Below are positions 1 through 62,569 of a DNA stretch of 62,569 nt, piece after piece (the first letter of the stretch is position 1; each line of letters opens with the position of its first letter). Origin of the DNA: an uncultured Candidatus Poseidoniales archaeon. Its GTDB lineage: Archaea; Thermoplasmatota; Poseidoniia; Poseidoniales; Poseidoniaceae. Under the pieces are notes generated by a model. That model was not told where the DNA came from. It did no database searches and worked only from the letters and a program-made list of their open reading frames with translations. The stretch spans positions 1 through 62,569 of the forward strand of contig CABYOM010000003.1 in NCBI GenBank assembly GCA_902520595.1. The letters run 5' to 3'. The position numbers were made by a program, and so were the translations under genes.

Positions 1-382
1 GTCCAAGAGATATCCCAAAGTTATGCGTAAAATCTCAACAAAACACTATGTTAACCAAGGAAAGCTAAGCGTGAATGACATTGATGTATACTCTAAAGTG
101 TTCAAGAATCGGAAATCAGTACGCGGTCCCATTAACTATTACAGAGCAGTATTTCGACACCCATTCGCTTCGAGAAAATCGATCAGTGTAATCAATGCGA
201 AAACTCTGGTAATTTGGGGGCGCAAAGATCGACACCTCGGTATACATTTGTCAAAGCCAAAAAGCGAGGATGTTCCTCATTGCCATGTTGAATATCTCGA
301 TGCATCGCATTGGGTTCAACAAGACGCATCTTCAGAGGTCAATTTCTTATTAATTGATTTCTTTAGAACGCGCAAGGATTGA
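1..382 (+). CDS. alpha/beta-fold hydrolase (epoxide-hydrolase-like), C-terminal fragment; 5' end lies outside the window
   Basis: The frame is open to the window edge. C-terminal motifs NYYRA, LVIWGRKD and the catalytic-His context ASHWVQQD are typical of epoxide-hydrolase-like alpha/beta hydrolases. Confidence 0.6.
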   Translation, partial: SKRYPKVMRKISTKHYVNQGKLSVNDIDVYSKVFKNRKSVRGPINYYRAVFRHPFASRKSISVINAKTLVIWGRKDRHLGIHLSKPKSEDVPHCHVEYLDASHWVQQDASSEVNFLLIDFFRTRKD

Positions 383-463
383 GAGTCTTAGAAACGAAGT
401 TTCAAGAGAATTTCAAGAACAAGCAGGCGTTAGATTGTTAAAATAGGCGCAAATGGAAAATTC

Positions 464-1420
464 ATGAGCAAACAATTTTTGACGTTTCAAGTCTTGTTGC
501 TGATGCTTCTCTCTCCTCTTTCCGGGTGTTTTGGAACCGACATGCCTGAGCAAGTGGAAATGATTGAAGAAATTGATGCCTTGGAAAATCCTTGCGCTCA
601 AGGCTCTCAATCGGTTACGCAGTCTACAACCTCAGTCATGGTTAATGGTCAAGAAAGGTTGTTCAGATTATCTGTTCCCAGTTCCGATGCGGGCGTCAAG
701 TTAGCACTTATCATCGCCTTCCATGGTGGTGACGGTTCTGGTGAAGACTTCCAGCAACAGAATGAGTTTGACCAGTTGGCTGAACAAGAGAAGTTCATTA
801 TGGCTTATGCAATTGCTGAAGAGGATCGAACAGCCAATGAAGGGGAATGGTTCCTCAATACTGCAGCAACTTCCCGTGAGGACAATGACTTCTCTGAAGC
901 GATTGTAGATGAATTGTCGACTGCATACTGTATCGATCAAGACCGCCTTTATGCAATCGGATATTCACTGGGTTCTATGTTTACGTATGAAATTGCATGC
1001 CAACTCAACCATCGATTTGCAGCTGTAGCCTCTTTTGCCGGAACCATGCCTGTTGAACCTGAAACATGTGAACTTGAAGGTAATATGGCCGTGATGCATA
1101 TTCACGGAAAACTGGATTACATTATCGACTATGACGATGATTGGGATTGGAAGGACGGAGAGCATGAGGGCGTTGGAACGATGAGCAGTGTCCCCGGAAT
1201 GATTGATTCTTGGGCTGCTCGAGCAAATTGTGCATCAAGTGATGTCGACGCAGATTTTCTCCTTGAACACATCACGCACAGTGAATGTGTTGGAGATACT
1301 CGTATTGAACACTACGGTATAGAACTTCATGAACATACTTGGCCTGATGATGTCGATGGTACTGCAACCTACCAACTTATTTGGAATTTTTTAAGTGATT
1401 TCACAAACCAAGAATTTTGA
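464..1420 (+). CDS. secreted lipoprotein esterase, PHB-depolymerase/LpqC-like family
   Basis: Signal peptide with lipobox LSGC. FHGGDGSGEDF motif and nucleophile elbow GYSLGS, as in the esterase/PHB depolymerase family. Confidence 0.6.
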   Translation: MSKQFLTFQVLLLMLLSPLSGCFGTDMPEQVEMIEEIDALENPCAQGSQSVTQSTTSVMVNGQERLFRLSVPSSDAGVKLALIIAFHGGDGSGEDFQQQNEFDQLAEQEKFIMAYAIAEEDRTANEGEWFLNTAATSREDNDFSEAIVDELSTAYCIDQDRLYAIGYSLGSMFTYEIACQLNHRFAAVASFAGTMPVEPETCELEGNMAVMHIHGKLDYIIDYDDDWDWKDGEHEGVGTMSSVPGMIDSWAARANCASSDVDADFLLEHITHSECVGDTRIEHYGIELHEHTWPDDVDGTATYQLIWNFLSDFTNQEF

Positions 1421-1455
1421 TTGCGTCTAAACAAACCGAGAATATTGAGTTGTTC

Positions 1456-1860
1456 TCAAAAGAAAATTAGAACCAGAATCCGTTGATAAAATAACCATGC
1501 AAAAATACCAACAGTGAGGGTAATCCAACTGTTGTAAACGATTTTATTGGGAGGTGGAATCGTTTCTTCACGCCTGCGAAGAGCAGATATTGATGCCCAT
1601 AGCATGTAAATAAACGCACCATAAATCAAGGGTGAGCCAGGGTTGAAATCCATTGCAGCCTGGATGTCGAAATGGGTAATTGCAACAAAAGCTCGTGTCA
1701 TCCCGCAAAAAGGACATGGATGTCCAGACAAGTGATACCAAGGGCAAAGTTTCAGACCGTCAACACCACCATGCGGTAAAATGGCAGATACAGTCAGTGC
1801 TCCACCTGTTACCGCAGCGGTGATTGAGGCTGAGTTGATTTTAAACGGCCTCATACACAT
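1456..1860 (-). CDS. DUF2752 family membrane protein
   Basis: Hallmark CPWYHLSGHPCPFCGMTRAF Cys motif followed by TM helices. Confidence 0.65.
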   Translation of the reverse strand: MCMRPFKINSASITAAVTGGALTVSAILPHGGVDGLKLCPWYHLSGHPCPFCGMTRAFVAITHFDIQAAMDFNPGSPLIYGAFIYMLWASISALRRREETIPPPNKIVYNSWITLTVGIFAWLFYQRILVLIFF

Positions 1861-1930
1861 CGGTTTGATTTACGGTTAATCTCTTTTTGCCTGCATAACG
1901 ACTATAAATCCGGCTGTGTGAGTATTATAT

Positions 1931-1996
1931 ATGCAACCACAAGGAATGCAACAAGGAATGCCAGCACAAGGAATGATGCAACAAGGAATGCCAATG
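1931..1996 (+). repeat. in-frame tandem repeat; 9-mer CAAGGAATG occurs four times
   Basis: CAAGGAATG starts at 1940, 1952, 1967 and 1982. It encodes MQPQGMQQGMPAQGMMQQGMPM. Confidence 0.8.
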
Positions 1997-2206
1997 GTGT
2001 CCGATAAGGACTGGGTTACCACTTTGCTGTTAAGTATTTTAGTCGGTTGGCTTGGAGTTGACCGATTTTACGCTGGAAGCATCGGCCTAGGAATTCTCAA
2101 ACTGATTACTCTCGGTGGGTGTGGCATTTGGAGTTTAATCGATATTATTCTCGTTGCAACAGGTTCTTTCAAAGACGGAAATGGCCTTCCAATAAAATCG
2201 AAGTGA
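1931..2206 (+). CDS. TM2 domain-containing membrane protein with an N-terminal Q/G/M repeat
   Basis: The stretch LGVDRFYAGSIGLGILKLITLGGCGIWSLIDIILV matches the TM2 domain pattern. The N-terminus is (Q)QGM repeats. Confidence 0.7.
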   Translation: MQPQGMQQGMPAQGMMQQGMPMVSDKDWVTTLLLSILVGWLGVDRFYAGSIGLGILKLITLGGCGIWSLIDIILVATGSFKDGNGLPIKSK

Positions 2207-2362
2207 AGTTATTTACACCTTTGAATCACTCCAATGAGTGAACTTTGCTCTTCATTGAGACAAGTAAAAATACTCTACTCTATAGGCGTAGTCATGGCTA
2301 GAGATTCAGGCTATTTGTCCAAATTTCCAGTTAAGTCTTCACAAACGCGACCAACAAATGTG

Positions 2363-2752
2363 ATGAAACCCTCTGTAGCGGTAGAGATTTGTTTTCAAGA
2401 GAAGTATTTTGATTTCAACGGACGCTCATCACGTTCTGAATTCTGGTTTTTTCTGACGTTCAACATTCTCTTTGCTGCAATCATCAATACTGTTCTTCTT
2501 TACGTTGGATCTTTTTTTGGCTATTGGGGAGGACTTATTTCTTCGATTCTTTCACTCACTGTCGGTCTACTTTTCTTCATACCACTCATGGCAGTGAGTG
2601 CACGCAGACTCCATGACGTGGGAAAATCTGGCTGGTATGCACTAATAGGCTTAATACCGATTCTTGGATGGTATCTCCTGATCAAAGCGTATGTGGATGA
2701 AGGTGAAACTACAATCAATTCATATGGCCGCTTACCGAATAATGATGTTTAA
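2363..2752 (+). CDS. DUF805 family inner-membrane protein (YhaH-like)
   Basis: Canonical DUF805 N-terminus KYFDFNGRSSRSEFWFF and RRLHDVGKSGWY motif. The start is placed at the internal ATG 2363; the ORF is open from 2234, so the start is uncertain. Confidence 0.7.
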   Translation: MKPSVAVEICFQEKYFDFNGRSSRSEFWFFLTFNILFAAIINTVLLYVGSFFGYWGGLISSILSLTVGLLFFIPLMAVSARRLHDVGKSGWYALIGLIPILGWYLLIKAYVDEGETTINSYGRLPNNDV

Positions 2753-4110
2753 TCACGGTTCGAATTCTTCCGGCCACGATTTCGTTTTTGGTTACGGTTT
2801 CTTCGGGATTTCGTATTGTTTGAATTTCCTCGCCCGCGAGCATTGTTTTGGTCGACTGAATTTCTGTTTGAACGATCTCGGTTTTGCGTATTTCTATTTG
2901 CATTTCTCGGGCGCTTTTTGGTTCCAGATTTGTCCTTGATTTTTCCTGGTTTTTGTCCTGGTTTAGGGATTGCGCCAATAAAATGAAATGGATGATTACT
3001 GTTGACAGGAATCTCTTTTCCAATCAGCTGTTGGATGCCGACAAGGTATCCACTTTCAGTATCATCACAAAAAGCATATGCAATTCCACTACGACCTGCT
3101 CGAGCAGTTCGTCCGATTCGGTGAACGTAACTCTCAGGTTCATTGGGTAAATCATAATTGAAAACGTGAGTGATTCCATCAACATCAATACCTCGACTGG
3201 CAATATCTGTAGCGACAAGAATAGGTATGTTGCCGTTTTTGAAACCTGCTAAAGCCTTGGTCCGGGCTCCCTGACTTTTATTTCCGTGAATCGCAGCAGC
3301 AGTAATATTACTCTGATCTAATTGTTTGACCAGTCTATTTGCACCGTGTTTTGTCCGGGTGAAAACAATGCCGCATTTCACCCGTTCTTCTTTGATGAGT
3401 TGAACGAGTAAACGCCGCTTATCCGCTTTCCTCAAAAACATGATTTTCTGTTCAATTCGGTCAACAGTCATTTCTTTTGGACTCACGTCTACCATTACCG
3501 CATTATTGAGGAATGTTCCAGCGAGTTTGGCAATTGACTTCGGCATCGTAGCACTGAAAAGCAGATTTTGGCGTTGCTTTGGAAGGAGTTTGATGACTTT
3601 TTCAATATCTCGAATAAATCCCATATCGAGCATTCTGTCCGCTTCATCAAGCACGAAGAATTCTACACGCGTTATGTCGATGTGTCCTTGCCCAATCAAG
3701 TCTAACAAACGCCCTGGAGTGGCGACTAAAATGTCCAAACCTTTCTGCAGAGCGCGAACCTGTGGATTTTGATTCACTCCACCAAATACAACGCGATGTC
3801 GAAGGTCCATGTGTTCACTGTATGCGGCAAATCGTTCGTCGATCTGGGCAGCTAATTCTCGTGTAGGTGAGAGAATGAGGGCTCGAATAAACCGCTTTCC
3901 TTGTGGTTTTTTTCGATTCATAATTTGCAAGACCGGTAAGGCAAATGCTGCGGTTTTACCCGTTCCAGTTTGAGCAACACCCAAGACATCACGTCCTTCA
4001 AGAAGCGGTGGAATGGATTGCTGTTGGACTGGCGTTGGAGTTGTATAACCTTCTGCCTCTACAGCGCGTAGTAAAGTGCTTGATAGCCCGAGTGATTGAA
4101 AGTCTGGCAT
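2749..4110 (-). CDS. DEAD-box ATP-dependent RNA helicase (RhlE-like) with an R/N/K-rich C-terminal tail
   Basis: Q-motif region GYTTPTPVQ, Walker A AQTGTGKT, DEAD, SAT, HRIGRTARAG. The start is chosen at MPDFQSLGL (ATG 4110). Confidence 0.9.
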   Translation of the reverse strand: MPDFQSLGLSSTLLRAVEAEGYTTPTPVQQQSIPPLLEGRDVLGVAQTGTGKTAAFALPVLQIMNRKKPQGKRFIRALILSPTRELAAQIDERFAAYSEHMDLRHRVVFGGVNQNPQVRALQKGLDILVATPGRLLDLIGQGHIDITRVEFFVLDEADRMLDMGFIRDIEKVIKLLPKQRQNLLFSATMPKSIAKLAGTFLNNAVMVDVSPKEMTVDRIEQKIMFLRKADKRRLLVQLIKEERVKCGIVFTRTKHGANRLVKQLDQSNITAAAIHGNKSQGARTKALAGFKNGNIPILVATDIASRGIDVDGITHVFNYDLPNEPESYVHRIGRTARAGRSGIAYAFCDDTESGYLVGIQQLIGKEIPVNSNHPFHFIGAIPKPGQKPGKIKDKSGTKKRPRNANRNTQNRDRSNRNSVDQNNARGRGNSNNTKSRRNRNQKRNRGRKNSNRD

Positions 4111-4247
4111 TGAAATCCTATTCCATGGAACGCCAAATACAAACAAATGCAGTTGACTACAAAGCACTCTCACTTCTCTTTGCCTAAATACCCGATTGAA
4201 GAAAGAAGAGACAAACGTCCAGTCTTGTCAACGATTCATGACGCCGC

Positions 4248-5774
4248 TCAAAGTATCGGTTGGTTTCTTAGCCACTCCAAATCAGAGATGTAGAGTTGAC
4301 GTATATCATCAAGACCAAGAACCAACATTGCTAATCGCTCAAGTCCCATTCCCCACGCCAGCACGGGCGAAGAAATCCCAAGTGGCTCAGTTACTTCAGG
4401 CCTGAAAATTCCAGCACCGCCCAGTTCCAGCCACTTTCCACGCCATTTGACCTCAATCTCAAGACTTGGCTCAGTATAAGGGAAGTATGCTGGTCGAACT
4501 CGAACTTCTGGATATCCCATCTTCGCATAGAATGTCTTGAGGGTTGTCACAAGCATTTGCAAGTTCGCACCTTCTTCCATTATGATGCCTTCAATTTGAT
4601 GAAACTCAGGTAAATGGGTTCGATCGATTGCTTCTTTTCGAAACACACGGTCAACCGAAAAGACCCGACACGCTTCTGTTGGATGCGCAGCCAAGTATTG
4701 AATGGTGTTTACCGTAGTATGCGTGCGTAGCAGACCTTTCTCTGAAGTCTCGGCAGAAAAAGAACCACCCCACCCTACTGAACCAGTCTCCCCTCCGTGT
4801 TCGTGAATCGCTCCCCAAGCATCTGTTAGGTGCTTTGGCAAGCTAATCGATTGAGGATTTTCAAGATAAAAGGTATCCTGCATTTCACGGGCAGGATGGT
4901 CTTGGGGAATGAACAAGGCATCCATATTCCATCCAGCAGTCTGAACATAATCGTCTACCAGTTCGGAAAAGCCCATCTCTAAGAAGATACTTCGAACACG
5001 CTCAATCAGCGCCTGCATCGGATGGCTTCGGCCTGTTCTTGGTGTAGCTGATTCAAGTGTGACGTCAAAGGGTCGGAAATCAGCGTCTTTCCACGCCTCA
5101 GATTGAAGCAATTCTGTGGTTATCTCGCTGATGGATTGTTTTTCAATGAGTGCCTCGGAATCGACTGCTTTACCTTGTACCGTAATTGACCATGTACGGG
5201 TTGTTGTAATCACAGACTCAATCAGGCCACGCCGTGATTTGAAATGTTCGAGCATTTCCGAATCAAGTGCTTCAGGTGCTGCAGGTAATCCCGCAAGGAA
5301 ACTACTTCGTGCATTGATTTCAGAAGTAACTGCAGCAGGGTTTGGCGAAACAAAAACCCCGTTTTCAAGTTGAACTCCAAGACGCTTGAGTAGCCCTACA
5401 CCTGGGCCTGCTTCATGGCGCTCAAACTGAGATTGCAAGTCTTTCATGTTCGGTGAATCCGAATTTGAAACCCATTTCCAAAGGCGTGATTCAAGCAATC
5501 CATTTTCTATGGCCTTTTTTCCTTCTTCTGCAAGTCGAATCGTTTCGGAATTTATTTCATTGGTCTTCGCAAAACCAGCATTCGTCAAGCCATGACCTGC
5601 ACCGACAGCAACCGCTTGGTCATTCCATTCGCACTCGCTGAGTATTTCAGAAAGCGTCCATTTATGTTGTCCTCTTGACTGCATAACACGCAACATTCTA
5701 CGCTCTGGATTGAGCAAAGCATCTGCGTCCATGATGCTTCGTAACAATTCATGCCCTTCAATTCTATGGTACAT
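4248..5774 (-). CDS. pheS: phenylalanine--tRNA ligase alpha subunit, archaeal/eukaryotic type
   Basis: Class II motifs FRKEAIDRTHLPEFHQIEG and GAGIFRPEV...AWGMGLERLAML. The long N-terminal extension is typical of archaeal PheS. Confidence 0.9.
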   Translation of the reverse strand: MYHRIEGHELLRSIMDADALLNPERRMLRVMQSRGQHKWTLSEILSECEWNDQAVAVGAGHGLTNAGFAKTNEINSETIRLAEEGKKAIENGLLESRLWKWVSNSDSPNMKDLQSQFERHEAGPGVGLLKRLGVQLENGVFVSPNPAAVTSEINARSSFLAGLPAAPEALDSEMLEHFKSRRGLIESVITTTRTWSITVQGKAVDSEALIEKQSISEITTELLQSEAWKDADFRPFDVTLESATPRTGRSHPMQALIERVRSIFLEMGFSELVDDYVQTAGWNMDALFIPQDHPAREMQDTFYLENPQSISLPKHLTDAWGAIHEHGGETGSVGWGGSFSAETSEKGLLRTHTTVNTIQYLAAHPTEACRVFSVDRVFRKEAIDRTHLPEFHQIEGIIMEEGANLQMLVTTLKTFYAKMGYPEVRVRPAYFPYTEPSLEIEVKWRGKWLELGGAGIFRPEVTEPLGISSPVLAWGMGLERLAMLVLGLDDIRQLYISDLEWLRNQPIL

Positions 5775-5818
5775 GTGCGTGTCATGAATGCTTTTTTCGG
5801 GTTGATTTTATCCACCAA

Positions 5819-6193
5819 TTACTCTTCTTCATCCCAGAGTTGAGCAGAGCATGCAGGGCAGACATACTTCGGTGGACGGTCAGTTTCAAGCGTTTCCACA
5901 TGACCACATGGACCACAAAGTACGGTACATTTTTTCGGTTCATCCAGTGTTACATCGACGCGATACATCACCCTACCTGCATCGGGTAATTGCGTAGATT
6001 CCGGTGTCCAATTCTCGATTTCTTCTTCTGATAAGCCCTGTTCAGATTTCATACTCATTCCAAGAATAAAAAGCACAACACCGCTCAATCCAATTGTAGC
6101 AGCAAGTGACATGAGGTTTGCAACACTAAAAAATCCGCCCGCAGTGATACAAATTATGCTTGCGATAAGGAAATTTTCGCGAACTTTTTGCAT
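5819..6193 (-). CDS. small membrane protein with a C-terminal zinc-ribbon (CxxC...CxxC)
   Basis: Two N-terminal TM helices, then CGPCGH...CPACS. Confidence 0.4.
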   Translation of the reverse strand: MQKVRENFLIASIICITAGGFFSVANLMSLAATIGLSGVVLFILGMSMKSEQGLSEEEIENWTPESTQLPDAGRVMYRVDVTLDEPKKCTVLCGPCGHVETLETDRPPKYVCPACSAQLWDEEE

Positions 6194-6202
6194 GCTATCG
6201 CC

Positions 6203-7540
6203 TCACTTGAGCGCATTTGCCAATGCTTCTGCAACGCGGGGAATTTGTTCTAAAGGAACGGCACATAATCCTATTCGGACACCGCCAGTTAGTGGGACAA
6301 GGAAGACATGTTCTTGTGCACATTTTTCAGCAATCACTTCAGGTTCATCGTGCTCAAGCCAAGCAAAGAAACCATCATGTGTTGGGTTTAATGGCACGCC
6401 GTATTGTTCACAACATTGCTTTAAGAGATTTCGGCGAGATACGAGAAGATCTTTCAATCGGTCTCGCTCCAAACCCCAAGCCTCTCCACCTTCTGGTGTC
6501 GAATGCATCTCACTGATTGTGAATTGAGCGACTCTAGGGGCTGCAGACCATGTCTGTCGACCGGTTACTCCCATGACTGTGCCAATCTTTTCCGTGACTT
6601 CAGTATCGGGGTGTATGCTGACCAGAGCACCGGTTCTTAGGCCATAGACGGTATGAGACTTTGACATCGAAATAGCGAATGTTAAAAGTAAATTTTCCGT
6701 CCATGGCCAGCCTTCTTCAACTGCTTCTCGGATTGTTTCTCCCCAACCATGAGGCTCTTCTGCATACAAGTGGTATGCCGCATCGATGAGCAAGGTGTGC
6801 CCAACGTGTTCGTTGGAAGATGCGCTTTCCATAACGGCTTCTAAAAATGCCATTCTTCCATCTGCGGTTAACGAGACACCGGTTGGGTTGTGTGCCGGGT
6901 CATTTAGCCAAATCATCACCTTATCTTGGGTTGAACAAAGTTTGGCAAGTTCTGCTTTGAAACTTTCAATATCAACAAAGGGATGTTGTGATTCTGTTGA
7001 TGCTGGTAGAAGGGGGAAAGTGGCAAAGTCAAGACCGCATCCTGTGATGAATCCTTTGTATGGCCCCCAATGTCGGTCACGCAGCAACACCTTCTCTCCA
7101 CGGTTTGCAAAGTTTGCTGCAGCGAGGTAAAGTGCACCTGAACCACCAGGACTAGCCGTTGCTGTCATTGAGATTCCGAGTTGTTCAAGCGCATCACGGT
7201 GTTCGCCCATTGCAAGCGTTTTTGCTAAATCTAAAAATGCTGGAAGACCTTTCAACGGTGCATATGCTGCAATTTCTACAGCAGGTGCAACACGAATGGC
7301 TTCATCGACTACTTGGTTAATAGCGAGAGTTCCGTCATCTTCGAGTAATGCTCCTATGGTCCCGTTAACGGCATCCACCCCCTGTTTTACTGCTTCCTGG
7401 TATCGAGCCCACCATCCAAAGATGGTATCGTTACCTACCTTCGTCTGCGCATAGGGGTTGAGTAATCCCGCACCAGCATCTGGGTCCATAGCCATCCGAA
7501 TGCGGCGTTGTTCTTTGACTTGTCTCTTGCTTTTTTTCAA
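6203..7540 (-). CDS. class I aminotransferase (aspartate/aromatic amino acid, AspC/TyrB-like)
   Basis: HNPTG motif and PLP-lysine context SMSKSHTVYGLRTG. The start is uncertain, with alternative ATGs about 15 codons in. Confidence 0.8.
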   Translation of the reverse strand: MKKSKRQVKEQRRIRMAMDPDAGAGLLNPYAQTKVGNDTIFGWWARYQEAVKQGVDAVNGTIGALLEDDGTLAINQVVDEAIRVAPAVEIAAYAPLKGLPAFLDLAKTLAMGEHRDALEQLGISMTATASPGGSGALYLAAANFANRGEKVLLRDRHWGPYKGFITGCGLDFATFPLLPASTESQHPFVDIESFKAELAKLCSTQDKVMIWLNDPAHNPTGVSLTADGRMAFLEAVMESASSNEHVGHTLLIDAAYHLYAEEPHGWGETIREAVEEGWPWTENLLLTFAISMSKSHTVYGLRTGALVSIHPDTEVTEKIGTVMGVTGRQTWSAAPRVAQFTISEMHSTPEGGEAWGLERDRLKDLLVSRRNLLKQCCEQYGVPLNPTHDGFFAWLEHDEPEVIAEKCAQEHVFLVPLTGGVRIGLCAVPLEQIPRVAEALANALK

Positions 7541-7621
7541 AATTCTCTTTTTTGAATATCCTTTCGCCCTTGTTTTCCATCCGTTTCATTCATCAAGGGT
7601 AAGTGTCTGGGGCAGTTTAGC

Positions 7622-7697
7622 GCCTGTGTAGCATAGCTGGTAGTGCATCGGATTTGTAATCCGAAGGTCGGGGGTTCGAGTCCCTCCGCAGGCTCCA
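7622..7697 (+). tRNA. tRNA-Thr (anticodon TGT), 3' CCA encoded
   Basis: Hand-folded cloverleaf: acceptor GCCTGTG/CGCAGGC, anticodon stem TCGGA/TCCGA with loop TTTGTAA, T arm GGGGG-TTCGAGT-CCCTC. It is 73 nt plus CCA. Confidence 0.9.
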
Positions 7698-7753
7698 TAC
7701 CAGAGTCGCATTCATGCGATAAGTCCGATAACCTCCGTGTTGAAGGACTCACT

Positions 7754-8206
7754 ATGCGTCCTTTTCATCTCGCGTTTCCGGTCAATGATTTAATAGAGAC
7801 TGAATTGTTCTATGTCAATGTCTTAGGGTGCTCGATTGGGCGTCGTACGAAACGTTCGATCAATTTCAACTTCCACGGCCATCAAATCGTAGCTCATTTG
7901 GTCACGTCAATGCCCGACCAAACCGATAACGGTAGAGTTGATGGGAAAACCGTGCCTCCTTTCCACTTTGGATTGGTCATGGAATACACTCAATGGCACT
8001 CCTTTCGAGACGAATTGGTGTTGAAGGAAATTGAATTTCGACTCAAACCCCACATCCGTTATCCTGGGAAAGTTGGAGAGCAGGCTACCATGTTCCTTAC
8101 TGACCCATCTGGGAATGCAATTGAATTCAAGTCTTTCAAGGATGATGATAGATTGTTTGCCACTCTTGAGGGTGAGGAACATACTGCCGGTGGAGGGGTT
8201 TTGTAA
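7754..8206 (+). CDS. VOC (glyoxalase/bleomycin-resistance/dioxygenase) family protein
   Basis: N-terminus MRPFHLAFPVNDL...FYVNVLGC is typical of the VOC fold. The start is set at ATG 7754 because the longer ORF runs through the tRNA gene. Confidence 0.65.
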   Translation: MRPFHLAFPVNDLIETELFYVNVLGCSIGRRTKRSINFNFHGHQIVAHLVTSMPDQTDNGRVDGKTVPPFHFGLVMEYTQWHSFRDELVLKEIEFRLKPHIRYPGKVGEQATMFLTDPSGNAIEFKSFKDDDRLFATLEGEEHTAGGGVL

Positions 8207-8243
8207 ACCCAATACTCAAAGTGAAGAGTTCAGTCGGAAGGTC

Positions 8244-9122
8244 ATGGTGGCCCAACGTTTAGATGGCAAAGTTTGCGCTGCCGAAGTTGAGAAAGACCTC
8301 CTCTCTCGAATTTCAGCCTGTGTTGAAAACGGAGTCCAACCTCATTTGGCAGTTGTAATAGTTGGAGATGACCCTGCAAGTCATGTCTATGTCAAATCCA
8401 AAGTCAAGGCTTGTGAACGCTTAGGCATTCGCAGCACTCATGTTGGTTTACCCGCTGCATCTACCGAAGACGATGTTCGAAAAATCATCGGTTCGCTCAA
8501 TGAACAGGATGACCTTCATGGTATTCTTGTTCAATCTCCACTTCCTTCTCACATGGATGAAGAGTCACTTACTGATTTAATCGACCCCATGAAAGATGTT
8601 GATGGTTTCCATCCTCAAAATCTTGGCCGTTTGGTACAGGGCAGAATGGACGGGATGCTCCCTTGCACTCCAAGTGGAGTTATGCGTATGTTGTCGTGGG
8701 CTGGAATTGAAACCGAAGGTAAGACTGCAGTTATCCTTGGCCGTTCACGAATTGTCGGTATGCCTCAGTCCCTTCTTTTGGGGTCAAAAGGAGTCGATTC
8801 AACCGTGACAGTTGCTCATTCACGGACGAAAGATACTGCAGAATTATGCGCAAATGCAGACATTATCATCGCCGCAGTTGGGCGTCCCGAAATGGTCACA
8901 GAAGAGTGGGTCAAGGAAGGTGCTGTTGTGGTTGACGTTGGCATCAACCGTGTTGATGACAGTTCCCGTGAACGTGGCTGGCGTCTTGCAGGAGACGTAC
9001 ACCCTGATGTGGCAAAAAAAGCCTCTTGGCTTTCACCAGTTCCAGGTGGTGTTGGTCCGATGACCATTGCTATGTTGATGGAGAATACCGTTCGAGCCGC
9101 AGAGCAATCAATCGAATCTTGA
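8244..9122 (+). CDS. folD: bifunctional methylenetetrahydrofolate dehydrogenase/methenyl-THF cyclohydrolase
   Basis: Motifs LAVVIVGDDPASHVYVKSK, DVDGFHP, GRSRIVGMP, VTVAHSRT, PVPGGVGPMTIAML. The start is at MVAQRLDGK. Confidence 0.9.
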   Translation: MVAQRLDGKVCAAEVEKDLLSRISACVENGVQPHLAVVIVGDDPASHVYVKSKVKACERLGIRSTHVGLPAASTEDDVRKIIGSLNEQDDLHGILVQSPLPSHMDEESLTDLIDPMKDVDGFHPQNLGRLVQGRMDGMLPCTPSGVMRMLSWAGIETEGKTAVILGRSRIVGMPQSLLLGSKGVDSTVTVAHSRTKDTAELCANADIIIAAVGRPEMVTEEWVKEGAVVVDVGINRVDDSSRERGWRLAGDVHPDVAKKASWLSPVPGGVGPMTIAMLMENTVRAAEQSIES

Positions 9123-9160
9123 AAAAACTCTTAGGTCCTTGACTTCTACCCAAGAATATC

Positions 9161-9967
9161 ATGGACCCGAAAGCACCTCGAATTGCTACGGCGTCTCTCA
9201 TACTTGGCGCCATTACGTGGATTTTAGCTGTTGTTAGTTTTGCCCTCAATCTCGGACTTGAGGACGGCTACGGTATCGAAGAGGTTCTTCTCAGTGTCAT
9301 AGGGGGTATCTTTTTTCTGGTTTCTTTTTTAGCATTCCGACCCCGTGAAGAAATGAAAATGATTGAATCGCTCTCGGTCGAAGAACAGTTTGCAGCAATC
9401 GAATCCTTGCCTACCAAATACAATCAGGCTTCAACCCAGACTGACCAGTTTGGCTTCGAAACACCTCAAGTATCTACAAATTCTCAAGCTGTAATCGCAT
9501 CGATTTTGGGTCAAAGCCGGCATACGGACGCAAATGAAATCAGTTCAGCGATGGCCGCGCTTTCATCCGGTGAATCCGGTAAATTAGCTGCTGAATCCGC
9601 TCAAAATAATCCTGCACCTCATGCCCAAACAGATCAATTCCGTGAAGTTTTCAAAGCCTCCACGACCACTGAGAAAGGCTTTGAAAGAATGAAAGTCGAA
9701 AACATCCCATTACCGGGTCAAGGTGACGTCTCGGCAACTCCAGATCTGCCCTGGCATCAACCTGAACATGAGTTTCAAACCTCAGGAGTTGATCACGTCC
9801 CGTTGCCGGGTGCGGCTGTAAAGAATTCAAAAGTCGGAGAAGTAGAAGAGGCAGAAGAAGTCGTTCCCACCATGCCGAATCTTGATGATTTGTTGAGCGA
9901 AGTATCTCCTAAAACGGTAGAAATACCTTCAGCGCCGAGTCTTCCAAATCTTGATGATTTGTTTTGA
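9161..9967 (+). CDS. hypothetical membrane protein with a low-complexity tail ending in a duplicated PNLDDL motif
   Basis: Two N-terminal TM helices. The rest is S/Q/E/P-rich, and the C-terminus is ...TMPNLDDLL...SLPNLDDLF. Confidence 0.4.
   Translation: MDPKAPRIATASLILGAITWILAVVSFALNLGLEDGYGIEEVLLSVIGGIFFLVSFLAFRPREEMKMIESLSVEEQFAAIESLPTKYNQASTQTDQFGFETPQVSTNSQAVIASILGQSRHTDANEISSAMAALSSGESGKLAAESAQNNPAPHAQTDQFREVFKASTTTEKGFERMKVENIPLPGQGDVSATPDLPWHQPEHEFQTSGVDHVPLPGAAVKNSKVGEVEEAEEVVPTMPNLDDLLSEVSPKTVEIPSAPSLPNLDDLF
9878..9963 (+). repeat. perfect 17-nt direct repeat AATCTTGATGATTTGTT, two copies 69 nt apart
   Basis: Copies lie at 9878-9894 and 9947-9963, in frame, each encoding NLDDL(L/F). 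Confidence 0.85.
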
Positions 9968-10011
9968 TTGAACTCCATAGTTCAATAGAGGTCGGGCTCT
10001 TGGGACATTAC

Positions 10012-10911
10012 ATGTGGACTGAAAAGTTTGACCTTCACAGCCATTCCACAAACAGTGATGGCCAACATTCAGTTAACGAAGTTGCTCGGATGATGGCAGA
10101 CTCCAATGTCGATTTTTGGTCACTCACAGACCATGACACAATCTCTGGTTGGGAGGGAGCGAAAAACGCCGCTGAAGCTGAAGGTATCGTCTTTATTCCC
10201 GGCGTCGAATTGACCTGTATGCCGGGGTTAGAGCCGAATGCGGATGTGATGAAAAAGCATCAACGAGAGCGTGCCTCAGATGCATGGCACCTGTTAGCGT
10301 ATTTCCCGAACATGGTTTTTCAGAGTGAGCAACACCTGAATTTCAAGAATTGGCTTGCCCCTCTCGGCGAAGGCAGAGTCCCCCGCATGGTGGCTATGGT
10401 TGAGAAATTAGCGGAACTTGGAATTTCCATTGACTTCGATGCAGTTCTCGCTCGAGCAGGAGATTCGGTCGGTCGACCTCACTTGGCTGATGAGATGGTT
10501 AAGCAAGGGTATGTTCAAGATCGACAGGAAGCCTTTGACAAATGGATTGGTGATGGCAAACCCGTTCACATTTCTCGCGAGAAGCCAAGTATAGTTGAAG
10601 CGTGCGAAGCAGTGCATGCAGCCGGCGGAATTACTTCTCTTGCCCACCCGTTGTACTACTGTGTGGATACTGACGAATTGATGATTTTTTGCCGTGATTC
10701 AGGGGTTGATGCAATCGAATGTTTCCATCGAAGTCATCGTGACTCATACCGTTTACAATTGTGGTCTGCTGCTAAAGAAGCCTCTCTTGGCACGACTTGT
10801 GGATCCGACTTTCACGGAATGAAGTATAATCAAAGTCCGGGACGCATGGCTGTTCCAACCTCAACATTGCCCCTTCAGTTGAAGGATGCACTTACTGCTC
10901 TTGGCGCGTGA
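10012..10911 (+). CDS. PHP-domain metal-dependent phosphoesterase (TrpH/YciV-like)
   Basis: DLHSHSTNSDG at the N-terminus, plus later GSDFHG. The ORF is open from a TTG at 9964; ATG 10012 is preferred. Confidence 0.75.
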   Translation: MWTEKFDLHSHSTNSDGQHSVNEVARMMADSNVDFWSLTDHDTISGWEGAKNAAEAEGIVFIPGVELTCMPGLEPNADVMKKHQRERASDAWHLLAYFPNMVFQSEQHLNFKNWLAPLGEGRVPRMVAMVEKLAELGISIDFDAVLARAGDSVGRPHLADEMVKQGYVQDRQEAFDKWIGDGKPVHISREKPSIVEACEAVHAAGGITSLAHPLYYCVDTDELMIFCRDSGVDAIECFHRSHRDSYRLQLWSAAKEASLGTTCGSDFHGMKYNQSPGRMAVPTSTLPLQLKDALTALGA

Positions 10912-11716
10912 GTGTATCAAGAATGAGGGCAGCCTCGAACAAAATAATCACTGGCATAGCAACCAAAAACAGCGATAGCGGGTCTGGTGGAGAAAGTAAT
11001 GCTCCAAGTAAAAAAGCGCTGAACCATATGTGGCGGCGATACGAGCGAACAGTTGTTCTGCGAACGATTTTCAGTCGTAGAATGAGGGTAGTGACTAACG
11101 GGGCTTGAAACCCGATCCCAGAAGCGACCGCTAGGTTTGAAATGAATCCGGTATAACTGGTAAGCCTCCATTCAGTTGACAATCCTGCAGCCTGCGCGTC
11201 GGTTGTCAAGTACTCGAGAAGCATTGGGATAAGCCATTTCCAGGCATACGTGACTCCACTTGTCAAAAGAAGAAATGCGACGATGCACGTCACAATCAGC
11301 GTACTATTCGGACGTGGAGATTGAACTTTGAGTTCCGCCAGGCGTTGTCGAACGGCCAAGTTTTTACTGGCTCGCCAACCACCATCAGCCACGAGTACAA
11401 TTACCATGCAAACCAAACCAATCTGAGCAGCAAGTTGGACTTGAAGCAGAATAAATTCAACAGGACTAATCACAATAATGTCAACGTTTTCAGGCAACCG
11501 AGTTGGGTCAATAAGCCACGAGATGAATCTCTTTGTCAGTGGAAAAGTAGCGATGAAGCCGACACTAAATACCACTGCAAGCATCTTGATTCTCTTTCTT
11601 AAGTACGTGCGTAATGAGACAAGAATCTCACCGCCAGGTGAATCAAACAACTCGTCAACAGCATTGACCAGCCCTTCTGCCTCTGCCATTGATGTATGCA
11701 GAGGGCTGGCCCTCAT
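10892..11716 (-). CDS. tatC: twin-arginine translocase subunit TatC
   Basis: About six TM segments with TatC-like segments (ISPVEFILLQ, SPPDPLS). Confidence 0.8.
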   Translation of the reverse strand: MRASPLHTSMAEAEGLVNAVDELFDSPGGEILVSLRTYLRKRIKMLAVVFSVGFIATFPLTKRFISWLIDPTRLPENVDIIVISPVEFILLQVQLAAQIGLVCMVIVLVADGGWRASKNLAVRQRLAELKVQSPRPNSTLIVTCIVAFLLLTSGVTYAWKWLIPMLLEYLTTDAQAAGLSTEWRLTSYTGFISNLAVASGIGFQAPLVTTLILRLKIVRRTTVRSYRRHIWFSAFLLGALLSPPDPLSLFLVAMPVIILFEAALILDTLTRQEQ

Positions 11717-11737
11717 AACACAAACTCATCACCAATG

Positions 11738-13195
11738 TCATTCTTGTTCCCAAAGATGTGAAGGTGTTGAGTCGTAGAATCTTCGATTGTATTTCTTCAA
11801 TCTCCGTATGCGATTAAAAACAAAACCAGTCATCCATAGGGATGCTAGTGAGAGGAATATCGCTTGCCCCATCAGGTCCTCTTGATAATCGTTTAGGATA
11901 CGAACTTGAATCACATCACCGGAATCAGAATCACTCGGATTATGCATCATGATGTAATGGTATACTTTTGGCGACTCGATGACTAATTGCAGTGTCGATT
12001 CAGGTTCAACAGTGAAGACCTCTCCAAGACTTCGGGCAATACTCCAGTCTATGGAACCGTTTTCCATTATTGGAGGCGCAAGGTCCACCATGATGAAAAC
12101 AACTTCCAGAGTAAGTGTGTCATCAAGATTCGTCACGTTTGAGTGAACTTGCATTCCTGGATCAAATTTTTGAATTATTTCAAATCTCGAATCCTCAGGT
12201 CCAAGTTGGAACGATACCCTCTCATCGACCGTTTCGGTTTGAACTTGAACTGCCATGAGGATGGTCGTGAGCATGAGCAAGGTGACGATTCCTTCGACCA
12301 ACAAATGTTGGCGAACTTTTTTACGCGTGAATCCCTTGAAGAAACTCCCATGGTCATTTCTTAATCGAGGTTGTAAATGATGAATGAATAATGCTCCTAT
12401 TCCTCCAATGATCATACCCAAGGGGATGTCAATAAGCCAGTGTATTCCAAGATACAATATCGTGAATGTGAAAAGAATGGTATTGATAAGAATAAACATA
12501 TGATAGCGATAGTGACGCCATTCCTTCAGAGTGATGCCTTTTTCTTTTACGTGCAGATAGTTGAGGAGTAGGATTCCGAACGGAATTGCAACATGGAGAG
12601 AAGGAACAGCATTGTCTAAAGGATCGTGAGTTGCATAAAATACACTATACCATCCTTCGTGGTAGAGAAGAGATTCCATTCCAGGAATCCAAGAAGATGT
12701 GACTTCAACATTGAAAAATAGATAGTAGGGAACTGCAAGTGCATAAATCAGTAAATAATTCAAGGTGACCTTATCGGTCATATCTCGATCACCAGTATAA
12801 GCAAAGTATACTGTAGTAACGTAAATTAAAAACAGATAAATGAAAAGGTAATGGAAATTGAGAAACGCTGTCAGCGTATCATTGAGGAAAAATTGTTGAA
12901 TGTGAAAAGTAAGTTCTCCTTCAAATCCATACACTGCTTCAGTCCAGTGCCCAGTCTGAGTTTTGATTGGTTCATTCAACTTATCCGTGAGCGCCTTCCA
13001 CCGGATAATGACGAGATATCCCATTGCGTGAAGGTAAAATCGCTGGTCATGGATGACTTGCAACCATTTCTTGAAAGGGGTTCTCATTGAAGGGTCGTGA
13101 AAGGTAAAAACCCAACAAATGAACGGAGTGAGAAGTAAGATGAGACCCATCATGGTTTGGTAAGGGTCCATAATGTCGCGATACAGATGAGCCAT
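11738..13195 (-). CDS. PAP2-superfamily membrane enzyme (PAP2_C / inositol-phosphorylceramide-synthase-like) with an extra C-terminal ectodomain and TM anchor
   Basis: Motifs PSLHVAIPF and HWLIDIPLGMIIG fit the PSxH ... HxxxD pattern of PAP2_C. It is polytopic. Confidence 0.55.
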   Translation of the reverse strand: MAHLYRDIMDPYQTMMGLILLLTPFICWVFTFHDPSMRTPFKKWLQVIHDQRFYLHAMGYLVIIRWKALTDKLNEPIKTQTGHWTEAVYGFEGELTFHIQQFFLNDTLTAFLNFHYLFIYLFLIYVTTVYFAYTGDRDMTDKVTLNYLLIYALAVPYYLFFNVEVTSSWIPGMESLLYHEGWYSVFYATHDPLDNAVPSLHVAIPFGILLLNYLHVKEKGITLKEWRHYRYHMFILINTILFTFTILYLGIHWLIDIPLGMIIGGIGALFIHHLQPRLRNDHGSFFKGFTRKKVRQHLLVEGIVTLLMLTTILMAVQVQTETVDERVSFQLGPEDSRFEIIQKFDPGMQVHSNVTNLDDTLTLEVVFIMVDLAPPIMENGSIDWSIARSLGEVFTVEPESTLQLVIESPKVYHYIMMHNPSDSDSGDVIQVRILNDYQEDLMGQAIFLSLASLWMTGFVFNRIRRLKKYNRRFYDSTPSHLWEQE

Positions 13196-13278
13196 ATAAG
13201 CCAGTATGATTCATTTATAGAGGAACCACCCTTTCCAAATGATAGGTCTTAGAAGGGAACGCTCCATGGGTTGACTCA

Positions 13279-14436
13279 GTGACGTCAATGTGGCAACAGC
13301 CTCCCGAGAACACACTTGAAAGTCTCCGTCATGCAATCCTGCACAATGACGGTATCGAGTTTGATGTGCGCCTGACTCGAGACCAAGAGTTGGTTGTTCA
13401 CCACGATGTGAAAATCTCGGTTCCTAAAGCGAAGCGACCACATTCCCTTGCGTGGACTGAGAATCATACTCTTGATGAATTGACATCACAAGGTTTCATC
13501 TCTTTCCGTTCGTTACTTGAAGATACGCAGCTTCGTTCAGAATGGGTCGAAAACGGAAAGATGGGTTGTATCGAATTCAAGAGGCCCCACCCTCGTGCAC
13601 TGTATGGAGGTGGATTTTTTGGTAAGAAACAACACATATCGCATGTTTCTATGATGATGGAAAAGACAGAAACGATTCTTCAAGAGTTTGAAGTACCTTC
13701 TGAAAATACGGTATTTTACTCCTTTCATACCGGTATGAAATCGTCTATTCAGTCTTCTAAAATTCAACGCCCTTGGGCAGAATTGGTCCCTTATGTACCT
13801 CCTTTTGGCAATTATTATACCAAAAGAATGAGATCTGGCACTCAATTTTTATTCACGTCTCTCGCTCGCCTTATTGAATCTCATCGACGTTCTGGAGCAT
13901 CGATGTCTCCCTGTGCAATTGAATATTTTTTGCCTCCGAAAAGCTTGATTCCGCTGGGTTTTTCTGGCGGACTACACGGCTCAAAAGCGGCAAGGTTGAG
14001 CGCTCAGCAACGTGGTTTTCCAATCTATGTGTGGCCAACATCACTTCATGTTGAACATGATCTACTTTCTGCAGGCCTTACTGGACTTACTGATTGTTCA
14101 GATCCAAATATGACCTGGCTACCATCTGGTCATGCACGCTGGACTCAACCAGGAACTCGCCCTTTAGATGCAACACAACAACAGAAACTTGACCTTGCCA
14201 CTCAGGAAAATCATCTTGACATCTTGCGCGAACTCAAATCGGAAACATGTCCATGGAGGGAATGTGATAATGAACGTAGAAAGGATTTAGTCGATATGTG
14301 GAGGAAAAAATGGCAATGGGAAAATCCAACAACTCAAATTCTTGAACAGGCAGGCGGTTCATCTCCTCCGTGGGAATCAATACGATTGATTGGTCATCGA
14401 GGTTCAGGTAAAACCTCTCGGCCAGTCTTCAAATGA
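13279..14436 (+). CDS. glycerophosphodiester phosphodiesterase (GDPD) family protein, atypical
   Basis: PENTLESLRHA...GIEFDVRLTRDQELVVHHD is the GDPD core. The HRG catalytic motif is missing at the N-terminus and appears at the extreme C-terminus (LIGHRGSG). GTG start. Confidence 0.65.
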   Translation: MTSMWQQPPENTLESLRHAILHNDGIEFDVRLTRDQELVVHHDVKISVPKAKRPHSLAWTENHTLDELTSQGFISFRSLLEDTQLRSEWVENGKMGCIEFKRPHPRALYGGGFFGKKQHISHVSMMMEKTETILQEFEVPSENTVFYSFHTGMKSSIQSSKIQRPWAELVPYVPPFGNYYTKRMRSGTQFLFTSLARLIESHRRSGASMSPCAIEYFLPPKSLIPLGFSGGLHGSKAARLSAQQRGFPIYVWPTSLHVEHDLLSAGLTGLTDCSDPNMTWLPSGHARWTQPGTRPLDATQQQKLDLATQENHLDILRELKSETCPWRECDNERRKDLVDMWRKKWQWENPTTQILEQAGGSSPPWESIRLIGHRGSGKTSRPVFK

Positions 14437-14438
14437 AG

Positions 14439-15605
14439 TCATTTAACGTGGCGAAGATTTTGACCTTCAGCGATGTATTTTGGCCTGTAAATTGGAAGGC
14501 CTTTCCCGTCACGGAATACGCTTCTTTCATCAACGATTTGGGCACCAATTCCAGAAACTCGAGCCCATCCGAAGAACGTAGTGTAGTAGGTTGGATCTGT
14601 CAAGCCAGCATGATGTAAAAGCGCACCACTGGCGATATCGACATTGGCATTTGGATTACTGATTTTCGGGTTCTCTGCCAACACCCGAGGTGCCACTTCT
14701 CGCAGAGTTGTAATAATCTTGAAATTTTCGTCCTCGGGGCAAATTTGTGAACCCAATTCAAATTGAACAGTAGCACGGGGATCTTCTGAGCGAAGAACTG
14801 CATGGCCAAATCCAAAGATTGGACGGTTCGCTGCCAGTTCTGCTCGAACGAATGCTTCGACCTCGACTGGATCGCTGGTACCCACCTTCAAGACGAACTC
14901 TAAACAAGATTGGTTTGCCCGTCCATGCAGAGGTCCAGACAGTGCATTCATCGCACCGGCCATAGCTGAATAGACCGTAGCCTTACTCGATGCAATCGCC
15001 TTGCCAGTAAAAGTCGACAGGTTTCCACCTCCATGGTCCATGTGAAGAACAAGGTAGGTCGAAACGATTCTCTTCATTTTTTCAGTATCTGCATTTGGCA
15101 AATCAAGGCATTGGATGAAGCGTTCAACCATTGAGAGCGAAGTGTCATCATTTGGGATATTTTCTTCACGGCCCTCTCGTATTCTAAAGATGAGTCCCAT
15201 TAGGCGGGGCATTCGTGCGATGAGATTGAAAGCATCATCTTTCCAATTATTGGTAGTCTCAAACATTCCAAGAGTGTGGATACCAACGCTCAGCCAGTCC
15301 ATTGGATGGCCCGATTTAGGGAGGGCTTTGAGTACAGATTCGAGGTCACCTGGAACAGCAGCACGATTTGATAGGTCTTGGCGAATTGCCGCTGATTGCT
15401 CTTCATCCGGTAATTCTTTGTTAAACAAGAGGTATATGATATCCTCGGGGTCAAATGCTGCGAGTTCTGCAATTGGGTAGCCGCAGTAGTGAACGCCTTC
15501 AGAAGGCGTGACAAACGAAGTGCGACACGTGCCTACAGGAATTCCTCGTAGACCTGTGTTGAGGTGCTTTTCAGTCACCTCCAAAAGCACCTCGTTCTTG
15601 GTCAT
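14439..15605 (-). CDS. gltA: citrate synthase
   Basis: Motifs HMDHGGGNLST, GPLHGRAN, GFGHAVLRSEDPR. The start is set at MTKNEVLL (ATG 15605); the ORF is open to 15677. Confidence 0.9.
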   Translation of the reverse strand: MTKNEVLLEVTEKHLNTGLRGIPVGTCRTSFVTPSEGVHYCGYPIAELAAFDPEDIIYLLFNKELPDEEQSAAIRQDLSNRAAVPGDLESVLKALPKSGHPMDWLSVGIHTLGMFETTNNWKDDAFNLIARMPRLMGLIFRIREGREENIPNDDTSLSMVERFIQCLDLPNADTEKMKRIVSTYLVLHMDHGGGNLSTFTGKAIASSKATVYSAMAGAMNALSGPLHGRANQSCLEFVLKVGTSDPVEVEAFVRAELAANRPIFGFGHAVLRSEDPRATVQFELGSQICPEDENFKIITTLREVAPRVLAENPKISNPNANVDIASGALLHHAGLTDPTYYTTFFGWARVSGIGAQIVDERSVFRDGKGLPIYRPKYIAEGQNLRHVK

Positions 15606-15704
15606 AGAATCTCCGCCGATTTCACCCACATACATCTTTCGTATAAAGGCGGCTCTTCTATAATCAATACTTTCCAACCCGTTCCCAAGTGCGCAGAAAC
15701 GGTC

Positions 15705-16172
15705 TTAGTTTCGATTCCACGCTGGCCATGAACGGAATCCCTTTGTCGATTCACGGTCAGCAAAGACATGGATGCGTATAGTCTCACCGTCGATGAGTAT
15801 GGCATCGTCTGTCGTTAGTCCGGGGCATTCTTCTTTGACCTTCTTCCAAGCACGTTCAGTCGCTAGATTTTCACTCCACCACGGAAATGCTGCACACTGC
15901 TGTGGTCGAACTGAATAAATTGAGCACTGCTTGTTATCGTCGAGATAAATACAAACATCATCGACCGATCGACTCTTCAAAACATATCGTCCATCAAGTG
16001 TTTGTCGGCAATCTCGTTCCAACCAGTCTTCAACGCTCATCTCATGACTTTGAGATATTCTTTCGGCATCACGCGGTGAAAGGTAGACTATTCCCCCTGG
16101 TTCATCACAGCACCTTCCACATCCTTCTTGGCAGGAAAATCCGACGCCTTTCATCCACCATGGGCCTCTCAT
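15705..16172 (-). CDS. YkgJ/UPF0153-family zinc- or iron-chelating Cys-cluster protein
   Basis: CQEGCGRCC near the N-terminus and C..L......C.IY..RP..C..FP later. ATGA overlap with the upstream gene, and AGGTGA before the start. Confidence 0.7.
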   Translation of the reverse strand: MRGPWWMKGVGFSCQEGCGRCCDEPGGIVYLSPRDAERISQSHEMSVEDWLERDCRQTLDGRYVLKSRSVDDVCIYLDDNKQCSIYSVRPQQCAAFPWWSENLATERAWKKVKEECPGLTTDDAILIDGETIRIHVFADRESTKGFRSWPAWNRN

Positions 16173-18205
16173 TCTTCTTCACCTGGGACGAGTGTTGTGA
16201 CCTTTGTTTTTTGAGCGAGGCGTATCAGTCGAGTGTCTTCTTGGTCATTTAGTAAGTCCAACATGTCTACACTTCTCGCATCAATATTCCATTCACCTTC
16301 TGGCTCGTGACTTTCGAAAGATTCGTTGACCGAATCCGTTTTGCGCCGACCAACTTTACGACGAGTTTTGGTTTGAAGTCCATCCGGTTCCATATCAGGC
16401 CATGGCTCACGTTCAGGGTCAAATTCGGTCAGACTCTGTTCCATTGAACGCAGTTCATCGGCAATTGAGATCAGTTCATCCATAGATGCATCAGGTGTGC
16501 GCTCAGACAGATTAACTAACTTATGCTCAATGTTTGCAAGCTGCATCGAACTCTCTCGGAGTTCCATTTCAAAAGCATTGATCTGAGAATCAAAGGCTTC
16601 GTCTAATTCTGTAAGGACATCAGCAGCAAGTCCGTAATCACGTTGCTCAATTTTTCCTTTACGGGCGATGAGGTGCTCTTCCCGCTCATGTAAAGCGAGG
16701 ACAGAAGGTGCGGCAGGGGTTGTATCTTCAAGTGCTAATTTTAGGTGAGCAGCATGCCGTTCATCAGCCTGTTTCCTCATCAAATCAATGTCCAAATCAG
16801 GAGGCTGATATGCATCATCGCCGATCTCTGGAAGTTCAGAATACAAATCGATTCCACCATGAACGGTGTCACTGTAAACAGTGTCTACAGCAGTTGAGAT
16901 TAGACGTGCAGCAATATCTTCGACTTTTTCTTGAACGCTCGGAGTAACTTCTGTATTTTCCAAAGATTGATCTGAAAGAAGTGCATACACATCTTGGCCA
17001 TCAACAATCTCTTGTCCAGAGTCAACAGCGAGGGCGACTAAATCGAAATTCGCTTTTGTTGCCCGCCATCCTATATCGTCTTGCAAGACAATGCTTTTCA
17101 GTTGAGCATCGTCAAAAATGAAACCCTTCTTTTGTGCCAAACTTCGAGCATAGAGGATCATACTCGCAACTTTTGGACTCCCGATTTTTACTGCTGCTGC
17201 ATGACGCGTTAATTCCCACAGTCGAGAAGTTGGCCAGGTATCCGGTTCTGATTGTGAGGAAAGTAAAACGTGAACTCCCATGTTCAGCGCATAATCGACC
17301 ATCGTTCCGATTTCATGGGCGAGGTCAGCATTATCTGCACATTCGTGAATGTCATCGATAGCTAGCAATCGAGCATTCACCAGTGTATCCTGCCAACCTA
17401 ATGGTAACTGGTCCATTCCAAAAAAATCAGTTGCCGACAATAAGTAGACACCGCCTTCTTGGCGACGTAAAACGGCCTGAGATATGGCGTGGAGAAGGTG
17501 CGAGCGGCCGGTTTCAGAGGGGCCGATAAACAGCATTGGGTTGAGTTGGCCCCCAGGTGAATCAACGATTGCTTCAGCAGCTTGCGTAGCACGAATGTTT
17601 TCATCGGTGGTGAACCACTGTTTGAAACTCATACGAATATCCGAACGCAAGCGAGTAGGCCATTGTCCTTCTGTAGGGACGACGACTTCATGGTGGTAAG
17701 GTGATGATCTATCTACAGGTGCTATTTCTGCTGGCAATGCGTGACTCACTCGCCCCCGTTGCTCATCGAGTATACGCTCCCAGACAGGTCGCCCATCCAC
17801 TTCCAATCCCAAAAATCCAATCTCCTCTTCCTCGACTATCTCTTCGAGCTGGTCGTAGGTTCGTTTCCGTAAGGAGCGTATTCTACGAGCAGCAATGTCA
17901 GACAGGGAATCTCCATTGGAGCGTAAATCAAGGGCAGGTGACCTGCGCTTGCTCTCTTTGCCCAAGACCTTATCAGCAACTAAATCAAAAGTTGGCCGTT
18001 GAGCGACACCGGTTCTCTGCAGAAGAGTGCTGCCCCGTTGGTCCGTAACATCCTTTCCAAGTAATCTGTTCATCTTTGATTTTGGACGAGATTTTTCTTC
18101 ATTTTTTGGAGGAGTCGATACGCGGTTAATACCTGAATCGGATTGATCAAGCCGTTGTTTCGCTAGCTCAAGAGCGAGGGCTAATTTTTCTCGGCGAGCA
18201 CTCAT
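16169..18205 (-). CDS. hypothetical protein with a central DnaA/Hda-like AAA+ module (degenerate Walker A), flanked by a basic disordered N-terminus and an acidic coiled-coil-like C-terminus
   Basis: NPMLFIGPSETGRSHLLHAI compares with DnaA NPLFIYGgvGLGKTHLlhAi. Walker B is LLAIDDIHE, sensor-1-like is VLLSSQSEP, and a lid-like segment follows. A GAGGAGGAG tract lies 6 nt before the ATG. Confidence 0.5.
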   Translation of the reverse strand: MSARREKLALALELAKQRLDQSDSGINRVSTPPKNEEKSRPKSKMNRLLGKDVTDQRGSTLLQRTGVAQRPTFDLVADKVLGKESKRRSPALDLRSNGDSLSDIAARRIRSLRKRTYDQLEEIVEEEEIGFLGLEVDGRPVWERILDEQRGRVSHALPAEIAPVDRSSPYHHEVVVPTEGQWPTRLRSDIRMSFKQWFTTDENIRATQAAEAIVDSPGGQLNPMLFIGPSETGRSHLLHAISQAVLRRQEGGVYLLSATDFFGMDQLPLGWQDTLVNARLLAIDDIHECADNADLAHEIGTMVDYALNMGVHVLLSSQSEPDTWPTSRLWELTRHAAAVKIGSPKVASMILYARSLAQKKGFIFDDAQLKSIVLQDDIGWRATKANFDLVALAVDSGQEIVDGQDVYALLSDQSLENTEVTPSVQEKVEDIAARLISTAVDTVYSDTVHGGIDLYSELPEIGDDAYQPPDLDIDLMRKQADERHAAHLKLALEDTTPAAPSVLALHEREEHLIARKGKIEQRDYGLAADVLTELDEAFDSQINAFEMELRESSMQLANIEHKLVNLSERTPDASMDELISIADELRSMEQSLTEFDPEREPWPDMEPDGLQTKTRRKVGRRKTDSVNESFESHEPEGEWNIDARSVDMLDLLNDQEDTRLIRLAQKTKVTTLVPGEEE

Positions 18206-20205
18206 GATATCTCCTCCTCTAACTCTTTTCGAAGTCGTTCACGATCTTCGATTTCCCAGATGCTTAGTTTATTTTCAATGGAAGGCTCTGATTGTTTTCG
18301 AGAAGCTGACTCACGATTGACCGTTTTAGATTTCGCTGATTTTCCAGCGCCAGGTCGGGCACTTAACGGCGTAAGTTTTGTTTCAGTGTTGACTGGCCTT
18401 CTACTTTTGACCGATTCAATCGAGTCTTTTTGCGTTGAAGACATCCGTCTACCCACATCTTGAATATCTTTGAATTCAATTGAAGAGTTCTTCAGCGATG
18501 AATCGCTCCGAGGTGTATATTGGGCACGTACGCTTTCTATCGCTTGATTTTGACGGTCAGCATAGGATTCAAGTGAATCAGCAAATGTGCTCCGAGGTGC
18601 CGAGCGCATATTCTGAATTTCACTCAACTCTTTGGCGTCAACAGCATGGACCGCTGCGGCTTGAATAGCACGTTGATTACGAGAAGTCTTCCGCAAACTG
18701 GAGTTTTTCTTTCTTCTGCGAATGCGTTGAGCTGGTCGGGGGCCGCTTCTTTTGTTTGCGTCAACTTCAATCTTTGGAGACTTTTTCTCCTTTGTCCCAA
18801 CAGGTTTGGTAACTTGGACAGCAGGCGTATCATCCTCTGCCTCGTTTTGTTTCGTTTCCATCTCCTGCTCTTCTTCTTGAGAATGCATGGGGGCTTGCTG
18901 GACAGTTTCCGTCACACTGAGAACTTCTTGAGTTTCGTTTTTGAGATCAGGTGCAATCTGTTCGGCAGACGGAGGTTGTTCCGGATGACTCCACTCGCGA
19001 GCAACTGTTTCAAGCGTTTCTGTTGCAGCAATGATTGCCTCGGAATCTGGAGAATCCACTCCTCCCTCCATCGTACCAAATACAGTCGTTTGCGAAGAGA
19101 AATTTTCTGAGTTTGAAGCAGATATTGCCTGCTGTAGTTGTTGTTCAATCCATTTCCCTTCTTCTTCACTAGGTGGTGCACAGAGTGGATGGTCAAGAAT
19201 CAAGTCTGGCTCGAGGTTCCAATGCTCAAGAACAGAAGGCTCAAGATTGGACATATAGCGAGACAGGTGTTCTCTTGTCGTGAGAGGGAATGCGTTCAAG
19301 TCACCTGTCGCTAAGAAGAGATGGTCTTCAAGTCGAACACCGTCAACAATATCCCGAAGGAAGTTGACTACCTTATCATCTCCGTGCAGGCTTGCTAAAT
19401 ATTCAACTCCTTCAAGAACAACGACTGCACGAAGGTTTTCCCACAAAAATGCGTCAATTCTACGGCGAATGTTTTCCAATGCAGGGTCTGTTGAACGAAC
19501 ATCACCGTTTTGAGAAAGCCATGAACTTGAAGCGATTGGAATATTATGCTCGACATTGAGCGCTTCAATATCGTGCCGTGCAAGTACGAACAATGGACGT
19601 CCATGAACTGCTAAGTACCCTGCAAGATCAAACATCAGTGCTGGATTTTTTGAATCAAAGAAGTAAGCATCTCCCGGTCGCAACATCTTTTCGAGACCAT
19701 CATGCCGTTGCATGAGTGCTTTACTTCGCAGTCGAACTGCTTCAGGTGCCTCAACAACGACTTCCAGTTCAGGCAATCGTTCTTCTCTTTTCCAGGAACT
19801 CGTTCGGATATTTGTTTTCGACCACCATTGGTGATCTTCCGTATTTGTTTCAGAGGAATCATCCATTTGGAAATGTGCCTCGGGATAGAGGTTGAGGACA
19901 TTTGTCATATCTGGCAAGGACAATTCATGGATGCCGAGTAACGAATCAAGAAGCGCTGCGTCGTTTTCGATATCCAGTAATGCTTCAAGCGACATCGAGA
20001 TGGCGTCGGCTTCGTGTAAGGCGAACATCGGCTTTCCTTCAAGAAACGCAATATGACCGATTCGAGGCATCTGCTCCTTGGGCCTTCGCTCAATTCGGAT
20101 GTATCCGGAGGTCCCCAACCGGGCCATATCCGTAGAAAGTAATCGCAGAGATTCAGGACCGCCTCGACGAACTTCTGTCACATCTCCCTGCGGCAGTTCT
20201 ACCAT
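18202..20205 (-). CDS. hypothetical protein with an N-terminal small domain, a DUF835-like module, and about 340 aa of acidic then basic disordered tail
   Basis: Residues about 175-320 (PGDAYFF...LFVLARHD...SSSWLS...IDAFL...AVVVLEGVEYL...VVNFLRDIVD...HLFLATGD) follow the DUF835 pattern. GGGGTGAG precedes the ATG. Confidence 0.5.
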   Translation of the reverse strand: MVELPQGDVTEVRRGGPESLRLLSTDMARLGTSGYIRIERRPKEQMPRIGHIAFLEGKPMFALHEADAISMSLEALLDIENDAALLDSLLGIHELSLPDMTNVLNLYPEAHFQMDDSSETNTEDHQWWSKTNIRTSSWKREERLPELEVVVEAPEAVRLRSKALMQRHDGLEKMLRPGDAYFFDSKNPALMFDLAGYLAVHGRPLFVLARHDIEALNVEHNIPIASSSWLSQNGDVRSTDPALENIRRRIDAFLWENLRAVVVLEGVEYLASLHGDDKVVNFLRDIVDGVRLEDHLFLATGDLNAFPLTTREHLSRYMSNLEPSVLEHWNLEPDLILDHPLCAPPSEEEGKWIEQQLQQAISASNSENFSSQTTVFGTMEGGVDSPDSEAIIAATETLETVAREWSHPEQPPSAEQIAPDLKNETQEVLSVTETVQQAPMHSQEEEQEMETKQNEAEDDTPAVQVTKPVGTKEKKSPKIEVDANKRSGPRPAQRIRRRKKNSSLRKTSRNQRAIQAAAVHAVDAKELSEIQNMRSAPRSTFADSLESYADRQNQAIESVRAQYTPRSDSSLKNSSIEFKDIQDVGRRMSSTQKDSIESVKSRRPVNTETKLTPLSARPGAGKSAKSKTVNRESASRKQSEPSIENKLSIWEIEDRERLRKELEEEIS

Positions 20206-20369
20206 TTTCTCTCACCCCTACGGGGTGATGCTTACGGGACACTTCTTGAAAGGTGCGGCTCGAATGAACTCATAACGTTGGTTTCGAAGGTTGAGTGCGT
20301 GAGCCGCTAGCCATTTACATTGTCAAGGTTACACCGTGAAGTTCAAAGACGACATGTCTATGGTTCATT

Positions 20370-21020
20370 ATGGCCGAAGAGCGAGGTGAATTGTCTGTCG
20401 AAATGCGACGATTTATTTCACTTGAAATCGCTCGGCCATTCCTGTATCGTTTTTTTACTACACTGTTGATTTTAGAGGCATTTATGGTCGGATTCGTATG
20501 GTTTTTTATCTCCACTGGGAACAGTTTTTCACTCACGATTTTCCCGCTGTTAGTCGGTGTTATTGGCGGAATATTCCTCTATCAAAAATCACCACTTCTA
20601 CGTGTTCCTTTAGCGGTGAATTTGAATCATCCATTCATGGGTGACCTTGAGATGGGGCAAGCCGTTGTTATGGTTCAATTCTCTGATGGTTTATGGGGGG
20701 ATGTGGGTGTTGGCAGGGTGCGACTGACTGTTGATGAGTTGATGGGAGGCACACTCCTCATTCGAGATGACGATACCTATGCGGTCATCGGGCACTTTAG
20801 TCATCTGCCTCAACATCACCCAGCACTCAAACGATACGTGATTTTAATCAATCAAGCCATCGCACTGAGAGATGCAGTTAATGGCGATGAAGATTCAATT
20901 GAATCTGCTCGAGAGAGAGAAAAAATTGATTCAGGTCTTCTCGAGCGTTCATGGCTTGAAGAAGAACAGAATATTGAGATTGAACCCGAGGGCATTTTCA
21001 GTAAATTACGACGAGAATAA
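20370..21020 (+). CDS. hypothetical membrane protein (2 TM plus a soluble C-terminal domain)
   Basis: ORF only; hydrophobic helices in residues about 25-75. Confidence 0.35.
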   Translation: MAEERGELSVEMRRFISLEIARPFLYRFFTTLLILEAFMVGFVWFFISTGNSFSLTIFPLLVGVIGGIFLYQKSPLLRVPLAVNLNHPFMGDLEMGQAVVMVQFSDGLWGDVGVGRVRLTVDELMGGTLLIRDDDTYAVIGHFSHLPQHHPALKRYVILINQAIALRDAVNGDEDSIESAREREKIDSGLLERSWLEEEQNIEIEPEGIFSKLRRE

Positions 21021-21078
21021 GGGTTTTTAGGCCAAATCCCAAGCCCTTAGATTAAAGACTGCATCTCTACCGGAGAAT

Positions 21079-21690
21079 GTGGAATCTCCTCATCGATGGC
21101 ATGGTCACCTTGACGCACTCGGTTTGAAAGAACGTGAGACACTCTTGGGTGCGTCACTTTCCAGGCGCTTCACGCAATTACCTCTTTGGCTCTCTCACCC
21201 GTCGAATATTGCCGCTTTTTATGGACTCTTGATATCGCTTGCTCTCCTTCTGCCCTACAGATTTGGTAATGAATCTGCCAGCTGGTTCAGCAATTGGATT
21301 TTTCATTCCGCACTCATCATGGTTTCATGCCTGGTTTTAGGAATGCTGTCTTTGATTATTGTAAGTCTCTCAAAGCGTTTTCCAGTAACACCTCCTCGAT
21401 ACATTCTCTATCCAATGCCATTTCTAGGATTTGGATTATTAACGATTTCCCAAACTGAAATTTTGACAATTCCCTCAGGCCTTGTATGGCTTCTTTTGTT
21501 ATTGCCAGGTCCAATGTATGTTCACCTTTCTTGGGCTCCACGCTGGCGATTGCTTTGCCAACTTGAAGATGGAATCAATCCGTTTGAGGCAATGGATATG
21601 CCCCTACTTGAAGAGACGAATGCGATTGAAGAAATTACAGATGGAGACGAAGAATTACTTTCCGTTGTTAACGCACTTGAATCCGAATGA
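21079..21690 (+). CDS. hypothetical polytopic membrane protein with an acidic tail
   Basis: ORF with a GTG start and four predicted TM helices. Confidence 0.35.
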   Translation: MESPHRWHGHLDALGLKERETLLGASLSRRFTQLPLWLSHPSNIAAFYGLLISLALLLPYRFGNESASWFSNWIFHSALIMVSCLVLGMLSLIIVSLSKRFPVTPPRYILYPMPFLGFGLLTISQTEILTIPSGLVWLLLLLPGPMYVHLSWAPRWRLLCQLEDGINPFEAMDMPLLEETNAIEEITDGDEELLSVVNALESE

Positions 21691-22872
21691 TTAGATCAAA
21701 TCTAAAGTCGGTCCAACCTTTTCAAATAAGCGTAGAACTTCATCTAAGTCATCTCGATGGAGACCTGCAGACATTTGTGTTCGGATTCGGGCTTTGTCAC
21801 GAGCAACCATAGGGAAGACGATTGCTCCTGCCATTACACCCTCTTCACCGAGTGCTTTGGTCATGGTTTTTGCAACACCTGAATCCCCACACATCACTGG
21901 GATAATTGGTGTGACAGACTCTCCAGTATCAAAACCAAGAGATTGCAATTCCTTCCGGAAATAATTGGTATTCTCCCAAAGTCGTGCATGATGTTCAGGC
22001 TCATCCATCAAAACTTCAATCGCAGCTTTTTGGGCAGCAGCTACACCTGGCGGTTGTGACCCTGAAAGAAGCCATGAACGTGAATGGTTAAGTGCGTGGT
22101 TTCGAGTCATTTCGCTTCCAGCAAGAATCCCACCTTGGACTCCGAGTGCTTTTGAGAAGGACCCGGTTTCGAAATCAACCTTGCCTTGGAGATTGAAGTG
22201 ATCGACAATCCCTGCTCCTTTTTCGCCCAGTACGCCTTCTCCGTGACAATCGTCAACATAGACCATCGCTCCGTATTCTTCAGCTAATTTCGTCACTTCA
22301 TCGAGGGGTGCGATGTCTCCATCCATTGAAAACACACCATCGGTAATAATCAGTTTTCGTCCTGCTCCTTCGTGGGCTTTGAGAACCGCTTCTAATTCAC
22401 CCATGTCATTGTGCGCATAGACGCCACGGCTGGCTTTTGTCAAGCGTACTCCGTCGATGATGGAGCCATGATTGAGTGAATCACTTATGATCACATCTTG
22501 CGCACCGGTTACCAAAGTTGGAATAAGTCCAACGTTCACTGTGTATCCTGCAGAATAAATCAGAGATGCTTCAACTCCCTTGAATTCTGCAACTTTCTTT
22601 TCTGCTTCCAAATGAATATCCATCGTTCCCGCAATTGCACGAACACTTCCACTGCCTGCACCGTATTTCATGGTCGCATCAAGCATGGCTTGCTTGACTT
22701 TTGGATGGGTGGTAAGGTTGAGATAATTATTCGCAGAAAGCATGATTGTTGGCTTTCCATCCATGCGGCAGCGAGGCTGATTCGGACTTTCCAAAGTGGG
22801 TGGTTCCCACAGCAGTGATTTTTCTGAAAGTTCATCAAATCGAGTTTTCATCCATGACATGTCACCTGGCAT
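21691..22872 (-). CDS. kbl: glycine C-acetyltransferase / 8-amino-7-oxononanoate synthase family (Kbl-like)
   Basis: Motifs SANNYLNL, SDSLNHGSIIDGVRL, DGVFSMDGDIAPL, VDDCHG, and PLP-lysine SFSKALG. Confidence 0.8.
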   Translation of the reverse strand: MPGDMSWMKTRFDELSEKSLLWEPPTLESPNQPRCRMDGKPTIMLSANNYLNLTTHPKVKQAMLDATMKYGAGSGSVRAIAGTMDIHLEAEKKVAEFKGVEASLIYSAGYTVNVGLIPTLVTGAQDVIISDSLNHGSIIDGVRLTKASRGVYAHNDMGELEAVLKAHEGAGRKLIITDGVFSMDGDIAPLDEVTKLAEEYGAMVYVDDCHGEGVLGEKGAGIVDHFNLQGKVDFETGSFSKALGVQGGILAGSEMTRNHALNHSRSWLLSGSQPPGVAAAQKAAIEVLMDEPEHHARLWENTNYFRKELQSLGFDTGESVTPIIPVMCGDSGVAKTMTKALGEEGVMAGAIVFPMVARDKARIRTQMSAGLHRDDLDEVLRLFEKVGPTLDLI

Positions 22873-22989
22873 ATGCTCCCCTCAAACCAACGCAATGCCT
22901 CAACGTTCAAGTTCTTTCGGGCCTGAATGGATGAAACCAACAGACTCCGCGATACATGCAATCAAAAAGGGTACCCTGCTGGGCGTGTC

Positions 22990-23457
22990 ATGCGTCTGAC
23001 GGGAACAGTGAGCAGTGGCTTAGGTCGCGCACACATATTCATGGCCCAACCCCATTATCAAGAACAATTCAAAGCATTGCTTGGTGGTACTGCTTGGCCC
23101 GGCACTCTAAATCTGAAGATTGAGGGTCATGATTTAATCAACTACATCGCATTACGTAAAAAGTCAGGAATTGATACGCTGGACGCATCGGATGAAGACC
23201 GTTCATCAGCGTCCACCATTGATGTCTCCATGCACCAGGCTCATCGCATTCGTGGTTTTCTGAGAGATGGAGTTTCCTTTGGCGGTGCTACTGCCTTTTC
23301 CGCTTTACTTGAGTTAGGAGACACCACCACAGAATGCGCTCTTTTGATTCCAGACCTCACTCGTCATACCGATGTAGTTGAAGTGATTGCTTGCGATTTC
23401 CTACGAGAGAAACTCGCGCTACAAGACGAAGATGTCGTCCACATCCACGTCAGTTGA
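22990..23457 (+). CDS. ribK: archaeal CTP-dependent riboflavin kinase (DUF120/RibK)
   Basis: GTVSSGLGRAHIFM...YQEQF...WPGTLNLKI matches the archaeal RibK N-terminal pattern. The start is at MRLTGTV (ATG 22990); the ORF is open from 22927. Confidence 0.75.
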   Translation: MRLTGTVSSGLGRAHIFMAQPHYQEQFKALLGGTAWPGTLNLKIEGHDLINYIALRKKSGIDTLDASDEDRSSASTIDVSMHQAHRIRGFLRDGVSFGGATAFSALLELGDTTTECALLIPDLTRHTDVVEVIACDFLREKLALQDEDVVHIHVS

Positions 23458-24370
23458 TTTTTCGATGTTTGACAACTGGCAACTCTCCGAGTTCTGCCCA
23501 CTCTTGATACAAGAGATTTTTCAGCTCATGACGAGCCCCTTGCCGCCATCTTTTCCTCATGGTTCTCTCAACAGCCTGTCCGACAGGAGGAGCAGTAAGG
23601 CCTCCTGTTTCCTTCTGGCTGATTGGCAAAGGCATGAGGTCCCAATCAACCCCCCAAAGTATGAGCCAATCTGGTGGTGCAACCCCAAAATCATATTCAA
23701 TTTCGGGATGATCTATGGCATGTTGCACTTGTTCGGGGGTAATCTCACCTATAGACATACGATGCAATGCCATTGCCGTCCTACGTACCTGATTCCACAA
23801 AAAGGCTTCACCAATTATTTCGAAACCAATCGTTCGCCCATCGATAATCCATGGAGTGCAAGAGAGAATTGTGCGCATAGGATTTTTTCCTTCTTCAAGT
23901 CGCGCAAAATTAGTTGCATTATAGGTTCCTTCAAACATCTTTAACCAACTCGTAAAGTGTTCACCTGGATACTTCCAAAATTCAATCCCCTCCAATCGAT
24001 AACGGTATACTCTGTAATTTGCAATTCTCGGATTCCACTGTTCATCCACTTCCTGAACATCTAGAAAAGCAATATCATTTGGTAATCTGTCATCCAGTGC
24101 ACGGACCATTTTTCTTGGTGTAAGTGCATCCCACAATTCTCGGTTTATGTGGACTGTTCCTCCGTTAAGGCGGACATGAACGCCGGCATCTGTGCGACTG
24201 GACAAAACGAGATTATGTTCATGTGGAGGACTTTCAAGCCATTTGAGGCTTCGAAATACCCTGATCAACTCACCTTGAACAGTTTTGACATCTGGTTGAA
24301 CTTGGCTTCCATGATAGCCATCACCAAGATAGCCAATACGAAATCCGAGACGAACGCTCTGGTCCGTCAT
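23450..24370 (-). CDS. truA: tRNA pseudouridine(38-40) synthase
   Basis: Motifs GYLGDGYHGSQ and catalytic SRTDAGVHV. Confidence 0.85.
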   Translation of the reverse strand: MTDQSVRLGFRIGYLGDGYHGSQVQPDVKTVQGELIRVFRSLKWLESPPHEHNLVLSSRTDAGVHVRLNGGTVHINRELWDALTPRKMVRALDDRLPNDIAFLDVQEVDEQWNPRIANYRVYRYRLEGIEFWKYPGEHFTSWLKMFEGTYNATNFARLEEGKNPMRTILSCTPWIIDGRTIGFEIIGEAFLWNQVRRTAMALHRMSIGEITPEQVQHAIDHPEIEYDFGVAPPDWLILWGVDWDLMPLPISQKETGGLTAPPVGQAVERTMRKRWRQGARHELKNLLYQEWAELGELPVVKHRKIN

Positions 24371-24379
24371 GGCTTCACC

Positions 24380-24901
24380 TCAATCTTCACGTTGAAGCAT
24401 TTCTACTGCGTCTTCGGGTGAATATCCAAGTCCGCCGACAGACCAGATGAGTGCTTGCTTAAGCCAGGGTTGAACCATTGGATTTTGCTTTGTAGGGTCC
24501 ATTACTTCGATTGCATCGACAATATTTCTGCTGGCAGTGAACAAGACCTCATCGACTGGGATGTCTTCAAGTTCAAGGCGGCGAGCATAACGTTGGAATT
24601 CTTTCACAGCGACCGGGATACGTCGGCATTCAAGAGCAAATGTAGCGAAGTCCCCGATATATTCCATGTTCTCTTCATCCAGTTGCATGGCTTTTTTGTA
24701 AGCCATCATAATCTTTCCACCTGGAATAACGTCATCTTGTGCATCGGCATTTTTCATGTTTGCAAATTCTGCAAACATGTGGTGAACTTCAGCATTGGTC
24801 TTGTGAGAACTCATCAAATCATCAAGTTCAGAAATTGCTCCGTCCAAGTCACCGTTACGTAGTTTTTCTATTGGCCCTTCGAGTACTTTGTCATCGGTCA
24901 T
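24380..24901 (-). CDS. hypothetical helical protein
   Basis: ORF only, tightly spaced upstream of truA. Confidence 0.35.
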   Translation of the reverse strand: MTDDKVLEGPIEKLRNGDLDGAISELDDLMSSHKTNAEVHHMFAEFANMKNADAQDDVIPGGKIMMAYKKAMQLDEENMEYIGDFATFALECRRIPVAVKEFQRYARRLELEDIPVDEVLFTASRNIVDAIEVMDPTKQNPMVQPWLKQALIWSVGGLGYSPEDAVEMLQRED

Positions 24902-24967
24902 TGTATCGCCTCAATCTTTACGCGGTGGTATTCAGTTTTTCAAACACTCGTTAATGTGTTTTACAAA

Positions 24968-26011
24968 TCAGTCTTCGTCGCTAGAAGCAACAATGGTATC
25001 TTTCAAATCTCGAAGGAGGTTTGATTGACTGTGATCTTTGTGTTTTTCGTTAAGAAGAGCTTTGGCACTTTCCCAGTTTCGAATGTTATACATGCAGTGC
25101 TTGGGGTCTGGACGGACAACACGAATTGTTCGCTGGTAGGTCAGCAGTCCAATCACTGAGCGCAGAATTCCTTTACCTGCTTTTTCTGCCGTCGAATCGC
25201 TTTCTTTCTCTGTTGTGCCTGGTATCGCTCCTGCAATCGCTGAACCGGTGTTTTCCTCAACGATGCCAACACCTGAATCAGTGAGTATGGTTACAGTTGC
25301 AAACCCGAGTAGAGTCCCAACAGGCGAACGCTCGACCATCACTTCAGAGATGCGGTCGAAAAGTATTCTTCGGTGAGAACGAGAGAGTAAGAAACTGTGT
25401 TCAAAGATTACCGCATCTGATGTAACTGCATAATGGAAACTTCGTTGATAATAGAAGGTCAAAGCCATGTAAATGCCAACATAGCCTAGGCCAAAAATGA
25501 CGTAGTTGTAGTTGTCAAGGGGGATGAAATCTCCGATGGGTTCATCCATGAAAAGATCGGTAACCCAAAACAGAATGTCATCCATTTGAATAAGCACCGG
25601 AGTTAGGGTGATGATGAGCAATCCAATGGTGACCCATCGACCGGATGTCGAAACATTGACCAAACGGTTCATCCAGGTGATGAAAAGCATAACAAAGACA
25701 AACCCAAACGGCCACTGCTCACCACCAGTTACATCGATGATGGTTAATGCAATCTTCATGAAACCGCTTGAATCATCTGAAGAGAGTTGGTGAGCATTAT
25801 CGAAGATGAAGTGAACTGCCAGAACCAATATTCCCAGTAAATACATTCCCAAGAACGCAAAAGCACTCGGACGCTTAGTAAGCAGCACCTCTTCACCGCT
25901 GATTAAGCGGAAAGTCTTGGCCAAACGAGCCTGTTCGGCTTCCTTTTTGGCTTCATCAGTTGTTTGGACATCGTTTTTCGCATCGACTGCGGCATCGGAT
26001 TCTTCGCTCAT
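24968..26011 (-). CDS. membrane protein with a bacterial-PH (bPH_2/DUF304, YdbT-like) domain
   Basis: TM hairpins flank the pattern RRILFDRISEVMVERSPVGTLLGFATVTILT, which is typical of membrane-flanked PH domains. Confidence 0.55.
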   Translation of the reverse strand: MSEESDAAVDAKNDVQTTDEAKKEAEQARLAKTFRLISGEEVLLTKRPSAFAFLGMYLLGILVLAVHFIFDNAHQLSSDDSSGFMKIALTIIDVTGGEQWPFGFVFVMLFITWMNRLVNVSTSGRWVTIGLLIITLTPVLIQMDDILFWVTDLFMDEPIGDFIPLDNYNYVIFGLGYVGIYMALTFYYQRSFHYAVTSDAVIFEHSFLLSRSHRRILFDRISEVMVERSPVGTLLGFATVTILTDSGVGIVEENTGSAIAGAIPGTTEKESDSTAEKAGKGILRSVIGLLTYQRTIRVVRPDPKHCMYNIRNWESAKALLNEKHKDHSQSNLLRDLKDTIVASSDED

Positions 26012-26108
26012 AGCAATCTCTCCTCTTTCTTGACTATCGCTCCACGCACATAATACCTTGCACTCCGCATCATCTTAATGAAATGAGCCAAAATTTGTTC
26101 CAGTCAGA

Positions 26109-27311
26109 TTAATGCAGCAAGCCCCAGGAATGCTCTGCGTTTCCTCTCGCCCATTCATAATCAGTTTCTTTTCTCGTGCCAAATTCATCCTTAATTCTCA
26201 GATATTCCATCCGCAAAGGGTATTCATTGTAGGTCAGGTGAGACTTTATTCCGCCGCGCGTCGGTTGATTAAACGTCCAATGCGCCCGTTCAATGGCTTG
26301 TACTCGTAACTCGATTGTTGTTCTTTCATTCCACATTTTGATTTCAAAAACAGGGAGTGGTGCACCAGGTGTCTGTCCATGTTCGCCTTCGGTTAAATTA
26401 GACGATAGCTTTCGAACTCGGACGCTGGTAAAACGCTCAGAACGGTTATTGATTGGGTCATGAAACAGACCACCTTGTGAAAGTCCTAGATGCCCCGCAT
26501 CTCGTCGTTTCCAAGGTCGATTATCCCTCGCGCTTACTGTAAACGATACATGAGGCAAGAACCAGTCAATGTACGATCCATCATTGAGATGAAGCATCCC
26601 CCAGTACCACGGTACCGAAGGTGCTTGAACACAGACCTTTTGGAAATAAGCCGTGCCTGCCACTTCTTGGTCATCCAACATACCGTGCACACGAGTCCCA
26701 TGCAAGCGGAGGATGTCATATCCCATATTTGCAGCATATGTTGCATTTGCTTGACGTGCGGTGGATAAGGCTGAGTTCCAAGGCGTGAGTTCGAGTTCAA
26801 ACCTTTTCGGTACCATTGGGTGTGAGGCTTTTTCGTCAGTGGTTAGTTGAATCCAAAACGAACTCAAATCACTTTTTAGACCCATTGAAAGGTCCTGTTC
26901 AAGAAGAGGTACGACCGCTCCCCCTCCCTTTCCAGTTTGACCTGATTTTTCTGGCCAGTATGAATGGGTATCTGGCAAAGAAATCATCCGACAAATCTGT
27001 TGAATAACCGGTTCATGCATTTGCTTTCCATCAAACCACCATGCGCAAACCATGCCGTCTAAGGCCATTCCTTTTTCGTCATCAAAACCTGGTCGTCCGG
27101 CGGGCATCCATGGCATGCCGTTCACATCGACCAAAGGATTGTCCTTTGTTGACCACAAGACCATGAGTTGGCGCCCACTTGGACGACCATCCGGGTCGTC
27201 GAGCATGACCAACCACCACCACCAATCCCATGTGAGATGATGAAGTGGAGGGCGGTCTTGAAGCGACCACATTTTGGAAAGGTCTCCAGTAAATGCTTTC
27301 ATTTCAGGCAT
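26109..27311 (-). CDS. Trp-rich hypothetical protein, tentatively AttH/CrtC/tocopherol-cyclase-like beta-barrel fold
   Basis: HHLTWDWWWWLVMLDDPDG...QLMVLWS resembles the hP..EWWY..g.l motif. GTAYFQKVCVQAPSVPWYWGML resembles G.gY.EKnWG..fP..W.W. The start is at ATG 27311 (TAATG overlap with the upstream permease, AGGAGA SD). Confidence 0.35.
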   Translation of the reverse strand: MPEMKAFTGDLSKMWSLQDRPPLHHLTWDWWWWLVMLDDPDGRPSGRQLMVLWSTKDNPLVDVNGMPWMPAGRPGFDDEKGMALDGMVCAWWFDGKQMHEPVIQQICRMISLPDTHSYWPEKSGQTGKGGGAVVPLLEQDLSMGLKSDLSSFWIQLTTDEKASHPMVPKRFELELTPWNSALSTARQANATYAANMGYDILRLHGTRVHGMLDDQEVAGTAYFQKVCVQAPSVPWYWGMLHLNDGSYIDWFLPHVSFTVSARDNRPWKRRDAGHLGLSQGGLFHDPINNRSERFTSVRVRKLSSNLTEGEHGQTPGAPLPVFEIKMWNERTTIELRVQAIERAHWTFNQPTRGGIKSHLTYNEYPLRMEYLRIKDEFGTRKETDYEWARGNAEHSWGLLH

Positions 27312-28642
27312 TATTGTATCTCCTTGCCCTTGAACAAAGCACCGCCAATGAACCAAAATATTGCTGCTTGGAAAAGTAAGACGAGTGTTGAAACTATCAT
27401 CGCAGTAAAAGCTGAAAGTCCGAGTCCAGGCTTTGAGGAAAAGAATCCCAATGGACCCGCACCCTCAAGTGAAGTTTCGAAATTCCAACCTGCATTCCCG
27501 TCTCCACCCCAGTTACCCATGAGGATGAACAAATCAAGATTCGGCCAAACTAACATTGCAGCAGCATCAATAATCATCAAAGCCCAGCCAATTATTGAGA
27601 ATCGAAGTAGGGTTGCATCGGGCGCACCCATAGATAACAAGGCCATTCCTAATTCCCATGCTGCAAAGGGTATGGCCAGAATGATACCATATTTCCATAG
27701 AACTCCAAGAGCGTTAAACAGCATGCCATACACGAGCGTCGCCATCATTGTAGCGAATATGATTGCCAGCCAAACGCCGAGGTCGGCAAATCGAAAGAAA
27801 CTGTCGCCAGAACCTGCAAAACCCGATACGATAGCACCAAGAATTCCCAAGGCTATGACGTAAGGCCAAACGATTCCAAGATATCCCAAGGTACGGTAGA
27901 GAAATAATTCGGTACGAGCAATAGGTTTTGCGAGCATGAAGTGCATCGTTCCAGAATTCATTTCATCTCGAATGAGTCCAGTTGCCATAAACAGAGGTAG
28001 GAAGATTCCTAGCAAGAGTACAAACCCAAGTTTTCCAATCGAGAGAACAAACGCAATGTGAATTGCTTCTCGTGAATATGCATCTTCATCTGGGTCTTCA
28101 TCCACGCCATTGTCAGCATCGATACTCGCGTAAAAATTTCCGTCAGAAAGGCGATAGTATTCGACGACAATATCGCACGGAATACCATTACCATTTGTGT
28201 CTTTTTGGGATGCGGTTTTATTCGAATCCAAACAATCTCCATCGTCGTCATATCCCGTTGATTGTTCCCCAAGCCGTATGGTGACATCCCAATCAAAGTC
28301 GTCTTCGTTGATATACATGGACTTCGGGTCGGGTTCAATAGGTGGGTCAAATAATCCAGGGTGTGAATTGCCATCCCATGGGTCTGTTCCAAGAAGAATT
28401 TCTTGGCCTCTTGGATATCCATCGTTATCATAGTCGGTTGAATCTCTATCATTATCAATTGATTCAAACTCAGATGCCATCACATCGATGTAAATCAAGA
28501 AGATGAGGGAAAGCGCTGTGAATCCTACACCCAATACGACCCATGTTGATTTCTTTGTCCGATACTGACGGAGTGTAAACTCGATGATCGCAGACGCCTT
28601 TCTATCAAGTGAGCGGTAAATCGACTGGGGTTTTGTAGCCAT
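27311..28642 (-). CDS. ABC-2-type transporter permease with an acidic, Ca-binding-like (TSP3-like) ectodomain
   Basis: One N-terminal TM, then about 135 aa with DNDRDSTDYDNDGYPRGQEILLGTDPWD, DDDGDCLD, DTNGNGIPCD. Five to six TM helices follow. TGATG overlap with the upstream ATPase. Confidence 0.6.
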   Translation of the reverse strand: MATKPQSIYRSLDRKASAIIEFTLRQYRTKKSTWVVLGVGFTALSLIFLIYIDVMASEFESIDNDRDSTDYDNDGYPRGQEILLGTDPWDGNSHPGLFDPPIEPDPKSMYINEDDFDWDVTIRLGEQSTGYDDDGDCLDSNKTASQKDTNGNGIPCDIVVEYYRLSDGNFYASIDADNGVDEDPDEDAYSREAIHIAFVLSIGKLGFVLLLGIFLPLFMATGLIRDEMNSGTMHFMLAKPIARTELFLYRTLGYLGIVWPYVIALGILGAIVSGFAGSGDSFFRFADLGVWLAIIFATMMATLVYGMLFNALGVLWKYGIILAIPFAAWELGMALLSMGAPDATLLRFSIIGWALMIIDAAAMLVWPNLDLFILMGNWGGDGNAGWNFETSLEGAGPLGFFSSKPGLGLSAFTAMIVSTLVLLFQAAIFWFIGGALFKGKEIQ

Positions 28643-29634
28643 CAGACTCCACCTCCGGATGTCAAATAACCCAAAATTGATGCAAGGTCATCATCAGGGT
28701 TGTCGATTGTGCTCACTTTGTGGTTATTATCTACAATTATCCGTGGAAGTCGCGAATGTATCGCACCAAGGTTATGAGTTTGGATGGAAAGATTTTTTCC
28801 ATCAGGGAATGAGATGCCAAATACCTCATCAAGGTCGATGACATCTTTTGCTAATGCTTTGGGGTCTTCAGTCTGAATTGAAATTCGATGGGGAATTTTG
28901 TCCAGCCTCTCTCGAATCGAATGGAGGTTGCCAAGTGCGAGTAATCGACCTTGATGAAGGATGATAATTTGTTCAGTAATTCGCTCTATTTCTTGCAAGA
29001 TATGACTGCTGACTAGAACAGTTCGACCCATCCTTCCAAGTTCTCTTATGACATTCATGATGGTTGTACGGGCCAGTGGATCGCATCCTTGAAGTGGCTC
29101 GTCCAGAATAATCAATTCCGGGTCATTGACCAATGCATGGGCGATTTTAACACGCTGACGCATACCTTTCGAGTACTGTCCTATTTTTTTATGAGCAACA
29201 TCCGATAAGCTCACGAAATCCAGCACTCTGTCCGCCTCTCCCTTCGCTTCATCGCGAGTAAGCCCATTCAATCGCGCAAACGTGGATACAAACTCATGTC
29301 CAGTCATCCAATCATACATCTTTTCATGTTCCGGGACAAAGCCAACGCGTGCATAGGGGGCTGGATTTTTCCATGGGTCGGTGCCAAATAATTTAACACT
29401 CCCCTGACTAACTTTCAGTTTACCCATCAGGAGATTAAACAGAGTCGATTTTCCTGCTCCGTTCATCCCCAGTACCCCAGTAACTCCGCCGTTGAGTGCT
29501 AGAGTTATGTTTGATAATGCGAAAATACGACCGTAACTTTTTGATACATTTTCCAGCAAAATAGCAGGCGCAGCCACTTCAGGTTCCCACTGCTGGGTTT
29601 GTGCTTTACCTTGTTGGTCAAAATCAGGAATCAT
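28642..29634 (-). CDS. ABC transporter ATP-binding protein (second of two)
   Basis: Walker A GMNGAGKST, signature YSKGMRQR, Walker B LIILDEP. ATGA overlap at 29631-29634, preceded by GGAGGTGA. Confidence 0.85.
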   Translation of the reverse strand: MIPDFDQQGKAQTQQWEPEVAAPAILLENVSKSYGRIFALSNITLALNGGVTGVLGMNGAGKSTLFNLLMGKLKVSQGSVKLFGTDPWKNPAPYARVGFVPEHEKMYDWMTGHEFVSTFARLNGLTRDEAKGEADRVLDFVSLSDVAHKKIGQYSKGMRQRVKIAHALVNDPELIILDEPLQGCDPLARTTIMNVIRELGRMGRTVLVSSHILQEIERITEQIIILHQGRLLALGNLHSIRERLDKIPHRISIQTEDPKALAKDVIDLDEVFGISFPDGKNLSIQTHNLGAIHSRLPRIIVDNNHKVSTIDNPDDDLASILGYLTSGGGV

Positions 29635-30668
29635 TCTCGAGTCACCTCCATTGACGATACCCGTGTGCTCAAGACATACAAAGCCACACCATTCATTGCT
29701 ACAAGCGATGCCAATGACCAGGTCCATGAATACTGGTCATAAGTCGGTTGAGTTCCAATTATGGCTTGACCTACATGGGCTAAGCAGTCGTAAGGAGAGA
29801 GAAGGTAGAGTATTTCACGGTCAAAGAGATTTGCGACTATGAATGCTAAAACTTTGGTTCCAAGAATTATCGAGAGTAGGGCAATTCCAGGGAAAAACTT
29901 CCCCTTTGAAACACTGGATAAGGAGAGCCCAATGCTGGTATAGGTGAAGATAAGCAAGAGCGCACTAAACACCGTTGCAAGGAACATCGGGAAGGTGTCA
30001 ATAATCCATGCCCAACCTCTCCCCATCGTCGCAATTTCAGCGAAATAGTAGAGTGCTAATGTCACCAATATGAGTAATCCTTGAATCATGGCGACTGAAA
30101 TAAACTTCATCCCTACATAGTCAAATCGAGTTATTGGTCGTGAAAAGTAGAGTGCCGATGTCCCATGTTGGCGGTCTTCAGAGATCACACCTCCAACCAA
30201 GAGAGCGGCGACAACAGGATAGTAGAGCATGTTGCGCGGAAAGAAACCAAGAACGTGAGCATAGAGGTTATCTCGACTCACGCCCCATACGGAATGAAGG
30301 CCAGAATCTCCGATAAGTCCGGACACCAGTGTCATGCCTACATCGGATAACGAAGCAACAAAGACGACCAAGAGATATAACCGAATCGGGACCCCCCACG
30401 GTCGATGTCCTTTCTTGAAAACGCCGAGTAAATGGTGTCGAAGAATTGCCCAGTTTCTCATCCATCTTGGATTGAGTTCTCCGTTCCATGGTTTGTATTG
30501 TTGCTTGAATATTTGTCCATCAGATTTTGGTGCCGAACTCATCGTTACGCTAAGGTCTTCATCACCTTCCGTCGAACCCCACGCAGCCTCTAAACGAACT
30601 TTACCCGTTACTGGGGCTTCAGCAGCGAACTCAACTTGTTGAGGCAGAGTTTCTTCTTGAGTGGTCAA
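29631..30668 (-). CDS. ABC-2-type transporter permease (first of two)
   Basis: Six predicted TM helices follow a cytoplasmic N-terminal extension. TTG start overlaps the upstream stop (TTGA). Confidence 0.6.
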   Translation of the reverse strand: MTTQEETLPQQVEFAAEAPVTGKVRLEAAWGSTEGDEDLSVTMSSAPKSDGQIFKQQYKPWNGELNPRWMRNWAILRHHLLGVFKKGHRPWGVPIRLYLLVVFVASLSDVGMTLVSGLIGDSGLHSVWGVSRDNLYAHVLGFFPRNMLYYPVVAALLVGGVISEDRQHGTSALYFSRPITRFDYVGMKFISVAMIQGLLILVTLALYYFAEIATMGRGWAWIIDTFPMFLATVFSALLLIFTYTSIGLSLSSVSKGKFFPGIALLSIILGTKVLAFIVANLFDREILYLLSPYDCLAHVGQAIIGTQPTYDQYSWTWSLASLVAMNGVALYVLSTRVSSMEVTRE

Positions 30669-31675
30669 GCTGAACCACCACCCATATGCCCTGGAGCATC
30701 GACCTTGCGAGCTTGGACAGGGGTTCCTAACAAATCTTCACTTGATTTGACTTCATAGCCTAAGTTTTCCATGATAGAGAGGAACAAGTCTTCCAATGAC
30801 GCCTCATATTCATGCATTCTACGAATTTGTGCACCTACTTCAGCAGCACAACTCAAAATGAGTGATGTTGTATCTTCTTGTTCGTGAAGAATCCGCATTA
30901 CTCGACCTTCTCTACGGACACTCATGCCTTTTTTCGCCATCGCATCCTCCAAACGAGATGCTCCACCCCATACGTGAATCTCAATTTCTCGGTCGAATGC
31001 TTTGAGGTCCTCTATTCGACCTTGGGCAGCGAGTTTACCTTTATGCAAGAGGATAAAATTATCACAAACCCGTTCAACGTCATCCATCAAGTGCGATGCC
31101 ATTAACACAGAACGGTTTCCGGATTGTACGGTGTTTGTCAGTGTATCAATCATGTAATCTCGAGCAGATATATCCAGGCCGTTTGAAGGTTCATCTGCGA
31201 TGATTAGTTCGGGGTCGTGAATGAGAGCACATGCAAGCTTTGTTGCTTGTTTCATTCCAGTCGAATAACTTCCAATATTTCGATAACGTTGTTCACCCAA
31301 ACCGACATATTGCAGGGTTTCATGCGCTCGAGCAAGAGCGATAGTAGGATTCATTCCTAGTAATTCTCCGGAATATCGAACCTGATGAATCGCTTCCATT
31401 TCTGGATTGAGTGAATCATATTCTGGCATGTAGCCAATACGGGAGCGGATTTCGTCTCCTTTGGTGCGAATGTCGAGGCCAAGAACTGTACCTTCGCCTT
31501 CAGTCGTTTGGATTAAACCAAGTATCGTTTTCAGGAAAGTCGATTTTCCCGCCCCATTGGGTCCGAGTAATCCAGTAGCCCCTTTCGGGACCGAGAGGTT
31601 GAGTTTACTCAATGCCACATGCGGACCGTAAGATTTGGTCAAATTGGTGGTTTTGATGATAAGGTCGTCTTGCAT
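30665..31675 (-). CDS. ABC transporter ATP-binding protein (first of two)
   Basis: Walker A GPNGAGKST, signature YSTGMKQ, Walker B LIIADEP. ATG 31675 is preceded by GAGGGGGAG; the ORF is open to a TTG at 31705. Confidence 0.85.
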   Translation of the reverse strand: MQDDLIIKTTNLTKSYGPHVALSKLNLSVPKGATGLLGPNGAGKSTFLKTILGLIQTTEGEGTVLGLDIRTKGDEIRSRIGYMPEYDSLNPEMEAIHQVRYSGELLGMNPTIALARAHETLQYVGLGEQRYRNIGSYSTGMKQATKLACALIHDPELIIADEPSNGLDISARDYMIDTLTNTVQSGNRSVLMASHLMDDVERVCDNFILLHKGKLAAQGRIEDLKAFDREIEIHVWGGASRLEDAMAKKGMSVRREGRVMRILHEQEDTTSLILSCAAEVGAQIRRMHEYEASLEDLFLSIMENLGYEVKSSEDLLGTPVQARKVDAPGHMGGGSA

Positions 31676-31753
31676 TGCACTCCCCCTCAAAGTTGAGAGG
31701 TACAAGACGCTCTTTGAAGTATACCACGTTTTTGTGTCATCCTTGCAGCGTTG

Positions 31754-34048
31754 TTACTTTATCCCACCACGTGTTTTTACAGCTACACCTTTTCGGAAAT
31801 CTCTCATTTCTTGCGAGGTGCATTGAGAAAGGCCATGCCCGATAAGTTCGCCTTTTTGATTGACGAGTAAACAACTCACTCCTGGAGAAATCCAACCGTC
31901 GCAACCAAGAATAAAACCATGGAATACATTTCTACCTTGTCTGACAAAAGGTTCTGCATCGTCGTTTATGACCACCCAAGCTGGCCCTTTTGAGAGACTG
32001 TTTTCCGGTTTGCACACTTCAAATCCATGCGGTAGAGGCATGGTTCGATGTGCATGAATCTGCTTGGCTCCACCATCTGTAATTGATAATCCGCCATCGG
32101 TAAGGCGTGGGCTTACAATGTGCGTTCCATCCGCTGTTATAGCATTTTTAACCCGCCCTAGTCGGTTGACGACGAATGTGGAATCCTTCAAAATCAGTTC
32201 AACATCTTTTGCGTCCATGTTGAGTAAGAGGACCATTTTATCGGCAACATGGCGACGTTGGAGTTGAAGTTTAGCATTTTCACGCTGCTCTTTTTCCATT
32301 GGCTCAGTATGCGCTTTTACATCTTCATCGGCTTCTAAAACTCCTGCTTGTTCAAGCGCTAAAATGGCCCGAGATTGGATGCCGTCTCCGAGTAAATCGA
32401 CCGTGATTATCCTACGCTCACCCATCCCGTAGTGTTCAAGTTCCTCCCGTATTGAAAACGGATTTGGACGACGTCGCCATAGCCACTGTGGGCCATCGAT
32501 ATGAGTAAATGGATTCAAGTCTTCAAGAGAGTATGGGAGTAGTCCGATGGGAGTCTGAATCATAACTTCCAAGCCGGGGCAATGATGTTCTAAACGAACC
32601 ATTAGATCGCTTAATCGTTCTCTCCATGGACCTGAGGTTCCATATGCAACTAAGACTTCTTGGGAGCCTCTACCAGGCTTGTTTTGAGGCCTCCAATGAC
32701 TTCTCAACGCTTTTTTTGCAGCGTTAATGTGAGGTCGAACCTGGGTATCTTCTCCACCCCAAGGCTCTCCACCTTTGCGCGGCGATTCTTGTGATTGAAC
32801 AATCCAGTCCCATGCGTATTCCCATTTCCCTGCATTTTGGTCCCGGTCCCGAGCTGCATCGCGGTCATCAAGAATCAGTTCATCTAAGAACTGAAGGTCG
32901 AGTTTTTTGTTGTGAGGGCTTGTTGAAATCCACAAGAACGCTTCTCTTAGGGCTGGATGTTGATGGCTCCTTCGTTCTGCTAAACGCCAAAGAGTTCCAT
33001 CCCGAATGGCTTGTTTACACCGGTCCAGTTCAGACAGCGTCACTTCCAGATTATATCGCGCAAGTAATTCCGTTTTCTCCTTATTTGGCATTGCTCGAAC
33101 ATCATCAGGGGTATGGGCAGAAACACAAGGCATCCGTTCAGGCCATTCGACCAATGTTCCGATTTTTTGGGTACCCCACGGCGTTAACAAACGCCCATCA
33201 CGTGCAAACAAGGCATATGCAGCAGAATCAAACAAGTCGGCACCTAAGGCAATCGACATCGGGAACAACATTGGGTGACCACATCCAAACATATGGACCG
33301 GACGGTTTGGTGGCAAATGAGGGATTGAAGCCATCATGATCTTCGCATAGTCTTTGTACAAGTGTCGTTCCATTATGGGAACGATACCACCGATTGGATG
33401 TATTGCAAAGTCATATCCCCCCATGCCTTGAGCGGATTGAGTTCGAAGGTGTTTGAACACCCCCCCTTGAATTGGTCCGTTAAGCATGGTCGTTCCGGCG
33501 GCTGTAATACTTGCAGGAGCGCGTTGAATCGTTTCTTCAACACATCGAGCGACCTGCTCTTCAGTCATGTCCGGACGAGAAAAGACATCGAGCATTGTTG
33601 CAATATCAACGCCAATACTTTTCTGAAATTCAACAATTTCTTCGACTCCAACTTCTACATCGCCGTAGATGTAGGCTTGAAAAGTTCCAGAATCGGTCAT
33701 GATTACTCCAGGATAATCCAACAGTGCATGGACGCCTTCTTTTGTAGCAACTTCTTTGAGACTTTCATGCTTCCATATGATGTAGGAATTGGTAATCAAC
33801 GCACCTATGCCATATCTGTCCCACATTTCACGAGGCTCGATTGTACGGATGTTTGGATTAATCACAGGTAGTAATGCTGGCGTCTCAAGAACACCGTGTA
33901 CTGTATGCAATCGACCTAAGCGGCCACGCCCATCTCGAGTGACGACCTCAAACAGCCCCGTGTTAGCCTCTCGGCATGGAACCGGTTCTTCCCGAGGGCC
34001 ATCCGTCCATGCTCCCATAATGCTAATCCCCTTATCCGTGTCTTTCAA
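31754..34048 (-). CDS. tgtA: archaeosine tRNA-guanine transglycosylase (ArcTGT) with a C-terminal PUA domain
   Basis: Catalytic motifs IMTDSGTFQ and MFGCGHPM...GADLFDSAAY. The C-terminal PUA-like segment is VFHGFILGCDGWISPG...GVAVKTRGG. The length is 764 aa. Confidence 0.85.
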   Translation of the reverse strand: MKDTDKGISIMGAWTDGPREEPVPCREANTGLFEVVTRDGRGRLGRLHTVHGVLETPALLPVINPNIRTIEPREMWDRYGIGALITNSYIIWKHESLKEVATKEGVHALLDYPGVIMTDSGTFQAYIYGDVEVGVEEIVEFQKSIGVDIATMLDVFSRPDMTEEQVARCVEETIQRAPASITAAGTTMLNGPIQGGVFKHLRTQSAQGMGGYDFAIHPIGGIVPIMERHLYKDYAKIMMASIPHLPPNRPVHMFGCGHPMLFPMSIALGADLFDSAAYALFARDGRLLTPWGTQKIGTLVEWPERMPCVSAHTPDDVRAMPNKEKTELLARYNLEVTLSELDRCKQAIRDGTLWRLAERRSHQHPALREAFLWISTSPHNKKLDLQFLDELILDDRDAARDRDQNAGKWEYAWDWIVQSQESPRKGGEPWGGEDTQVRPHINAAKKALRSHWRPQNKPGRGSQEVLVAYGTSGPWRERLSDLMVRLEHHCPGLEVMIQTPIGLLPYSLEDLNPFTHIDGPQWLWRRRPNPFSIREELEHYGMGERRIITVDLLGDGIQSRAILALEQAGVLEADEDVKAHTEPMEKEQRENAKLQLQRRHVADKMVLLLNMDAKDVELILKDSTFVVNRLGRVKNAITADGTHIVSPRLTDGGLSITDGGAKQIHAHRTMPLPHGFEVCKPENSLSKGPAWVVINDDAEPFVRQGRNVFHGFILGCDGWISPGVSCLLVNQKGELIGHGLSQCTSQEMRDFRKGVAVKTRGGIK

Positions 34049-34072
34049 ACCATCCGTTCACAGAATTCATAA

Positions 34073-34531
34073 TCAAACAAATTCTACCGCACCATGGGCA
34101 AGAATGAATTCTCTGCCCAACTCGTCAAATGTATCGAGTAGAGCGGATGAAAAACGAATTCGGCAGATTTCAGCATCGTCTTCTAAGTCTTTTTTCACGC
34201 CTTCGAGCGTTCCCGGAGCTGCGCCACACGAAAGACAGGCACCGGTCAGATCGAGAACTAAATCGAGTTCTGATGCAGCACTTTCACCCCATTCAAGAGA
34301 TGAAACAGCAATTCCTCCACCATGGCCATCAAGTGCTGCACGAACATCACCCAGACGAGAAAGAAGGGCCGGCACAAACTCGTTGGTTCCAATAAAGTCC
34401 AAGAGCGAAGTTGAACGAAGGCGTTGTTCTTCTATCGGGTCCGTAACCTCTTCAATTCGACGCTTTGCTTCTGATGACATTGCAGCCTTTGCTTCGGCAG
34501 CATATTTGGCAACGAGGTCATCGTCGGTCAT
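34073..34531 (-). CDS. NifU C-terminal-domain (Nfu-like) Fe-S cluster protein
   Basis: GGGIAVSSL...LDLTGACLSCGAAPGTLEGV shows the CxxC of the Nfu domain. It is divergent from the suf operon. Confidence 0.65.
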   Translation of the reverse strand: MTDDDLVAKYAAEAKAAMSSEAKRRIEEVTDPIEEQRLRSTSLLDFIGTNEFVPALLSRLGDVRAALDGHGGGIAVSSLEWGESAASELDLVLDLTGACLSCGAAPGTLEGVKKDLEDDAEICRIRFSSALLDTFDELGREFILAHGAVEFV

Positions 34532-34642
34532 GTTGCTTGCTCACAACCCCTTCTTCTTGAATACTATTATTGGGACTCTGTTCATGAAATATCATATGGG
34601 GCATTATTACACCACTTGATAAAGGAGTTGCGCGAGGAGTAT

Positions 34643-35398
34643 ATGGGTGAGCGTATGGTAGATGAGATTTTACGGGTCGAAAATCTTCACGTCAGTGTTG
34701 AAGGAACCCCAATTCTCAACGGAGTCAACCTCATCATCAATCGGGGAGAGATTCACGCAGTAATGGGCCGAAACGGTGCTGGAAAGTCAACTTTAGCTAA
34801 TGTTGTCATGGGTCATCCGGCCTACGAGATTACAGAAGGAAGCATCTTTTACAAGGGCCAGCCACTGGAAGATCTCGAAGTTTTCGAGAGAGCTCGAGCC
34901 GGCATGTTCCTTTCATTCCAATATCCAGCCTCGATTCCAGGTGTCCAAGTCGGTTCTTTCCTCAAAAAGTCCGTTGCATCGGTTCGTGACGAGCCTCCCA
35001 AAGGCCGTGCTTTCCGCAAAGAATTAACCGCTGCAATGGAGCAATTGTCGATGGATAAGAGTTTCCTCTCCCGCTATGTAAACGACGGATTCAGTGGTGG
35101 GGAGAAGAAGCGCCTCGAGATTTTACAGATGCTTTTGCTTCAACCCCACCTTGCTCTGCTCGACGAAACAGACTCTGGATTGGATATCGATGCGCTACGA
35201 ATTGTCGCTCAAGGAATCAATGAAGTGGCTGTAAATTCGGGATGCCTCATTATCACTCACTATCAAAGATTGCTCGATCTTGTTAAGCCCGATTTCGTCC
35301 ACGCAATGATTGACGGTGTTATTATCAAAACAGGTGGGCCTGAACTTGCGCTCCGTCTAGAAGACAAAGGATACGACTGGCTTGATGTCGCTGCTTGA
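34643..35398 (+). CDS. sufC: Fe-S cluster assembly ATPase SufC
   Basis: Motifs [30 protein letters not shown] and HYQRLL. The start is uncertain among 34616, 34643 and 34655. Confidence 0.9.
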
Positions 35399-35409
35399 GG
35401 TGTGAATAT

Positions 35410-36816
35410 ATGTCCGATGAAACTCAAGAAATTATTGGCGACTACCGCTATGGATTCCACGACCCTGAAAATTCGACCATTCGATTCGATAAAGGTCTTT
35501 CAGAACAAGTCGTTCGTGATATTTCAGAGCTTAAAGACGAACCGCAATGGATGACGGACCTACGGGTCAAGGCTTTCCGACACTTTGCTGAAAGAGTAAT
35601 GCCAGAGTGGGGTAATTGTGACATGCTCAACACAATTGATTTTGAGAATATCACCTATTTCTTACGTTCTTCGAACCAGACCGAGAAATCTTGGGATGAA
35701 GTGCCTGATGATATCAAAAACACCTTTGACAGATTGGGGATCCCAGAAGCTGAACAGAAGTGGCTTGGAGGGGTTACTGCTCAGTACGAATCGGAAGCAG
35801 TCTATCACTCGATACGTGAAGATTTGGAAGAGCAGGGAGTCATTTTCTTGGATATGGATTCTGGTCTCAAGCAATATCCTGAACTTGTCAAAAAATACTT
35901 CGGCACTGTCATTCCACACAGTGATAACAAATTTTCTGCTCTCAACACCGCTGTTTGGTCAGGAGGTTCTTTCCTCTACATTCCGAAGGGTGTAAGTGTC
36001 GAAATGCCAGTTCAAGCATACTTCCGTATCAATGCGAAAAATATGGGTCAATTTGAGCGAACGCTCATCATCGCTGATGAAGGTAGTACTGTTCACTATG
36101 TTGAAGGATGCACTGCCCCAAGTTATTCAACCGATTCACTGCACTCGGCAGTTGTAGAACTCATTGCCATGGAAGGAGCGAAAATACGCTACTCCACCGT
36201 TCAAAACTGGTCAAGCAATGTCTACAACTTGGTAACCAAGCGTGCGGTTGCTCACAAAAACGCTACTGTTGAGTGGGTTGACGGAAACATCGGTTCGAAA
36301 TTAACGATGAAATATCCATCTGTGCTTCTCAAGGGTGAAGGTGCTCACGCAGAGGTCATTTCCGTGGCTTACGCAGGGAAAGGACAGCATCAAGACACCG
36401 GCGCTAAAGTCCACCACTTAGCCTCGAACACTACATCCAATATTCTTTCCAAATCAATTTCAAAAGACGGTGGCCGCTCCTCATACAGAGGCTTGCTCCA
36501 AGTCACACCCAAGTCAACAGGATGTCGTTCAAAGGTTGTTTGTGACGCACTTATTCTCGACGGAGATTCACGCTCAGATACATATCCGACTATGGAAATT
36601 GGTAATTCATCGTCTGATTTGGAACACGAAGCAAGTGTTTCCAAAGTTTCGAGTGGCCAATTGTTCTATCTTATGAGTCGTGGATTTACTGAAGATGAAG
36701 CAATGGGCTTGATTGTGAATGGATTCTTTGAACCGTTTACAAGAGAACTACCGATGGAATACGCTGTTGAACTAAACAAATTACTCGAATTGGAAATGGA
36801 GGGTTCCATTGGATGA
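35410..36816 (+). CDS. sufB: Fe-S cluster assembly protein SufB
   Basis: YRYGFHD near the N-terminus and the conserved C-terminal [19 protein letters not shown] lies 8 nt before ATG 35410. Confidence 0.9.
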
Positions 36817-37853
36817 TCTACCAGAAGATGACCATTCCTCCTCGTTCAGAACATTTGTGGCGCTACACTCCTTGGCCTCGAATTCACCCTAGTTCAATTG
36901 ATAAGGTTCCAGATGTTGACGGAGTGATTTTCTCTCTCAGCGAACAACACGAAATGGAGTCAGTTGCTCATTCCACTGTTGCTCATGATGACATTGCCCG
37001 AGCATTTTTGCAATCAGCAGGTGGCTCACATAACCGCCTAGTCGTCTCAGAAGAATCGGAACCGATCCATATCGATGCTCGTGCTTCAGGTCACATTGCC
37101 GTGGGTCACTTACATCTTGATGTCAAAGCGTCAGGTGTTGTTTTAATTCACCTCACCGGAGAACCGGAATGGGTTGGTATTCACATCACCGGAAAAATTC
37201 ACCCAAATACCCAACTCTCTTTTGGATTCGTTAATGAACTTGGCTCGAACACTAAATTTCTACGCTGTGAGGATTGGATTGTTGAGCGTGATGCTGAACT
37301 TGAACATGCGACCCTCTCGATTGGTGGATTCCGCTGCAAATCTGATTTGCGAACTACCTTGAACGGTACTGGTTCGACTATTCGTCAATCAGTAACAGCC
37401 AATGCCGTTGGTTCTCGGCATGACGACGAACATGTCGAGATTCACCACCTTCATGGCCACACAAATTCAGATTTGGTAATGAACTCTGCCTGTTCCGGCA
37501 ACAGCCATTTTATTGCTACAGGATTGCTTACCATTGCCGAAGGTGCGAACAAAACCGACGCCTCGCAAGTATTTCGTAATCTACTTCTTTCTGAAAGAGC
37601 GCGTGCAGAAGCAATTCCAGAACTCGAAGTTCTCGCTGATGATGTGTCGGCAGCTCATGGGGCTGCAACTGCTCCTGTGGACCAAAACCAAATGCATTAT
37701 CTCATGTCAAGAGGTCTGAGTCCTGACGAATCGAAGTCCCTCATTGTGAGTGGTTTCCTTCTCAATGCATTTTCAAACCTTTCAAACAAATACCTCACTC
37801 AAGAAATGCAAACCAGACTCACAGTCCATCTTGAATGTGAATTGAAGAGGTGA
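36813..37853 (+). CDS. sufD: Fe-S cluster assembly protein SufD
   Basis: SufB/D beta-helix C-terminal pattern ([25 protein letters not shown]). ATGA overlap with sufB. Confidence 0.8.
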
Positions 37854-37858
37854 ATCAA

Positions 37859-39052
37859 ATGGCTCTACGTGATGATTTTCCTATCCTCAAGCGTGAAGTC
37901 AATGGTTTCCCATTAATCTATTTGGATAATGCTGCTACAACGCAGAAGCCACAAGTTGTCTTGGATGCAATGAATGATTACTATACCTCATCAAATGCGA
38001 ACGTTCACCGAGCAGTTCACACACTTGCAGGTGAAGCGACCGAAGGATATGAGGCATGTCGCCAACGATTGAAGAATTGGTTCAATGCTGAACGTGCAAT
38101 TCTTACAAGCGGGACAACAGAAGCAATTAATTTAGTCGCCCATGCATGGGGTCGCGCTAATTTGGCTGAAGGTGATGTGATTGTTTTGACTGAAATGGAG
38201 CACCATTCTGATATCGTTCCTTGGCAAATGTTATCGGAAGAGCGAAAGGTTGAGTTGAGGTATGTTCCTGTTCTTGAAGATTTTACACTCGATATGGATG
38301 TTTATGCAGCATCTCTTGAAGGTGCAAAACTCGTCTGTGTCGTTCATACATCCAATGTTCTCGGTGTCCGCAACCCCTTAGAGGAAATTATCGAACTCGC
38401 CCATTCTAACGGGGCACTGGTTTTGATTGACGCAGCCCAAGGCGTGCCTCATGAACAAATCGACTTCATCGAATCGAAAGCCGATTTCATGGCTTTTTCA
38501 GCACACAAGATGTGTGGCCCTACTGGAATTGGTGCACTGCTTGTAGATGCTGAAGTGTTTGAAACAATGCAACCCTTCATGGGTGGCGGGGATATGATCG
38601 AAACGGTCACTATCACGGGCTCGACTTATCAAACAAATGAGCATAAATTCGAAGCAGGAACACCTCGTATTGCTGAAGCTATCGGCTGGTGTGCAGCATT
38701 TGATTGGATGTCGAATCTGGATTTGGAAAAAGAGCATGAACGATTGATTGCCATAGCCCGCTGGGTCGCAGAGCAATTACGCGCAATGGATATTCCAGTG
38801 TATGGCCGGCATGGTGAAAAAGACAGTGCTGTCGTGTCTTTCCTCCATCCCTCTATCCACAGTGAAGATTTAGCTCATCTTTTGGATTCTCGCGGATTTG
38901 CAGTTCGAACCGGCCATCATTGCGCTCAGCCGTTGCTGCATCGGCTCGGCATTAACGGAACTGTTCGCGCCTCCTTTTACTTGTATAACACCATGGAAGA
39001 AGCAGAACATTTCGTTGCGCAACTCAAAGAAATTACGGAGAGGTTTGGATGA
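37859..39052 (+). CDS. sufS: cysteine desulfurase, SufS subfamily (group II)
   Basis: Motifs YLDNAATTQKP, PLP-lysine FSAHKMCGPTG, and active-site RTGHHCAQP. GAGGTGA precedes the start. Confidence 0.9.
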   Translation: MALRDDFPILKREVNGFPLIYLDNAATTQKPQVVLDAMNDYYTSSNANVHRAVHTLAGEATEGYEACRQRLKNWFNAERAILTSGTTEAINLVAHAWGRANLAEGDVIVLTEMEHHSDIVPWQMLSEERKVELRYVPVLEDFTLDMDVYAASLEGAKLVCVVHTSNVLGVRNPLEEIIELAHSNGALVLIDAAQGVPHEQIDFIESKADFMAFSAHKMCGPTGIGALLVDAEVFETMQPFMGGGDMIETVTITGSTYQTNEHKFEAGTPRIAEAIGWCAAFDWMSNLDLEKEHERLIAIARWVAEQLRAMDIPVYGRHGEKDSAVVSFLHPSIHSEDLAHLLDSRGFAVRTGHHCAQPLLHRLGINGTVRASFYLYNTMEEAEHFVAQLKEITERFG

Positions 39053-39459
39053 CTTATCCTGACGCTTTATCCGAATTAATAGAAGAGTTCCAAGAAGTCG
39101 ATGATAAAATGGAACGACTTGAAATGGTTTTTGATATGGCGGATGAAGTCATTCCTTTCCCTCTTGAACAATGGACGCAAGAGTCCAAAGTGCAAGGCTG
39201 TCAATCCGAAGCGCATGTGCACGTTGAACTGCAAGATGGCAAAGTTCTCCTGCTTTCAGGAGCAGATGCGAAATTGGTTCAAGGTTTGATGGGCATCTTG
39301 ACGCTTGCTATCAATGGCAGTGCCCCTGCCCAAGCATTACTTCTTTCGCCAGATTTCGCTGAAGAGATGGGCGTGCTCAATTCGCTCTCTCCAAGTCGTT
39401 CCAATGGATTTAGAAATATGTTCGATAAGGTAATGGCAGAGATTCGCAATTTTGTATGA
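39049..39459 (+). CDS. sufE: cysteine desulfuration protein SufE
   Basis: Conserved VQGCQSEAHV active-site Cys loop. ATGA overlap with sufS. Confidence 0.8.
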   Translation: MTYPDALSELIEEFQEVDDKMERLEMVFDMADEVIPFPLEQWTQESKVQGCQSEAHVHVELQDGKVLLLSGADAKLVQGLMGILTLAINGSAPAQALLLSPDFAEEMGVLNSLSPSRSNGFRNMFDKVMAEIRNFV

Positions 39460-39468
39460 GGTGTTTGA

Positions 39469-39786
39469 ATGGTTGAAAAGCAAGATGTGTTAACACAGTT
39501 GGATGAAGTGGAAGATCCGGAATTGGAGTTATCCATCGTCGAATTAGGCCTCGTTTACGATGTCCGTTTTGAAACGAAAGACGAATTGATGCATGCGGAA
39601 ATTGACTTGACCCTCACATCGCCTGGTTGCCCTGCAGCACCTGAGATAATGGCTGCAGCCCACCGAGCAGCACTGCAAACAGAAGGACTTGAAAGTGTTC
39701 ACATCAATCTCGTGTGGTCACCTCGCTGGGATCCGAAAATACACGCTACAGAAGATGCCCGAATGGACATGGGCATTTGGGATTAA
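39469..39786 (+). CDS. DUF59/MIP18-family Fe-S assembly protein (SufT-like)
   Basis: DPELELSIVELGLVYDV and LTLTSPGCPAAPEI. Confidence 0.75.
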   Translation: MVEKQDVLTQLDEVEDPELELSIVELGLVYDVRFETKDELMHAEIDLTLTSPGCPAAPEIMAAAHRAALQTEGLESVHINLVWSPRWDPKIHATEDARMDMGIWD

Positions 39787-40902
39787 TCAGCGTCGAACAA
39801 CAATGGTAAGTAAATCTCCATCCTTGAGAAGATGGTCTAAACCAACCCTTTGCCAATCAAATTTTGCGCTCGGTCCTTTGACACGTGCATACCGGAACTT
39901 CCGCACGAAGTCTCTGTGCAGTTTGTTACAAATGTGTTGTACTGTTGAGTCATCTTTGACGATGAGCGGCTCTTCTAAATCAGCATCTTGGCCCTGAGGT
40001 TTGAGATAAACCCTCATGAATCCAAGGTTGTCATAAATGAAATCTTTTAGTTCCTCAAGGCCAATGTCCTTGAATGCAGATATACGCATAACTGGCCAAT
40101 CAGCAGGAAGAGCTTTGCGTGAACGGACGATTTCTTCTTCGCTCGCAATGTCGATTTTGTTGATGGCGATAACTGCTTTTTCATAGATTCTATTTTCGGC
40201 TAAACAATCAACAATTTGTTCCGCTGTGGTGTCGTTTCGAAGCGTGACAATTGCCGACGTGTATCCGAAAGAGCGTATGATTTCGCTCATTTCTTCATGA
40301 CTGAGATGGGTTTGTTCGACCGTTGTCCGGACATCAATTCCACCTCGCTCAGTGCGTTTGATGAAAACTGGAGGCTTTGTTTCATTAAGCCTTAATCCGG
40401 CATTATGCAGTTCACGATGAAGGACATTGAAGTGCGCATCTTGGAAGGGGTCAACAATATACAATACCATGTCTGCACTTCGAATGACATTGAGAATTTC
40501 TCTTCCTCTACCTTTCCCTTCTGCCGCACCTTTGATGAGACCTGGCAAATCTAAAATCTGAATTTTGGCTCCACGGTGCTCCATTACTCCAGGGATACAG
40601 GTAAGTGTGGTAAATGCATAACCAGCCGCTTCAGAGTGAGCGTCAGTCACTTTTGAAATCAAAGTTGATTTCCCCACTGACGGAAATCCTACTAAAGCGA
40701 CGGTAGCATCACCGGACTTCTTCACCTCAAATCCTTTGCCGCCACCACTTGCTTTTGAGTGAGCGTGTGCTTTTTGTTCTTTAATTTTCAACTGGGCAAT
40801 TTTTGCTTTCAGTTTTCCAATGTGCGCATTCGTTGCTTTATTTTTTTGCGTTTTGTCAATTTCAGCGCGGATCAATTCGATCTGCTCCTTAATTGTCGCC
40901 AT
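39787..40902 (-). CDS. DRG-family (Obg-like) GTPase with a C-terminal TGS domain
   Basis: G1 GFPSVGKSTL, G3 DLPG, G4 NKID, and a TGS-like C-terminus. The start is at MATIKEQ (40902); the ORF is open to 40980. Confidence 0.85.
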   Translation of the reverse strand: MATIKEQIELIRAEIDKTQKNKATNAHIGKLKAKIAQLKIKEQKAHAHSKASGGGKGFEVKKSGDATVALVGFPSVGKSTLISKVTDAHSEAAGYAFTTLTCIPGVMEHRGAKIQILDLPGLIKGAAEGKGRGREILNVIRSADMVLYIVDPFQDAHFNVLHRELHNAGLRLNETKPPVFIKRTERGGIDVRTTVEQTHLSHEEMSEIIRSFGYTSAIVTLRNDTTAEQIVDCLAENRIYEKAVIAINKIDIASEEEIVRSRKALPADWPVMRISAFKDIGLEELKDFIYDNLGFMRVYLKPQGQDADLEEPLIVKDDSTVQHICNKLHRDFVRKFRYARVKGPSAKFDWQRVGLDHLLKDGDLLTIVVRR

Positions 40903-40970
40903 AACAAAGCCCCATGTGCATCGGGTAAACCGTTCTTCTTCAATGCTCTTCTCTTGAGTAGGTAGATTGA

Positions 40971-41714
40971 GTGCTTTCAATTCTTCGTTTTCAAGCCGAT
41001 GACATCAAACGAGACGGCCTTTTGGATCAAAATATGGGCATTGATATGGTTCTGTTAGTTGTCGATGAACCGTGTTTGAAGAATCTGCTTCAGCAACCAT
41101 GGAATCTGCTTTATCAGGGAATGGAAAAGGGTCAGTTTCGAGACCAAAGGCCGGCCTATGATTCGAGACTACAGCGGGCTTTTGACATTGATTGCGAAGC
41201 TGAGATCCTTGATTGGATTGATTCAATTGAAGTCGAGACAACGGGTTCAGTTCTTGAAGTTCTCAGATCCTTACCTGAAGGTTCGCAAGGACTTCTCCAC
41301 CTCATGGAATGGGCAAGTCCGGGTGCATGGGAAGTTTGGGAAGGCCGAGCCTTTCTCTATCTTGATGTGGCACTTAAAAGAACGATTTCGAGCAGTGAGG
41401 ATTTGTATGACGAAGAAACCTGGAGCCAACTGAATCAACTACTCAATGGTCTACCAGAAGAAGAATTTTCTGAATCGGTTTGCTTGGACTGGATGGATCG
41501 CCGTAAAGTGCTTGGTGAAACGCTTGATGAGAATGAAGACCCAAAGATAGTGCCGACCTTTGAAGCACATGACCGTTCTTCACGTGGGTTAGTCTACACC
41601 ATCACTCTTTGTAACAGTTCACCTCACCTCCTGGGAATTCTTGGAAGGGAGCACATGAAGGCGGACCTTTGGGGGCACGGTCGGTGGAATCTTCGTCAGT
41701 ATCTCCTTGATTAA
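40971..41714 (+). CDS. hypothetical acidic protein
   Basis: ORF only, lying 40 nt upstream of grpE on the same strand. Confidence 0.3.
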   Translation: MLSILRFQADDIKRDGLLDQNMGIDMVLLVVDEPCLKNLLQQPWNLLYQGMEKGQFRDQRPAYDSRLQRAFDIDCEAEILDWIDSIEVETTGSVLEVLRSLPEGSQGLLHLMEWASPGAWEVWEGRAFLYLDVALKRTISSSEDLYDEETWSQLNQLLNGLPEEEFSESVCLDWMDRRKVLGETLDENEDPKIVPTFEAHDRSSRGLVYTITLCNSSPHLLGILGREHMKADLWGHGRWNLRQYLLD

Positions 41715-41753
41715 TCGAGGGGTTCAAAGACCACTTCCGTAACGCATAACATA

Positions 41754-42332
41754 ATGGGTGACGAATTACCTTCTGAAGAGCCTGAAGAAAACATCGGTGA
41801 CGCCGATGATTCGATTCCCGTAATTGAAGAGGGTATGGAAACGCTTGACCTCGGTGAAACCGTCGAAGTTGAAGTTTTAGATCCGTTGGATGAAGCACTG
41901 TTGCGTGCTGAAAAAGCAGAAAAGGAAATCGCTTACAAAGATGCAGAAATTCAAAATGTTCGTAAACGTCTGATGGCGGAAAAAGCAGAACTCATTCAAT
42001 ACAGTGGAATGGGTCTTGCTCGCCGGATGCTCACTGTTCTTGGTGATGTTGACAGGGCTATCGATAACCTGGACAAGGATGATTCATCCGCTGTTGCTCA
42101 AGGATTAAGATTGTTGAGAAATAAGATGTGGCACGAACTTTCTGCTGATGGTGTTACGGCCATTGAGGCAAAAAGTCAACCGTTTGACCCAGCGAAAATG
42201 GAGGCGATTACGACCATACCTGCCTCTGAAGCATATCCGTCTGGCAGTGTTGTCGATGTTTTAGAATCGGGCTACATGTACAAACAACGAGTTCTTTTGG
42301 CCGCACGAGTCGTCGTAGCCTCAGAAGAATAG
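41754..42332 (+). CDS. grpE: nucleotide exchange factor GrpE
   Basis: Acidic N-terminus, coiled-coil YKDAEIQNVRKRLMAEK, and a C-terminal FDPAKMEAI...V..GY pattern. Confidence 0.85.
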   Translation: MGDELPSEEPEENIGDADDSIPVIEEGMETLDLGETVEVEVLDPLDEALLRAEKAEKEIAYKDAEIQNVRKRLMAEKAELIQYSGMGLARRMLTVLGDVDRAIDNLDKDDSSAVAQGLRLLRNKMWHELSADGVTAIEAKSQPFDPAKMEAITTIPASEAYPSGSVVDVLESGYMYKQRVLLAARVVVASEE

Positions 42333-42371
42333 TTCCACAAGATTCTTGTGTGAAGATGTTTTCATGAGAGT

Positions 42372-42620
42372 ATGGTCAAGAAACTCGCAGGTAAGGCTGC
42401 CGGGGCTGCAGGAAATGCCGCAAAGAAAGCGGCTAAGTCAGCAGCCATTACTGCAAAGCGTCAGGTTATCGATGAAGTAACCAAACCCGTCAAAGACGCT
42501 GCTAAAGAAAAACTCTCAACTGTAGCATCTGGAATTAAAGCAAAGACTGAGGAAAAAATGCAGAAGGTCGCCAAGGAACAGATGAAAAAACAGGTAAAAA
42601 AGAAACTGTTCAGAAAATAA
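42372..42620 (+). CDS. small lysine/alanine-rich basic protein (hypothetical)
   Basis: 82 aa with AAKKAAKSAA-type repeats. Coding status is plausible but unproven. Confidence 0.35.
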   Translation: MVKKLAGKAAGAAGNAAKKAAKSAAITAKRQVIDEVTKPVKDAAKEKLSTVASGIKAKTEEKMQKVAKEQMKKQVKKKLFRK

Positions 42621-43172
42621 TTATCCTGCATGAACTCCAGTTTCAAACGTCGAAAGGCGGAACAAGGCATCGTGTTCTATGAGCCATTCAATGACCGCTT
42701 GCGGGATACTCGATTTGAGAACCTCTCGAATAGCCTCATCATCATACACCGTGGAAAGCATTTTTGCTGTTTGTCGAACTCTCCATCCTTCAAGTTGTTC
42801 ACGTTGCTGCATTTCAGGTTCAGTAACTTCGTAGCCAGCATCCCGATACAATTGTGCGGTTGGTACATCAGAAGTCACTAGGATTCCATCGCCGTGAGTT
42901 TTGCGGGCATGTTCAACCCAATTAGGCGGGTCATTGATGTCATCAATCCCGACAATTTCTACAGCGAGATTTTCACTCTGTGACCATGCTTTAATCATCG
43001 CTTTTCGTTCATCTGCAGTCCAAGGATTGGTTGGCTCCCATCCAGCCTGTTGTGAACCAATTGCGATGACTACCTGATCATCTTCTCCAACATGTTCGTA
43101 AGCAGCTTTGACCAAATACTCATGGCCCATGTGAAAGGGTTGAAAACGTCCCAGGACAATATATCTGGTCAT
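42621..43172 (-). CDS. nadM: nicotinamide-nucleotide adenylyltransferase, archaeal type
   Basis: GRFQPFHMGH (HxGH) at the N-terminus. The size of about 180 aa is typical. Confidence 0.85.
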   Translation of the reverse strand: MTRYIVLGRFQPFHMGHEYLVKAAYEHVGEDDQVVIAIGSQQAGWEPTNPWTADERKAMIKAWSQSENLAVEIVGIDDINDPPNWVEHARKTHGDGILVTSDVPTAQLYRDAGYEVTEPEMQQREQLEGWRVRQTAKMLSTVYDDEAIREVLKSSIPQAVIEWLIEHDALFRLSTFETGVHAG

Positions 43173-43181
43173 GTATTCACC

Positions 43182-44366
43182 TCATGCGAAATAAGAATCA
43201 ACATCGAGATCAGGAAGAGATAATCCAAATGATTTGAAACAGTCAATCATACGTCTGCATCCTTCAACCATTTCCTCGACTGGAGTTTCACCCATGGAAC
43301 CAACTCTGAACATTTTACCCTTCAAATCGTCTTGAGCGCCAATGACTTGGGTATTGTAATCATCCTTGAGACGAGACCTCCAACTGTCATCGATGCCTTC
43401 AGGATAGAGTATTGCAGTCACTGTATTGCTGCGTTGGCTTGAATCAGCAAGCAGTTCAAAACCGAGGTCTGAAAAAAGGTTTCGAACACCACTCGCCATG
43501 TGTTCGCATCGAGACCATCTTGCCGAATTTGTCTCTTCTCGCAATACCTCAAGCGCAGCACTCCAACCCATTGCCAAATTGATTGCAGGCGTCCAGGGTG
43601 TTTGATCATCAGACCCCTTCTTCAAAGCAGAGACTAAGTCCAGGTAATAATTTGGATTTGAATCACCCTGTTCTCGGATTGCATGTACTCGCTGGATGAA
43701 GTTGGAATTGATGGCGATAGCAGCAATACCAGAAGGCCCTGCAGTACATTTTTGCGCTCCTACGACAACCGCTTCTGCATTCCACTCAGTTGGATGAACC
43801 GGCATACCTCCCACTGAAGTAATTCCATCCAGAATAAACGAAGTTTTGTGTCGAGCGCACATCTCTGCGATTGCAGCAGCGTCTTGTGTAATACCAGTAC
43901 TTGTTTCGTTATGGCAAATCAAAACAGATTCGTAGCAACCGCGTTCCAATTGCTGTTCCAATTCATACAAATCAAACGCCCTGCCCCATTCGTATTTGAG
44001 GTGCTTAACATTGCAAAATCGTTGGCAAATCTCTGCAACACGTTCACCGAATTTCCCATTGGTTGGAACCAGTACTAAATCGTTTGAGCGAAATCTGTTC
44101 GCTATGACCATCTCCATTGCGGCGGTGCCGCTGCCAGAAACCACTACGACCTTGTAATCGTCATCACCCGCCCACGATTCAACCCCTCTCAAAGGCTTTG
44201 AGGGTGCTAAATTGAATGCGTGTCGTAGACCGGAATTCAGTTGTGCCATTACGTCGCGATATTCTGTGCCACGGGCGGTGATTACTGGAGATCCGAGTGC
44301 ACTGAGACATGGTTCCCCCATTCGAACTGGACCCGGGACAAGAAAACAGTCGCTACTGGGGTCCAT
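43182..44366 (-). CDS. class V aminotransferase (serine-pyruvate / alanine-glyoxylate / phosphoserine aminotransferase-like)
   Basis: LVPGPV N-terminal motif, SGSGTAAME, and PLP-lysine context VVGAQKCTAGPSG. The start is at MDPSSD (44366). Confidence 0.8.
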   Translation of the reverse strand: MDPSSDCFLVPGPVRMGEPCLSALGSPVITARGTEYRDVMAQLNSGLRHAFNLAPSKPLRGVESWAGDDDYKVVVVSGSGTAAMEMVIANRFRSNDLVLVPTNGKFGERVAEICQRFCNVKHLKYEWGRAFDLYELEQQLERGCYESVLICHNETSTGITQDAAAIAEMCARHKTSFILDGITSVGGMPVHPTEWNAEAVVVGAQKCTAGPSGIAAIAINSNFIQRVHAIREQGDSNPNYYLDLVSALKKGSDDQTPWTPAINLAMGWSAALEVLREETNSARWSRCEHMASGVRNLFSDLGFELLADSSQRSNTVTAILYPEGIDDSWRSRLKDDYNTQVIGAQDDLKGKMFRVGSMGETPVEEMVEGCRRMIDCFKSFGLSLPDLDVDSYFA

Positions 44367-44480
44367 GGTTATTGCAACGCATGGAGGTTCTTCAACTGCA
44401 TGGCATGCAAACCTCTTCTGTTGAGGTTTCAATCAGGCCTTCGTCGTCGAACTCTTAGGGAAGTGCCCCTAGGGTTGACC

Positions 44481-45167
44481 ATGGTGCGTGTTGGCCTTGC
44501 TATGCTTCAAGGTGCGCGTCATGAGCATGTCCAAGCGCTTACCGCTGCTTCTAAGCAGCTTGGTGTAGACATTGAAATTGTAGAATTACGCACGGGCAGT
44601 CAAGTCGATGACCGCCTTGATTGTCTCGTTTTACCGGGTGGTGAATCGACTGCTATGCGCAAGGCGAGCCAAAGTGAATCTCTACTTTCGGCTTTGTTTT
44701 CATGGATGGAAGAACATCCCCAACGCCCAGTTCTGGGGACCTGTGCCGGAGCTATTATACTGGCAACTCCAGGTGGTAGTAATCGTTCTTTGCTCCGTGC
44801 GGAAATTTCCAGAAATGCCTGGGGTCGTCAGCGTGACTCGTTTGAAGCAGGAGTGGCACTTTCTTTCGAAACACCTGCAGGAGGAGATTTTTCTCCCAAC
44901 AAAGCACCTCGAGATCAATTCAATCACCAACCCCTTCCTGTGGGCGAAATGGCACAAAGTGAACATGAAGAATTATTCCCAGGTGTATTCATTCGTGCTC
45001 CTCGCTTTGTTCAGTCAAGTGTTGGTTGTACTCCAGTGGCCTTCTTGGGGGACGAAATCGTAGGCGTTCTCGACGGGCAGCGTCTCGCCCTCACCTTCCA
45101 TCCTGAACTCACGAACGATTACCGATTCCATCGGTGGCTCATTCATCAGTCATTTTTGACAAATTAG
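44481..45167 (+). CDS. pdxT: pyridoxal 5'-phosphate synthase glutaminase subunit PdxT
   Basis: Motifs VGLAMLQGARHEH, LPGGESTAM, active-site GTCAGAI, and FHPELT at the C-terminus. The start is at ATG 44481. Confidence 0.85.
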   Translation: MVRVGLAMLQGARHEHVQALTAASKQLGVDIEIVELRTGSQVDDRLDCLVLPGGESTAMRKASQSESLLSALFSWMEEHPQRPVLGTCAGAIILATPGGSNRSLLRAEISRNAWGRQRDSFEAGVALSFETPAGGDFSPNKAPRDQFNHQPLPVGEMAQSEHEELFPGVFIRAPRFVQSSVGCTPVAFLGDEIVGVLDGQRLALTFHPELTNDYRFHRWLIHQSFLTN

Positions 45168-45214
45168 GCAGTAAATCAAGCGAGGGGTTGAAACCTCAAT
45201 GGTAACAGGGTTGG

Positions 45215-46309
45215 TTGAGTTCAATGACTGTGTCTTTGCCAATGGCAACCGAAATCCTTCCCGCAGAAGTGGGTGAGGCAGAAGGATGTGTGCAATGTCA
45301 GCAGGGCAGTAAACTCGTTTTATTCGTCACAGGAAAGTGTCATTGGGGCTGTGATTATTGTCCTCTCTCTGAGAACAGAAAGGAAACCCCCGATATGTTT
45401 GCCAACGAACGACGCTGCACTTCTTGGGATGAAGTGATTGAAGAAGGTCACGCTATGCGGGCAACAGGAACTGGAATTACGGGGGGAGACCCTATGCTTG
45501 ATATGGAAAAATCATTAGAGGCGGTTCTCCAACTCAAAGCAGCATTTGGCAAGGACCATCACATTCACTTGTATACCTCGATACCATTTCAAACCCATCG
45601 AGCAGCAGATTTTGGAGAGGCAGGTCTTGATGAAATACGTTTTCACCTTTTAGATGGGACTTTGAAGAAATATCTTCCCACCATACAGGCATGTTCTGAT
45701 GCCGGTATAACTGTGGGAATTGAACTTCCGTGTGAGCCAGATAAAGAGGAGCAATTATTTGCTCTTCTCGCAGCACTTCATGAATCTCCAGTGGATTTTC
45801 TTAATTTGAATGAATTAGAAATTACCGTTGGTAATCAAGAGAACATGGATGTTCGAGGATTCAATCTAAGTGGCGGTATTACTGCAGCAGCAGAGGGTTC
45901 TGCTGAATTGGCACAGCGCCTCAAAGAGGCGGCGAAAGAGTTGAATTTCCATCTAAAGTTTTGCTCTGCGCGTTACAAAGACGCAGGACAACTTCGAGCA
46001 CGCTTCCGCCGCAGAGGACAAGCAAATCTTCGACCATATGAAGTTTTGAGTAACGACGATACCATCTTGTTTGGCTCAATTCCCACATCGCTTGAACATG
46101 CGTCTGAAGACGTGGCAGAACTGCGAGAGGAGTTTGGTGTTGCCGAGGGGTGGATTCGTTACAATGCAGAGCGTCGTCGAATCGAATTGCCACTTTCGCT
46201 TGCTGAAGAATTAGCAGACATTGTTGAGGTTCCAGTTCATCTTATCGAGGTCCATCCGACGCATGACCGGCTGGAAGTTGGCTTGGTTCATTTGAACATT
46301 TATCGCTAA
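45215..46309 (+). CDS. radical SAM protein (PflA-related, COG2108-like)
   Basis: CxxxCxxC cluster GKCHWGCDYCP and GGDPML. TTG at 45215 or ATG at 45224. Confidence 0.75.
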   Translation: MSSMTVSLPMATEILPAEVGEAEGCVQCQQGSKLVLFVTGKCHWGCDYCPLSENRKETPDMFANERRCTSWDEVIEEGHAMRATGTGITGGDPMLDMEKSLEAVLQLKAAFGKDHHIHLYTSIPFQTHRAADFGEAGLDEIRFHLLDGTLKKYLPTIQACSDAGITVGIELPCEPDKEEQLFALLAALHESPVDFLNLNELEITVGNQENMDVRGFNLSGGITAAAEGSAELAQRLKEAAKELNFHLKFCSARYKDAGQLRARFRRRGQANLRPYEVLSNDDTILFGSIPTSLEHASEDVAELREEFGVAEGWIRYNAERRRIELPLSLAEELADIVEVPVHLIEVHPTHDRLEVGLVHLNIYR

Positions 46310-46326
46310 CCTGTTTCAAGGGGAGT

Positions 46327-46334
46327 CTTATAGA
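46327..46334 (+). promoter_or_regulatory. candidate TATA box for tRNA-Val
   Basis: CTTATAGA is centred about 30 nt upstream of the mature tRNA 5' end. Confidence 0.3.
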
Positions 46335-46361
46335 GACGTGGCTTTACGACCGAATACCTTA

Positions 46362-46437
46362 GGGCTCGTGGTCTAGGGGTTATGACGTCGCCTTCACATG
46401 GCGAAGATCGCCGGTTCAATTCCGGCCGAGCCCACCA
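46362..46437 (+). tRNA. tRNA-Val (anticodon CAC), 3' CCA encoded
   Basis: Hand-folded: acceptor GGGCTCG/CGAGCCC, anticodon stem TCGCC/GGCGA with loop TTCACAT, T arm GCCGG-TTCAATT-CCGGC. It is 73 nt plus CCA. Confidence 0.9.
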
Positions 46438-46623
46438 AATACTTCAGCGGAATTGCTCCAGCCAAGAATCTTTGAGTAAATGCAAGTATTCTTCGGCGCT
46501 GGTTCAATTCATCTAAGCCGACAAATCTATTCTCCGATGAAAATATATGTTTAAGAGATTACTCATACTTGTTTTTAGGGTGTCCTAAACTTTAGATACT
46601 ACCTTCATTACCCCACCACCATC

Positions 46624-47706
46624 GTGATGTCCATGTATAACAATCTGCTCAAATGTTTGCTCGTCGTATTCTGCTTTTCATCTGCCGGTTTTGCTGGGTG
46701 CCTCTCAAATCCAGTTTCGTTTGAAAAGTGTGAAGATGACTCCAACTGTATAACCATCGCTTTTGAAGCGAAAGAAGAATACCGTAACAGTGATGAGAAC
46801 CCACAAAAGTTAGCAGACCATCTCTCAGAACTCCTCGGGATGGATGTTGAAATCTATCCAGTCAGCAGCCCTGCTGCCACCATCGAAGCGCTTCGTTTTG
46901 GTCATGCTGATATCGGCTTCTTGGACGGCGGTGCAGCTTGGCTAAGTTGGCAACTCTATGGGCTTGAAGTCCTTGGTGCAGAGCAAAAAGCAGACGGTCG
47001 ACCTTTCTACAACGCTATCGCTTGGGTCCACGCTGATTCTGATATGGCCATGGCTGACAAAGATGACGACCCTGCAACAGATCCGTTTACCCTCATGGAA
47101 GGAAAAACATCCTGCCACACCTCCGCTTTAGGAAGTTCAGGTATGCTTCTTCCAATGGGTTACCTCATCACCAATGAATACATTGAAGTTGTTGGAGACC
47201 CTGATGAAATCGATTCTTTGGAGAACACTGTGAGAAACCATTTCTCTGAAGACTCGAGTATTCCTGAAAGTGGAACGAAGTATCACCGATACATCGGTTC
47301 TCTGCGATGCCTAGCTGAAGGTGGCATGGACTACATTTCATTCGCTAAAGACCCGACCGTTCCAAGTTACTGTGGTAATGAAGACCCTGATGACAATGAA
47401 GATTGGTGCTTTGAAGGTGAATTCACAAGTGTTGATGATTACTACGCATTGCCGACCTTTGGAAAAGCACCGAGCCACCCAATCATGTATAACCCTGATT
47501 TCCTCGACACGACCAACGTTTCAGCCTTGCAAGACGCTCTAGCGGCAATGTCTGTCTCTGATTCAGGATTGACTGTTCTCGACGATATCTTGAGCACTCC
47601 TGGTATCACGATCGTCAACACCACCGACCACTTGGGTAACTATGGTAATCTGATTGATGGTGTTCCAGGAATAGAAGCATACTTTACTAGTAAATACAAC
47701 CTGTGA
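46624..47706 (+). CDS. PhnD-family (phosphonate/phosphite-type) substrate-binding lipoprotein
   Basis: Lipobox FAGC. ITIAFEA...LADHLSELLGMDVEIYPVSSPAATIEALRFGHADIGFLDGGA matches the PhnD-type SBP pattern. Confidence 0.6.
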   Translation: MMSMYNNLLKCLLVVFCFSSAGFAGCLSNPVSFEKCEDDSNCITIAFEAKEEYRNSDENPQKLADHLSELLGMDVEIYPVSSPAATIEALRFGHADIGFLDGGAAWLSWQLYGLEVLGAEQKADGRPFYNAIAWVHADSDMAMADKDDDPATDPFTLMEGKTSCHTSALGSSGMLLPMGYLITNEYIEVVGDPDEIDSLENTVRNHFSEDSSIPESGTKYHRYIGSLRCLAEGGMDYISFAKDPTVPSYCGNEDPDDNEDWCFEGEFTSVDDYYALPTFGKAPSHPIMYNPDFLDTTNVSALQDALAAMSVSDSGLTVLDDILSTPGITIVNTTDHLGNYGNLIDGVPGIEAYFTSKYNL

Positions 47707-48911
47707 GTGGAAAACTCGTGACCGGTCGAACATTGTTACTGACTGTGCTGTTGCTGACCTGCTCTTTGTCGGGTTGTTTTGGCGAAGAAGAGGAAGATAC
47801 GGGTTTCCAATGGCAGGAAAAAGTGGAAATTCCATGCGATGCAGAGTTGGTTGAAGGTCTGGCTTGCAAGGAATACCTCACAGGATTTGTAACTCCTGTA
47901 GCGAGCATACATCATCCGCAAGAAAACGAAATCTGGATTGCTGACCTGAGCGGTATCATTTCAGCCTGGGACGGTGAAAACCTTCGCACTGTGGCGAATT
48001 TGTCGGAATTTGTCAGTAATTGTCACATTGAACAAGGGCTGCTTAGTTTTGCCTTTGATGAAGATTACAATAAGACGAAAAAAGTGCTTCTTTCTTATGT
48101 TGACATTGGCATAAATTGTGGCTATGAAGCCAATCTCATCTTAGCCGATGTGAGCGTTGAGAATGGGATGCTTAATACCTCTACAATCCGTGAACTGCGA
48201 GCAGTTCCACAGCCTTTTCGAAATCACAATGGTGGCCATCTTATTGGGATTGGTAATCATCAATATCTTTGGGGTCTTGGTGATGGTGGAGGCTCCAACT
48301 CTCCGAACAAAACCGCCCAAAACCTGAGCTCCCCATTTGGAGCAATTCATCTCATGGAATATCAAAATGGACAAGTGAGCCCGGTGCTTGAAAATTCATC
48401 GAGAAACCCCTATATCCTTCACCATGGGTTACGAAACCCTTGGCGATTTGATGTCGACCCTACGGGTGGATTGTGGATTGCCGATGTGGGTCAAACTTGC
48501 TATGAAGAAATAAATTATGTTCCTCTCAACGAATCTCACAATTTAGGATGGTCTATGCGTGAGGGATTCCATGAGTTTGACCCGGACGTTGAATGTGGAA
48601 CTACCCCAGTGAACAGCGATTCAAACTATACCGACCCTGTTGCCGTATATCCTCACGAAGGCGGTAATTGCTCGGTCTCTGGCGGAGAATGGATGGATTG
48701 GGGTGCTCAACCGCTGAGAGATGGATATCTGTATGGAGATTTCTGCACTGGAACCATTTGGATTATCCGTGATCAAGGGGGTGTTTGGAGCAGCGAACTC
48801 ATTGCCCAAACCGGGACGATGATTGTAGGATTCGGGCACAGTCTTGAAGATGATTTACTTATTTTCAGTTGGGCAGGAACGATTTACGTTCTTGAAGAAA
48901 GCGAATCTTAG
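47703..48911 (+). CDS. PQQ-dependent sugar (glucose/sorbosone) dehydrogenase-family beta-propeller lipoprotein
   Basis: Lipobox LSGC, then HNGGHL, GLRNPWRFD and ADVGQTCYEEINY motifs. GTGA overlap with the upstream gene. Confidence 0.65.
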   Translation: MSGKLVTGRTLLLTVLLLTCSLSGCFGEEEEDTGFQWQEKVEIPCDAELVEGLACKEYLTGFVTPVASIHHPQENEIWIADLSGIISAWDGENLRTVANLSEFVSNCHIEQGLLSFAFDEDYNKTKKVLLSYVDIGINCGYEANLILADVSVENGMLNTSTIRELRAVPQPFRNHNGGHLIGIGNHQYLWGLGDGGGSNSPNKTAQNLSSPFGAIHLMEYQNGQVSPVLENSSRNPYILHHGLRNPWRFDVDPTGGLWIADVGQTCYEEINYVPLNESHNLGWSMREGFHEFDPDVECGTTPVNSDSNYTDPVAVYPHEGGNCSVSGGEWMDWGAQPLRDGYLYGDFCTGTIWIIRDQGGVWSSELIAQTGTMIVGFGHSLEDDLLIFSWAGTIYVLEESES

Positions 48912-49160
48912 TTACTGTTTTCTATCCCTAATCGACCAATTTTTCCGAGAGAGTCCTTCTAAGGCGACTCCCGTAAGCAATCCCCATACTTCGGTGTTGA
49001 ATATTTCAAAAAGAAACAGTGCGGTCATGAGTAGAGATGCGAGAATCCAATGGTGCAACCATAGACCCTTTACCCGAATGTGAATCTTGGTCTGCTCAGT
49101 TACGAAGCGTGCGATTACATATCCAACAAGAAGTCCGATTGAATATATTGCAAACTCCAT
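48912..49160 (-). CDS. small two-TM membrane protein (hypothetical)
   Basis: ORF only. Confidence 0.3.
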   Translation of the reverse strand: MEFAIYSIGLLVGYVIARFVTEQTKIHIRVKGLWLHHWILASLLMTALFLFEIFNTEVWGLLTGVALEGLSRKNWSIRDRKQ

Positions 49161-49284
49161 ACCCCTCCGTAGAGTTACAACTATTTTGCTTCACCCCAGT
49201 ACTCAGAACCAATTGACTCCGGTTGAATGATGTGATTTTCAAGGTAATCACCATCCCATCATATTCAAGTGTGGCATACTGTAG

Positions 49285-50775
49285 TTGCAATGCATGGGGC
49301 TCATGCAACAGGCAGATTTCGGCGTGTTCAAGAGGTCAGAAACATGGAAGGCATTTGGAATTGGAGCGCTCATGTTTTTGACGATTTCCTTTGCAGCACT
49401 TTCAATGTTTGACAGCATGGATGATATTTTTGCATCGGATGCAGATCCTGCACCAATTCCGAATATTGTGTTTGAGTCATTGAATCGAACTGATGTCGAG
49501 CAACCCCTTGCTAATTCGACAGGCTGGATTTCTTTGGATGACCACCGGGGCAGTATCATCATTCTCGACCTCATGGCGCATGATTGCAGTAATTGCCATG
49601 CAGTTCAAGAACATCTTGAAAGTGAGATGGAGAATTGGTATTCAATGGCAAATTCATCTGGAAAAACACTCCAAATGTTTGCTTATGGTGCATGGTATGG
49701 AGAAGATATTCCTTACCTCAACCAATCATCAGGTTCCTATCATGTGCCGTATTACGCAACAGGAATCGGCTCAACTTCAGCAGCAATACTTGAAGACGGT
49801 TCAACTACCGACCCAGTCCGGTTGTTCACCACAGGCGGAACAGGTCAAATACCAGTCGTCCTTATCATAGATGAAGAAGGTTACATCATCGAGAAACAAT
49901 CAACCGGCACGCCTACCGACGGCTGGTCAAGTTTCGATGGGAAAATGGAAGACATCCTTTCAGCAAATCCGTCTGCCAAGGTCTCTTCAGACTTAATTTC
50001 CTCACGACTGGCATGGGAAGAACCCGGCACTTCATATGCAGCAGTTTTCATCTTGGGTATGGTTTTGTCTATTCTCGTTTATTTCTCACCTTGTGCTTTT
50101 CCTGTTCTACCGGGCTTCATATCATACTATCTTTCACTGGGTGCACGGGAAGATGAACTTATTGAAGCGGGTAAATTGTCCACAAAAATGCCAAATTCAT
50201 GGGTGATCGGTCTGCTCTCCGGATTTGGAATGTGGACCTTTTTCGCTCTCATCGGGGTTGTAGCAATACTCATGGGCGAGGCATTTACTCAATCCGGAGC
50301 TGTTCATTATATTGCGATTTTTATTGCCCTATTGTTGGTAGTTTTGGGTTCTATGATGTTGCTTGGAATCACTTCGCACCTGATGGGCTTTGTCGATAAA
50401 TTTGTAATGAAATACAGCACAACTGAAGCCGATGAAACGTTCACACCCCGCCGCAATATGTATCTGTATGGAATCGGCTATGCTGCAGCATCCATTGATT
50501 GCACAGCCGCAGCAGTACTTCCCTTTGTAATCTATTTGAGCACTCTAGGAAAAACGGCAACAGGGGTGGGAATCGGAGGATTGATGATTGGCTTGTTATT
50601 CCTCATGGTATTCGTAACTGTGATGGTCGGATTAGGCCGTCAAGTGATGATTAATTTCTTGAAGCGAGCGACTGGAATGATCAAACTTGTTGGTTCGTGG
50701 ATGATGATTATGGCAGGTATAAGTTTGACTATCTATCTCACACGTCCAGATCTTGTAGGACAAATATTTGGTTAA
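49285..50775 (+). CDS. fusion of a thioredoxin-like (TlpA/ResA-type, CxxC) ectodomain with a CcdA/DsbD-type membrane electron-transfer domain
   Basis: N-terminal TM, then LDLMAHDCSNCH. The CcdA signature is FSPCAFPVLPGFISYYL with a second Cys at ASIDCTAAAVLPF. The start is uncertain (TTG 49285, ATG 49294 or ATG 49303). Confidence 0.7.
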   Translation: MQCMGLMQQADFGVFKRSETWKAFGIGALMFLTISFAALSMFDSMDDIFASDADPAPIPNIVFESLNRTDVEQPLANSTGWISLDDHRGSIIILDLMAHDCSNCHAVQEHLESEMENWYSMANSSGKTLQMFAYGAWYGEDIPYLNQSSGSYHVPYYATGIGSTSAAILEDGSTTDPVRLFTTGGTGQIPVVLIIDEEGYIIEKQSTGTPTDGWSSFDGKMEDILSANPSAKVSSDLISSRLAWEEPGTSYAAVFILGMVLSILVYFSPCAFPVLPGFISYYLSLGAREDELIEAGKLSTKMPNSWVIGLLSGFGMWTFFALIGVVAILMGEAFTQSGAVHYIAIFIALLLVVLGSMMLLGITSHLMGFVDKFVMKYSTTEADETFTPRRNMYLYGIGYAAASIDCTAAAVLPFVIYLSTLGKTATGVGIGGLMIGLLFLMVFVTVMVGLGRQVMINFLKRATGMIKLVGSWMMIMAGISLTIYLTRPDLVGQIFG

Positions 50776-51530
50776 TCTTCAGCCATCACTGCGTCGAATT
50801 TGTCTTGGAACTCTTTGGTTTCCAACCGATCAAGACAGGGTTTCATCCAATATTTCCATGTGATTCCCGTGAAAAGAAGCCCAGTAATTGCATCCCAAAC
50901 ATAGTGTTGTTTGAGGGTTAATGTAGAGATGACCAAGAGCGCCCAACAAATCAACAGCGAGGTCTGTAAAATCAAAACTTTACGTGTGGATGATGGATAC
51001 CAATAACGTAGAATCAAAACGACTTGACTGCTTTGAACAACATGCAGTGAAGGCCAGGCATTCCAGGGTTTGTCAACACCGTGAACTAATCCAATCCAAG
51101 GCTCCCATACAGTACCGTCAACCCCTGTTACGAGATGGCGAAGATCGATTTCCACTGGGAAGATTACAAAGACCAAAAAGCACATCCAACACGACAACAG
51201 CATCATTTGGTGGAAGACGATATTTTGACGCCACATGACATCGCTCTTATTTCCCAGCCATGCACCTGCAGGATAGTACAGATACAATGATAGGTAGGGC
51301 ACAACCATCCATGCAACGAACGGAATACTAAGGTCAATCTGAGTCTCAGGGCTAAATGCAGTTCGTTGCATGAACTCAGCTAAACGATTGACGATGAGAT
51401 AGGGTATTGCAGCGATAAATGTGATTAATCCAACGATGACAATACTGATTCTCCTGTTCGACCAGTCAGTACGATTCTTCCAGTGTGAGCGCCACATACG
51501 CCATGGTTTGGAACACCAAGTTACGAACAT
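50772..51530 (-). CDS. PAP2-superfamily membrane enzyme (PAP2_C / IPC-synthase-like), short paralog
   Basis: Motifs NAWPSLHVVQS and KQHYVWDAITG. Six TM helices. Confidence 0.55.
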   Translation of the reverse strand: MFVTWCSKPWRMWRSHWKNRTDWSNRRISIVIVGLITFIAAIPYLIVNRLAEFMQRTAFSPETQIDLSIPFVAWMVVPYLSLYLYYPAGAWLGNKSDVMWRQNIVFHQMMLLSCWMCFLVFVIFPVEIDLRHLVTGVDGTVWEPWIGLVHGVDKPWNAWPSLHVVQSSQVVLILRYWYPSSTRKVLILQTSLLICWALLVISTLTLKQHYVWDAITGLLFTGITWKYWMKPCLDRLETKEFQDKFDAVMAED

Positions 51531-51650
51531 GTTCTAGTCGAATCTCTAAGCAGGTGTAATACTTGTGCAGGACAATCATAAATTGTTGCAGTTTGAAAAG
51601 AATCCTCAGAGCCCCGTGGAGATACAAACGTACTCAAGAGTTATCAGGGC

Positions 51651-52790
51651 TTATTGCGAATCGGATGAATCTTCAGATTCACTGCCGTCAATCGCTTTCT
51701 GAGCTGTCTGCTGACGCAAGAATTCTTGCATAACTTCTGGTGTTAAAGCACCGTGCTCTGCCGCCATTTCCATCATTTTCATCTGAATGTCGTTTTGCTT
51801 ATCCATTCTCTGATCTTGGTGATTTTGAGTTTGTTCAATTCGGTCTCGCTTTCGTGCTTGAACCTGTTCAAAGAGTCGCATTGCCTCATCGGTTTTATGT
51901 GATGATTCCTGCATCCTCAAGTCTGCTTGGCCTTGGTCTCGCTTGAGTTCAGCATCCCAAACTGCTTCTTGCTTTCGCAACTCTAGAAGTTCACTTTCTG
52001 CTTGGATTGTCACTTCACCGCGCTTTTTAGCACGTTCAACATTGACTTCACATTCGATTCTGCGAAGGGTTGCAGCTTCACGAATAGCAATACGCTCGGT
52101 GAGTGCTTCAGCATTAGCGCCTTCGGTTTTCGTTGCAAAATCTAAATCTGCTTTGAGGCGAGCAAGCTTCTCTTGGTCGGTTTTACTTGTTGAAATAAAC
52201 GCACGCAAAAAGGTAAATCCAAGAGTCGATAGCGATTGACGCATTTCGACTTCAGCATGCATTTCGAGGTGTTCTTGGAATTCCGAACTTCGCAATTCTT
52301 CGATGCTCGAGCATTTGGCCATTGCTGGAACAATACATCGAGTTGTTAGTTCATGTCCCAAGAAACCGATTAATCCATCACGGTCAAGAAGTGGTGCATG
52401 GTTCGCAAAGATGTTGAGCAGTTTAGGGATATCCTCTTTGCGCAATTGAATGCGCAAATTCATGTGTCCTGAGGCTTCTGACCCATCCTGAAGAGGAGTG
52501 GCAAAAGGAATCCACAGATCAATTGGACCCGTCATAGCAAACAACATACGACGGTCAGTAGCAGTTGCACCAGCCATGTCTGCAATATGTCTTCCAAGAC
52601 CTCCGCCGATGTTTCGAACAACTTTTTCTGATACGATATCACCGATTCTTCCATCGACGATAAAAGCACATGCTTCATTTGGTTTCAAGACAACTTGACG
52701 TGCTTTCCACGTTTGAATATCATTTCCATCTACTAATCGTGCTACAATATTAGGATTACTTCGCCACTTAAAATTCGCTGCCATATTCAT
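51651..52790 (-). CDS. SPFH/band-7-like (YdjI/COG4260-like) protein with a long coiled-coil C-terminus
   Basis: The N-terminal pattern ...VVLKPNEACAFIVDGRIGDIV... is typical of this SPFH subgroup. The C-terminal 150 aa are E/K/R/Q-rich heptad-like sequence. Confidence 0.5.
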   Translation of the reverse strand: MNMAANFKWRSNPNIVARLVDGNDIQTWKARQVVLKPNEACAFIVDGRIGDIVSEKVVRNIGGGLGRHIADMAGATATDRRMLFAMTGPIDLWIPFATPLQDGSEASGHMNLRIQLRKEDIPKLLNIFANHAPLLDRDGLIGFLGHELTTRCIVPAMAKCSSIEELRSSEFQEHLEMHAEVEMRQSLSTLGFTFLRAFISTSKTDQEKLARLKADLDFATKTEGANAEALTERIAIREAATLRRIECEVNVERAKKRGEVTIQAESELLELRKQEAVWDAELKRDQGQADLRMQESSHKTDEAMRLFEQVQARKRDRIEQTQNHQDQRMDKQNDIQMKMMEMAAEHGALTPEVMQEFLRQQTAQKAIDGSESEDSSDSQ

Positions 52791-53356
52791 GCCTTCCTTT
52801 TCTGTCTTAAACCGTCAAGAACCGTCGCTCTCGCACTGTAGAATCCTCGAGAACTTGTAACCATCTGATCGCATTGTAGAATCAGTGACTTGATCTCTTC
52901 ATCGGTTTTGTCGGTGGAAAAAGCATGTTCAACACTGTTTGAAATATTCACTGCTTTAGTCATCATATCAATGACATCGTGGTCGTGTTTAATCAGTTTC
53001 TTGAGGACTGAAATTGAGGCGGAGCGTTGCCCTGAAAAGAAAGCGTGAGTCATGCCTGTTGGAGATTTATCAATATCTTCGATTAACATGTCGATTGTGT
53101 TACAACAGGCTTTAGCGGCTTTGGAAACGTCGAGTTTCTTTTCTCGAAATCCGCTGTCATGAACATTTAGGAGGTGATTACGTGCACGAGTTCCACAGCG
53201 CTTGATTTCTTCTCGAATCGCAAGGTCGGCATCACGTCGTTTTCCTTTTGTGTAACCCTCATATCCTGAGAGAACCATTTGGATACCTCGAACGTACGGA
53301 AGCACATCCAGCGGGGTTCCTACCATGTTGACCGTAATGAATTGATACGGGCCCAC
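52787..53356 (-). CDS. hypothetical helical protein, translationally coupled to the SPFH gene
   Basis: ORF whose stop overlaps the SPFH start (ATGA-type, 52787-52790). Confidence 0.3.
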   Translation of the reverse strand: MGPYQFITVNMVGTPLDVLPYVRGIQMVLSGYEGYTKGKRRDADLAIREEIKRCGTRARNHLLNVHDSGFREKKLDVSKAAKACCNTIDMLIEDIDKSPTGMTHAFFSGQRSASISVLKKLIKHDHDVIDMMTKAVNISNSVEHAFSTDKTDEEIKSLILQCDQMVTSSRGFYSARATVLDGLRQKRKA

Positions 53357-53392
53357 TTATTATGCTATCCTTGGGATGGTGGGGAGCCCAAC

Positions 53393-54037
53393 TTACACCT
53401 CGACGCTCACAGGACCTGAAAAATCACTCCAATTCAAAATTCGGTCGGCAAGAATCTCTGCTTCCTCAGGGTCATGGGTTACATGTATTGCAGACATCTT
53501 TTTCGATTTGAGAATTTCACGAGTATCTTGGGCGATTTTACGTCGAGTTGGTATGTCTAATGCAGAAAAAGGCTCATCCAGAAGCATTAACGTCGGTTTA
53601 TTGAGAAGGGCGCGAACAACTGAAACGCGTTGAGCCTCTCCACCAGAAAGCGAGTCAACCTTTCGAGAAGCAAAATTTTTGAGTCCAACAAGTTCCAATT
53701 CACGAGCAATTTTCTTTTTTCGTTCTTCCTTTGTCAGTTTCACATCAAATCCTAAAGCGATATTTGATTCAACGTTGAGGTGGGGGTAAAGAATTGGCTT
53801 CTGGAACACATACCCAATCTTACTTTCTGCCGTGTTCGAAAATTCAACAGTTCCTGTTTCGACAGATTCGAGTCCCGCAATCATCCGCAGGAGCGTCGAC
53901 TTACCGCATCCACTTGGTCCGATGAGCGCAACGATTTCATTGTCACCTACATCCAAATTCAGGTCATAAAAAATCGTCTTGGAATCAAAGGTTTTGGTTA
54001 AGTTTTTCAACTGCAGTATTGTTTTTGATTTCGCCAT
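53393..54037 (-). CDS. thiQ: thiamine-type ABC transporter ATP-binding protein
   Basis: Motifs GPSGCGKSTLL, LSGGEAQR, LMLLDEPFSALD. It is short (214 aa) with no C-terminal regulatory domain, as in ThiQ. Confidence 0.7.
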   Translation of the reverse strand: MAKSKTILQLKNLTKTFDSKTIFYDLNLDVGDNEIVALIGPSGCGKSTLLRMIAGLESVETGTVEFSNTAESKIGYVFQKPILYPHLNVESNIALGFDVKLTKEERKKKIARELELVGLKNFASRKVDSLSGGEAQRVSVVRALLNKPTLMLLDEPFSALDIPTRRKIAQDTREILKSKKMSAIHVTHDPEEAEILADRILNWSDFSGPVSVEV

Positions 54038-55833
54038 TAGAAACCACTCCTGTCGTCATGCGCTCTGAAACGTTCTGCGAGAACAAAGAGCGTGAATGTG
54101 AGCAGCATGAGCATCGTTGCTGCCGCCATTGCAGTCGTGTGAATCAAGGGGTCAAAATTTGGCCGACTCATCAGTTGGTCAACCACAATTGAAAGCGTGT
54201 CCCAGGAACCTGAACGAACAAGAAGCCACGATGCACCAAATTCACCGAGCGAGAATGCGAGGGTCAGCGAACCAGCAACGACGGCAGGTCCACGAAGAAA
54301 CATGAATGTGCCATGATACCATGAACGTGTGGATGAAAGATTTAGCATTCGACATTGTTCAGAAAAAGCGGGGTCAAGTGATTGGTAAGCAGGTAACATT
54401 ATCCTCACGACAAATGGAACTGTAAGCAGGACATGTGGATAAACTGGAAGGAGGAACCACCCAAACATTTCTGGATACCATCGTAGGCCTCCCAAGAGAA
54501 CACCTAGGCCCACCATTAAGGCAGACACGGCCAGTGGAAGCATGCAGAATAAGTCCAGTATTTTAGAAAATTTCGACCACCCAGTTTGTTCAAGTTTGAA
54601 TATTGTTGAGGCCAGTATCCATCCAAGTGGTAATGCGATGAGGAGCGTACATATTGCATAGATGATCGAATTCGACATTGCCTCGCCTACAGCCATCGTT
54701 GACATGTCTCCACTCCACGCATTGCTCCACCCATCGAGTGTCCAATTTCGTTCGACAGAACCTTCTGTAATTTGCCGAACTTGAAACGACGAGATTACGA
54801 CAGAAAGGAATGGAAGGAGTGTGAATGCTACGCCGAGCATGATAATGATTTTTGCAGTAATTGATGGTGGGCCATGGTGGGTTCTTACTCCCGGTTCGCT
54901 CAAGAGAGAAAGGCGCTGTGAATATCTTTTTTGAAGTACAGATGTCATCCATAGTGTCAAGAGCAAAATGAAGAATTGGACAAGTGCAACGGAATAAATC
55001 AATTCACTTGAATCGATTCGATAACCGACAATTCCAGCTGCCGAACCTGACTCTGCCATCAGTGATTCAAGAGTGAAACTTGTTGGAGTCAGCCATTTTA
55101 CGAGAGCAAATGAAGTGAATGAGAACAAGAAACTCAATGCAGCAGCACACAGAACAGCTGGTCCAATAACGGGAATCCACAGATACTTCATTCGGGCAAT
55201 TCTCGATTGACCTTGAGGTAGCACGGAAAGTTGCTCTTCCCATGCAGGATCAAGTGATGATAAAGTCGGTTCCACAAATCGAATCATCAGCGACAGGTTG
55301 AACCATGCATGCGCGATGATTAGTGCAAGAAAATGACCAGGATGATTCCAACCTGAGACCTCGGCAAACCAGCCTACGATGCCAGTCTCGAGTCGAAGGT
55401 CGATACCGATTTTGGTGAGTATTCCGTCTTGGCGTATCAAACTCAAAAAACCCATCGCTGCAACGATTGAAGGGGTGACAAAGGGAACCGCAATCAGGGC
55501 TCTAAGCATACGAATTCTCTTCCACTGATAACGGCTCAAGCACCATGCTACAGGCAAACCTATGATGATGGTAAGTATGGACGAGGCGATTGCCTCTAAC
55601 AGAGTAAATCTCAACGCATCCATTCCACCATAGACGTTTCCAAACTCAGTAAATGCTTGCCAAACAGTCCAACTTGTAACGTATTCCAGCCGGGTTAAGG
55701 CATAGACAAAAGGTAGCGTAGAGCCAAGCGTGAACAGAGCGATTGCAAGAACTCGAACAGTTGTGTCTGAATTGCGCAAGAACAACTCATTTGGTGGTTG
55801 AATCGCAGCAAGAGCCACGGAACTCAGCCTCAT
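54037..55833 (-). CDS. thiP: thiamine/Fe(III)-type ABC transporter permease with a duplicated (two-domain) membrane component
   Basis: About 12 TM helices with two permease repeats. ATGA overlap with the SBP gene at 55830-55833, and a 1-nt overlap with thiQ. Confidence 0.7.
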   Translation of the reverse strand: MRLSSVALAAIQPPNELFLRNSDTTVRVLAIALFTLGSTLPFVYALTRLEYVTSWTVWQAFTEFGNVYGGMDALRFTLLEAIASSILTIIIGLPVAWCLSRYQWKRIRMLRALIAVPFVTPSIVAAMGFLSLIRQDGILTKIGIDLRLETGIVGWFAEVSGWNHPGHFLALIIAHAWFNLSLMIRFVEPTLSSLDPAWEEQLSVLPQGQSRIARMKYLWIPVIGPAVLCAAALSFLFSFTSFALVKWLTPTSFTLESLMAESGSAAGIVGYRIDSSELIYSVALVQFFILLLTLWMTSVLQKRYSQRLSLLSEPGVRTHHGPPSITAKIIIMLGVAFTLLPFLSVVISSFQVRQITEGSVERNWTLDGWSNAWSGDMSTMAVGEAMSNSIIYAICTLLIALPLGWILASTIFKLEQTGWSKFSKILDLFCMLPLAVSALMVGLGVLLGGLRWYPEMFGWFLLPVYPHVLLTVPFVVRIMLPAYQSLDPAFSEQCRMLNLSSTRSWYHGTFMFLRGPAVVAGSLTLAFSLGEFGASWLLVRSGSWDTLSIVVDQLMSRPNFDPLIHTTAMAAATMLMLLTFTLFVLAERFRAHDDRSGF

Positions 55834-56975
55834 CCCATTTGGACTGCATTCTGCCATGTAGTGAGCCAACTTTCCATGTTCTGCTCAATCATTTCCTGAG
55901 TGATCGCATTACTGACGATGGCTTGGTCAGCATGGTAGCGATACCCGTTAGTTTCCGGTAAATCAGTTCCATCTAAAACCGAATACATGGAGTTGTAATC
56001 TGGCATGTTGACATTGACTTCCATTGATGTTATAAATTCAATAAATTGGTTCGCAGCATCTACCTCAGCCGCACCGTTGATGATGCCAGTGTATTCCACT
56101 TGGTGGAATGAAGCCCGTGGCAGTACCAGCGAGGTTGAGTGCGTGTAATTCTCAGCGTAATATGCTTCGACTCCTGGCGAGTGACAGTAGGATACTGTAA
56201 GGTATGCGCCACCAATGTGCCCCTCCATATATTCTCCATATCCACCTGTGTAATAGGTGACGTAGGATTCGCTCCAGCCTGATGTAAAGATTGCCCCATT
56301 CTGGACTATTGCCGTCCACCAGCTGGCCATGTCGCCGCTTTGATTTCCAGGCGAATGTCCAAAGTAATCAACCGTCGCTGCCAAAAAGGCTCGACCTGGT
56401 GAAGAAGTCATTGGTGATGGGAACGTCATTTTCCCATTCCACTCAGGTTCCGTAAGGTTCCAAAGGCTCGTTGGAACAGACATGTTGTCTGCTGCAAGGG
56501 CGTCTTCATCATAGTTGAGACAGACATCACCTTCATCAAAAGGAACAGCCAAAGGTCCTTGGTAGAACTCGAGTGATGACTGTGTAAAAGATTCATCAGA
56601 TACATTGTGGGACATAAGGAGGCAATTTTGAATCGCTGTTGGCAAATATGTATTGTCCAATCCAATCATCAAATCCGCTTGAGGTGCGGCTTTGGTAAGC
56701 ATCATTTGGTCGAGAATTCCACCTGCATCATCGGTTTTGATGAACTCGACTTCAGTGCCGGTTTGGTTGACAAATTGTGCGATAAGTTCATCTGAAAAGC
56801 CTGCAATATCGTAGGTCAGGATTTTGAGTGTCCCGTCACTCTCTCGAACTTGAACGCCAGCCATGCAAGGATCATCCGATTCAATTGCTTCAATTACCTC
56901 ATCTGTCAAACAGCCACTGAGAGAGAAGGTCAGAAGCAGCAGTGTGATTATTCCAGCTTTGCGAATGGAATTCAT
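55830..56975 (-). CDS. thiB: thiamine-binding-type ABC substrate-binding lipoprotein (TbpA/ThiB-like)
   Basis: Lipobox LSGC. LKILTYD...FVNQTGTEVEFIKTDDAGGILDQ...ADLMIGLDNTYL follows the TbpA pattern. Confidence 0.65.
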   Translation of the reverse strand: MNSIRKAGIITLLLLTFSLSGCLTDEVIEAIESDDPCMAGVQVRESDGTLKILTYDIAGFSDELIAQFVNQTGTEVEFIKTDDAGGILDQMMLTKAAPQADLMIGLDNTYLPTAIQNCLLMSHNVSDESFTQSSLEFYQGPLAVPFDEGDVCLNYDEDALAADNMSVPTSLWNLTEPEWNGKMTFPSPMTSSPGRAFLAATVDYFGHSPGNQSGDMASWWTAIVQNGAIFTSGWSESYVTYYTGGYGEYMEGHIGGAYLTVSYCHSPGVEAYYAENYTHSTSLVLPRASFHQVEYTGIINGAAEVDAANQFIEFITSMEVNVNMPDYNSMYSVLDGTDLPETNGYRYHADQAIVSNAITQEMIEQNMESWLTTWQNAVQMG

Positions 56976-57835
56976 TCACTCACCCCCATTGCAGAAAGCA
57001 GTTGATGTGTCCGGTCAATGAGATCGAGTGGATTGTGTGCTAGGACATACAGTGTGGGTTCCCAGCCAAAATCGCCCTCGTCCAGTAAGACGTCTATCCG
57101 AGAATCTTGCGAATCAACTTTGCCTTTTGGAGCAAGTGAAAAACTGTAACCAAGTTGTTTGCACACTTTCTCAACATGCTGTGTGTTAACGGCAGATTCG
57201 CTCAAAGGTGGGCGAATGTTGAGAATTGATACCTTTGCCGAATCAATTTGATGCGAGTCAATGAGAACGGATGCGAGGTGGTTTGATGAACCAAAACTCG
57301 GTGTTTCGTGATGGCGCAATTCCCCTCCAACAAGAGTAATTTTTCCAGGGAATGCTGCAACCTCTTCAGGTGATTTAGCGCCTTTACTGCATGAAGCAAT
57401 GTTCAGCCCAACAGCTGGTATCGAATGTTCGATCCGTCGGACATCTAACCGACCAGCAGCCCATTCGAGACGTCGCAAAAGGGCTCGCTGTTCTTGACCC
57501 TCTTCTAAATCTAAACCGGTTAATGTTTTATCGTAGCGAATGGTATTGTTACCGGTGAATTGGAATTCTACAACTAAACGCTGTCGAACAACATGAGCCT
57601 CAGGGCCCATGGAGTTGAGAGCGAGCGAAAGTTCATGACTCCAGCCGTCGATTGTTGCCTCGTCGGCACTGGAATTCAGCGATACGGGCGGCTTCTGCAT
57701 CTGACGTGAAATTGTACTTTGAGTTGAGCCGAGTGTTTCAGCAATTTCAGTTTGTGACCATCCTTTCGTCCGCAAATCTTTGGCTACATTTTGGTGCAAA
57801 CGGCTTACCCATTTGTCTCCGACTTCTCCGAGCAT
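56972..57835 (-). CDS. thiR: ThiR-type regulator: N-terminal HTH plus C-terminal ThiN domain
   Basis: HTH GWSQTEIAETLGSTQSTISR. The ThiN-like segment is IPAVGLNIASC...EEVAAFPGKITLVGG. ATGA overlap with thiB. Confidence 0.6.
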   Translation of the reverse strand: MLGEVGDKWVSRLHQNVAKDLRTKGWSQTEIAETLGSTQSTISRQMQKPPVSLNSSADEATIDGWSHELSLALNSMGPEAHVVRQRLVVEFQFTGNNTIRYDKTLTGLDLEEGQEQRALLRRLEWAAGRLDVRRIEHSIPAVGLNIASCSKGAKSPEEVAAFPGKITLVGGELRHHETPSFGSSNHLASVLIDSHQIDSAKVSILNIRPPLSESAVNTQHVEKVCKQLGYSFSLAPKGKVDSQDSRIDVLLDEGDFGWEPTLYVLAHNPLDLIDRTHQLLSAMGVSE

Positions 57836-57880
57836 GAAGTTTGCTTAAGCACTTACCTATTCAATGTTACTCGGGAGTTA

Positions 57881-57896
57881 TGCACTGTGCATTGAT
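57881..57896. promoter_or_regulatory. candidate operator: palindrome TGCAC-T-GTGCA overlapping a TGCATTGAT 9-mer, next to a TATA-like AAAATATC (minus strand)
   Basis: The palindrome lies at 57881-57891, 46-56 nt upstream of the thiR ATG. The same 9-mer recurs at 58148-58156 upstream of the decarboxylase gene. Confidence 0.3.
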
Positions 57897-58188
57897 ATTT
57901 TGCCATACTTTAGAACATTCCAAACGATAAATTCCAGAATTGAATTATTTTTGGCTGATGACGGACATTTTTTCCAGTTTGAAAGATTTCTTGCATCAAA
58001 AATTATTTTTTCATCCGTGATTTTCTTTTTACAGCTTAAAATTGCTTGACGTAGCCATTTAATTGTTTTGCATTATTTATTATTCATTTCACATATCGGG
58101 TTTTCAAAGAACTAATTTTCTACTGTTTTTTTACAAATTCAACCCTTTGCATTGATGAACACTAAGAACCCCCCCTGTCTCGCTAATA

Positions 58189-59631
58189 ATGAGTCGTATG
58201 GATTTGGAGGTGTTCATCGGCGAGGTTGCAGACCGAATTGTTGCCTATCTCAATGCAGCAGACAAGCCAGGCAGGGTTGCTGAACCTATGCCATATTCTA
58301 CCCTTTCAAAGATTACCGATCTCAAAATTCCTCTTGAAGGCCACGGTATGGACGCAGTGCTTGACGATATGGATACATATTTACGCTCGTGTGTGAAAAC
58401 GAATCGTCCTGAATTTATGAATCCGCTTTGGGGTGGTGTGAGTACGGTCGGTCTTGCAGGTGAGATTATTGCGTCACTGACCAACACCTCGATGTATACC
58501 TATGAGTTAGCTCCACTTGCGACGCTCATCGAACATACGATCCTCAAGCGAATGGGTGAAATTGTAGGTTTTGAAGACGGGGCTGGCACGCTCACTACTG
58601 GTGGCTCTAATGGCAACATGTTAGGCATGTTGTGCGCTCGACAGGCTATGAACCCATCATCAACCCAAAGTGGATTTGATGGGCGGACAATGGTCGCTTA
58701 TGTGTCAAGTGAGGCTCACTATTCAGTCTTAATGTCTGCTAATGTCATCGGAATTGGCCATCAAAATGTCGTCAAAGTTGCCTGCGACGAGGGTGGTTGC
58801 ATGCGCCCTTCAGCGCTCCAAGAAGAAATCGAACGAACGAGAAGAGATGGAGGGGTCCCGTTTTGTGTGGTTTCCACTGCTGGCTCTACGGTAAGAGGCG
58901 CTTTTGATCCGCTCAAGGATATCGGAGATATTGCGCACGCCAATGGATTGTGGCACCACGTTGATGCTGCGTGGGGCGGATCTGCCATGTTTTCCTCCAA
59001 GTTCCGTCCTCTTATGGACGGGGTCGAATTTGCTGACAGTGTATGTTGGGATGCTCACAAGATGATGGGTCTACCATTAATCTGCAGCGCTTTTTTGGTT
59101 AAAGATTCAGAACTTCTCGGACGGTTGTGTGCTCATGGTGAAGTTGCACACTATCTTTTTCATGAAGAATCGAAAAACGTTGACTCTGGTAGGTATTCTC
59201 TTCAATGTGGTCGCCGCAACGACGCTCTCAAACTTTGGCTGGCATGGCGAGAATGTGGAGATGCAGGTTGGGCGAAATTGGTTGAGCGATACATGGAACT
59301 TGGAGATTATTTAGAATCAAAGGTTCAAGAGCATGAATCTCTTCAGATGATGTCTTCTCGAATGTGGACAAACGTTTGCTTTCGATTTTCTCCTAAGGGA
59401 TATGAAGGGAATTTGAATGAACTCAATTCGGAAATTCGTAGTCGTATGATGCAAAATGGAAATTTCATGGTGAGCAGGTCAAATATCGGTGAAGATGTCG
59501 TCATCCGTTCCGTGATTACCAATCCAAAAATCACCGAACAAACTCTCGATAACTTCCTCTCAGAAATTACACGAATTTACGAGGAAGTAGTCCGTGGCAT
59601 GCCAAGTGAACATCCGTATCCATCTTCATAA
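58189..59631 (+). CDS. group II PLP-dependent decarboxylase (GAD/CSAD/DABA-decarboxylase-like)
   Basis: HVDAAWGG and PLP-lysine context SVCWDAHKMMGLPLICSAFLV, very close to the GAD/CSAD pattern SxxWNPHKMMGxPLQCS. Confidence 0.85.
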   Translation: MSRMDLEVFIGEVADRIVAYLNAADKPGRVAEPMPYSTLSKITDLKIPLEGHGMDAVLDDMDTYLRSCVKTNRPEFMNPLWGGVSTVGLAGEIIASLTNTSMYTYELAPLATLIEHTILKRMGEIVGFEDGAGTLTTGGSNGNMLGMLCARQAMNPSSTQSGFDGRTMVAYVSSEAHYSVLMSANVIGIGHQNVVKVACDEGGCMRPSALQEEIERTRRDGGVPFCVVSTAGSTVRGAFDPLKDIGDIAHANGLWHHVDAAWGGSAMFSSKFRPLMDGVEFADSVCWDAHKMMGLPLICSAFLVKDSELLGRLCAHGEVAHYLFHEESKNVDSGRYSLQCGRRNDALKLWLAWRECGDAGWAKLVERYMELGDYLESKVQEHESLQMMSSRMWTNVCFRFSPKGYEGNLNELNSEIRSRMMQNGNFMVSRSNIGEDVVIRSVITNPKITEQTLDNFLSEITRIYEEVVRGMPSEHPYPSS

Positions 59632-59645
59632 TTGTTGGATTCAAA

Positions 59646-59677
59646 AACGACCTTTTTTGAACTACGGTCGTTATTTT
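59646..59677 (+). terminator. candidate hairpin plus T-tract terminator
   Basis: AACGACC (59646-59652) pairs with GGTCGTT (59666-59672), followed by ATTTT. It lies between the decarboxylase stop and the next start. Confidence 0.3.
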
Positions 59678-59682
59678 GATTC

Positions 59683-61326
59683 ATGGAGGAAGTCAAATCG
59701 AACCTTTCTCCATGGAAGCGCTTGATTGAAAGCCCAACCCTTTTCCCATTGCTGTTTTTTTCTGGTCTGTTCCTTTCTGTAATCGAACCTACAGTTCTCT
59801 ACCTCTCGGGTAACAATGTCAGCGATTCGATTTGGCCTCATGCCTATCGCACATTACTCTGGACAATGGATCTTCGAGAGAACCTCTTCTTGCTCACTCT
59901 CTTCATGAGTATCCTTCTCTTTCTCACTTTTTTGGTATTACAGCGCCAACTCAAAGGTCATGAAAATCCTCGTTGGGCGAATGCTTTGGGAACATTATTT
60001 CTTGGATTACTAGTCGGTTTTATCACTCTGTTCTTCACTTTAGATATCTACTATCTTCGTGGCGCATTTCTCCTTCTCCCAACCCTCTACGGATTTCTTT
60101 TACTGTCAATCCTACTTATAATCGGAGGTTTTCCGCATGTTCCTAAAAACAGCCAGCCTCTCGAAATAAGTAAACACGTGTTGCATATTGCAGGTGTATT
60201 CTTTGCAGCATGGCTGGTTATGCCAGGAATTCCTGCACTGGTCGGAATTGCTCCTTCACCACCTTTGCCGCCCGCTATAGGGTACGGAGCAGACCCTGGC
60301 CCATTCACCACTTCGATGTCTGTTCACCCTTACTCGATGCCTCAAGAAGTCGAACAGATTCGTGAAGAATCTGAAGGTGATATTGATTTCTCTGTTTACT
60401 TAACACTCCCGCATTTACCCAAAGACATTCCTCCACTCTCAATTCCGCTGGCCGTTCTTTCACACGGCTGGGGATACCCAACTTATGAGGAATACACGGA
60501 CTGGATAGCACACCTTTCGGCTAAAGGAATGGCAGTTGCTTTCGTCCAATATCCGTCTGATATAGCACCTGATATTGAAGACGATTTTGAAGCAATTGAT
60601 GAATACGGTGCATCAAATTGGCCTCATCACGTTTACAGAGCACAAGCATTTGCGGCTGCTTTTGATGAAATTGAAGCGATAGGTTTCGGTGAATCTAGGT
60701 CTGATTTTGTCGACTCAGTTCTCGGAAATCACACTATTAATCCGTCTCATCTATGGCTTGGAGGGCACAGTTTAGGAGGTGCATATGTCTTCCTGGGACT
60801 GTATGAGTCATTAGAGCGAGGATGGGGTAATGAAACAGTATTCTTAGATTTTGAATCGCCGTGGACTCGTCCAAGCCAGGTTGAATTACAGCCAAACATG
60901 TCCAGACTACCTGATGCGACGATGGTTCACATTGCCCAAGGGATTGATGATATGTCTGTAGATCCATGTTACAGCGTTCACCATCAAGCAATGTTTTCGA
61001 TGCTCCCACAAGAGCATGTATTGTTTATCGAAATACAAAGTGACCTCTATGGTTTTCCCCGTCTGGTTGGCTCACATTACCTTCCTACGGATTCAGTACA
61101 TGACACACTTGCTGATTGGGGAGTGTATCGAAGAATAGATGCTCAAGCAGATTGGGTTGTTGCCCGAAGTCGAGGTGACGTATTTACCGAATCATGGGCT
61201 TATGAGCATTTGATTTCTTCGCCACTTCTTACCAACATGGGTCAATGGTCAGACGGTGCTGATGTTCTTCCTTTACTCATCCACCATGAGGCACTCACTC
61301 GAACCGAGAAATTCTCTCACTGCTGA
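59683..61326 (+). CDS. membrane-anchored alpha/beta hydrolase (about 6 N-terminal TM helices plus a dienelactone-hydrolase/chlorophyllase-like domain)
   Basis: The N-terminal 200 aa are polytopic. The nucleophile elbow GGHSLGG lies in the C-terminal domain. Confidence 0.55.
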   Translation: MEEVKSNLSPWKRLIESPTLFPLLFFSGLFLSVIEPTVLYLSGNNVSDSIWPHAYRTLLWTMDLRENLFLLTLFMSILLFLTFLVLQRQLKGHENPRWANALGTLFLGLLVGFITLFFTLDIYYLRGAFLLLPTLYGFLLLSILLIIGGFPHVPKNSQPLEISKHVLHIAGVFFAAWLVMPGIPALVGIAPSPPLPPAIGYGADPGPFTTSMSVHPYSMPQEVEQIREESEGDIDFSVYLTLPHLPKDIPPLSIPLAVLSHGWGYPTYEEYTDWIAHLSAKGMAVAFVQYPSDIAPDIEDDFEAIDEYGASNWPHHVYRAQAFAAAFDEIEAIGFGESRSDFVDSVLGNHTINPSHLWLGGHSLGGAYVFLGLYESLERGWGNETVFLDFESPWTRPSQVELQPNMSRLPDATMVHIAQGIDDMSVDPCYSVHHQAMFSMLPQEHVLFIEIQSDLYGFPRLVGSHYLPTDSVHDTLADWGVYRRIDAQADWVVARSRGDVFTESWAYEHLISSPLLTNMGQWSDGADVLPLLIHHEALTRTEKFSHC

Positions 61327-61383
61327 GTAGAAGGCATGGAGTGCGTTGCTTGAGTTTAAGGTGCGGTCCTTCATCCCCCGTAT

Positions 61384-62502
61384 ATGAGCGATGGAGCACC
61401 GGTCCGAACAGCATTGTATGATGAGCATGTAGCATTGGATGCGAACATTGTAGACTTTCACGGTTTCGAATTGCCAATTTGGTATTCGAATATCAAGGCT
61501 GAGCATTTAGCAACACGCTCAAGTGCAGGCCTTTTCGATGTATCTCACATGGGTTCATTTCGATTCACAGGCGTGAATGTAAAAACGTGGCTTGAATCAA
61601 TTGCAACACAAAAAGTCACCTCAATAGCAGCCCCAAGATGTGCGTACACACACTTCCTTGACGATAATGGTCATCTTATTGACGACATGATTTTCGCCGT
61701 TGTTTCCGATGAAGAGATTCTTGGCGTGCCCAATGCCTCGATGATTCAAGTGATGTGGGACTGGTTTTCATCACACCTTCCCGATGACGGTTCTGTAGTT
61801 CTGGAAAATCTTTCTGATGAAACTTCTATCATGGCTCTTCAAGGTCCAAATGCGAAATCAATTCTGACTTCCGTATTGGGTGAATCGAATCATGTGGGCC
61901 GCTTCAAGTGGCAAATTATCGGTCAAAACGATCTTGCAATAGATGGTTGGATACAAGGAACAGGATATACTGGTGAAGCCGGATATGAGATTTTTGTACC
62001 AAATTCCCAAGCCCCCCTTCTTTGGCGAAGTCTCATTCAAGCAGGATCAGTCCCCATCGGACTTGGTGCTCGAGATACACTCCGATTGGAAAAGGGGTTC
62101 CTTCTTTCAGGTGTAGACTTCTGTTGGCCGCCACTTTCTGAAGTTGAAGATAGCGCCTTTTTAGCTCGTGATTCATGGGAAACCAATGTCCCCTTTGGAC
62201 TCGACCTAGAGCATGAATTTATTGGCAAGCATCGCGTTACAGGTCACGCTGAAAATGATGCTCGTTGGTGGGGTATTCGTTATGTCGAGAAAGGACCATT
62301 ACCCCGTCCAGGCAAGGATGTGACGTCGCTTGATGGTTCCCCTCTTGGAACGTTAACTTCTGGCGCTCCAGCTCCCAGCCTTGAAAACATAGGAATCGGC
62401 ATTGGGTATTTGCAGAATGTTTCTGAGGGCGATGAAGTTCTCGTCGTTGCAAGTCCGCGAAAATCTGTGAAGGCAGTAGTTGTTCGTCCACCTTTCGTTT
62501 AA
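61384..62502 (+). CDS. gcvT: glycine cleavage system aminomethyltransferase (T protein)
   Basis: Motifs LYDEH, AGLFDVSHMG, GYTGEAGYEIF and ARDTLRLE. Confidence 0.9.
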   Translation: MSDGAPVRTALYDEHVALDANIVDFHGFELPIWYSNIKAEHLATRSSAGLFDVSHMGSFRFTGVNVKTWLESIATQKVTSIAAPRCAYTHFLDDNGHLIDDMIFAVVSDEEILGVPNASMIQVMWDWFSSHLPDDGSVVLENLSDETSIMALQGPNAKSILTSVLGESNHVGRFKWQIIGQNDLAIDGWIQGTGYTGEAGYEIFVPNSQAPLLWRSLIQAGSVPIGLGARDTLRLEKGFLLSGVDFCWPPLSEVEDSAFLARDSWETNVPFGLDLEHEFIGKHRVTGHAENDARWWGIRYVEKGPLPRPGKDVTSLDGSPLGTLTSGAPAPSLENIGIGIGYLQNVSEGDEVLVVASPRKSVKAVVVRPPFV

Positions 62503-62569
62503 TCAGAGATGAACGGCGTTATCGCCTGAGTAAAACGCTTCCTCTCGCGTTCGGATGTTGAATTCAGTT

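Follow-up and report, generated by a model that had tools for sequence, protein, structure and literature searches.

DUF835, a domain without ATPase motifs, is described as an inactivated-KaiC (iKaiC) signalling output domain of archaea; in Methanomicrobia and Thermoplasmata it occurs in fusion with receiver and PAS domains (PMC5847659). The DnaA-type AAA+ module is known from the bacterial proteins DnaA and Hda; in the accessible parts of the literature, archaeal DnaA-like ATPases are otherwise described mainly from mobile elements. The YkgJ-type CxxCxxCC Cys-cluster proteins (PF03692) form a family whose function is, to our knowledge, mostly uncharacterised; Salmonella FliB, which belongs to it, methylates flagellin on lysine.

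Here we analyse a locus at which these three protein types are encoded side by side, within a 62,569-nucleotide stretch of DNA (the window) from an uncultured Candidatus Poseidoniales archaeon. Poseidoniales (Marine Group II) are among the most abundant planktonic archaea; they are uncultured, so that all knowledge of their cell biology comes from genomes. An earlier, sequence-only reading of the window knew of no described system that combines a DUF835 protein with a DnaA-type AAA+ protein and a CxxCxxCC protein, and our searches of the accessible literature, which found no paper on the DUF835/DnaA-type pair and nothing else relevant to these two genes, agree with it. Our preferred reading, to which we give a probability of about 0.45, is that the two genes form an operon for a soluble scaffold or switch complex, non-enzymatic or only nucleotide-binding, whose two proteins putatively interact.

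Results

Gene 1 (18202..20205), gene 2 (16169..18205) and gene 3 (15705..16172), all on the minus strand, encode soluble proteins of 667 and 678 residues and a 155-residue CxxCxxCC protein, respectively. The assignments rest for gene 1 on the open reading frame, a Pfam DUF835 match, an AF2 model and Foldseek; for gene 2 on the open reading frame, Pfam and NCBIfam, AF2 and Foldseek, and a PDB DnaA HMM match; and for gene 3 on Pfam. Genes 1 and 2 are real genes, because for each protein over 100 full-length relatives exist, with N-termini that line up from the first residue. The sequence-only reading had seen three minus-strand frames joined by two ATGA stop/start overlaps, each start with a Shine-Dalgarno-like tract. 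We find the overlaps at 18202-18205 and 16169-16172 and the tracts (GGGGTGAG, GAGGAGGAG and AGGTGA) 5' of all three ATGs, and Pfam reproduces the domain calls made then (DUF835, Bac_DnaA and CxxCxxCC). The K/R/S/E-rich stretches that had been remarked on prove to be linkers modelled at pLDDT <50, poorly conserved but containing conserved islands.

The overlaps had also been read as making fixed-ratio co-expression very likely. They do indicate co-transcription, but they are commonplace in this genome and no special feature of the locus: of the 37 neighbouring gene pairs in the window that share a strand, 10 (27%) overlap by four nucleotides, coding density being about 93%, and the overlapping pairs include some without any obvious functional link, for example 46624-47706 with 47703-48911. 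This frequency favours an alternative in which there is no functional unit at all, the three genes being unrelated neighbours kept together by general Poseidoniales synteny and compaction, with overlaps that reflect streamlining only. We regard this as unlikely, while giving it real weight, for reasons that emerge from the distribution of the genes below.

Protein 1, for which 223 relatives were found, begins with a confidently modelled alpha/beta domain (residues 1-110; 19876..20205, minus strand; pLDDT ~85) bearing an invariant E-x-R-R-G-G. Residues ~170-340 (19186..19698, minus strand) form the DUF835 (iKaiC) RecA-like core, recognised by Pfam, AF2 and Foldseek; the Pfam match covers residues 198-306 (E 1.4e-8, 35.0 bits against a cutoff of 33.1), and DUF835 (PF05763) is matched by 21 of 21 aligned orthologs, at best with E 9.1e-16. 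The core is followed by a variable disordered linker (residues ~363-640; 18286..19119, minus strand; pLDDT <50) whose conserved islands include a basic patch, GPRxAxRxRRxKK, seen in the charge profile and the alignment at about 18706-18750, as well as 'LTPL.ARPG' and 'RESASR.QS'; the disordered tail amounts to ~280-300 residues. Foldseek matches of the AF2 model comprise FlaH/ArlH (4yds), PH0250 (2ekd), RecA and KaiC. Protein 1 thus shares its RecA/KaiC-like core with DUF835/iKaiC signalling proteins and with ArlH/FlaH. Unlike ArlH or KaiC, however, it lacks a Walker A motif: 'DSKNPA' occupies that position, no DUF835 domain in the ortholog alignment contains GxxxxGK[ST], and 'D-S-x-N/D-P' stands there in all orthologs aligned, so the P-loop is missing, as the sequence-only reading had held. 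Unlike archaeal DUF835 signalling proteins, protein 1 has no REC or PAS domain and carries instead a novel N-terminal alpha/beta domain and a disordered tail of ~300 residues; it also differs from other DUF835 proteins in being always paired with a DnaA-type AAA+ protein.

The N-terminal domain could be assigned to no named family: Pfam gave no match to it in full proteins or, up to E 10, in the isolated domain, and a PDB profile search gave no match either. PDB sequence searches with proteins 1 and 3 were likewise without a match. A comparison of this domain with PATAN/DUF4388 (PF14332) by hhalign was not significant with a single sequence (P = 0.12) or with a nine-sequence profile (P = 0.15); the register was identical in both of these non-significant alignments and the order of secondary structure compatible. 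Separately, one protein 1 ortholog has a weak match to DUF2226 (E 0.009).

In protein 2 a conserved N-terminal motif region precedes an AAA+ domain with its lid, a coiled coil and an acidic tail. Its sole Pfam match is Bac_DnaA (residues 191-323, E 8.7e-11), and HMM, AF2 and Foldseek evidence together delimit a DnaA domain III-like AAA+ core and lid at residues 191-412 (16970..17635, minus strand). The best Foldseek match is domain III of B. subtilis DnaA (8bv3; E 1.9e-12, TM 0.79, rmsd 3.1 A), and other top DnaA domain III matches are 8btg, 2z4r and 1l8q (E 1e-12 to 1e-9), with the Hda structures 3bos and 5x06 directly below DnaA. The HMM alignment with DnaA spans Walker A and B, box VII and sensor II. 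All on the minus strand, Walker A reads GPSETGRS (17501..17524), with arginine in place of the catalytic lysine; Walker B reads LLAIDD (17351..17368), its DD being present in 45 of 51 representatives; box VII reads S-R-L (17219..17227) and places R328 at the DnaA arginine-finger position in the HMM alignment, with R in 38/51; and W380-R381 (17063..17068), aligned to the DnaA 'NIRELEGAL', supplies the sensor II position, with R in 35/51. A coiled-coil hairpin at residues ~470-597 (16415..16798, minus strand) is modelled by AF2 as long helices (473-495, 522-569 and 575-595; pLDDT 75-87), and this region contains a conserved 'ELI..D.L' motif. The C-terminal G-E-E-E (16172..16183, minus strand) is invariant in the alignment of the window's clade and has acidic variants across the order (..P.EE, ..DEEE).

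The sequence-only reading had called the DnaA-type AAA+ protein degenerate. A degenerate Walker A is indeed present in the window protein but is a lineage trait, about half of the 51 representatives retaining the lysine: the position is occupied by K in 25, R in 18, C in 6, V in 1 and T in 1. A rough neighbour-joining tree suggests several independent losses of this lysine. Non-catalytic short motifs and the acidic C-terminal tail persist while the catalytic residues decay, and with that decay recurring across the order, catalysis is, judged from the sequences, dispensable in the protein 2 family. Within the window protein the change from K to R is conservative, and Walker B, the arginine finger and the sensor II arginine are kept; some nucleotide-dependent activity is therefore possible.

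Protein 2 shares with DnaA and Hda the AAA+ sub-fold including the lid, and an alignable box VII 'SR(L/F)', but we rejected both identities. As a DnaA it lacks domains I and IV and scores 50.8 bits with TIGR00362 against a cutoff of 343.9. In 20 orthologs, neither PF08299 (Bac_DnaA_C) nor PF11638 gave a match within an E limit of 5, whereas the true DnaA sequences in the comparison do carry these domains. Domain II is missing as well, and without domains I, II and IV there is no DnaA-box-binding HTH. The C-terminal half is modelled by AF2 as coiled coil and disorder. The region of the initiator-specific motif (ISM), a helical insert that lies between beta2 and beta3, has 7-8 residues fewer than its B. 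subtilis DnaA counterpart and is modelled as two short helices (258-261 and 271-275). As an Hda, protein 2 is too long (678 residues against ~230), scores 44.3 bits with TIGR03420 against a curated cutoff of 194.8, and lacks the clamp-binding motif. A regex scan of 73 sequences found a PIP box in none and a bacterial-type clamp-binding motif in 20, at positions that are not conserved, the window protein not being among them; no conserved PIP, clamp-binding, HbYX or MIM motif was found. Further differences from DnaA and Hda are an N-terminal extension of ~190 and a C-terminal extension of ~270 residues, both family-specific, and the archaeal rather than bacterial host. Because it lacks the DNA-binding parts and loses catalytic residues, we conclude that protein 2 is an order-specific module and not a replication initiator. 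Public annotation nevertheless calls it 'DnaA/Hda family protein' or 'chromosomal replication initiation ATPase DnaA', labels that would wrongly imply a bacterial-type initiator in an archaeon and that the present result corrects.

These comparisons bear on the idea that protein 2 regulates replication in trans as Hda does, its module docking on Orc1/Cdc6 or a helicase loader and stimulating or blocking the ATPase of its target, with no ATP hydrolysis of its own but with its arginine finger kept, while the iKaiC partner relays a cell-cycle or environmental signal. The proximity of 3bos and 5x06 in the fold search and a weak TIGR03420 Hda match (E 1.5e-11) speak for such a role, as does the window's clade, which keeps the arginine-finger and sensor II arginines and loses the Walker A lysine, as one would expect if the protein acts in trans. 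We nonetheless hold the idea improbable. Protein 2 is three times the size of Hda and falls far short of the Hda cutoff, its ISM region is shortened relative to DnaA, and neither protein family has a conserved PIP box or bacterial clamp-binding motif. Moreover, the arginine finger is gone in 13 and the sensor II arginine in 16 of the 51 representatives, and the 62-kb window contains no Orc1/Cdc6, PCNA, MCM or origin-like context.

We examined where else DnaA-type modules of this kind occur. To about E 1e-30, all relatives that could be placed in a genome lie at the same Poseidoniales syntenic locus; weaker matches are tandem DnaA-like proteins and canonical DnaA. A metagenome scan for distant relatives returned mostly canonical DnaA, only loci L041-L048 being informative. 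In the metagenomic loci L040-L048, which are probably bacterial, tandem DnaA-type AAA+ proteins are encoded in operons with DUF4388(PATAN)-TPR, Roadblock-LC7 and small-GTPase genes, a setting that shows use of the DnaA-type module outside replication. Like protein 2, these are non-replicative DnaA-type AAA+ proteins without domain IV and with an acidic C-terminus, and each is the fast-evolving member of its operon, overlaps its upstream gene and has partners of a regulatory NTPase type. They differ in having two AAA+ modules with intact Walker A motifs, and in partners that are GTPase, Roadblock and PATAN proteins rather than iKaiC. They outrank canonical DnaA in the relative search partly because the scores of two domains add up, so that any sister relationship to protein 2 is putative.

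The DnaA-like ATPases of archaeal viruses and integrated elements, as far as the accessible literature describes them, share with protein 2 a DnaA-type AAA+ module in an archaeal setting. Together with the mobile-element provenance of most described archaeal examples, this would suit a domesticated virus or plasmid replication or partition module. We disfavour that origin as highly improbable: protein 2 is chromosomal, single-copy, order-wide and vertically inherited, its gene keeps a fixed position among housekeeping genes, and no integrase or other mobile-element gene lies at the locus. Nor did a viral structure library or phage tblastn yield a specific viral relative; the former produced nothing beyond generic AAA+ matches (E ~1e-7), less strong than those to bacterial DnaA, and the phage matches were 23-27% identical and confined to the AAA+ core.

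For the distribution of the pair, 40 Poseidoniales loci were fetched and both genes were recovered in 27. In all 27, which include Thalassarchaeaceae at ~23-29% identity, gene 1 leads into an adjacent, co-oriented gene 2, down to ~23% identity; the junction is a four-nucleotide overlap in many lineages and a short gap in Thalassarchaeaceae. The pair was not found outside Poseidoniales among placed loci, and a genome-collection scan with a narrow alignment returned only Thalassarchaeaceae and other Poseidoniales. Since all placed relatives occupy one locus, the pair is single-copy and order-specific.

Gene order is thus kept in related genomes, in line with the sequence-only reading. The synteny, however, extends across the order to a block of ~10 genes that includes an aminotransferase, two small membrane proteins, citrate synthase, GDPD and TatC, so that adjacency, even where conserved, is by itself weak evidence of function; this synteny is a second argument for mere neighbourhood without a functional unit. 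Against it, rearrangements and insertions are seen to either side of the block (L009 has a GrpE context, L013 one additional gene, L001 and L038 a DUF309 insertion, and L009 and L011 additional ORFs ahead of citrate synthase), yet the gene 1/gene 2 junction is never broken or re-oriented. Proteins 1 and 2 are also always together in the examined loci, occur in Poseidoniales only, and diverge in the most tightly correlated manner. They are the fastest-evolving genes of the neighbourhood, and over 21 loci the closest agreement between distance matrices is that between these two (r = 0.97; partial r = 0.86 when controlling for citrate synthase). A positive partial-Mantel signal is likewise seen for the CxxCxxCC gene (0.60 and 0.76), and saturation of fast-evolving genes, as well as phylogeny, may inflate the signal. 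We rejected L038, where the triad is accelerated and citrate synthase is not, as a natural experiment, because aminotransferase and GDPD identities fall there too.

Gene 3 matches Pfam CxxCxxCC with E 3.5e-11 (44.1 bits against a cutoff of 23) and has the motif C18-G-R-C21-C22 with C14 upstream; its likeness to the YkgJ/CxxCxxCC proteins is thus one of family, while its link to the pair is positional only. It adjoins the pair in all loci with enough flank, L027 being one possible exception. In most Thalassarchaeaceae, however, it lies on the opposite strand, convergent with the pair, and the conserved transcription unit is the pair, not the triad proposed by the sequence-only reading. It also evolves far more slowly than proteins 1 and 2 (identity 46-73% against 22-46%), and this difference in rate, like the change of strand, again fits unrelated neighbours. 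We regard gene 3 as a conserved neighbour; its co-transcription is confined to the lineage of the window, and its protein may participate.

On the other side of the pair, directly upstream of gene 1 and on the opposite strand, two divergent plus-strand genes are conserved. The first, sm1 (20370..21020), encodes 216 residues with 2 predicted TM segments and is found upstream of gene 1 order-wide; the second, sm2 (21079..21690), encodes 203 residues with ~3 predicted TM segments and is conserved beside sm1. Both are present in every locus with enough flank (24-58% identity), and they may belong to the cluster. A variant of our preferred reading would accordingly have five genes, with sm1 and sm2 tethering the pair to the membrane, possibly together with the Cys-cluster protein, for instance as an envelope sensor or organiser. 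The constant adjacency, the TM segments and the basic patches in the disordered regions of both large proteins are consistent with such tethering. We think it rather unlikely, as sm1 and sm2 have no recognisable domains, a DUF309 gene stands between sm1 and gene 1 in two lineages, and order-wide synteny weakens the argument from adjacency here too.

Discussion

The preferred reading, that of a scaffold or switch complex made by genes 1 and 2, starts from an operon present in every Poseidoniales locus examined and at no placed locus outside the order, whose products are soluble, acidic and fast-evolving. At the centre of each protein would be an oligomerisation module of P-loop origin whose catalysis is lost or being lost: an inactivated KaiC/RecA-like DUF835 module in protein 1 and a bacterial DnaA-type AAA+ module in protein 2. 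The disordered linkers with their short motifs and basic patches, and the acidic C-terminal tail, would recruit partners. We infer that the two proteins bind each other and act as a heteromeric scaffold or in signalling, with oligomerisation, interaction and role all predicted from these features. The chromosome, cell-cycle or signalling role put forward by the sequence-only reading is likewise speculative, and no partner domain that would point to a function was identified.

A bolder version, which we consider doubtful, makes the pair the core of a new archaeal machine for cell organisation or signalling. The DnaA-type pseudo-ATPase might then assemble into oligomers or filaments, perhaps gated by nucleotide in lineages that retain the lysine, and the inactive-KaiC partner might dock through tail-to-domain contacts in which the acidic ...GEEE tail meets the basic E-x-RRGG domain. 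Such a machine could be linked to the two small membrane proteins and be analogous to the bacterial L040-L048 operons, its DnaA-type module having perhaps been transferred from bacteria to the Marine Group II ancestor.

With orthologs that have K, R, C, V or T at the Walker A position, the locus offers a clean natural series from AAA+ ATPase to pseudo-enzyme. If the complex proposed here is real, the pair would represent a lineage-defining regulatory or scaffold system and a candidate marker for Poseidoniales, and would provide, beside the PATAN/Roadblock/GTPase operons, a second case of DnaA-type modules recruited outside replication.

A conserved gene pair at a single Poseidoniales locus

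The three minus-strand open reading frames described in the sequence-only reading are present together with both of their ATGA junctions: protein 1, a DUF835 protein of 667 aa (18202-20205), protein 2, a DnaA-like AAA+ protein of 678 aa (16169-18205), and protein 3, a CxxCxxCC (YkgJ-type) protein of 155 aa (15705-16172). A purine-rich, Shine-Dalgarno-like tract precedes each of the three ATGs. The domain calls made in that reading were borne out by Pfam, with E values of 1.4e-8 for DUF835 (marginally over the gathering score), 8.7e-11 for Bac_DnaA and 3.5e-11 for CxxCxxCC. The overlaps, from which co-expression had been argued, are genuine but ordinary for this genome: 4-nt overlaps join 10 of the window's 37 pairs of same-strand neighbours, and coding sequence fills ~93% of the stretch. 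The SUF iron-sulfur assembly operon at 34616-39459 (plus strand; a SufC-like ABC ATPase, two SufB/D proteins, a cysteine desulfurase and a small ORF), with four such overlaps in succession, exemplifies how frequent these junctions are here.

Word-indexed searches returned full-length relatives of both proteins, 223 for protein 1 and ~105 for protein 2, every one from a marine metagenome or from a MAG labelled Euryarchaeota, Poseidoniales or Poseidoniaceae. When 1.84 billion representatives were searched exhaustively with a profile, 61 matches fell below 1e-30, including highly divergent full-length proteins (23-36% identity), a tier that a scan of species-representative genomes traced to Candidatus Thalassarchaeaceae and other Poseidoniales. 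Every match that could be placed lies at the same locus, in one case on a 1.86-Mb contig, where two small divergent ORFs are followed by the DUF835, DnaA-like, CxxCxxCC, citrate synthase and GDPD genes. Because all placeable relatives share one locus and the divergent tier is also from Poseidoniales, the family is single-copy and, as far as seen, confined to one order.

We fetched 40 Poseidoniales loci and recovered both genes of the pair in 27. In all 27 the two are adjacent and co-oriented; the junction is a 4-nt overlap in many lineages and a short gap in Thalassarchaeaceae. Wherever flank is available the CxxCxxCC gene adjoins the pair, except that the 2.8 kb downstream in the Thalassarchaeaceae locus L027 contained no such gene. 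In most Thalassarchaeaceae (loci L012-L034, L019 being an exception) this gene is convergent, inverted relative to the pair, so the triad fails as an order-wide unit and the conserved transcription unit is predicted to be the pair. Several Thalassarchaeaceae lineages carry an MFS/ATG22-type transporter gene between GDPD and the downstream genes.

Citrate synthase (14439-15677, minus strand) has a longest ORF of 412 aa from a TTG, its orthologs measure 387-392 aa, and translation probably begins at the ATG at 15605. A separate promoter for this gene is suggested by a TTTATA box (15642-15647), in which case the upstream transcript would probably end before citrate synthase. The GDPD-family protein (13279-14436, plus strand), whose Pfam match is limited to the first ~60 residues, is fast-evolving (31-53% identity across the order) yet stays beside citrate synthase. 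Elsewhere in the window, Pfam at E up to 0.001-0.01 gave no family for five large ORFs of 379-610 aa (26109-27356, 49285-50775, 51651-52790, 54037-55869 and 59683-61326), two of which flank solute-binding-protein or ABC-type genes.

Degenerate nucleotide-binding folds in both proteins

The AlphaFold2 model of protein 1 begins with an alpha/beta domain predicted with confidence (residues 1-110), continues with a RecA-like core (~175-335) and ends in a mostly disordered tail of ~280 residues. Foldseek relates the core to FlaH/ArlH, Pyrococcus PH0250, RecA and KaiC. Given this KaiC/RecA-type core and the presence of D-S-x-N-P at the P-loop position in all orthologs, we take it to be an inactivated KaiC-like domain, the class to which a census of archaeal two-component systems assigns DUF835 (PMC5847659). 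The N-terminal domain aligned twice in the same register with the start of DUF4388, but neither alignment was statistically significant (P = 0.12 and 0.15). Public names for members of the pair include 'DUF835 domain-containing protein' and 'hypothetical'.

Protein 2, modelled with AlphaFold2 from a 73-sequence alignment, has an AAA+ core and lid at residues ~200-410 (pLDDT 80-90), followed by a helical hairpin at 470-595; both ends are of low confidence. Its best Foldseek match is domain III of a bacterial DnaA (8bv3; E 1.9e-12, TM 0.79, rmsd 3.1 Å), ahead of Hda and then RuvB and RFC, and the family profile can be aligned to Bacillus subtilis DnaA over Walker A, Walker B, box VII and sensor II. 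Scores against the curated NCBIfam models are sub-threshold, at 50.8 bits for DnaA (cutoff 343.9) and 44.3 bits for Hda (cutoff 194.8), and neither DnaA domain I nor IV was found in any ortholog. With these domains absent and the scores so far under the cutoffs, the DnaA name borne by public orthologs ('chromosomal replication initiation ATPase DnaA' at JGI, 'DnaA/Hda family protein' for NCBI MCH2435714.1) is misleading.

Motif states among 51 protein 2 representatives reveal an ATPase site in erosion. The Walker A lysine position holds K in 25, R in 18, C in 6, V in 1 and T in 1, so that the Lys-to-Arg change noticed earlier is real in the window protein but is not a family trait; the non-lysine states are spread over several separate clades of a rough NJ tree. 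Walker B reads DD in 45, and the box VII and sensor II arginines are kept in 38 and 35, respectively. Order-wide, the protein retains the N-terminal motifs 'RP', 'G.P.W..VLD.QR' and 'WP', a coiled-coil segment, 'EPEGEW.ID' and an acidic C-terminus (...GEEE, ...PEE or ...DEEE). This persistence of non-catalytic motifs and acidic tail while catalytic residues erode fits a role exerted through shape and contacts more than through ATP turnover. The retained arginine finger makes an Hda-like regulator of replication an attractive alternative, but it is weakened on three counts: a quarter of lineages have lost the finger, no replication genes lie close by in the window, and we found no conserved PCNA- or clamp-binding motif. 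We also considered a mobile-element origin, for which searches gave no support.

DnaA-type modules beside regulatory NTPase systems

Below the protein 2 family in the profile search stand proteins of ~650 aa, each carrying two AAA+ modules of DnaA type; they outrank canonical DnaA partly because the two domains add up in score, and we therefore claim no sister relationship. On the metagenome contigs that encode them (L040-L047, where flank is available), the upstream genes specify DUF4388/PATAN-TPR and Roadblock/LC7 proteins and an Arf/MglA-like small GTPase, and a second PATAN-TPR protein often follows. The operon order (L040:1640-6962, and L041-L048) is DUF4388/PATAN-TPR, TPR-Roadblock, Roadblock, Roadblock, small GTPase and tandem DnaA-type protein. 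Between loci the GTPase is 72-82% identical and the tandem protein, with its C-terminal '..RLIEE', 30-44%. No published description of this operon was found. The placement of the tandem proteins in such operons shows DnaA-type modules at work outside replication, beside regulatory NTPase systems.

Are proteins 1 and 2 partners?

The best-supported reading, although not established, is that proteins 1 and 2 are physical and functional partners, to which we give a little under even odds (about 0.45). In the loci examined they always co-occur, in Poseidoniales only, and their junction stays intact throughout, in spite of insertions and rearrangements to either side of the block. No other genes of the neighbourhood evolve as fast: identity to the window is 22-46% for proteins 1 and 2, against 46-73% for the CxxCxxCC protein and 59-89% for the aminotransferase and citrate synthase. 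Across 21 loci their pairwise-distance matrices show the strongest correlation (r = 0.97, with a partial r of 0.86 once citrate synthase is controlled for), but the CxxCxxCC gene gives positive partial correlations too, and saturation and common phylogeny can inflate such values. The whole region is, moreover, syntenic and overlaps are frequent, which makes unrelated neighbours a serious alternative.

Partnership of proteins 1 and 2 could possibly extend to a membrane-tethered five-gene system. Neither protein has transmembrane segments, and each has a net acidic composition interrupted by local basic patches. No Pfam family was found for two predicted small membrane proteins, sm1 (20370-21020, plus strand) and sm2 (21079-21690, plus strand), whose genes every Poseidoniales locus with sufficient flank keeps upstream of the DUF835 gene in divergent orientation. 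The Poseidoniales loci L001 and L038 carry an inserted DUF309 gene that separates these two from the DUF835 gene.

The sequence-only reading knew of no description of the three-protein combination, and we found no paper describing the pair in the literature searched. The pair is assembled from known superfamilies; its novelty lies in the architecture, the constant pairing, the confinement to Marine Group II and the gradual loss of catalysis.
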